This document shows positions 1 through 32,000 of a stretch of DNA of 32,000 nt, in pieces (the first letter of the stretch is position 1; each line of letters opens with the position of its first letter). The translations under genes were made by a program, and so were the position numbers. The notes below the pieces were generated by a model. It made no database searches, had not been told where the DNA came from, and saw only the letters and a program-made list of their open reading frames with translations. Origin of the DNA: Lysobacteraceae bacterium (GTDB lineage Bacteria > Bdellovibrionota > UBA1018 > JAGTJX01); contig JAGTJX010000003.1 of the NCBI GenBank assembly GCA_023657465.1, positions 39,436 to 71,435 of the forward strand, given 5' to 3'.

Positions 1-792
1 CTCGCTTGGGAGAAAATTGGCTTCTCATTCTTCACGACTTCTCATTGGAATCCTGTAAAGCATCAATACGGAGTGGCAGCATTCGCGTGGGCCACACTCG
101 TGACCTCACTCCTAGCACTTCTGATTTCGACTCCACTCTCTCTAGCAGTCGCAGTGAGTGTGACTGAACTCATGAAGAAGCGCGCAGGTCGCGTATTTGG
201 ATTCTTCGTGGATATGCTGGCCGCAATCCCTAGCGTAGTCTACGGACTCTGGGGAATATTCGTACTCGTCCCACTCATGCGCACGCAAGTGCAGCCCTGG
301 TTGTTTGAGAACTTGGGATGGATAGGAATTTTCTCCGAAGTTCCATACGGAGTGGGGATCCTCACTGCATCGATCGTGCTTGCGATCATGATTCTACCCA
401 CGATGAGCTCATTGCTCAGGGAGGTATTCCAAACGATTCCACTCACTCAGAAAGAAGCAGCCCTGGGATTAGGCGCGACGAAGACGGAAATGATTTATCT
501 CTCTGTGGTGAAATCATCTAAGAGCTCGATCGTAGCTGCTATGGTTTTAGGCTTGGCGCGAGCACTGGGCGAAACAATGGCAGTTACTATGGTAATCGGC
601 AATCGTAACGACTGGATGAAGTCGATCTTCTCTCCCGCACAAACTATGGCATCACTCATCGCCAACGAATACGTCGAAGCTACTCATGATCTACACCTCT
701 CTGCATTGGCGCTGGTGGGCGTGACGTTGCTTATGATCTCATCTGTGATTCAACTCGTCTTCCGTGCGATTTATGCCAGAGGGAGGAAATAA
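1..792 (+). CDS. pstC: Phosphate ABC transporter permease PstC (5' end outside window)
   Basis: The frame stays open from nt 1 (LAWEKIGFSFFTTSHWNPVKHQYGVAAFAW...) into the 73..792 ORF. It is a polytopic permease with an EAA-type loop (KEAALGLGATKTEMI). It sits directly upstream of pstA and pstB. Confidence 0.9.
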   Translation, partial: LAWEKIGFSFFTTSHWNPVKHQYGVAAFAWATLVTSLLALLISTPLSLAVAVSVTELMKKRAGRVFGFFVDMLAAIPSVVYGLWGIFVLVPLMRTQVQPWLFENLGWIGIFSEVPYGVGILTASIVLAIMILPTMSSLLREVFQTIPLTQKEAALGLGATKTEMIYLSVVKSSKSSIVAAMVLGLARALGETMAVTMVIGNRNDWMKSIFSPAQTMASLIANEYVEATHDLHLSALALVGVTLLMISSVIQLVFRAIYARGRK

Positions 793-794
793 AA

Positions 795-1637
795 ATGAAA
801 AGTAATTTCCGAAAAACTAAAGATCTATCACTTAAAGTGCTCTATATTATGGGGGTACTCATAGCAATTGCGCCACTCGTTTCTGTGCTCTGGACAGTCG
901 TCCGAGAAGGATATGGAGCACTGACTCCGACATTCTTCACGAATACACCTGCGCCAGTAGGCGAAGTAGGAGGAGGGATTGCGCATGCGATTATAGGAAG
1001 TTTTGTAGTTGTAGGGCTTGCATCAATCGTTGCAATTCCTTGGGGAATTATTCTTGGGATTGCGAGATCTGAGTTTCCTAAGACAATTACTGATAATATT
1101 TTAGGATTCGCGATTGATCTCTTCATGAGTATTCCGACATTATTAATCGGTTTGTTTGCTTATGGACTCATCGTCATGCGGATGAGAACATTCTCTGCTT
1201 GGTCGGGAGCGTTTGCTCTCATGCTCATTATGGTTCCACTCATTACGAAGACGACTGAAGAGATGTTGAAGCAGGTGCCACTCACAGTACGTGAAGCAGG
1301 ATTGGCCTTAGGATTACCGCGTTGGAAAGTGATTCTGCGAATCATTTTGCCGGGATCTATAGGGGCTGTGAGCTCAGGTGTTCTCCTAGCGTTGGCTAGA
1401 ATATCAGGTGAAACCGCTCCCTTGCTGTTTACAGCATTTGGTATGAGGACTTTCTCACAATCACTCTCCGAACCCATTGCAACACTACCCGTTCAAATTT
1501 ATACCTATTCCATCTCGCCTTATGATGAGTGGAGATCACAGAGTTGGGGAGCGGCTCTGGTGTTAGTGATGTTGGCTCTAGTTGTGAATGGGGTGACTCG
1601 AGCATTAATCGGTTCCCGAACCAGAGGTAAAAAATGA
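795..1637 (+). CDS. pstA: Phosphate ABC transporter permease PstA
   Basis: A 280-aa polytopic protein with the motifs [11 protein letters not shown] and [15 protein letters not shown], typical of PstA. It starts 2 nt after the pstC stop and overlaps pstB by 4 nt. Confidence 0.9.
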
Positions 1638-2410
1638 GCGCTGAATTTACACCATCTCCCATCCTTCAAGTTGAGAACGTCAATGCGTACTTCTCAGGTT
1701 TCCATGCGGTGAAGAATATTTCTCTGGCGGTTCCTGAACATCAAGTCACTGCACTTATTGGACCCTCAGGTTGCGGTAAGTCCACATTCATCAGATCACT
1801 CAATCGTCTTCACGAAGAAACTGAAGGTGCTACGCTGACAGGTGAAGTGAGACTAGCTGGAAAAAATATTTATACTCCAGGAGTCGATCCTGTTGAGATC
1901 AGGCGTCAAATCGGAATGGTTTTTCAGAAAGCAAATCCATTCCCAGGCATGTCGATTTATGAAAACGTTGCTGTGGGGCTCACACTCCAAGGTGGATTCT
2001 CAAAAGTCGAAATTGAAAACCGAGTGGAGAAGGCACTTCGTTCATCCGCACTCTGGGATGAAGTGAAAGACAAGTTGAAGAAGCCAGGTACTTCGCTCTC
2101 GGGTGGTCAGAGTCAGCGTCTGTGTATCGCACGTGCTCTTGCAGTGGAGCCTAAGGTGATTCTGATGGATGAGCCGACTTCAGCTCTTGATCCGATTTCT
2201 ACAGCACGCATTGAAGAACTTATTTTTGAACTGAAGAAACAAACCACAGTTGTGATCGTCACGCATAATATGCAGCAGGCAGCGAGGGTTTCAGATTTTA
2301 CAGCGTTCTTCCTCATGGGAGAGCTCATTGAGATGGGGATCACGAAGACGATATTCACTAATCCTAAAGAGCGACAAACTGAACACTACATCACAGGGAG
2401 GTTCGGATGA
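1634..2410 (+). CDS. pstB: Phosphate ABC transporter ATP-binding protein PstB
   Basis: Walker [13 protein letters not shown] signature LSGGQSQRL and Walker [12 protein letters not shown]. Length and N-terminus are PstB-like. Confidence 0.95.
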
Positions 2411-3108
2411 GTACAAATGGAAAGATCCTGATTGTAGAAGATGAATCCGATATTCGTGATCTCATGATGCTTCACTTAACCCGAGCAGGATATGAGTGCC
2501 TGGGGTTTTCTGAAGTCGGTGGATCGTTGGATAATATTAAGACAGGCGATATCTCTCTTGCGATTGTAGATTGGATGTTACCCGATATCAGCGGCTTAGA
2601 ACTCATTCGCCAAATTCGTAGGGTGAAGACTTCAGATGCACTTGGAGTTCTCATGGTCACTGCTAAGGGTGAACCCTCGGATGTGATCTTAGGTCTTGAA
2701 GTAGGAGCTGATGATTATCTTATTAAGCCGTTTGATGTTCAGGTGCTCACAGCTCGTGTTCGGGCACTCATGCGAAGGATTTCTGTTTCGAAGGAAGTGG
2801 CGTCACATCCTAAGTCTATTCTCACGTTGGGAAAACTTTCACTCAACACAGATTCATTCGAAGCGACAATCGACGGCGAGAAGGTGCCTCTGACCAAGAG
2901 CGAGTTCATGCTTCTCCAAGTATTACTAGAGAACCGAGGCAAGGTGCTATCGCGTGAAAAGCTCATGGATTGTATCCAGGGCGAAGGAGTGAACACAGTA
3001 GATCGCGTAATCGATACGCACGTCTTCGGACTGCGCAAGAAAATCGGTGAAGTCGCAGATCAGATTGAAACCGTACGAGGCATTGGTTATCGGGTGAAGT
3101 GGGAATGA
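2407..3108 (+). CDS. phoB: OmpR/PhoB-family response regulator (PhoB-like)
   Basis: Receiver domain ([26 protein letters not shown]) plus a winged-helix C-terminus (TVRGIGYRV). It overlaps pstB by 4 nt. Confidence 0.85.
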
Positions 3109-4235
3109 GTTGGTTAAGTCGCGACTCCTCTCGTGAGAAAATCATTCACACTCTCAAATCCTGGACTCCAGGTGAGCCACTTCCTGTAGCAGAAATTCCT
3201 GAACTAGAAGAATGGTTCAAGCGGATCAATCAAATTGCATTGGGAGAGAAGGATCTCTGGCAGGGCATCTTAAATGCACAGCCTGATCCTGCGTGTTTAC
3301 TAAGCTTAGTAGGTAAAATCGAAGCGAAGAATCATAAATTCAAAGATAAATTCGGAGAAGGCAAGCGCATTGAGGATTCTGTGCGTGATCCAAAGGTTCT
3401 TGAGACTGTAGAAGGCGTACGCAAAGGATCGATAGGCGCTTCATCCAAGATCGAAGTCAAAATTTCTGAGAGATTCTATAAACTACGGGTCTCTCGCCTT
3501 GAGGCGTATGTTTATTGTGTGTTTCAGGATCAGACGGATCTCAAACATGCGATTGAAGACAGATCTCAGTTACTGAGTGATATCGCACACGAGTTACGTA
3601 CACCACTTACAGCCATCTTGGGTTTCAGTCAGACATTGAAGCAAGATCTGAAGACGACGCCGATCGAAGAGTGTGCGTCGTTCATCGAAATCATCGCACG
3701 AAACGCTGAGAGATTAGGGGTTCTGGTTAATGAGTTCTTAGATCTCACCAGGCTCGAATCCAATGCGTTTAAAATCAACCGTGAAGTGGTCGGAGTAGAG
3801 TTACTCTGTGCTCAGGTGCTTGATCAGTTGCGTTTCGCAATCGATGAAAAGATAATCGACCTACGGATCGATCTTCAGGTGAAGTCTCTCTCTGTGGACA
3901 AGGCTCTTTTTGAACGTGCGTTTCGCAATGTGATTGAGAATGCGATTAAGTATTCTCCTCCTAAGAGCAAGATGGAGATTAGATTTAAGGCTACGTCTGG
4001 TGGATTGCGAGTTGAAGTTCAAGATGAAGGTCCAGGGATTGCTAAGGAGTTCCAAGAGCGGATCTTCGATCGCTTCTTCCGTATTGAGACTTCCAGGGCG
4101 CGCGATCAAAAGATCAGTGGATCCGGACTTGGCTTGGCTCTCGTGAAGCGTATCGTGCAAGCTCATGGTGGCACAGTCGGTGTGGAGAGTGAACTTGGTC
4201 AGGGTTCGCTGTTCTGGATTGAGCTTAGGAGCTAG
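3099..4235 (+). CDS. phoR: Sensor histidine kinase (PhoR-like), no predicted transmembrane segment
   Basis: HisKA H-box SDIAHELRTPLTAILGF. HATPase N, G1 and G2 boxes (NAIKYSP, DEGPGI, GSGLGLALV). The N-terminal ~150 aa are hydrophilic and PAS-like. It overlaps phoB by 10 nt. Confidence 0.8.
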   Translation: MGMSWLSRDSSREKIIHTLKSWTPGEPLPVAEIPELEEWFKRINQIALGEKDLWQGILNAQPDPACLLSLVGKIEAKNHKFKDKFGEGKRIEDSVRDPKVLETVEGVRKGSIGASSKIEVKISERFYKLRVSRLEAYVYCVFQDQTDLKHAIEDRSQLLSDIAHELRTPLTAILGFSQTLKQDLKTTPIEECASFIEIIARNAERLGVLVNEFLDLTRLESNAFKINREVVGVELLCAQVLDQLRFAIDEKIIDLRIDLQVKSLSVDKALFERAFRNVIENAIKYSPPKSKMEIRFKATSGGLRVEVQDEGPGIAKEFQERIFDRFFRIETSRARDQKISGSGLGLALVKRIVQAHGGTVGVESELGQGSLFWIELRS

Positions 4236-4268
4236 TTTTTAAAATCAACGCTCTCACTCCCTTATCAC

Positions 4269-4372
4269 GTTGTGGCATGAATGTGGCATCACTCAGTTAA
4301 ATTTTATAAGCACTTGAATAGAAATTCGCCAGGACTATTGCGCCTGTAAACGTGCCACATTCATGCCACAAC
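4269..4372. repeat. Perfect 20-bp inverted repeat (GTTGTGGCATGAATGTGGCA / TGCCACATTCATGCCACAAC) around a 64-nt spacer; each arm holds two TGTGGCA heptamers 11 bp apart
   Basis: Read directly. Arm 1 is 4269-4288 and arm 2 is 4353-4372, an exact reverse complement. It lies between the convergent phoR-like gene and the 397-aa gene. Confidence 0.9.
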
Positions 4373-4412
4373 CTGAAAAAAGAGAAGATGCTTTATAAAA
4401 TCCAAGTGAGTT

Positions 4413-5606
4413 CTATTTAATTTTATTTAAAAACGATTCACGCTGTTCAGGATGAAGCTTCAGTCTCTGCTTCACAGCTTCTGCGAGATCTTCAAGCTCA
4501 GGAATTCCTGTCTTCATTGGCGCGCTTGCGCCACCTGATTTCAAATCACGAATGAGCTGATCTCGCTCAAGGAGTTGTTTCTGAAGAGACTGGATTTTAG
4601 ATTCGCTGCCTTTTGCGACGGGTGTATCTCCCATGTGAAGGAGCGTGATCTCAGGAAGTGAGCGATAACCGCTCTCAGTTTTAGAAATAAGAAGAGGCTC
4701 TTCTGCAAGAAGTTCTGAACCCACAGGTTCAAGCCAGATCGCACGAACGATAGGTGCAGTCATTCGCTCAGAAGGTTTAGTGCTCATGAAGATGAGTGTG
4801 ATCTCAAGTTGGTGAGGGGTAGATGACCACTGAACCCGCATGAAATCTGAGTACCTGGAAGCCGTACGTATTGGTGAGAGACCAGACTTAGTCTTAAGCC
4901 AGAAGGACTGAATGGTTTCATTATGTGGTGGAGTTGCAAGGTGAGTTCCGACTCTCACGACTGCTGTCTCAGAATCACAGGCGAAGTGGACGAAGGGGTT
5001 GCCAGATTTGCTCACTTCTGTAGAGAAAAGAAAATCCTTCACGCCATCAATTGCAGTTGCGATTGCGTGTCTGCGTTCTTTCCAAGGTCCTGCAAACTCT
5101 TGAAGCTCAAACCAACCCTCAGTCATGAGTGAGGTGTGTTCCTTGCCATTCCATTCATAGAAGTAGATGGGGGTTCCTGCGCGGAGTAGCGGCTTGATCC
5201 CTGTGCGAGTCTTGGGGGTGATCAGTGCAGAGATGAGATTTAAATTCTCAAGAGGAGTGTACTTCGTGAGATCGAATAAATAAAATCTTGGATAATCCGG
5301 AAGATCTGGAATGTTCTTGGGATCGATGACTTCTACTGAATATGCAGCGACTGTGGGTCCAGTGTCACGTGTGAGGCCGTAATACCCTTCGACCTTCTTC
5401 CAAGCAAGATACTTGTACCAAGGGAGCATGACGAGTGCGAACTTGCCCTTCTCCATGAGCTCGACTACAGATTCTTGAGAAAGTGTGCCGTCTATGGTTT
5501 GAACATCGATCGTGGGTTTCAGTGTAGCAATGACCTTAGCGACCGTCTTCGCTGATTCTCCGTCAAGCCTTTCGTCTAGTACCCAGGCGATGATTGGGCG
5601 TTTCAT
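4413..5606 (-). CDS. Hypothetical protein (397 aa), translationally coupled to metG
   Basis: Long ORF with an ATGA overlap onto the metG stop. No motif recognised. The C-terminal ~60 aa look coiled-coil-like (KIQSLQKQLLERDQLIRDLK). Confidence 0.7.
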   Translation of the reverse strand: MKRPIIAWVLDERLDGESAKTVAKVIATLKPTIDVQTIDGTLSQESVVELMEKGKFALVMLPWYKYLAWKKVEGYYGLTRDTGPTVAAYSVEVIDPKNIPDLPDYPRFYLFDLTKYTPLENLNLISALITPKTRTGIKPLLRAGTPIYFYEWNGKEHTSLMTEGWFELQEFAGPWKERRHAIATAIDGVKDFLFSTEVSKSGNPFVHFACDSETAVVRVGTHLATPPHNETIQSFWLKTKSGLSPIRTASRYSDFMRVQWSSTPHQLEITLIFMSTKPSERMTAPIVRAIWLEPVGSELLAEEPLLISKTESGYRSLPEITLLHMGDTPVAKGSESKIQSLQKQLLERDQLIRDLKSGGASAPMKTGIPELEDLAEAVKQRLKLHPEQRESFLNKIK

Positions 5607-7159
5607 GCTTCAGCTTTCGGAAGTTCAACACGCATGAAGAGCGGAGCTTCGTTTGCAATCACGGTTCCTGGTTTGAGCGCCAAAAACTTTGAAGCTTCTG
5701 ACCAAGCACCGCTTGTACCACCTAGGCGCTTGAGTAATTCTTCGCACTTCGTAGGCATCACAGGAGTGAGGAGGATCGCTGCGATGCGCACACACTCAAG
5801 CGATATAGTGAGAGTTTCACCTGCATGAGGAAGATCAGTCTTAGCCATCTTCCAAGGTTCGCGATCAGCCAAGTACTGATTCGCATTGGTAAGCATATCG
5901 ATCACCACACCTAAAGCTTCTTGTAGTTCGTTCGATGCAAGGTGTGCTTCGAGTTTAGTGTGAGTGGAAAGTGCTACAGCTTTCAGGGCTTCAGACTTCT
6001 CAGAGAGTTTCTCTACGACTGGAAGCTGGCCGCCAAAGTACTTCGCAATCAGGCTGCAAGTACGACTGAGAAGATTACCGAAGTTATTGGAGAGTTCACT
6101 GTTCACCCTATTAATCACAAGTTCGATTGAGAATTGAGAATCATTGCCGAGACGAACATCTCTGGAGAGGAAGTATCTGAGAGCATCCACTCCGATGATG
6201 TTTTTCACATCGAGAGGCTTCACGACTGTGCCTTTGGACTTAGACATTTTCTCGTTACTTTGGGTCAACCACCAGCCATGAGCATAGATTGTACGTGGAA
6301 GCTCAAGACCTAAGGCCATGAGCATTGTTGGCCAATAGACCGAGTGAGTGGTGAGGATGTCCTTGCCGAGTAAGTGCATGACGGGGCTAGGGGACGCGTT
6401 CCACCACTTCTTGAACTCATCAGTCTTTCCAGATTGTTTGAGTCCCACACCAGTTGCGTAGTTCAAGAGAGCATCAAACCAAACATAGGTGACATAGTCG
6501 CGATCAAACGGAAGTTCAATTCCCCAAGAGAGTCTACTCTTAGGACGAGAGATACAGAGATCGTTCAGTGGCTGGCGTAAGAATCCCAAAACTTCGTTCT
6601 TACGGTATGAAGGCTCAATGAAACCAGGATTCTTTTCAATATGTGAGATCAAGCGCTCTTGATACTTAGACATTTTGAAGAAGTAATTCTTCTCAGTAAT
6701 CTTGGTGACTTCTGTTCCGGTGGGAGCTTTTCCATCCACGAGATCTTTCTCGGTGTAGAATATCTCATCGGCTTGTGCGTACCAGCCTTCGTATTCCTTG
6801 GTGTAGATTTCGCCCGCATCATGGAGTTGGCTTAAACAATCTTGGACAGCCTTCTTGTGAAATGAATCGGTTGTGCGAAAGAAGATGTCGTTACTGATAT
6901 TGAGTTCTTTCCAAATCGCGCGGAAGTTCTCAGCCATCTCATCGCAATGCTTCTTAGGATCGAGTCCTCGCTTCTCAGCTGCGGCCTGAACTTTCTGTCC
7001 ATGCTCGTCGACACCCGTGAGAAACAGAGTCGGAACACCCATGAGCCTGTGATAGCGAGCTAGCACGTCTGCCACGACAGTGCAGTACGCATGTCCAATA
7101 TGTGGGATGTCGTTCACGTAGTAGATCGGGGTGGTGATGTAGAAGGGTGCCTTGCTCAT
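5603..7159 (-). CDS. metG: Methionine--tRNA ligase
   Basis: HIGH motif (PHIGHAY), KMSKS motif and the class-I Rossmann N-terminus FYITTPIYYVN. Start is placed at MSKAPFY (ATG 7159) by analogy with the short N-termini of this MetRS type. An upstream GTG at 7225 (GTGA overlap with the preceding gene) is an alternative start. Confidence 0.93.
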   Translation of the reverse strand: MSKAPFYITTPIYYVNDIPHIGHAYCTVVADVLARYHRLMGVPTLFLTGVDEHGQKVQAAAEKRGLDPKKHCDEMAENFRAIWKELNISNDIFFRTTDSFHKKAVQDCLSQLHDAGEIYTKEYEGWYAQADEIFYTEKDLVDGKAPTGTEVTKITEKNYFFKMSKYQERLISHIEKNPGFIEPSYRKNEVLGFLRQPLNDLCISRPKSRLSWGIELPFDRDYVTYVWFDALLNYATGVGLKQSGKTDEFKKWWNASPSPVMHLLGKDILTTHSVYWPTMLMALGLELPRTIYAHGWWLTQSNEKMSKSKGTVVKPLDVKNIIGVDALRYFLSRDVRLGNDSQFSIELVINRVNSELSNNFGNLLSRTCSLIAKYFGGQLPVVEKLSEKSEALKAVALSTHTKLEAHLASNELQEALGVVIDMLTNANQYLADREPWKMAKTDLPHAGETLTISLECVRIAAILLTPVMPTKCEELLKRLGGTSGAWSEASKFLALKPGTVIANEAPLFMRVELPKAEA

Positions 7160-7221
7160 GTCAGAACAGGTTATCACAAAGGGAGCACAGCGCGAAATAG
7201 CATTGCTATTCCCCAAAGGGC

Positions 7222-8283
7222 TCACTCGTGAGCTGTAAAGGAGCTCTGGCCGTATACGAAATAATAGATTTCGCTCACAATGACTTTAAGCGCTGTAGCA
7301 ATCGGAATCGAAATGAGCATTCCGATGAGTCCGTAATATTCCTGACCGATCATGACGACACCAATCAGAAGGAGCGGGTGCAGGTTCACAAGTTTCGCAA
7401 CAAGTAATGGGAAAATCAGTACAGTATCGACGACGTTAGCGATGAGATAGATCGCAACCACTGGCCACAGTAAGTGCTGATACTCAGGTGCGGCTGCGAC
7501 GATAAGAATTCCTGGGATTGCGCCGAAGAGTGGACCCACGTAAGGAACGATGTTCGTCACTCCTGCAATGCCCGCTAGCACTAATGCATAAGGCGCATCT
7601 ATGATTCCTAAGCCTACAGCGGTGATGATACCTACGAGGAGTGCCTCTACAAGTTTTGCACGGATGTAATCGCTAAGCGATGCCGTGATTTGGTGAGAGA
7701 CCATGAAGGTCGTCTCGAAGAAACGATTGGGTACCAATTCATAGAAGCGCTTACGGAATCTGCGGCCGTCTTTCAGTAACACGAAGCTAATAATAGGAAC
7801 TAAGAAGAGGAGAGTGAGTATGTTGCCTAGCATTCCAGCGCCATGTGAAAGGAACCAGCCTGTGGTTTTGTCTTTGAATACCTTAAGAGAGTCTGCAATC
7901 TGAACGCTCTTAAGAAACGGATACTGATCCTTCCATCCTTGTTCGTAAGTTTCTAAACGCTTCAGTGTACTATCGAAGTACTGAGGAGCAGACACAGAGA
8001 ATTCATCCCACTGAGAAATAAGGGATACTGAGCCCAAGTAAGCTCCCATACCTAATCCACTCACAAGTAATATATAGATCACAGTGAGTGCGCTCGATCT
8101 GGAATATCCCTTACGCTCAACTGCAGAGACGACAGGGGTCAGAAGAATTGAGAAAACAATAGAGAGAAGTACGGCAGTACCTAAGCTCGGTGTTTGTGCA
8201 AGTAGCACAAACGTCAGCACTGTCATCGCTAGGATGAACAGGATTTTGAAAACGTCGCTTTTACTTATTCCTGAGTTTTTCAT
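7222..8283 (-). CDS. AI-2E family (UPF0118/PerM-like) transporter
   Basis: A 353-aa polytopic protein with the family-typical segment GIAGVTNIVPYVGPLFGAIPGILIVA. Confidence 0.8.
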   Translation of the reverse strand: MKNSGISKSDVFKILFILAMTVLTFVLLAQTPSLGTAVLLSIVFSILLTPVVSAVERKGYSRSSALTVIYILLVSGLGMGAYLGSVSLISQWDEFSVSAPQYFDSTLKRLETYEQGWKDQYPFLKSVQIADSLKVFKDKTTGWFLSHGAGMLGNILTLLFLVPIISFVLLKDGRRFRKRFYELVPNRFFETTFMVSHQITASLSDYIRAKLVEALLVGIITAVGLGIIDAPYALVLAGIAGVTNIVPYVGPLFGAIPGILIVAAAPEYQHLLWPVVAIYLIANVVDTVLIFPLLVAKLVNLHPLLLIGVVMIGQEYYGLIGMLISIPIATALKVIVSEIYYFVYGQSSFTAHE

Positions 8284-8794
8284 TTTCGAGCTCTGAGATT
8301 CTATCGGTGGTTTCTACGAGTCTCTGACCCAAGACTTGGGCGAGTTGAAGTAAGATTTTGATTCCCATGTTGGGTTTGCGTTCGATGATCTCCATGAGAT
8401 CGGGCTTGAAAAGTCCAATGAGTGTACAAGGTTCAATCGCAGTAGCTGAAGCAGATCTAAGAGCTTCCGTATCGATGAGTGAGAGCTCTCCGAAGAATTC
8501 ACCCTTACTTAATGTGAGAATATAATCTGAGGGTGTGCCGGTGTGCTCTTGTTTGATCCCGATTAAGCCTCGAGTGATGATGTACATTCCGAAGCCACGG
8601 TCGTTTTGTTTGAAGATGTTTTCATTCGCTTCGTAGGTGCGCTCATAGACGAAGTTGGAGAGATAGATGAGTTCTTTATTGTTGAGAGTAGAGAAGAGCA
8701 AGTTTTCTTTTAAGAGATCAATCGTTCCTGCAGATTTGTTTTTCTTCGGGTTGAAAAACTGAGCCCAAAGGATGGATTTGGAAGGAGAGCTCAT
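8261..8794 (-). CDS. Cyclic nucleotide-binding domain protein
   Basis: cNMP-binding beta-roll signature (FGELSLID....RSASA) in a 177-aa single-domain protein. It overlaps the transporter gene start by 23 nt. Confidence 0.8.
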   Translation of the reverse strand: MSSPSKSILWAQFFNPKKNKSAGTIDLLKENLLFSTLNNKELIYLSNFVYERTYEANENIFKQNDRGFGMYIITRGLIGIKQEHTGTPSDYILTLSKGEFFGELSLIDTEALRSASATAIEPCTLIGLFKPDLMEIIERKPNMGIKILLQLAQVLGQRLVETTDRISELENEKLRNK

Positions 8795-9166
8795 TTAGGT
8801 TTGACCTACTTTTTGTGAAAACTCATTCCAGTAATTCTTCATCTCGATACACTCATTCTCATCGAGGAGATAGGAATGAGTGAGTTTGATTTGTGTGAGA
8901 TTCTCGTTTTGCTTTTCTAGCACTTGGGTTGTGCTCTTTGGAAGTGAGGATTTCCAGAGGGTTTTGAGCTCGTTTGGGCTTAAGTTTGAGTCAAACTCGA
9001 GGCTGATTTGCTCTCCAGAACCACCAAATTCAACAGTCAGGCGGGAAGACGTGTCCATAAATGTCGTTTCGGCGCGTTGCTGGTCGAACATTACAGGAAT
9101 TCTAGCTCCGACGCATGCTGTCAGTCCTTGACGATCTGCAGGCTTTACTGCTAAACGGGTAGTCAC
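8795..9166 (-). CDS. Hypothetical protein (start uncertain)
   Basis: ORF abutting the cNMP-binding gene with no gap. The GTG start at 9166 leaves only 29 bp to the divergent rpsP and has no SD, so the true start may be internal. Confidence 0.45.
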   Translation of the reverse strand: MTTRLAVKPADRQGLTACVGARIPVMFDQQRAETTFMDTSSRLTVEFGGSGEQISLEFDSNLSPNELKTLWKSSLPKSTTQVLEKQNENLTQIKLTHSYLLDENECIEMKNYWNEFSQKVGQT

Positions 9167-9195
9167 TTAAAGAAATTAAAAGGAAGGTCTCTATA

Positions 9196-9438
9196 ATGGT
9201 TACGATTCGTTTGATGCGTCAGGGTGCAAAGAAAGCTCCACAATATATGATTGTTGCGGTTAACAAGCGCGGCAAGCGTGACGGTGGCTACCTTGAGAAA
9301 TTGGGCTATTACTTCCCAAAAGCGAAGACCAAAGCAGAGAAACTCAAAATCAATGCTGAAGCAGTTCATTCTTGGCTTAAAAAGGGTGCACAGCCTTCAC
9401 AGACTGTTTCTGAGCTCATTGTTGACCTAGCTAAGTAA
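9196..9438 (+). CDS. rpsP: 30S ribosomal protein S16
   Basis: MVTIRLMRQGAKKAPQYMIVA... is the canonical S16 N-terminus. SD AAGGAAGG lies upstream. Confidence 0.95.
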   Translation: MVTIRLMRQGAKKAPQYMIVAVNKRGKRDGGYLEKLGYYFPKAKTKAEKLKINAEAVHSWLKKGAQPSQTVSELIVDLAK

Positions 9439-9442
9439 ATAA

Positions 9443-10132
9443 GTGTCCTTTAAAATCAGTGTATTAACGCTTTTCCCTGAAGTCTTTCGTGAGACTCTAA
9501 GCGCAAGCTTGATTGGCAAGGCCATCAAGAATCAGCATCTCGATATTGAAATCATTCAAATTAGAGACTCTGCGACCGACAGACATCGTTCGGTTGACGA
9601 TACTCCCTATGGCGGAGGAGAAGGCATGCTCATGCGTGCTGACGTTCTCTACAACGCTTGGAAGAGTATGGTTCCCGAGAAGTCGGGTGCAGTTAAAACG
9701 ATTATGCTCTCGCCCCAGGGGACGCTATTGACACAGGAAATTGCTAAGAGCTGGATGATACCTGTGCCTCAGTTTGAACATTTGGTTCTCGTGTGCGGCC
9801 ATTACGAAGGCGTCGATGAGAGATTCATCGAGCTCTGTGTGGATCAAGAGATCTCAGTTGGCGATTATGTTTGTACGGGTGGTGAGTTCCCCGCACTCAT
9901 CCTTATTGATGTCCTCTCAAGACTCATTCCTGGAGTAGTCAAGAATCCCGACTCAGTTTCAAATGATAGCTTTGAAGGAGGACTGCTTAAGTACCCTCAG
10001 TACACGAAACCTCAGACCTTCAAAGGACTCTCAGTCCCTGAAGTACTGCTCTCTGGAGATCACGCGAAGATCGCTACTTTCCGCGCGGAAGAATCTAGGA
10101 AACGAACGAAGAAGAAGCGTCCCGATCTATGA
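9443..10132 (+). CDS. trmD: tRNA (guanine37-N1)-methyltransferase TrmD
   Basis: TrmD motifs are present: FKISVLTLFPE, DDTPYGGGEGM, LVCGHYEGVDER, SVGDYVCTGGE. GTG start 4 nt after the rpsP stop. Confidence 0.95.
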   Translation: MSFKISVLTLFPEVFRETLSASLIGKAIKNQHLDIEIIQIRDSATDRHRSVDDTPYGGGEGMLMRADVLYNAWKSMVPEKSGAVKTIMLSPQGTLLTQEIAKSWMIPVPQFEHLVLVCGHYEGVDERFIELCVDQEISVGDYVCTGGEFPALILIDVLSRLIPGVVKNPDSVSNDSFEGGLLKYPQYTKPQTFKGLSVPEVLLSGDHAKIATFRAEESRKRTKKKRPDL

Positions 10133-10713
10133 ATCAATCCGTGAACATATACCTAGTCCTCCTGCATTATCCCATGACCAATCGTAATGGTGAGCGCGTG
10201 ACGACGTCTGTGACCAATATGGATATTCACGATATTTCGCGCACCTGTCGTACTTACGGGATTAAGAACTATTACATAGTCACGCCACTAGTCGATCAGC
10301 ACACCATTGTGGGGAGACTGCTTGACCATTGGAAGACCGAGAAGTCGCGTGAGTTCCATCCCGATAGAGTAGAGGCGCTCTCTCGAGTGAAGCTCCTCTC
10401 GAGTTTCGATGAAGTGATGGAAGACATTGCAGCTCAGAATGGGGGAGACAAAGCCGAAGTCGTTCTGACTGACGCCAGACCTCAGTTAGAGAAACAAATG
10501 AGCTACTCGGAGTATAGAGAAGTGTTGAAGAGCCCCACGCGCACCAGACCTTCGGTGATCGTGTTCGGCACAGGTTGGGGAGTGCATCCCAGTTTCCACT
10601 CCCGAGTCGATGTGATCTTAGACCCAGTATTGGGGTCTGAGGGTGCAGGGGGGTACAATCACCTCTCGGTACGGGCTGCAGTGGCAATTATTCTCGATCG
10701 ACTCTCATTCTGA
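10129..10713 (+). CDS. Conserved trmD-linked protein, putative SPOUT-like RNA methyltransferase (TM1570/PF09936-type, from memory)
   Basis: A 194-aa ORF overlapping trmD by 4 nt. The position between trmD and rplS matches a conserved protein seen in Thermotoga and delta-proteobacterial operons. The family assignment is recollection, not a search. Confidence 0.5.
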   Translation: MNQSVNIYLVLLHYPMTNRNGERVTTSVTNMDIHDISRTCRTYGIKNYYIVTPLVDQHTIVGRLLDHWKTEKSREFHPDRVEALSRVKLLSSFDEVMEDIAAQNGGDKAEVVLTDARPQLEKQMSYSEYREVLKSPTRTRPSVIVFGTGWGVHPSFHSRVDVILDPVLGSEGAGGYNHLSVRAAVAIILDRLSF

Positions 10714-10792
10714 ATACAAGTTGTAATCAGATTTGCAGCGCGTCGGTTGATTTCACTTTTGAAATACGCTTCAGTTAATATAGCTTCCGCTC

Positions 10793-11164
10793 ATGAAAAA
10801 AATACTATCTGCATTAGTCGTTCTTCTTTTTGTACTTACAAATGTTCAGGCTCAGGAAAATTCTGAACCCAAGTCAGCTCTTGATCTAGAGATCGACCAA
10901 CTCAAAGCATTCCGCACCTACTACAACGTACAGCTCGAGTCGCTCAGCGCACATCAGCTCGAAGTCTGGTATCACTCCAAAGAAAACCAATGGGAAATTG
11001 CACTCCTAGCGCTGAAGTCTAGCGACGATGCTTCTCAGATCAAAAAAGAACAGTACATCCCCAATCACACAGCATACGCAGGATGGCCACAGCCTGCGAA
11101 AGAATACACTCGCGTTCCTGAAAGATTCAACTCTATGAAGAAGAATACTCGAGAGTGCAGCTGA
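10793..11164 (+). CDS. Secreted hypothetical protein (possibly the N-terminal part of a disrupted gene)
   Basis: Clear Sec signal peptide MKKILSALVVLLFVLTNVQA/QE. See the finding on frame changes at 11120-11300. Confidence 0.6.
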   Translation: MKKILSALVVLLFVLTNVQAQENSEPKSALDLEIDQLKAFRTYYNVQLESLSAHQLEVWYHSKENQWEIALLALKSSDDASQIKKEQYIPNHTAYAGWPQPAKEYTRVPERFNSMKKNTRECS

Positions 11165-11362
11165 GTATCTTAAAAGCGGTCAAATCCATGGAGAAAAAAG
11201 TTCTCGCTGGAAAAACACCGAAGTCAAACTTGCCAAAAATCTTGAAGGCTAAAGGCTCAGCTGATTATCCTTCCTGTATCATCCCAAGACTTCTCGTTCA
11301 CTAAAGTAGAACCTAAAACGGGTATTCAGTTCGCATTTTCAGGTAACCTTAAAACCGGTGTT

Positions 11363-11617
11363 ATGAAAGTCGAAGTAAAAGATACTGCTGGAAACGTTCG
11401 AGGATTAGATAAGAAGCTTGATCGTAAATACTATACACTCACCGAAGTTTCTGGCGGAAGAGCCTTTATAGAGGGGTTTACAGAGTTTGAGAGGGATGAA
11501 AATGCCTCTTATGACGCTGATCAATTAGAGTTTCCTGGATCTGGGATCTATACGAGTTTTGATATCTCTCCAGGTCGTTTCGACGGGCTCCAATTCACCC
11601 TAAAAGGGATTAAATAG
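11363..11617 (+). CDS. Hypothetical protein fragment (possibly the C-terminal part of the same disrupted gene)
   Basis: Same reading frame as 10793..11164. The frame is already open and protein-like from about 11234 (..DFSFTKVEPKTGIQFAFSGNLKTGV-MKVEV..). There is no SD in front of the ATG. Confidence 0.4.
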   Translation: MKVEVKDTAGNVRGLDKKLDRKYYTLTEVSGGRAFIEGFTEFERDENASYDADQLEFPGSGIYTSFDISPGRFDGLQFTLKGIK

Positions 11618-11696
11618 GATAAAAACCTCCTTGCAGAGGATTGCTACCTGCGGTAAGTGAGTAGCTCGGTTAATTTTAAATAAAGGCGAATAACAC

Positions 11697-12155
11697 ATGG
11701 CACAAAAGAGATTTACAGTTAAGAACAGATCCAAAGGCAAAAATGCTCCTTCACGCGGCTTAGCTGCTAAGGTTGCACTCGCAGAAAAAATGATCAAAAG
11801 CGTAGAGCTCCCTGAGTTCAAAGCCGGTGACACTGTAAAAGTTCACGTAAAAATCATGGAAGGCGAAAAAGAGCGTATCCAGATTTACGAAGGCGTTGTG
11901 ATCGCTCGTAAGAATCATGGAAAAGGCCGTTCATTCATCGTCCGTAAGATTTCTCACGGCGTAGGCGTTGAGCGTATTTTCATGGAATCTTCACCAAGAA
12001 TTGCAAAACTAGACGTCGTTCAATCCGGTAAAGTACGTAGAGCAAAACTCTATTACATCCGTGGTCTTGAAGGTAAGAGTGCTAAGATTGACCGTGAAGT
12101 CACCACTCAAGCTGCAGCAGCTGCTTCTGAAGCAGCTTCTAAGACGAAGAATTGA
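11697..12155 (+). CDS. rplS: 50S ribosomal protein L19 with N- and C-terminal extensions
   Basis: The core [55 protein letters not shown]...RRAKLYYIR is canonical L19. It carries an extra basic N-terminus (about 20 aa) and an Ala-rich tail. Confidence 0.9.
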
Positions 12156-12173
12156 TTTTATATAAAGTTTATT

Positions 12174-12213
12174 GAAAAGGCCTGGTTCCCAATCGGATTC
12201 ATGCCTTTTTTTT
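12174..12213 (+). terminator. Possible intrinsic terminator after rplS
   Basis: AAAAGGC ... GCCTTTT stem followed by a T8 run. The loop is large (about 21 nt), so this is weak. Confidence 0.35.
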
Positions 12214-12267
12214 GACCATTATTTGGTTTCTGGTGATAGAGCTAGCCCCACAAGGGGAATTAAAATC

Positions 12268-12849
12268 ATGAAAACAATCGTTCTGTTCATTTTGCTGGGA
12301 TTCACAAGCGCACAAGCCGCTGTAGTTAAAACCAAGTTCAAAGTTACGGGTCGTTACTACGATTCAACAGGTGACTCTAAGAAGCTAGTGAGAACTCGTA
12401 CGTTCATTAAGTACGACGATGCAGCTTCGATCTTGTCTGCAGGCGCGAGCGATAATTGCGAAGTCACTGTAGGGAAGAACGATATTGGAAGTCTTTGGAA
12501 TGGTGAAGAGAAGAGTCCTTGCGTATCGAGCAAGACTTTCGCGATTGTTCCTGAAGATGCGGTGATTGATATGTTTTATCAATCTGCGATTTTTGCAGCT
12601 TTTGACAGCGATTCAGTTTCACGAGTCACACGCATCTGGATGAATAGTAGAGTGATCAATGGATCCATGAACGCTGAGGCATCGAGCCTCTCGGGTACTT
12701 TGCTTTCTGTAGCCAGAAGTTACTTAGGTAAGGCTACAAAGACTCAAGTGGTTTCACTCAAGGGTGAGACTCAGTTTGAGATGAAGAGCCCATCAGGTGA
12801 ACGTCTGGTGATCAAGCTCACTCCTGTTAAGACTAAAGCAGTAAAATAA
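12268..12849 (+). CDS. Secreted hypothetical protein
   Basis: Start moved to the ATG at 12268, preceded by SD AAGGGG and followed by signal peptide MKTIVLFILLGFTSAQA/AV. The 32-codon upstream extension in the ORF track covers the rplS terminator. Confidence 0.7.
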   Translation: MKTIVLFILLGFTSAQAAVVKTKFKVTGRYYDSTGDSKKLVRTRTFIKYDDAASILSAGASDNCEVTVGKNDIGSLWNGEEKSPCVSSKTFAIVPEDAVIDMFYQSAIFAAFDSDSVSRVTRIWMNSRVINGSMNAEASSLSGTLLSVARSYLGKATKTQVVSLKGETQFEMKSPSGERLVIKLTPVKTKAVK

Positions 12850-12854
12850 AGTTC

Positions 12855-13514
12855 GTGAATCACTTCCCGACTCTCAAGATCGAACATGAATTCGGATATC
12901 CTAAGCGCACGATCATCGGTCTCGATGAAGTTGGACGGGGATGCATTGCGGGTCCCGTAGTGGCGGCAGCAGCGGTGTTGCCCGCTGGGTTAGAGTCTGC
13001 GCGTTCGTCTTGGAGTCCGGAATGGCTACGAGATGTCCAGGATTCGAAGAAGCTGTCGGTGCGAGCGAGAGAAGAATTATCTGAAAAACTCAAAGGTTGG
13101 CTCGCAGGTTACTCCGTTGCTTATTGTTCTAGTGATGAAATCGATGAGATCAATATTCACCATGCTTCGCTACTTGCGATGGACCGAGCACTTGAGGCAA
13201 TCCCTGCAAAGGATCGTAAGAACGCGTATCATCTGGTTGATGGAAAGTGGCTGACAAAGTCATTAAAGAGTTCCTCTGCTAAAGCCATAATCAAGGGTGA
13301 TTTGAAATGTCTTTCAATTGCCTGCGCTTCGATCATCGCTAAGGTTCACAGGGATCAGTGGATGGAGAGATTAGATCAAGAGTTCCAGGGCTACGGCCTT
13401 GCAAAACATAAAGGCTATCCCACAGCTGCGCATGTGAAGGCGCTCGGTACTCTCGGAGTCACGTCCATTCATCGCAAGACATTCGGTCCTGTGAGTCGCG
13501 CACTTCAATCTTAG
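12855..13514 (+). CDS. rnhB: Ribonuclease HII
   Basis: GLDEVGRGCIAGPVVAAA (DEVGRG active-site motif) and DSKKLS. Length 219 aa. Confidence 0.95.
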   Translation: MNHFPTLKIEHEFGYPKRTIIGLDEVGRGCIAGPVVAAAAVLPAGLESARSSWSPEWLRDVQDSKKLSVRAREELSEKLKGWLAGYSVAYCSSDEIDEINIHHASLLAMDRALEAIPAKDRKNAYHLVDGKWLTKSLKSSSAKAIIKGDLKCLSIACASIIAKVHRDQWMERLDQEFQGYGLAKHKGYPTAAHVKALGTLGVTSIHRKTFGPVSRALQS

Positions 13515-13859
13515 GCATAAGTTTTGCTGAGTAGATTAATGTCAAATCGAGCGGTGTAGAATTCCCAGAGTAGGCAGTTAGAGCTGTTTACTTTGGGAGA
13601 CCTACCTCTTTTCCAAAAGAAAGGAGTGATCTTATGAATAAAAACGTTTCACGACGCTATTAATCTTATCGGATCCAGATCGAGAAACTTAAGTTGATTA
13701 CGGCGTTACTAATGGTAATTGCTCGTATTCTGCTTTTTTTAATCGCGCTCATACACCTACAGAGGTGAGTGAGGAGGCTCAGGGATACAGCATTAACCCG
13801 GAGACACTCATGAATGAGTGCCGCTCGATTTGGCACCTTATTGTAGTCAAGGAGTGAAC

Positions 13860-14228
13860 GTGAAAGCAGATATTCCAAACACATCTACTCGTGGAGCACA
13901 GGCAGAAGAGCAAGTCGTTCTGTACTTGGAGCGTAGGCATCCGGATTTCAGACTGATCGGAAGGAACGTTCGTTTCAAGTGCGGGGAGATCGATATTGTT
14001 TATGAAAACATTCTTCCATCAGGTGCACGTGAACTCGTATTCGTTGAAGTGAAGTCGAGTCATGAATCGATGAAGATGGCTGTATGGAATTTCACACCAC
14101 AAAAGCGAATGAAGATGAATCGCGCAGTGCAAGTTTACTTATCTCAGTATAGTGGACGAGCCACAGAGATGCGAATGGAGCTAGCAGTGTGTGCAGGAGT
14201 AGAGACTCAATTGATTCCGATCTACTGA
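13860..14228 (+). CDS. yraN: YraN-family (UPF0102) endonuclease-like protein
   Basis: The pattern GAQAEEQVVLYLERR...CGEIDIVYE...VFVEVK is typical of UPF0102. Start is placed at the GTG at 13860, 5 nt after SD AAGGAG. The track start at 13818 is less likely. Confidence 0.8.
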   Translation: MKADIPNTSTRGAQAEEQVVLYLERRHPDFRLIGRNVRFKCGEIDIVYENILPSGARELVFVEVKSSHESMKMAVWNFTPQKRMKMNRAVQVYLSQYSGRATEMRMELAVCAGVETQLIPIY

Positions 14229-14593
14229 TCAAACCTCGTATTGCCCTTGTCGCCTGATTCAGAATCGAGGAAATCAAGTAAGCTCGTTTCATCGTAGGCT
14301 TTGAAAATCTTCTTAAACTCAGAACTCACGTTGATGATTCTCGCCTTCACAGGTGAGCGGGATTGAAAGTCTTTGATTGCTTGGACGAACATCGAGATGT
14401 GGCTTGAGCCTACGAACTTAAGCTCGAGCATATTGATCACGACATTGGGAGAAGTGCCGGCTGCAGTAAGAGCCGTAGCGTTTCGCATGATCTTGCTTAA
14501 GTCTTGCTTCAGCGAATCCTGGGCTTCGTAGTTGATGTTGCCGCCTAATTCGATTTCGATGGTGTTGCCTGTTTTTTGGATTTTGCTTTTCAT
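14222..14593 (-). CDS. STAS-domain protein (anti-sigma-factor-antagonist-like)
   Basis: The 123-aa version starts at MKSKIQK (ATG 14593, SD AGGGAGA upstream). The layout (IEIELGGNINYEAQDSLKQDL...LKFVGSSHISMFV) resembles SpoIIAA/STAS. The longer 214-aa ORF overlaps rsmI. Confidence 0.65.
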   Translation of the reverse strand: MKSKIQKTGNTIEIELGGNINYEAQDSLKQDLSKIMRNATALTAAGTSPNVVINMLELKFVGSSHISMFVQAIKDFQSRSPVKARIINVSSEFKKIFKAYDETSLLDFLDSESGDKGNTRFDQ

Positions 14594-14632
14594 GCTTTGA
14601 TTCTCCCTGTTTCCTAACTTAGTATCGGGATT

Positions 14633-15541
14633 ATGGGTGAAACAATAAAGAGGCATAGTTTGCCTAGTCTTAAGCCAGGATTTTATTTTGTTTCGACACC
14701 CATTGGGAACCTGGGCGATCTGAGTGCACGCGCGAGACAAGTGCTCGAGCAAGCAGACGTCATTCTCTGTGAAGACACGCGTTCTACTCTCGATCTCTAC
14801 CGAGCACTCGGTCTCACACCGAAGAAACTCCTGAGATCCGATCAGCATTCGACTGAAAATGATCAAAAACAGTTCGGCGAACTGTTTTTGAGTAGTCCAG
14901 GTATTTGGGCTGTCGTCTCAGACGCTGGAACACCCGGAGTCTCAGATCCTGGCGCTCTGATTGCGAGGCTAGCTGCTGAAGAAGGGATCGCACTCTTCAC
15001 CATTCCAGGCGCAAGTTCTGCTACAGCGCTGCTTTCGATTGCAGGATTTGAATCGACAGAATTTGCGTTTATGGGGTTTTTCCCTCGTGAATCGAAGGAA
15101 ATTATAAAAACGATTTCTTCTATTGAGGCTATTGAGCCGATCAAAACATTTATTTTCTTTGAGTCCCCTCACCGAATCGAAAACGCACTTGAGCAGTTAG
15201 AGAAGAATCTGAAAAAAGAAAACGGATGGATCATCGCCGTTGGAAAAGAACTCACCAAGCTCCACGAAAAGTTTTGGCGGGGGGATTTGGCGCAGGTCTC
15301 AGAGCAAATAAAAAATGAAGTACGTTCAGAAGGCGAGAGAGGCGAGTGGGTGTTCGCACTTCATAGAACATGTTATCAAATTGTGAAGGAGACTGAAGAT
15401 TCCAGTTGGATCAACGCTTTAGACTGTCTTCTTCACGCAGAAGTTTCAACTAAGCTGGCTTCACAAATTGTGAGCCGTCAATTTCATGTTCCTAAGAACG
15501 ATGTCTATGAGCTCGCAATCAAAAAAAAATCAAAAAAATAA
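14633..15541 (+). CDS. rsmI: 16S rRNA (cytidine1402-2'-O)-methyltransferase RsmI
   Basis: N-terminus FYFVSTPIGNLGDLSARARQVLEQADVILCEDTR and the SDAGTPGVSDPG motif are characteristic of RsmI. Confidence 0.9.
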   Translation: MGETIKRHSLPSLKPGFYFVSTPIGNLGDLSARARQVLEQADVILCEDTRSTLDLYRALGLTPKKLLRSDQHSTENDQKQFGELFLSSPGIWAVVSDAGTPGVSDPGALIARLAAEEGIALFTIPGASSATALLSIAGFESTEFAFMGFFPRESKEIIKTISSIEAIEPIKTFIFFESPHRIENALEQLEKNLKKENGWIIAVGKELTKLHEKFWRGDLAQVSEQIKNEVRSEGERGEWVFALHRTCYQIVKETEDSSWINALDCLLHAEVSTKLASQIVSRQFHVPKNDVYELAIKKKSKK

Positions 15542-15662
15542 TTGAACCGCTTGACCCAAGGCCTACTTCCCCCCAGACTTAAAAATGTGGTTGTGGAAAG
15601 AGTCCATGGATGGATTCTAGGAGAAAGCATCTTTAGATAGTTAGCAACACATAACGCTCCGG

Positions 15663-15705
15663 GCCCTGGCGATCTTATGGAAGATCAAATCGCCAGGGCT
15701 TTTTT
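15663..15705 (+). terminator. Rho-independent terminator
   Basis: GCCCTGGCGATCTT-ATGG-AAGATC-AA-ATCGCCAGGGC followed by TTTTTT. The outer stem is a perfect 11 bp, with an inner 6 bp. Confidence 0.75.
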
Positions 15706-15754
15706 ATTGATTATAGCTAATCCCCTCAGTTAACTTCATAGGGTAAAAAACTCT

Positions 15755-16636
15755 ATGGCATGGTTCGACGATCTTAAAACACCACGTGTTCAAAAGCAGG
15801 ATACGACCTCAAAAACTTCCCGTGTGCCAGAAGGCGCATGGAGCAAGTGTAATGAGTGTGGAGAGATCCAGCATTCCCGTATTTTAAGCTCAAATTTCAA
15901 TGTTTGTCCAATCTGTCAGGCCCATGGAAGGCTCACAGCTTGGGAGCGAATTAAGCTCATGACCGACGAGGGAGCGTCTGACTTCAAAGAATACGGTGCA
16001 AGCTTGATCTCAAAAGACCCACTCGAATTCGATGACACCGTTCCCTATAGGGTCAGATTAGAGAAATCCATCGGCCGTTTTAACCAAAATGACGCGATCA
16101 TTGCAGGCAAAGCTAAGATCAACAAAATTCCCTACCATCTAGCCGTGTTTGACTTCCAGTTTATGGGGGGCAGCATGGGTGTCGTCGTAGGAGAAAAAGT
16201 AGCCATGACCATGGCAGGCGCGCTTAAGGATCAAATCCCTGCAGTCATCGTCTGCGCATCAGGTGGAGCACGCATGCAAGAAGGTGTTTATTCACTTCTT
16301 CAGATGGCGAAGACTTCCTCTTTAGTGAGTCAGCTTAAGAAAAAAGGTATTCCCATGATCACACTTCTCACGAATCCCACAACGGGTGGCGTGGCAGCGT
16401 CGTTTGCGATGCAAGCAGATGTGATCTTAGCTGAGCCTAAGGCACTCATTGGGTTTGCAGGCCCCAGAGTGATCGAACAAACCATCAGACAGAAACTTCC
16501 TGAAGGTTTCCAGCGTAGTGAGTTCCTCCTCATCCATGGATTCGTCGATCGCATCGTGCACCGTAAGAATCTCAAGAAAGAATTATCAGACCTTCTTTGG
16601 CGTCTGGGAATGAGAACGTGCCGGTTCGGAAAATAA
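15755..16636 (+). CDS. accD: Acetyl-CoA carboxylase carboxyltransferase beta subunit
   Basis: N-terminal zinc ribbon CNECGEIQ...CPICQAHGRL, then the carboxyltransferase core FQFMGGSMG and GGARMQEG. Confidence 0.95.
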   Translation: MAWFDDLKTPRVQKQDTTSKTSRVPEGAWSKCNECGEIQHSRILSSNFNVCPICQAHGRLTAWERIKLMTDEGASDFKEYGASLISKDPLEFDDTVPYRVRLEKSIGRFNQNDAIIAGKAKINKIPYHLAVFDFQFMGGSMGVVVGEKVAMTMAGALKDQIPAVIVCASGGARMQEGVYSLLQMAKTSSLVSQLKKKGIPMITLLTNPTTGGVAASFAMQADVILAEPKALIGFAGPRVIEQTIRQKLPEGFQRSEFLLIHGFVDRIVHRKNLKKELSDLLWRLGMRTCRFGK

Positions 16637-18948
16637 AGTTTTTCCTCATATTCAATTTGTTGTTTGCGGTCAGTAGTTTCGCACAAACATCGCTGCATTG
16701 GTCGGGTAAGAAAACTCGTTGGGACCGAAAAAACAATATTGTCGAACTCTTCGAGAAAGCCCAAGTCTCTCGATCAAACGAAATCATCACCGCCAATTAT
16801 ATCAAGTTTAACACAGAGACTTACGATCTCGATGCCGTAGGCCAATGCGTGTATGTGATGCCGGATATGGTCGTGCGCGCTGAGGAGCTTCACTTCAATC
16901 TCAATACGAGATTAGGTCAGATGATCCGAGGCAAGATCACCAATGGTCAATTCTCACTTCAAGGAAATCTCATCACTAGGACGGGCGGGGACAGCTTCAT
17001 AGCAGAGACCGCGGAGTATACCACTTGCCAAGATTGCGCAAGTGCATGGTCTCTCCTCTCAAACGAAATCCGAGTTCAAATCAATGGCTACGCGAGTATG
17101 TCGACGGTTTATTTTAAGATCAAAGATAATCCCATCTTTTGGTTTCCATATTTGATTCTACCGATCAAAAACAAACGTGAGAGCGGAGTACTCATGCCGA
17201 AGACCAGGCTTGCGACTCCGAATGGGTCTGAGATTATTCTTCCGCTTTATTGGGCGATTAATTCGTTTTCTGACATGACGTTAGGTATCGGAACTTACAC
17301 TTCCAGAGGACTAAGACTCGAGTGGGAAGGAAGATACACACTCACAGATAAGAGTGGTGCTCAAATTAATTTTTTTTATAACGATTGGAAGTTTGCGGAT
17401 ATAGATGCAGATAAGCCAGTCATGCGTGGACTTTTGAGCTCGAGATGGGCAGCGTCGATGAATCAAACACAAGTGCTGCCTTGGGGAATTACTCAAAAAC
17501 TCCAGCTGCGAGAGGTGAGTGATAATTATGTTCCGGATTTTTATCTGCCAGATATTCCTAGGAATGCTAATCCTTATCTCTCCAGTGAGCTCTCACTCTC
17601 TAAATCTTCTTCAGACTTCAGCGGATTCATAGAGTTCAAACGAACGAGAAACATGATCTTAGAATCGTCGAAGGATCTAAGAACGTTTGATGATCGTACG
17701 GTGCAGCTTGCACCTAGGATCGTTCTCTCGACAAATGATCAGAGTATTGTTGGTACACCCCTTGTGACTGGATTTTTGGTCGGTTTTAATCAGTACACTC
17801 GTCCGATTGGATTTTTTGATAAAGATCCTGAAGTCATAGGCTCAGACCCGAACACATTTGTTTCCACCGCAACTCAGGTGGATCCGATTCGAAAAGCAAT
17901 TCGAGTGAACTTCCAGCCTTCGATTTATACAACGTTAAGACCGATCAATGGGGTCTCGCTCATTCCATCAGCTCAGTATCGCTATAATGTTTATCACTTT
18001 GGAAATTCCGTCGACAGCCTGGGTCGTGGATATCCACTCTTAAGAGCAGAGCTCTCTTTCCAGCTCGAACGCACGTTTGACACTAAGAATCCTCTTTCCC
18101 CTAGGGTCAAACACTTGATGAGGCCACTCCTTACATATAATTATATTCCTAGTGTTCAACAGCCAGATACGCATCCCTTCGTAAGGCAAATAGAGCGAAG
18201 TCCATCTTATGTTTTTGATAACAACGACTTGATTCCGTTTAATGTGACAAGAAACTTTCAAAGTTTCCAGATACCCCTTGGTAATTCTCTTACCTATGGA
18301 TTCGTCACTCAGGTCATTAGACGAAATGGGCACTTAGATTTGACTACTGCAACCTATGAAAAATTGTTCGAATTCTCAGCCACTCAAAATATTAATTTTT
18401 TACAACTTTCTCAGTCTGTGTCTAACCGCATTCCTCTTTCACGACTTCAATCAAATTTATTTTTTGGATCAGGTCCTTGGGGATGGGGAACAGACTATCA
18501 ATGGATTCCAGACATCGAGAAGTATGGGAGGCCATGGTCAGATTCATTCATGGTGAACTCGAGCTTCTCATACACACTTGTGGGAACAAGATCAGGGATG
18601 AGTGTGTTCAATCGATCGATCAGTATCGGCGCTTCTTACAATCCAGGTTTTTATAATCCTGGCGGTCCTCCCACAGTAGCGCTCACCACAGGGCTCAGGT
18701 ACTCGATCAGTGATTATATTATGCCTTCGATAGTGCTAGCCTACGACCTGACGAATAGAGTTTGGATCTCTCAGAATTTCAATCTCACTCTTCAAGATGC
18801 GTCACAATGTTGGCAGCTCTCATCTGGGTTCGTGAGAAATAACCAAGGTGCTTTTGGATTCTCATTCGATATTAAAATCAATCTCACGGGGTCTGGCTTC
18901 GGAAACATCACCGATGCAGCTAGTTATGTTGCTCCACCTAACAGTTAG
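16618..18948 (+). CDS. lptD: LPS-assembly outer membrane protein LptD (OstA family)
   Basis: An OstA-like N-terminal domain and the family block YTTCQ....W.L....I......G......YFKIKDNPIFWFPYLILPIKNKRESGVLMP, with a large beta-barrel C-terminus. The GTG at 16618 gives signal peptide (M)PVRKIKFFLIFNLLFAVSSFA/Q. The TTG at 16597 is an alternative start. Confidence 0.85.
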   Translation: MPVRKIKFFLIFNLLFAVSSFAQTSLHWSGKKTRWDRKNNIVELFEKAQVSRSNEIITANYIKFNTETYDLDAVGQCVYVMPDMVVRAEELHFNLNTRLGQMIRGKITNGQFSLQGNLITRTGGDSFIAETAEYTTCQDCASAWSLLSNEIRVQINGYASMSTVYFKIKDNPIFWFPYLILPIKNKRESGVLMPKTRLATPNGSEIILPLYWAINSFSDMTLGIGTYTSRGLRLEWEGRYTLTDKSGAQINFFYNDWKFADIDADKPVMRGLLSSRWAASMNQTQVLPWGITQKLQLREVSDNYVPDFYLPDIPRNANPYLSSELSLSKSSSDFSGFIEFKRTRNMILESSKDLRTFDDRTVQLAPRIVLSTNDQSIVGTPLVTGFLVGFNQYTRPIGFFDKDPEVIGSDPNTFVSTATQVDPIRKAIRVNFQPSIYTTLRPINGVSLIPSAQYRYNVYHFGNSVDSLGRGYPLLRAELSFQLERTFDTKNPLSPRVKHLMRPLLTYNYIPSVQQPDTHPFVRQIERSPSYVFDNNDLIPFNVTRNFQSFQIPLGNSLTYGFVTQVIRRNGHLDLTTATYEKLFEFSATQNINFLQLSQSVSNRIPLSRLQSNLFFGSGPWGWGTDYQWIPDIEKYGRPWSDSFMVNSSFSYTLVGTRSGMSVFNRSISIGASYNPGFYNPGGPPTVALTTGLRYSISDYIMPSIVLAYDLTNRVWISQNFNLTLQDASQCWQLSSGFVRNNQGAFGFSFDIKINLTGSGFGNITDAASYVAPPNS

Positions 18949-18972
18949 ATGTGTTAGACTAATAATCAGATC

Positions 18973-19737
18973 ATGCAAATTCTCGTTACAAATGATGATG
19001 GTGTTCACGCACCCGGAATTAGGCATCTAGCCCACGCTTTGAAAGAGAAGTTTAAGAACGTGGTTGTTGTCGCTCCGTTAGAAGAAAAGAGCACCACAGG
19101 GCATTCGCTCACTCTTCACAAGCCTTTAAGAATCACTGAGATTGATAAGAATGTGTATGGAGTCAATGGCTCTCCAGCAGATTGTGTTTATCTCGCAATC
19201 AAAAAAATCATGAAGAAAAAACCTGACTTCGTGATTTCAGGCATCAACCGTGGAAGCAACATGGGGCAGGACGTTTACTACTCAGGAACAGTCTCCGGCG
19301 CACGTGAAGCGTGTATCATGGGTATCCCATCGATCGCAGTGAGCTTATCAGCAGATGCAAAAGCAAATTCAAAACCAATTAAAACACTTCATTTCGACTC
19401 TGCAGCAGAGAGCTCAGTACAGCTTATCTTGAGATTAGTGAAGCAGCCGCTACCGCATCACACACTCATGAACTTGAACGTGCCTAATCTTCCGCTAGGT
19501 AAGATCAAAGGTTTTAAGGCAGGTAAACAAGGTTTCAGGTATTACGGTGGCAAGATCATTGAGCGTGTTGATCATAGAGGTAGTCCCTATTTTTGGATTG
19601 GCGGTCAATACGAAGGATTCAAAAACGAATCAGACACAGATTGTGATGTTGTCGCTCAAGGCTACGCAGCCCTCACTCCTCTGCAGCTCGATTCGACTGA
19701 TTATTCTTTCTTAAGAGAATTTGAGGCTGACAAGTGA
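18973..19737 (+). CDS. surE: 5'/3'-nucleotidase SurE
   Basis: MQILVTNDDGVHAPGI and GINRGSNMG are canonical SurE motifs. Confidence 0.95.
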   Translation: MQILVTNDDGVHAPGIRHLAHALKEKFKNVVVVAPLEEKSTTGHSLTLHKPLRITEIDKNVYGVNGSPADCVYLAIKKIMKKKPDFVISGINRGSNMGQDVYYSGTVSGAREACIMGIPSIAVSLSADAKANSKPIKTLHFDSAAESSVQLILRLVKQPLPHHTLMNLNVPNLPLGKIKGFKAGKQGFRYYGGKIIERVDHRGSPYFWIGGQYEGFKNESDTDCDVVAQGYAALTPLQLDSTDYSFLREFEADK

Positions 19738-20390
19738 AGAATTTAGTTCTTGTTCTCACGTTTGGGTTTGCCATTATTCAAGGCTGCTCATCTGTTCCAA
19801 GATCGAAGTCCAAGCGTATTGGCCTTGCAGAGCGCTGGTCTCATCCCATGGAAAATTTTGAATCAGAAAAACTGGGTCGTAAACTCGACACCAAAGACTT
19901 TGATTCTATTCCTACAAAAACTGCAGATTTAGGAACTTGGATCTGGCCATTGGAAGATGTGAAAATTAATTCGAGATTCGGCAAGCGTAGACGTGGATTC
20001 CATGAGGGGATTGATCTCAAAGCTGCAGTAGGTACTCCAGTCTATGCCACTCAGGCGGGTCAAGTGATCTATGCGGATAACAAAATCGGTGGATATGGAA
20101 ACATGGTCGTTGTGAAACACTCGACAGGATTGTTTTCAGTTTATGCTCACTTATCCAAAATGAGTGTCGAAGCAGGCGAGCATATTAAGCAAAGAGATCC
20201 GATTGGACTCAGCGGTAAGAGTGGAAGAACACGCGGCCCACATCTTCACTTCGAAGTGAGAAGAGGATCGGTTGCTCTAAATCCAGTGAATTTCTATGAA
20301 CGTGGTAATCTCTTCACAGCTCCTGGACGTGCACTTGCTTCAAAAACAAAATCAGTGAAGATCTCAAAATCAAAACGACGGAGGTCATAA
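19734..20390 (+). CDS. M23-family metallopeptidase lipoprotein (NlpD-like)
   Basis: Lipobox FAIIQGC. M23 motifs HEGIDL and GPHLHFEVR. GTG start overlaps the surE stop. Confidence 0.85.
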   Translation: MKNLVLVLTFGFAIIQGCSSVPRSKSKRIGLAERWSHPMENFESEKLGRKLDTKDFDSIPTKTADLGTWIWPLEDVKINSRFGKRRRGFHEGIDLKAAVGTPVYATQAGQVIYADNKIGGYGNMVVVKHSTGLFSVYAHLSKMSVEAGEHIKQRDPIGLSGKSGRTRGPHLHFEVRRGSVALNPVNFYERGNLFTAPGRALASKTKSVKISKSKRRRS

Positions 20391-20396
20391 GGCTTT

Positions 20397-21080
20397 ATGG
20401 AAACAACACTTTCATTCATTCAGCTTGTTGAGTTTTTCCTTCCTAAGCTTGGATTTGCAGTCGTTTGTGGTGGCGTGCTGGGTTTAGAGCGTGAAATGAA
20501 AATGAAGCCTGCAGGTATCAAGACTAATATTCTGATCTGCGTAGGCTCTATGCTTTTCACTGGCGCTTCCGTTTTGATCTCATCTACTAATGCAGCATCT
20601 GGACATTACGGTGATGCTGGAAGGCTAGCGGCTCAAGTCGTGTCTGGTATTGGTTTTCTAGGCGGTGGCGTGATCATGCAATCTCGTGGCACGGTCGTGG
20701 GTCTCACCACTGCTGCGACAATGTGGGTGGTCTCAGCGTTAGGTATATGTGTGGGCTTGGGTCATGGTTGGATCGCTGTAGCGATTGCAGTAGGCGTAGT
20801 CCTCATGCTCATTGTGACTACTTTCTTCGAGCATCAAGTATTCCAAAGACAGCAAAGTTTTGAATGTGAAGTCTCTGCACACGACCCTCGCGGTGAGTTC
20901 AAGGACAAGGTGAGTCAATATCTTGCGGCCAATGATCTCTCGATTGAGGACTATGATCTCGCCAAAGATGGCGACATTAAAAGGCTGCGTGTTAAGTGTC
21001 ATGGCCGTTCTAAGGACTATCGCAAATTCATCTTAGATCTCTGGGAACTCGAGTCCATCGAGGAAGTAAAACAAAGATAG
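20397..21080 (+). CDS. MgtC/SapB-family membrane protein
   Basis: GLEREMKMKPAGIKTNILICVGSMLFT and GIGFLGGGVIM are MgtC-family signatures. A soluble C-terminal domain follows. Confidence 0.85.
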   Translation: METTLSFIQLVEFFLPKLGFAVVCGGVLGLEREMKMKPAGIKTNILICVGSMLFTGASVLISSTNAASGHYGDAGRLAAQVVSGIGFLGGGVIMQSRGTVVGLTTAATMWVVSALGICVGLGHGWIAVAIAVGVVLMLIVTTFFEHQVFQRQQSFECEVSAHDPRGEFKDKVSQYLAANDLSIEDYDLAKDGDIKRLRVKCHGRSKDYRKFILDLWELESIEEVKQR

Positions 21081-21443
21081 TTCACTCTGAGCCTTTATTG
21101 CCTTTATTCGTACTCAGTATTTAAACTTTCCCTATCCTTACCTTTAGTACCTTCTTAAAAGGTTCTTCCAAGCGTTATGCGTCTTCTCTTTTATACTTTT
21201 ATATACTTTTATATACTTTTATGTATTGCTTTCGGTCGGGCTCCTTTGGCGCTTAACTTCAAATTTATACAATATTTGCAGCTAGCGCTTATCGACTCGC
21301 ATCAAGCTCGATAAAACCTCATTCCATACATAAAAGTATAAGAGAGAAGTAGAAGAAAGCAGGAGCTGCCCTCTTAGTAAAGTACTAAAGGCCAAGGATA
21401 GAAAGAGAGTAAGTGATGAGTACAAATAAAGGCTCAGAGTGAA
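21081..21443. repeat. 363-bp imperfect palindromic element with perfect 19-bp termini (MITE-like or long structured RNA)
   Basis: TTCACTCTGAGCCTTTATT at 21081-21099 is exactly reverse-complemented at 21425-21443. Further shared blocks lie in mirrored order: GTACTCA, CTATCCTT, CCTTTAGTAC, TTATACTTTTATGTAT. Confidence 0.7.
21191..21225. repeat. Tandem repeat, 10-bp unit ATATACTTTT, about 3.5 copies
   Basis: Read directly: ttatactttt atatactttt atatactttt atgta. The mirrored arm of the palindrome has only one copy. Confidence 0.9.
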
Positions 21444-21485
21444 AAATCTCTTGAAAAAATCACTAGTTATACTTACCGTAAAGAT

Positions 21486-21767
21486 ATGACCAAAGCAGAT
21501 CTTGTGAACCTCATCGCAGAAAAAGCCAAGCTCCAGCATAAGCAAGCTGAAGTCGTAGTGAACATGGTTTTTGATATGATGTCGGATTCGCTCAAGAAGG
21601 ATGACCGTATTGAGATCCGTGGCTTTGGATCATTTGTGAACCGTAGTTATGGAAGCTACAAAGGTCGTAATCCTAAAACAGGAGATATGGTCGAAGTTCC
21701 GTCGAAGCGCGTTCCGTTTTTCAAAGTGGGCAAAGAGCTCAAAGAAAAAGTCGACGCTTCAAAATAG
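21486..21767 (+). CDS. ihfB: Integration host factor beta-like / HU-family DNA-binding protein
   Basis: MTKADLV..., RIEIRGFGSF, GRNPKTGDMVEVPSKRVPFFKVGKELK. This resembles IHF-beta closely along its whole length. Confidence 0.8.
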   Translation: MTKADLVNLIAEKAKLQHKQAEVVVNMVFDMMSDSLKKDDRIEIRGFGSFVNRSYGSYKGRNPKTGDMVEVPSKRVPFFKVGKELKEKVDASK

Positions 21768-21776
21768 AAACTCCCA

Positions 21777-22580
21777 TTAAAAGAATAACGTCACGACTGC
21801 GCCAACAACGCCTATCGCAATTCTGTACCAACCGTAGTTCGAGAGGTTTCTCGATTCAATGGTTTGTTTGAATGAGATCGCAGCGAAGTAACTTCCGACT
21901 GAAGCCAATACAATCGCTAAAAATACATTGATTGATAACCATTCTGTTCCACCGGCTTGAGTAGCCTCCAAGGCTTGAGCAAGGAGAAACGGAGTCGCAG
22001 TGAGGGCTGCGTACTTATAGATAGCGTCCCAATGGTAATGCTTCATTCCGCCTACGATCACAGCAGGAGAGAATAATCCCACGCCTGGAATCAAGCTTGT
22101 GATCTGAGCGATTCCTACGACGATGGAGTCGATGAGATTCCATACGAAGAAAGTCTTAAGTCTCCTGTTCTGTGACTGGATGCGGAGGAACGAGAGACCA
22201 ATAACAAAGCTCACGATCCAGAGAGTCCAGGGGGATTGAAAGAGTGAATTGATTCCTGGCTCAGGAAGGTATGTCTTCAGGAAAAGAGTAGGGGCAACTA
22301 TGAAAATGAGAAAAAAAGGAAACCGCTCATCAAATGTCATGGGCTTCTTGCGATAAAGAATCATCGTGATAGTCGAACTCACAATACTGAGCCAATCGTG
22401 AATGAATGCAAAAAACATTCCCGCGAATAGTCCCCAGTTGATGGCTGATGCGACAGTCGTATCGCTCATGCTCCATCCAGTGAACTGGGTGAGGAGAGTC
22501 AGGTGAGCTTGAGCGCCGACTGGAATGATTTCTGTAACAGATGTGAGAAGCGACAGAATGATGACTTGGAACGTAGACAT
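21777..22580 (-). CDS. UppP/BacA-family membrane protein, divergent (catalytic motifs not conserved)
   Basis: A 267-aa polytopic protein collinear with undecaprenyl-diphosphatase. SVTEIIPVGAQAHL corresponds to GLTEFLPVSSTGH, IPGVGLFSPAVIVGGM to PGFSRSGATISGGM, and the C-terminus is WYRIAIGVVGAVVTLFF. Confidence 0.6.
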   Translation of the reverse strand: MSTFQVIILSLLTSVTEIIPVGAQAHLTLLTQFTGWSMSDTTVASAINWGLFAGMFFAFIHDWLSIVSSTITMILYRKKPMTFDERFPFFLIFIVAPTLFLKTYLPEPGINSLFQSPWTLWIVSFVIGLSFLRIQSQNRRLKTFFVWNLIDSIVVGIAQITSLIPGVGLFSPAVIVGGMKHYHWDAIYKYAALTATPFLLAQALEATQAGGTEWLSINVFLAIVLASVGSYFAAISFKQTIESRNLSNYGWYRIAIGVVGAVVTLFF

Positions 22581-22604
22581 ATTAGTTAAGTATATCGAAA
22601 TGAA

Positions 22605-22886
22605 TCACTGATACCAGTCCAATATTAAAGAACCTTCACTGACAAAAAAGGATGAAGCAGGTGCAGTGTTGGAAGTAAAATAAGGAGTATTAACCCAGTT
22701 CTGTAGATGATAGGCCGCAACTACTCCAAGCTGAACACCCTTCATGATGGGTTTCAGTGTGCTGAGATAGATCCAGTGCTTGTAAACTAATCCTATTGCA
22801 TAGTTCAGCGGAACGTAGGTTTCATACTGAAAAAAAAAGTTCAAAGGGGTGAGTCGTTCTCCATCCAGACATTGTCCTTCTCTCAA
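22605..22886 (-). CDS. Hypothetical ORF, possibly a remnant of a disrupted gene
   Basis: TTG start, no SD. The frame upstream continues protein-like across an in-frame TAA. See finding. Confidence 0.3.
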   Translation of the reverse strand: MREGQCLDGERLTPLNFFFQYETYVPLNYAIGLVYKHWIYLSTLKPIMKGVQLGVVAAYHLQNWVNTPYFTSNTAPASSFFVSEGSLILDWYQ

Positions 22887-23176
22887 ATGACAGTGTAAAA
22901 CTTAGTACCTCTCACTCCCATGACGGCGCTCTTTGTTCTTGCAGTTCACTTGAGCGAAGACTGCGCCGCTATCGAGCATCACCGTTGGTGTTGACTCATT
23001 CGTAAGAGTGACTTCTTGAGTACTGTTCCAGTAGGCTCAAGAGTCAATGTGCCAGTAAGTTCTGAAACAGTTCCCATGAGTGCAAGCGATTGAGTCGAGA
23101 GTAAGAGAGCGAATAGTGTGTTCATGTGAACTATTGTTGCAAATATTAGTAGAAACGACACTAGTCAGTACGTTGA

Positions 23177-25246
23177 CTACTTTTTTCTAGATACGCGGTT
23201 TTTAGATCTAGATTTACCTTCTACAGGCTTACTATTGTACTGATCAGTCGTTTTGATGCCATCCAGTGGTGATTTGCGTTCATCAAATCTTGGTAATCCA
23301 GGAGGGAAGAAATCCTCTGGATCTTGTGGTTCATCAGCATTTGGAAAAAACGATCCACGTTCTTGGAATAAGAGTTGAATTGTTTCTTCGTCATAAATAA
23401 ATCCTACTGAGGAGTTTGCTGCAGAAGGACCTCGTTGATAACCTTGTCTTCCTAATAGTTCTCCTACGCGACCACCTTGCCCGTCTTCAGTAGTTGCATG
23501 AGTGTGCCCAGACATGCTGACACCGAAACTTGCACGCATTTGGGCAACACTAATACCTTTAGCACCGTTCACTCCGTTTTGGGCATGTTGAGAGACGTCT
23601 ACACCTTGCACCATTGAGAATGGATTAGGATTTTCAGGATCGATTCCAAGGCGGTAAGTATCTGAAGCTTTGAGAAACACGACTCTGTCTGTATTAATTC
23701 CATAATATTGGAAAATTCTTTTGTAAGGGTCAACTCCTTCATTGATTGCTTCGTAAGTTAACTTTAATACGAGCGGTAGATCTTTGGGTTTAGAGTTTTT
23801 AAAGAGATCCCCTGATTGAAGTTTTTTCATGAGCCATTCAGCACCATGATTATCTTCAGGAACTATGATTAGAGTATTCGGTAACATAGTCAGTAGTTGT
23901 TTCATCCAAGCAGCAGCGTTTTGAAAATGATTCTCTAAATCGAGAGCACCTTCACGGTCACTCATTGCCTTTGAGATGAGGCTTTCTAAAATATATCTAG
24001 AGTTTGGAGTGCCATTCACTAGATCTTCGAGAACAATGGCTCCTAATTGTGTTTCACCCTGTGTGTATTCGTACTCATTGAAGGCGCCGTATTTTGGGTT
24101 TTTCTCAATAATCTTCATGTGCTTCAAAAGCTCATTGACGGCTTTGAGTGAACCAGGATTAGTGATGCCTAAGTGAATGTCTCCTAAAACCATTCCAGGA
24201 ATAATTTTTAGTTTCTTTTTCCCTTCAGGAGTATAAACATTCCCCAAATCAGCAAATCCAATTGGCTTTTCCTGGTTATCTCTCATGAGTCTCACACGTC
24301 TGGGTGCTGAACCATAAGCACCACCGGAGACATCTGAGATGAGAGGACTATAATAGAGTCTAGAGTAAACAATCGCTGACTGGTTTTTTTCTGCAGTTTT
24401 TTGAGCTTTATAATCTGTGTTCATGCTCATATTGAATTCACCTTGATAAGCAGGTTCATTGAATGAACCCGTTGTCATGAAATAAGAAGGATGAGTGTCA
24501 AAGTTTCCAGTTGGTTTTGAATTTAATTTTACTTTGTTATGAAAAACAATGACTTTGTCCGCAGGAGAAAAATTTGCAAGATTCATTAAATCTTTCTCAA
24601 GAGGATTGACTCTTTTATCGTGATAGCCAGGATCGACCCAGTGCACGTTTTTAGTGTACTGAATATCTTCAAGCATGATGAAAACGTTTGGCATTTTGAA
24701 TAGTTCAGCAAATTTTTTAGGAATGCTTCCTAGTTCTTTGAAAGTAGGTGAGAAGATGAGAGGTGCTTTTAAATCTTTAGCCATCACTAATGCGGCTTGA
24801 AGTACTTTGTCATTGATATCTTGCCCCTGGCCTAGCTTACTCATGATGATTGAGCCCGAAGATCTAATTGCCTTCATCATCTCATCCTGTTTCTTCTGAG
24901 TGAAAAATCTGTGATCAATAACATTTTGAAATGCATCAGGAAATTTATTTATCGTATCATCAATAAAATTAGAAATATTTTTGTTAGAGCCAAAATACTT
25001 ACTCAGGCTTTTGGCATCTTCGATCTCGAGATAATTTGAAAACTCTGAGAGAATTTGAGAGGGGGTTTCTGGTATTTCGTTTTTCTCTTGGACGAACTCT
25101 TTGAATTGCTTCATGAGATCTTCAGGAGTCATTGAAATTGCTGTGGAGCACTTCTTTTCCCACTGATATTTAGAAGTGTGTTTATCTTCTTCAGCGAGCG
25201 TTATGTTAGGCATCAGAAAGAGAAAGGTTATCAGTGAGAGTTTCAT
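23177..25246 (-). CDS. Secreted protein with a C-terminal calcineurin-like metallophosphoesterase-type domain
   Basis: Signal peptide MKLSLITFLFLMPNITLA/EE and SD GGGAGAG. Ordered MPE-like motifs: GDIHLG (res 355-360), LEDLVNG (406-412), EDNHGAE (464-470), SQHAQNG (552-558), SGHTHAT (579-585). The N-terminal ~350 aa are unassigned. Confidence 0.6.
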   Translation of the reverse strand: MKLSLITFLFLMPNITLAEEDKHTSKYQWEKKCSTAISMTPEDLMKQFKEFVQEKNEIPETPSQILSEFSNYLEIEDAKSLSKYFGSNKNISNFIDDTINKFPDAFQNVIDHRFFTQKKQDEMMKAIRSSGSIIMSKLGQGQDINDKVLQAALVMAKDLKAPLIFSPTFKELGSIPKKFAELFKMPNVFIMLEDIQYTKNVHWVDPGYHDKRVNPLEKDLMNLANFSPADKVIVFHNKVKLNSKPTGNFDTHPSYFMTTGSFNEPAYQGEFNMSMNTDYKAQKTAEKNQSAIVYSRLYYSPLISDVSGGAYGSAPRRVRLMRDNQEKPIGFADLGNVYTPEGKKKLKIIPGMVLGDIHLGITNPGSLKAVNELLKHMKIIEKNPKYGAFNEYEYTQGETQLGAIVLEDLVNGTPNSRYILESLISKAMSDREGALDLENHFQNAAAWMKQLLTMLPNTLIIVPEDNHGAEWLMKKLQSGDLFKNSKPKDLPLVLKLTYEAINEGVDPYKRIFQYYGINTDRVVFLKASDTYRLGIDPENPNPFSMVQGVDVSQHAQNGVNGAKGISVAQMRASFGVSMSGHTHATTEDGQGGRVGELLGRQGYQRGPSAANSSVGFIYDEETIQLLFQERGSFFPNADEPQDPEDFFPPGLPRFDERKSPLDGIKTTDQYNSKPVEGKSRSKNRVSRKK

Positions 25247-26433
25247 TTTTGATCTCTCCCAGGTTCAGCAAATATTTTTCTTCTTGCACTTTGCTCGACA
25301 CCGATCATCCAGTTTGTACAGGCGTGAGGGTTTTTTTCCATCGATTTTATGACGAAGGAAGATGCGTCTCTGAGACTCATCCCAAGTGATAGCTCGAAAA
25401 CTCTAAGCATGTCATCTGTTCTTTCGATTCTGTTCGGCCAGAAGACACTGACTCGGGACATTTTCTCAGTTTGTATGAGAGGACTATCATCCCAACTCTT
25501 GGGATTAGGATTTGCAAATACTTCGGGCTCAACTGCATTCACTAGAATGGGAATGACTCTCTGGCTACCCACTCCTGTATTTGAGAGTTTTTCAAAAAGT
25601 TCAGAAAGATCTTTGATGTGTTTTCTAGAGTTTTCGAACATCACTAAGAAATGAGGTGTTTTATGATTGTTCATCATCCTCTCAGAGAGATCATAATAGA
25701 GCTTAGAGAGATAATCTTTTTTGGATTCGTTGAATTCTAAAAATTTTGGATTTGTGAGATTGACGCTTGCGTTTAACTTCCAGTCTCTTTTCCCTAGTTT
25801 TAACTCGTCTCTAATGAGTTCAAGGGTAGCTTTGAGTTCTTCAGGTTCATGACCACGCATCGTGAGACCAGCTCCTACCAAGTGGTTTTCAAATTGCCTG
25901 CTAAACACGGCTGCAAAGTAAGCATAGCTTTCGAGTAAAAATTTGCCTTTTGTTTCTAGAGCTTCTGCAACAGCTTTATACATTGGCCCCTTCTTAGGGT
26001 CTTTGGTTCTCGTACGGAATTCTTCATAGCTGAACTCAGGATCAAGATAGTAGAATGCAGGAACGATTTTCTGGCCATCGCTCAGAGTGACTTCATCTTG
26101 CCCCATTCCAATTATAAATTTTCCATTCTCATCACGTCTGCCATGCATGAGCTTGGAACCAATTCTTGGACCAACGTTTCCTTCGTAGTCTTGAACTGGA
26201 ACGCAGATCTCCTCAGGAAGGCCTGAGATATTCGGGAACATTGCAGATTCAATTTGCTTGGCGCGTTTTAACCGGAAACATCCGATGTTCAGAAATAGAG
26301 TTCCGTCTATATCAAAAACAAAAACTGTACGCTGTTTGGGATCAATTATATTTTGTTCTTTGTCTTGCGCGTACACGGGTATCCCAGATGATATGAGGAG
26401 GCAGAGGAGTAGTGCGACTTTGAGTACCATCAT
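25243..26433 (-). CDS. Secreted HAD-superfamily-like hydrolase (tentative)
   Basis: Signal peptide MMVLKVALLLCLLISSGIPVYA/QD. HAD motif I VFVFDIDGTLF at res 37-47. A possible degenerate motif IV is FLVMFENSRKHI. ATGA overlap with the downstream 689-aa gene. Confidence 0.5.
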   Translation of the reverse strand: MMVLKVALLLCLLISSGIPVYAQDKEQNIIDPKQRTVFVFDIDGTLFLNIGCFRLKRAKQIESAMFPNISGLPEEICVPVQDYEGNVGPRIGSKLMHGRRDENGKFIIGMGQDEVTLSDGQKIVPAFYYLDPEFSYEEFRTRTKDPKKGPMYKAVAEALETKGKFLLESYAYFAAVFSRQFENHLVGAGLTMRGHEPEELKATLELIRDELKLGKRDWKLNASVNLTNPKFLEFNESKKDYLSKLYYDLSERMMNNHKTPHFLVMFENSRKHIKDLSELFEKLSNTGVGSQRVIPILVNAVEPEVFANPNPKSWDDSPLIQTEKMSRVSVFWPNRIERTDDMLRVFELSLGMSLRDASSFVIKSMEKNPHACTNWMIGVEQSARRKIFAEPGRDQK

Positions 26434-26486
26434 GACCTCTTCGGTACTGGATCAAATTACATTTAGTGACATTTTATTGACGAGTT

Positions 26487-27725
26487 GTGGTTAGTCCTAA
26501 TTGCTGTCAAGCTCTATCAATCATCAATCAGCACTATTTGCGGCCACAATCTGATTCTACTTCTCTGATATCTAAGCTCTGGGACTTCTGGCTATTAGGT
26601 GGTGCAAGCATTGTTTTTTGGGTGTTTATGATAACCCTTAAGCAACTCAAGGAATTTTCAGAACCATTGGAGAAACACTTCGTAGGTCTTGCTCCTGTTT
26701 TTGCCCTCTTACTGGTTTTCTGTAATTACCCGCACTTCATGATGTCCTATAAGTTTGCTTACGGGCAGGGGACGAAGTTTGTTTGGAAGAACTGGATCAG
26801 TCTCGTTGCTGTTCCTGTACTCCTGGCTGCGAGTTTTGGATTGGCATTCTTCCTATTCGAAACAGAGATCGATGCGTTTCAGTCTGTTGGGTTCATCAAT
26901 CTAGTCACAGATAAGGTGGGCTTGGACTTTCGTCTAGGTTCGCTGAAGAACTTAGGTACAGAGATACTCAGTTTCTCAGTGCTTCTCATGTTTCTTCTCG
27001 TGGGATGGCATTACTCCAAGCAAGTCTTCGGTTGTGTGATTCTCTACTCTCGCTATGAGAAGTATCCTCTCTCTCAGTTGCAAAGAAATTTAATCAAGTG
27101 GAGTTTGCTTTCTGTTGCTGTGTTTAATTTTCTTTATCTTTCAATCTATTCTCCTCAGTACAATTCTACTTCTGTTCCTAAGACTTATTTTCTGAATATT
27201 CCTTCTGTGCCTCTGGGATTACCAGGATGGTTTATTCCACTCAGTGAATTGATCGTTGGAGTACTCACAGTTGCAAGTGCTTACTTGATTTTCTATAGGA
27301 ACTACAAAAATAAAAAAATATTACCTAGCCTTAATCTCATCACGCCTTGGATCGCGTTTTATATCTGGTGGATTCCGGTTTCAAGTTTAGGTGAGTATTA
27401 TTTTCTTGCTGTGCCATTCTTCCATTCACTTCAGTATTTGGCTTTTGCATACAGAAGAGATGTTTCGCGTGCTCAGAATATGAAGAAGTTCAATTTTACT
27501 ATGTCAGTGAGAGTCGTGCTGCTTCTGTTTATGGGGCTTATAACGTTTGAGCTTCTACCTAGTTTCTTAGATTCCTACTCCGAGAGTTACTGGAATTTTA
27601 GGACGTGGTTCTTCATGATTTCGATTCCGGTATTCATTAATATTCATCATTACTTCATAGATAGTGTGACGTGGAAGTTTGAATCCAAAGAGGTGAGTGA
27701 GAGTTTATTAAAAAATTGGAGGTGA
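26487..27725 (+). CDS. Polytopic membrane protein of unknown function (start uncertain)
   Basis: About 10 hydrophobic segments. Histidine-containing motifs PFFHSLQYLAFAYRR and NIHHYFIDSVTWKF. No family recognised. Only 53 bp separate it from the divergent gene, so the start may be further downstream. Confidence 0.7.
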   Translation: MVSPNCCQALSIINQHYLRPQSDSTSLISKLWDFWLLGGASIVFWVFMITLKQLKEFSEPLEKHFVGLAPVFALLLVFCNYPHFMMSYKFAYGQGTKFVWKNWISLVAVPVLLAASFGLAFFLFETEIDAFQSVGFINLVTDKVGLDFRLGSLKNLGTEILSFSVLLMFLLVGWHYSKQVFGCVILYSRYEKYPLSQLQRNLIKWSLLSVAVFNFLYLSIYSPQYNSTSVPKTYFLNIPSVPLGLPGWFIPLSELIVGVLTVASAYLIFYRNYKNKKILPSLNLITPWIAFYIWWIPVSSLGEYYFLAVPFFHSLQYLAFAYRRDVSRAQNMKKFNFTMSVRVVLLLFMGLITFELLPSFLDSYSESYWNFRTWFFMISIPVFINIHHYFIDSVTWKFESKEVSESLLKNWR

Positions 27726-27792
27726 CGCCCGGACTCGAACCGGGAGATAACGGTTTTGCAAACCGTTCCCTTAGCCATTTGGGTACGTCACC
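27717..27792 (-). tRNA. tRNA-Cys (GCA), CCA encoded
   Basis: Minus strand reads GGTGACG-TA-CCCA-AATGGCTA-AGGG-A-ACGGT-TTGCAAA-ACCGT-TATCT-CCCGG-TTCGAGT-CCGGG-CGTCACC-T-CCA. This is a full 76-nt cloverleaf with anticodon GCA, discriminator U73 and an A13:A22 mismatch, as is typical of tRNA-Cys. Confidence 0.93.
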
Positions 27793-27927
27793 CCACAATA
27801 AAGACAAAACTAATCCTTAACGCTACGCATTGTCAATAAATCAAGCCATTGTGACGATGGGCTGCTCTTGGGATCGTGGGACTGATCGCATTCATCATTG
27901 GTTTACTCATTGGAAATCGTAAATAAA

Positions 27928-28311
27928 ATGGAAAAGCAGGATCTCAAGCCTCTTTTTGTTTTGGTCAGGCTATTCTTCGTACGAGAGAGTTCGCGCCGTC
28001 TTCAAAGCAAGGGGATTCTGTTTTATTTGAAGGCATTAAGAGCATTACGTGGTGGCGTTCAAGGCTCACTCATCGTGTTTCACTTCTTGCAGACTATTAT
28101 GCTTTCGTTTTTGTGTGCAGTCACTGCAGAAGTATTCCTTGCAGTGGAGGATCAACACACACGCTTACTCATGCTGCTTGGTTTTTTTAGTTTTCTTTTT
28201 GTGATCCCATTCATTGGAGTCGCAGCACTCTTCTCAGAAAAGCTTTGGTACAGAGCTAGCGGAGCAGAGAAGATGGTTGAAGAATTCACCCTCTCGAAAT
28301 CTACTCACTAA
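27928..28311 (+). CDS. Small membrane protein, unknown function
   Basis: The ATG at 27928 (MEKQDLKPLF...) is preferred over the TTG at 27898. There are two or three hydrophobic segments. The stop overlaps the convergent queE stop. Confidence 0.55.
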   Translation: MEKQDLKPLFVLVRLFFVRESSRRLQSKGILFYLKALRALRGGVQGSLIVFHFLQTIMLSFLCAVTAEVFLAVEDQHTRLLMLLGFFSFLFVIPFIGVAALFSEKLWYRASGAEKMVEEFTLSKSTH

Positions 28312-28985
28312 ACCCCTGTGACGTCAGAGCCCCAAATTGCTTTATGAAGCTGGGTCTGAAGTCTTACAGACAACTTATCTTCAATGATCTTCTCAGCTAA
28401 CCACTTGAGCTCTACTCCCGGGAATTTTCCAGGCGCCATCTTTGCAGGCTGTACAGGGGAGAAGAGTGTGAGAAGCGAATTTGGATAATCAGTTGAACTG
28501 ATCACGTCACGCGCCCAGAAGTAATCATTCTGAGAGGCAATGACGAATTTGATTTCGTCTGAAGGTTTGAGAAATTTAAAATTATTCACGAATTCACCAC
28601 GAGACATCGCACTTGATGGAGTCTTGATATCCATAATGACTCTTGCGAAGGGTGCAATAGCTTCTATTGAGACTTCACCGTGAGTTTCGATGCTAACGGC
28701 ATAGCCTTGGCTTACAAGTGCACGTGCAAGCTCTTTGGTATTGCGCTGAAGGAGTGGCTCTCCACCCGTGAGGAGTACGTGCTTCGTTTCATGAGGCTTG
28801 ACCGTATCAAGGATCTCTGGAATCGACATGCGTTTTCCACCATGAAACGCATAAGCCGAATCACAGTAAGTGCATCTGAGATTGCATCCTGTGAGTCTAA
28901 TAAAACTGAAGCGTTCCCCAGTAAGCGAAGTCTCACCTTGTAGGGAGTGGAAGATTTCAGTGATTTGGAGATCAGGAAACGCCAT
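28308..28985 (-). CDS. queE: 7-carboxy-7-deazaguanine synthase QueE (radical SAM)
   Basis: EIFHSLQGETSLTGERFSFIRLTGCNLRCTYCDS contains the QueE N-terminal motif plus the CxxxCxxC radical-SAM cluster. Length 225 aa. Confidence 0.92.
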   Translation of the reverse strand: MAFPDLQITEIFHSLQGETSLTGERFSFIRLTGCNLRCTYCDSAYAFHGGKRMSIPEILDTVKPHETKHVLLTGGEPLLQRNTKELARALVSQGYAVSIETHGEVSIEAIAPFARVIMDIKTPSSAMSRGEFVNNFKFLKPSDEIKFVIASQNDYFWARDVISSTDYPNSLLTLFSPVQPAKMAPGKFPGVELKWLAEKIIEDKLSVRLQTQLHKAIWGSDVTGV

Positions 28986-29013
28986 TGCTGTGTCATAACA
29001 TTAGTCTTAAAAG

Positions 29014-29030
29014 TTGCACAGTTTGTGCAA
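29014..29030. promoter_or_regulatory. Palindromic operator-like site TTGCAC-N5-GTGCAA (copy 1)
   Basis: TTGCACAGTTTGTGCAA is a perfect 7+3+7 palindrome, 29-45 bp upstream of the queE ATG. Confidence 0.5.
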
Positions 29031-29063
29031 GAAAATGATTTTTTTGAGTCGAACTGAACATTT

Positions 29064-29082
29064 CTTGCACAAAACGTGCAAG
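29064..29082. promoter_or_regulatory. Palindromic operator-like site (C)TTGCAC-N5-GTGCAA(G) (copy 2)
   Basis: CTTGCACAAAACGTGCAAG is a perfect 7+5+7 palindrome. It has the same half-sites as copy 1, with centres 51 bp apart. Confidence 0.5.
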
Positions 29083-29105
29083 ATTTTTAAGTTTATCTAT
29101 CACCC

Positions 29106-29150
29106 AAAAATGGTGAAGGCGGGAAACCCATCCAGAGATTCCCGCCTTCT
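29106..29150 (-). terminator. Intrinsic terminator / expression-platform hairpin of the riboswitch transcript
   Basis: On the minus strand, GAAGGCGGGAA (29149-29139) pairs perfectly over 11 bp with TTCCCGCCTTC (29125-29115). A 13-nt loop separates them, and ACCATTTTT follows. Confidence 0.7.
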
Positions 29151-29206
29151 TGAGATTGAAGAGGTCGCGCACCGAAGTACGGACCCGCCTTTGAACTTTT
29201 TGTCTT

Positions 29207-29308
29207 CCTTTGGCAACCCGGCTGACATGAAGTGGTAGGGGTAGACCACCTTTTAGTCCCGTTGGCTTTGCGTGCACAGGCTTTCACCTGGCTTGCCTTT
29301 TTCAAAGG
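29207..29308 (-). promoter_or_regulatory. c-di-GMP-I (GEMM-I) riboswitch aptamer
   Basis: Minus strand reads CCUUUGAAAAAGGCAAGCCAGGUGAAAGCCUGUGCACGCAAAGCCAACGGGACUAAAAGGUGGUCUACCCCUACCACUUCAUGUCAGCCGGGUUGCCAAAGG. P1 is CCUUUG/CAAAGG. It has the GGCAAxCC + GAAA-tetraloop hairpin, the invariant ACGCAAAGCC, CUAAA plus a second hairpin (GGUGGU/ACCACU), and the 3' block CAGCCGGGUUGCC. These occur in the same order as in the Vibrio Vc2 aptamer as I recall it. Confidence 0.8.
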
Positions 29309-29394
29309 GGTAGAATCAATCCTGATTCTGCCTCTCCAGACGTCCCCCGACCGTGGGAAACGTAATCTTTTTGCAAATCTTTCCTTAACTAATG

Positions 29395-29423
29395 ATTTTA
29401 TGCCTAACGCATAGCGGTGTCAA
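29395..29423 (-). promoter_or_regulatory. Near-consensus sigma70 promoter driving the riboswitch RNA
   Basis: On the minus strand, TTGACA (29423-29418), then a 17-nt spacer, then TAAAAT (29400-29395). The predicted TSS is about 29388, 80 nt upstream of the aptamer. Confidence 0.55.
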
Positions 29424-29487
29424 ATGACGTGCAAATCCTTGATTTTCTTAGAAATTTGGAACGATCTTAGGTATTCTTTTAAGCAAC

Positions 29488-30528
29488 GTGTCTAACCTGT
29501 CGATATTATTATCTATTTTAGGTGCTTTAGCGGATCAGTCGCCGCAACTTGGTGTAGATATTCATGATTATCATTTGAAGTCGACAGCGGGAATCACTAT
29601 CCTTAATCATTACGGAGCAATCGAGGTTCAGGGATGGTCATTAGATAAAGTACGCGTGGAAGTGAAGAAGTCTACGAATGGGAATCTCAGTTTTGAGGTC
29701 GATCAATCTGAAAACAAGTTCGAGATTAGAACGACCGCAGGCAAAAACCAGTTTCTAGCTGAAAAAATCAAAACCAGATCCAAGCTCCCTGAAGGTGGAA
29801 TCGATCTCTTAGTGCGAGCACCTGCTCACGTGCCGCTCACCCTTCTTTCTAAGAATTCTAAAATCGTTTTAAAAGGTTGGGGTGCACTCACAGAGATTAG
29901 CGCTAGTCATGGTGATATCAAGATTGAGAACATCACATCTCCTGTGACGAGAATCGCTTGCCCAGATTGCAAAATCCGCATCGGAGATGCCAAGGGAACC
30001 ATTAAAATTTCAGGTGGCAAAGGAAACATTGATCTCAAGCAAATCGAATCGCAGGATCTCTTCATAGAATCCACCTCAGGAATAGTGAATCTAGAGCAAG
30101 TCTCTGGATCTGGAATTCTCGTCACTGACTCAGGCCAAATGAGAGCCAAGAAACTTGAAGGTCAGTACGCGTTCAAATCCAGATCTGCAGAAGTGCTGCT
30201 CACAGAAACCAAAGGTTCTATTCATGGTGAGTCTCGCTCTGGCAATATTCATATTGAAGTGAAGGAGTGGACTTCATTAGATAAACAACTCATCAGCAGT
30301 GAGGAAGGTTCCATTCACGTCTCACTTCCTCCTAGTTTTTCAGGAGAAATAGAAGCGGTTTCTCAAATGGGGAAACTCAATATGGACTTTCCACTCACGA
30401 AAACAGTTGCAAAGAAAATCTATGGACCTGAACCCATGAATCACTACATGGGTAAAGCGGGTCGTGGTGGAGAGCTTTTAAGTATCCAATCGACTAAAGG
30501 GAATATATGGCTGCTTCAAGCAATCTAA
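29488..30528 (+). CDS. DUF4097-like repetitive beta-strand ('toast-rack'/putative adhesin) protein
   Basis: Repeated ~20-aa units carry (S/H)G(D/N/S)I..... patterns: HGDIKIENI, KGTIKISGGKGNIDLK, TSGIVNLEQVSGSGILV, SRSGNIHIEV, EGSIHVSL, TKGNIWL. GTG start with a hydrophobic N-terminus. Confidence 0.7.
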   Translation: MSNLSILLSILGALADQSPQLGVDIHDYHLKSTAGITILNHYGAIEVQGWSLDKVRVEVKKSTNGNLSFEVDQSENKFEIRTTAGKNQFLAEKIKTRSKLPEGGIDLLVRAPAHVPLTLLSKNSKIVLKGWGALTEISASHGDIKIENITSPVTRIACPDCKIRIGDAKGTIKISGGKGNIDLKQIESQDLFIESTSGIVNLEQVSGSGILVTDSGQMRAKKLEGQYAFKSRSAEVLLTETKGSIHGESRSGNIHIEVKEWTSLDKQLISSEEGSIHVSLPPSFSGEIEAVSQMGKLNMDFPLTKTVAKKIYGPEPMNHYMGKAGRGGELLSIQSTKGNIWLLQAI

Positions 30529-31475
30529 AATCCCCTCGTAGAGCTTTAGTACTCAGACTCAGTAGCTTGGGAGATATCGTTCTTACGACTTCGGCTTTAG
30601 AAGTATTAAATTCTCAGTACGATGAAGTTCACTACTTAACAGAAGCACAATATGCACCTTGGTTAAAAGGACATCCAGGGATCGTACGTGTATGGGAATA
30701 TTCTAAGTCTTCTGGATTCAATGGGTGGCAGAATATCGGTCGTGAACTAGCTGCGATCGAATGGGACGCGGTTTATGATTTGCATCTGAGTCTTCGTACC
30801 CGAATCGCGCGTAGGATTTGGGGATTGAAAACGAACCATTGGGTGAGCCTTCCTAAGCCTTATTTCAGACGCTTAGGATTATTCAGTCTCAAGAAGTTTT
30901 GGCCTAAGAGTCTGAGTCCCGCAAGCTACCGTGAACTTTTTGCTGTCACTTGTGGTGGGAGTGGACGAGAGAAAACTAGCTTAAAGCATCTCCTATCTCA
31001 GCCTGTTCCCGCAACTCGGTTTGCTATTGGCGTCATGCCTTCCTCTCGATGGAGCGGAAAAGAACCTCCCGTTGAGCTGATCGTGAAGTGGTTGAAAGAA
31101 AACCATTCAGGCAAAACAATTCTCGTGTTTGGCTCTGACAAGGATTTGAAATCTCATCAATTGGTGAAGGCTTTAGAAAAAACAAAAATCCCTGTCGTCT
31201 CCAAAATTGGTGTTGCGATGAATGACCTCATCTCTTCAATCGCTACTTGTGAGCGAGTCGCTGGTGCAGACACAGGACTCATTCACGTCGCTGAGAGTAT
31301 CGGAATTCCAGTTCATGTTTGGTATGGACCAACTGCGCCAGGTCTTGGATTCGCACCTTCACTTGAGACCAGTACTTACTCTCAGTCTAGCGTGGTCTGT
31401 TCTCCCTGCTCCAAAGACGGTCGTCATTGTCAGAGAGTTTGGCAATCCTATCAGTGCTGGGTGGAGCGTTTATGA
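30507..31475 (+). CDS. Glycosyltransferase family 9 (LPS heptosyltransferase-like)
   Basis: N-terminus RALVLRLSSLGDIVLTTSAL and C-terminal block GADTGLIHVAESIGIPV are GT9 hallmarks. Confidence 0.85.
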   Translation: MAASSNLKSPRRALVLRLSSLGDIVLTTSALEVLNSQYDEVHYLTEAQYAPWLKGHPGIVRVWEYSKSSGFNGWQNIGRELAAIEWDAVYDLHLSLRTRIARRIWGLKTNHWVSLPKPYFRRLGLFSLKKFWPKSLSPASYRELFAVTCGGSGREKTSLKHLLSQPVPATRFAIGVMPSSRWSGKEPPVELIVKWLKENHSGKTILVFGSDKDLKSHQLVKALEKTKIPVVSKIGVAMNDLISSIATCERVAGADTGLIHVAESIGIPVHVWYGPTAPGLGFAPSLETSTYSQSSVVCSPCSKDGRHCQRVWQSYQCWVERL

Positions 31476-32000
31476 CTCCTAAGACTCAGTGGTATCGGAG
31501 TATGGTGTCTAGGATTCCCATTCCTGATCGATACGCCTTTCCTTTCTCTCATCCTTATGGCGCTGCAACAAAGATTCGTGTCTGGGTTCATGGCGCAAGC
31601 GCTGGAGAATGGGAGACTTTGATTCCTATTGTAGAACGAATGTCAGATGGATCGATCGAATGGATCATGACCACATTCAGTCGTTCAGGGCTGAGCTCTG
31701 TTCAGAAGTTCTCAAACGAACTCGCAGGTAAGAATGAATCAGTCATCTATGCGGGACTCTCTCCTAGAGAAGGTGATTGGTTGAAGGCGCTCACTCTCAT
31801 GAAGCCCAAGTTCTGTATGACAGCTAAGTATGAAGCCTGGCCAGAATGGTGGATGAGCCTCAATGAGCTTTCGATTCCACTCGTGATCATTCAGACACAG
31901 TGGCGATCATCACTTGCTACTGCTAAGGGTGTGCTGACCACTTTCCTATGTCCACTTCCTAAACTCTATCTCAATACTCCAATGGGTAAGGATACTGAGA
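31472..32000 (+). CDS. waaA: 3-deoxy-D-manno-octulosonic acid transferase WaaA/KdtA (3' end outside window)
   Basis: Open frame from the ATG at 31472 (ATGA overlap with the GT9 gene) to the window end. It contains VWVHGASAGEWETLIPIVE and AKYEAWPEWWMSLNELSIPLVII, which resemble the KdtA N-terminal domain. It is absent from the ORF track because it has no stop within the window. Confidence 0.8.
   Translation, partial: MTPKTQWYRSMVSRIPIPDRYAFPFSHPYGAATKIRVWVHGASAGEWETLIPIVERMSDGSIEWIMTTFSRSGLSSVQKFSNELAGKNESVIYAGLSPREGDWLKALTLMKPKFCMTAKYEAWPEWWMSLNELSIPLVIIQTQWRSSLATAKGVLTTFLCPLPKLYLNTPMGKDTE

Follow-up and report, generated by a model that had tools for sequence, protein, structure and literature searches.

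The window analysed here, 32,000 nucleotides long, contains on its minus strand a queE-like gene that is separated by an intergenic gap from a divergently oriented DUF4097 gene. The NCBI label of the assembly, "Xanthomonadaceae", looks wrong, and the organism belongs to an uncultured lineage of the Bdellovibrionota. Judged from its sequence, the gap is occupied on the minus strand by a genuine c-di-GMP riboswitch that has its own promoter and terminator. In the direction of transcription, the unit consists of a promoter, two leader hairpins, the aptamer, a second CAAAGG, a further hairpin and a GC-rich terminator. The features of the locus are as follows:

29488..30528, plus strand: DUF4097 (toastrack) gene, the divergent upstream neighbour of the unit (Pfam match)
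29395..29423, minus strand: sigma-70-type promoter TTGACA-17-TAAAAT, 11/12 match to the consensus, predicted transcription start near 29388
29341..29362, minus strand: hp0, a 5' leader hairpin, CGUUUCCC/GGGGGACG (minimum free energy, MFE, fold)
29331..29338, minus strand: strand a (UGGAGAGG), the 5' strand of the long-range helix P0, paired with 29164-29157 in the MFE fold
29312..29329, minus strand: hairpin b (AGAAUCA-GGAU-UGAUUCU), an arm of the four-way junction (fold)
29301..29310, minus strand: strand c (CCCCUUUGAA), the P1 5' strand and C-run, common to P1 and the alternative helix P1'
29207..29308, minus strand: c-di-GMP-I (GEMM-I) aptamer including P1 CCUUUG/CAAAGG (RF01051)
29184..29195, minus strand: strand f (UUCAAAGGCGGG), anti-P1, which contains the second CAAAGG and forms P1' with strand c
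29163..29185, minus strand: hairpin g (GGUC...GACC with a UUCG loop), an arm of the four-way junction (fold)
29157..29164, minus strand: strand h (CCUCUUCA), the 3' strand of P0 (fold, RNAalifold)
29106..29149, minus strand: intrinsic-terminator-like hairpin (GAAGGCGGGAA.../...UUCCCGCCUUC), then ACCA and UUUUU (fold)
29082-29064 and 29031-29013, minus strand: two palindromes TTGCAC-N5-GTGCAA in the 120-nt spacer between terminator and queE
28308..28985, minus strand: queE-like radical-SAM gene (7-carboxy-7-deazaguanine synthase family; NCBIfam, Pfam)

An RNA that starts near 29388 and ends at 29106 would be ~283 nt long, in good agreement with the ~280 nt, ending 120 nt before queE, that had been predicted in an earlier examination of the letters (the sequence-only reading). 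Folding of a 289-nt RNA gave a z-score of -2.85 and outperformed all 200 of 200 shuffles. The promoter proposed in the same reading is present, and although a lone site of this kind carries no significance (2.4 promoter-like sites are expected in the region by chance), it is retained at an equal distance from the aptamer (83-87 nt) in two related loci, L001 and L002, where the -35 box is invariant and the position of the -10 box is kept. In the class described below, 15/26 loci have a promoter-like site ahead of the unit. The two predicted leader hairpins (29362-29341 and 29329-29312) both appear in the MFE fold and show compensatory changes in L001 and L002; an equivalent of hp0 with a different sequence exists in every class member, and the position of hairpin b is occupied in all of them by a hairpin of variable sequence.

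The aptamer and its ligand

The assignment of the aptamer to GEMM-I passed a covariance-model check: Rfam family RF01051 matches 29307-29209 over model positions 1-87 of 87, with 61.1 bits where the gathering score is 35 (E = 8.5e-10), and the relatives of the unit score 61-82 bits. When 29 sequences were folded together with RNAalifold, all the helices of the three-helix junction were recovered, P1 CCUUUG/CAAAGG included, and the variable stems showed 6-16 compensatory sequences per pair. The aptamer has canonical binding-site residues and a receptor-type P3, the loop of which is invariably ACCCC within the class. Like Vc2-type RF01051 riboswitches, it contains GGCAA, a GAAA tetraloop, ACGCAAAGC, the CUAA/AUG receptor, AGCCGGG-UGCC and a closing P1, and it lies in a 5' leader with an intrinsic-terminator-like hairpin downstream.

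The residues that contact the ligand are G20 before the GC pair, A47 in ACGCAAAGC and C92 in UGCC (Vc2 numbering). The ligand-contact motifs of the window, AAAAAGGCAAG, CACGCAAAGCC and GUUGCCAAAGG, align to the upper-case RF01051 consensus and are invariant in the class. At the position that distinguishes c-di-GMP from 3'3'-cGAMP specificity, which the sequence-only reading had singled out, the window and all class members carry a G in front of the GC pair (GGCAA), not the A that characterizes GEMM-Ib (3'3'-cGAMP) at the equivalent of Vc2 G20. It is consequently very improbable that the unit senses something other than c-di-GMP, be it 3'3'-cGAMP, the ligand of the GGC variant or, with the platform as a second aptamer, a compound such as a 7-deazaguanine precursor. 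The usual RNA regulators of que genes are preQ1 riboswitches (classes I-III), for which queE is a classic target, and the conservation of the platform sequence ahead of such a gene would suit a second aptamer. The unit shares with preQ1 riboswitches the 5' leader of a queuosine-pathway gene, but its aptamer is unrelated and its signal is a second messenger instead of a pathway intermediate. A permissive Rfam scan of the platform (E up to 10; the window and three class members) returned no match to preQ1 or any other family, and a second aptamer or known sRNA in the platform was rejected. Two further observations would favour another ligand, namely that cGAMP is produced in B. bacteriovorus through Bd0367 (PMC9140294) and that two class members, L014 and L036, score above the threshold of the c-di-GMP-I-GGC variant family (RF03167). 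Away from the binding site, the consensus of this family closely resembles the present aptamer (cgaaAAAGGCAAACC...UGCcgaag). The family is defined by a G in ACGCGAAGC, in place of the first A of ACGCAAAGC (consensus GACGCGAAgCc); the window and all class members, L014 and L036 included, retain the A. The binding site is therefore canonical, and the RF03167 gathering score passed by these two loci suggests a lineage shared with the class.

A conserved class and its linkage to queE

The extended architecture of the unit was found in 30 related loci (31 distinct ones with the window), which were recovered in two ways, via the RNA and via QueE without using the RNA. Comparison of these loci indicates that this is a previously undescribed riboswitch class, deeply conserved in predatory Bdellovibrio-like bacteria and located ahead of queE. 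DUF4097 lies divergently upstream of the unit wherever the contig allows, and since its proteins share only 24-32% identity across the class (QueE, 55-73%; GC content, 37-63%), the synteny is deep. Other searches were uninformative: an exact 35-nt aptamer query against species-representative genomes found nothing, a DUF4097-alignment search of the same collection, from which the lineage is absent, gave a single unrelated match in Ginsengibacter, and a first metagenome pattern across the junction of aptamer and platform was too strict and matched nothing. An association between a c-di-GMP riboswitch and queE was not found in the searchable literature, which did not cover the 2017 description of the GGC variant.

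In 26 of the 29 informative loci, the unit is followed by queE on the same strand; from the U-tract to the start codon, the median distance is 39 nt (range 13-120). In these loci there is too little space for a separate promoter. Between the platform and the start codon, promoter-like sites were absent from all 23 loci and from the spacer of the window, and an independent queE promoter in the spacer was rejected. Together, the constancy of queE and the lack of an intervening promoter-like site argue that the conserved role of the unit is that of a queE leader. In the window, the identity of queE is assigned by family similarity: TIGR04349 is the best NCBIfam match (239.5 bits, E = 2.8e-71), below the cut-off of 300 bits, and Pfam Radical_SAM also matches. 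Of the two options considered in the sequence-only reading, the comparative data thus favour the less familiar one, control of queE by c-di-GMP, and the window unit is probably a regulator of queE rather than a free-standing merRNA-like RNA. On balance, we favour the view that a canonical c-di-GMP-I riboswitch serves as the transcribed leader of queE and belongs to a class conserved in the Bdellovibrionota.

The four-way-junction platform and the terminator

Within the class, the aptamer is enclosed by a long-range helix, P0 (UGAAGAGG/CCUCUUCA), which is followed by the terminator, and the 5' strand of P1 can alternatively pair with a conserved anti-P1 strand (UUCAAAGGGGG) to form P1'. P0 was predicted independently by RNAalifold; 97.3% of its cells are paired compared with 58-67% in slid controls, and four pairs show compensatory changes, a number reached by 0/500 shuffles (the version in L039 is GAAAAGG/CCUUUUC). 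In the alignment of P1', 90.3% of the cells are paired. The class median of its folding energy is -18.8 kcal/mol compared with -7.0 for P1, and in 17/29 loci the value for P1' is reached by 0/200 shuffles; the P1' of the window, at -12.6 kcal/mol, falls short of this norm (17/200 shuffles reach its value). The MFE fold of the window pairs strand c with strand f and not with the aptamer's own 3' strand.

The second CAAAGG (29193-29188), which had been noted as a duplicate of the P1 3' strand, is real, forms part of the conserved anti-P1 strand and is the most important extra feature of the unit. The fold also bears out the C(UUCG)G-capped hairpin at 29185-29163; hairpin g reads GGUCC...GGACC with a variable insert in class members. 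The other duplicate to which an alternative-pairing role had been attributed, that of the terminator 5' arm (AAGGCGGG), exists in the window, in L001 and partly in L002; it does not extend to the wider class, and such a role would be clade-specific at best. Sequence variation in strands a, c, f and h is minimal even between highly divergent genomes, less than base pairing alone would allow. The unit differs from other RF01051 riboswitches in that its aptamer sits inside a sequence-conserved four-way-junction platform (P0, b, P1' and g), its anti-P1 strand does not overlap the terminator and its downstream gene is queE.

The 11-bp GC-rich terminator stem (29149-29115) and the UUUUU run (29110-29106) were both confirmed. 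A U run also occurs in the class, and in the class alignment 8-13 compensatory changes support each pair of the stem. A simple terminator scan had missed it because the U run begins 4 nt past the stem; a 3-4-nt GCC/ACC spacer in this position is atypical for an intrinsic terminator, and in L002, which has no queE downstream, the U run is absent. According to thermodynamic prediction for 29 loci, the terminator forms with a probability of ~0.96-1.0 whether P1 is forced or forbidden, and only P0 changes, its predicted probability falling from 0.97 without ligand to 0.43 with it. The two states differ by ~2.7 kcal/mol of free energy, well within the range that ligand binding can supply. Since the terminator stays at ~0.96 in both states, no classical competition between terminator and anti-terminator is visible. 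A classical anti-terminator was rejected, as the complementarity of the terminator arms to strands a, e, f and h is weak and non-conserved and the terminator is unaffected in the ensemble, and so was an anti-Shine-Dalgarno role for strand h, because most queE start regions of the class lack a Shine-Dalgarno sequence.

These features suggest the following scheme. Transcription would start near 29388 from the strong promoter, after which CCCCUUUGAA could pair either with the aptamer 3' strand to form the ligand-competent P1 or with UUCAAAGGCGGG to form P1'. In the default ligand-free fold, P1', hairpins b and g, and P0 (UGGAGAGG/CCUCUUCA) would close the four-way junction. Binding of c-di-GMP would then lock P1, eject the anti-P1 strand and loosen P0, and the GC-rich terminator, 7 nt past P0, would end most transcripts at ~283 nt, so that queE would be expressed from read-through only. 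We infer that ligand binding alters the fraction of read-through. Tentatively, an increase in the bound state seems slightly more likely than a decrease, because the open form releases strands that adjoin the terminator; in the clade of the window, one of the released strands is identical to the terminator 5' arm.

Leader of queE or stand-alone RNA

Intact units without a downstream queE occur at three loci (L002, L014 and L032), where the gene downstream is convergent. In the L002 lineage the split between queE and riboswitch is old, as far as the sequences tell: queE left before L037 and L041 diverged (86% QueE identity) and the unit stayed intact. Here L002 and L037 are taken as one genome, as their shared sample suggests. 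The junction with queE is also unstable in the clade of the window, with a 120-nt palindromic insert in the window itself, a 320-nt spacer in L039 and an inserted gene in L001. The spacer of the window is the longest of the class range of 13-120 nt, and its two palindromes would fold as RNA into one long hairpin (-31.6 kcal/mol). The palindrome TTGCAC-N5-GTGCAA occurs nowhere else in the window and is absent from the other class loci; a repeated element was rejected, and by this distribution the pair is a window-specific insertion. L001 and L002 were at first taken as evidence for a stand-alone RNA because their downstream gene is not conserved, a conclusion drawn from these two loci that the wider sample reversed. 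Nevertheless, the three orphans, the loosening linkage in the clade and the long spacer make a stand-alone or dual role possible.

The likeness to merRNA proposed in the sequence-only reading does not extend to homology. The merRNA of Bdellovibrio bacteriovorus HD100 is 445 nt long (Karunker et al. 2013, PMC3627812), comes from the same phylum; it too combines its own promoter with a GEMM-I aptamer, closed by a CCUUUG/CAAAGG P1, and a terminator that follows at a distance of about 100 nt. The orphan class members likewise lack a downstream gene. An orthologous relationship is nonetheless effectively refuted and retains only a slight chance. A blastn comparison (word size 7) of the unit with the published merRNA gave only matches of 7-10 nt, the longest of which (9-10 nt) fall in aptamer core motifs while the other short ones are at chance level (E 0.65-7.9). 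The merRNA leader is ~235 nt long compared with ~80 nt here, its locus lies between Bd1131 (ilvE) and Bd1134 (mrp) and not between DUF4097 and queE, and it contains neither the UGAAGAGG/CCUCUUCA strands of P0 nor the UUCAAAGGGGG element of P1'. The lack of a conserved downstream ORF, a trait of merRNA, is found only in L002, L014 and L032. The possibility that the overlapping ORFs are real small-protein genes and the RNA features incidental is likewise effectively refuted, with virtually no chance left to it. Five ORFs, 49-94 aa long, do overlap the unit, and a gene caller placed an 88-aa ORF antisense to the L001 aptamer; yet 0/5 match Pfam even at E = 1, conservation follows the RNA helices with compensatory changes and ends at the terminator, and the covariance-model E-value is 8.5e-10. 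The earlier description counted four spurious ORFs, but five reach at least 40 aa.

The alternative that carries most weight is a stand-alone or dual-function riboswitch RNA, an analogue of merRNA whose functional product would be the terminated ~283-nt transcript, which could buffer c-di-GMP or, as an RNA gated by the ligand, could open its four-way junction and expose conserved strands to a protein or RNA partner; the adjacency of queE would then be secondary or serve leak-through only. We regard this as possible but rather unlikely. It would account for predictions in which the ligand opens P0 but leaves the terminator unaffected, for a near-consensus promoter of a strength unexpected for an enzyme like QueE, and for the near invariance of strands a, c, f and h; the intact orphans, the early split in the L002 lineage and the spacer of the window, with its length and its extra hairpin before queE, point the same way. 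Against it, queE is kept directly downstream in 26/29 informative loci without a promoter-like site of its own, the orphans amount to only three loci and could be recent or regulate something unrecognised, and the same-genome origin of L002 and L037 is deduced from a shared sample. A model for such a dual role is provided by Listeria SreA and Enterococcus/Listeria EutX/Rli55, riboswitch-derived trans-acting RNAs cited in PMC3627812, which are terminated riboswitch transcripts or riboswitch-containing sRNAs with a function of their own and which the orphans may resemble; this is an analogy only, as no trans target or partner is predicted here. The two roles might also be combined in a ligand-gated four-way-junction RNA with two outputs, which we consider unlikely: c-di-GMP would open the P0/P1' junction and expose the nearly invariant strands, the RNA, abundant and constitutively terminated at ~283 nt, would have a trans-acting or buffering function, and read-through would couple c-di-GMP to 7-deazaguanine (queuosine) synthesis. 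Such an arrangement would explain why intact copies persist after the loss of queE and, if true, would make this RNA an independent second case beside merRNA, and a far more widespread one, in predatory Bdellovibrionota.

For the queE leader that we favour, the platform is unusual for a riboswitch, in that the conserved strand competing for P1 serves to close a four-way junction instead of overlapping the terminator. This separation implies that either the coupling mechanism is one unseen in standard models or the output is not termination. Whether riboswitch RNAs can turn into stand-alone c-di-GMP-binding RNAs, the question left by merRNA in 2013, is put to a natural test by the orphan copies. 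If c-di-GMP does control queE, a second messenger of lifestyle would be wired to the synthesis of the 7-deazaguanine precursor of queuosine, phylum-wide in predators, and this link would suggest that codon-biased translation belongs to the switch between attack and growth.

The c-di-GMP-I unit in the window

All the elements that the sequence-only reading had assigned to the minus strand of the gap separating queE (28985-28308) from the DUF4097 gene (29488-30528) are present, and comparison with the Rfam c-di-GMP-I family (RF01051) returned a full-length match at 29307-29209 (61.1 bits against a gathering score of 35, E = 8.5e-10). A 289-nt RNA starting at ~29388 folds better than 200 of 200 shuffles (z = -2.85), and its predicted fold contains two leader hairpins, a hairpin with a UUCG cap and, ahead of ACCA-UUUUU, a GC-rich stem of 11 bp; a simple terminator scan overlooks this stem only because the U run begins 4 nt past it. 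The ORFs overlapping the unit, which had been called spurious, number five rather than four and resemble no Pfam family.

Elsewhere the window carries ordinary housekeeping sequence (noted for 73-4235 and 16597-18948): a phosphate cluster from pstC-pstA to a PhoR/PnpS-like gene, MetRS (5603-7225), AccD and an LptD-like gene. For its MetRS and QueE, the nearest named relatives come from MAGs of Bdellovibrionales, Bdellovibrionia and Oligoflexia (~60-65% identity). These affinities and a GC content of ~45% are at odds with the NCBI label 'Xanthomonadaceae bacterium', and on these sequence grounds the source is treated here as a poorly sampled member of Bdellovibrionota. A search of a species-representative genome collection found no relatives.

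A shared architecture with two predicted folding states

Two loci found via the DUF4097 protein, L001 (75% identity) and L002 (72% identity), share the window's unit; among the three, conservation begins at the -35 box and extends as far as the terminator but not beyond, with the terminator stem preserved through compensatory changes. A 225-aa signal-peptide gene sits between the unit and queE in L001, and a convergent gene comes next after the unit in L002. An early reading of the unit as self-contained, drawn from these downstream genes, was overturned by the wider class with its queE linkage. A metagenome scan on the aptamer sequence alone (CTTTGAAAAAGGCA-N60-90-TGCCAAAGG) returned 32 loci, comprising 26 with the window's extended architecture, five chance matches and one GEMM-I aptamer on another platform (L024). 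The same unit occurs in loci retrieved via QueE independently of the RNA, namely L036 (a Bdellovibrionales MAG) and L039/L040. The L024 aptamer (L024:1423-1524, 37% GC) has P1, the closing helix, and the joining sequence as in the class; neither queE nor DUF4097 lies nearby.

Promoter of the window's unit and architecture of the class from 5' to 3' (the four strands in the window are the same parts as in the class)
29423-29395, minus: promoter TTGACA-17-TAAAAT, 11/12 match
Class: hairpin hp0, 5'-most
29338-29331, minus: strand a, in the class (U)GAAGAGG
Class: small hairpin b
29310-29301, minus: strand c, in the class CCCCC-CUUUGAA, including the P1 5' strand
Class: aptamer
Class: linker, hairpin often present
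29195-29184, minus: strand f, in the class UUCAAAGGGGGG
Class: hairpin g, GGUCC...GGACC
29164-29157, minus: strand h, in the class CCUCUUCA
Class: GC-rich terminator and U run, 5-14 nt beyond h

In most class members (e.g., L010, L017, L022 and L030) the hp0 loop carries a GGA motif (ACGGAAU, AAGGAUU, AUGGAUA) that recalls CsrA-type binding sites; the window's loop (ACGGUC; 29354-29349) is without it.

Across the class, strand f is exactly complementary to c, and h to a. Folding 29 loci with P1 either forbidden or enforced gave two states with a median energy difference of 2.7 kcal/mol. If P1 is forbidden, c and f pair as the alternative helix P1', and the long-range helix P0 (a/h) closes a near-perfect four-way junction (P0, b, P1', g) with a P0 probability of 0.97; with P1 enforced, f is freed and the P0 probability falls to 0.43. 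Since the constraint changes P0 and the terminator is predicted at ~0.96 either way, the conserved switch in these models is P1 versus P1' with P0. No conserved competitor of the terminator was found: the duplicated AAGGCGGG, previously proposed to offer an alternative pairing, could indeed pair with the terminator 3' arm, but only in the window, L001 and, partly, L002.

RNAalifold, applied to 29 sequences, predicted P0 without a hint (1/203 cells broken), together with heavily covarying canonical aptamer helices and a terminator in which each pair is backed by 8-13 compensatory sequences. In a 28-sequence alignment, 97.3% of P0 cells are paired, against 58-67% with the partner slid, and compensatory changes affect four of its eight pairs, a result reached by 0/500 shuffles; they are clearest in L033 (GAGGAAG/CUUUCUC) and L039 (GAAAAGG/CCUUUUC). 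P1' is mainly sequence-conserved (90.3% of cells paired, one compensatory pair). An alignment-free duplex search identified f as the best partner of c (median -18.8 kcal/mol versus -7.0 for P1), at an energy unmatched by any of 200 shuffles in 17/29 loci; in the window P1' is less stable, at -12.6 kcal/mol, and contains a bulged C.

The P3 terminal loop, variable in the Rfam consensus, is ACCCC in all class members (window ~29241-29237), and could form a putative pseudoknot with the G-run of strand f. In the class, a conserved 3-4-nt GCC/ACC(A) spacer separates the terminator stem from the U run (window 29114-29106), an arrangement atypical for intrinsic terminators that may render them leaky. 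The spacer pairs with a G-rich sequence past the U run as a mini-hairpin in the window, L001, L002 and L036.

In the window and all class members the residues G in GGCAA, A in ACGCAAAGC and C in UGCC are canonical, and the G that defines the c-di-GMP-I-GGC variant RF03167 (GACGCGAAGC) is A in the class. Given this non-GGC binding site, and since a permissive Rfam scan of the platform in the window and three class members found no other family, we infer from sequence that the expected ligand is c-di-GMP. For two members the RF03167 score is slightly the higher one. The aptamers at L014:5618-5712 and L036:2769-2866 exceed the RF03167 gathering score despite the canonical A, so that this lineage or class was probably the source of the Rfam variant family.

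Linkage to queE and the orphan units

With the window proteins as tblastn queries, 23 loci were found to have a same-strand queE that begins 125-245 nt past the aptamer; wherever the contig permits, DUF4097 lies divergently upstream of the unit. This context is kept despite QueE identities of 55-73%, DUF4097 identities of 24-32% and contig GC contents of 37-63%. Adding L001, L036 and L039, queE is downstream in 26 of the 29 informative loci (two further contigs end too early to tell), which favours the proposed gating of queE by c-di-GMP. A search of the searchable literature found no account of such a link. The queE start codon follows the end of the U run at a median distance of 39 nt (range 13-120, the longest being the window). 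A promoter scan for sigma-70-like sites detected one in 0/23 loci in the stretch from platform to start codon, and in 15/26 upstream of the unit; on this pattern, queE in the class must be transcribed through the riboswitch and terminator.

The L001 ORF (L001:4873-5550, minus; signal-peptide-like N-terminus MKTLSIALALTLSLTQAHA) has no Pfam match and would be the first gene under riboswitch control in that genome. Just downstream of the window's queE lies a tRNA gene (27720-27792, minus; anticodon loop UUUGCAAAA, read as Cys-GCA), and a tRNA adjoins queE also in L001, L016, L036 and L037; queuosine is not a modification of tRNA-Cys.

Against the linkage to queE stand three intact units without that gene. 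In L002 a convergent radical-SAM gene lies downstream and the terminator U run is lost. A second context is common to L014 and L032: upstream lies a divergent GT2 gene, and the downstream genes are convergent and unrelated. In L041 and in L037, which comes from the L002 sample, the queE genes are 86% identical to each other and lie in a shared new context without a riboswitch, which argues that queE and the unit separated before these two diverged; even so, the L002 unit retains every helix and a score of 63.8 bits. The terminator-queE junction is unstable in the window's wider clade, holding a 120-nt insert in the window, 320 nt in L039 and a whole gene in L001. Together with the orphan units, the near-consensus promoter and a terminator predicted to form in either state, this instability leaves a function of the short RNA in its own right unlikely, though by no means negligible.

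The operator-like palindromes described before queE are real: the window's insert contains two copies of TTGCAC-N5-GTGCAA (29013-29082, minus; centres 51 nt apart), a motif found nowhere else in the window and in none of the related loci. As RNA the copies pair into a -31.6 kcal/mol hairpin ending ~27 nt before the queE start codon, and they may act as paired operators or belong to a small inserted element.

The suggested resemblance to merRNA, the c-di-GMP riboswitch RNA of Bdellovibrio bacteriovorus, is valid solely as an analogy. The 445-nt merRNA (coordinates given by Karunker et al., PMC3627812, with the sequence in their Figure S1), encoded between Bd1131 (ilvE) and Bd1134 (mrp) (Table S1 of PMC3627812), gave only 7-10-nt blastn matches to the window unit, the longest inside aptamer core motifs, and has a ~235-nt leader and none of the class platform elements; orthology is therefore ruled out.

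Because the switch sets P1 against P1' and P0 without a conserved competitor of the terminator, the reading we commit to is a cis-acting attenuator whose four-way junction, adjoining the terminator, would be opened by c-di-GMP. We lean only slightly towards bound ligand giving more read-through, through a presumed coupling step that could be kinetic. The unit is a member of the known c-di-GMP-I family and represents a new, conserved variant of it, set apart by the four-way-junction platform and the link to queE.
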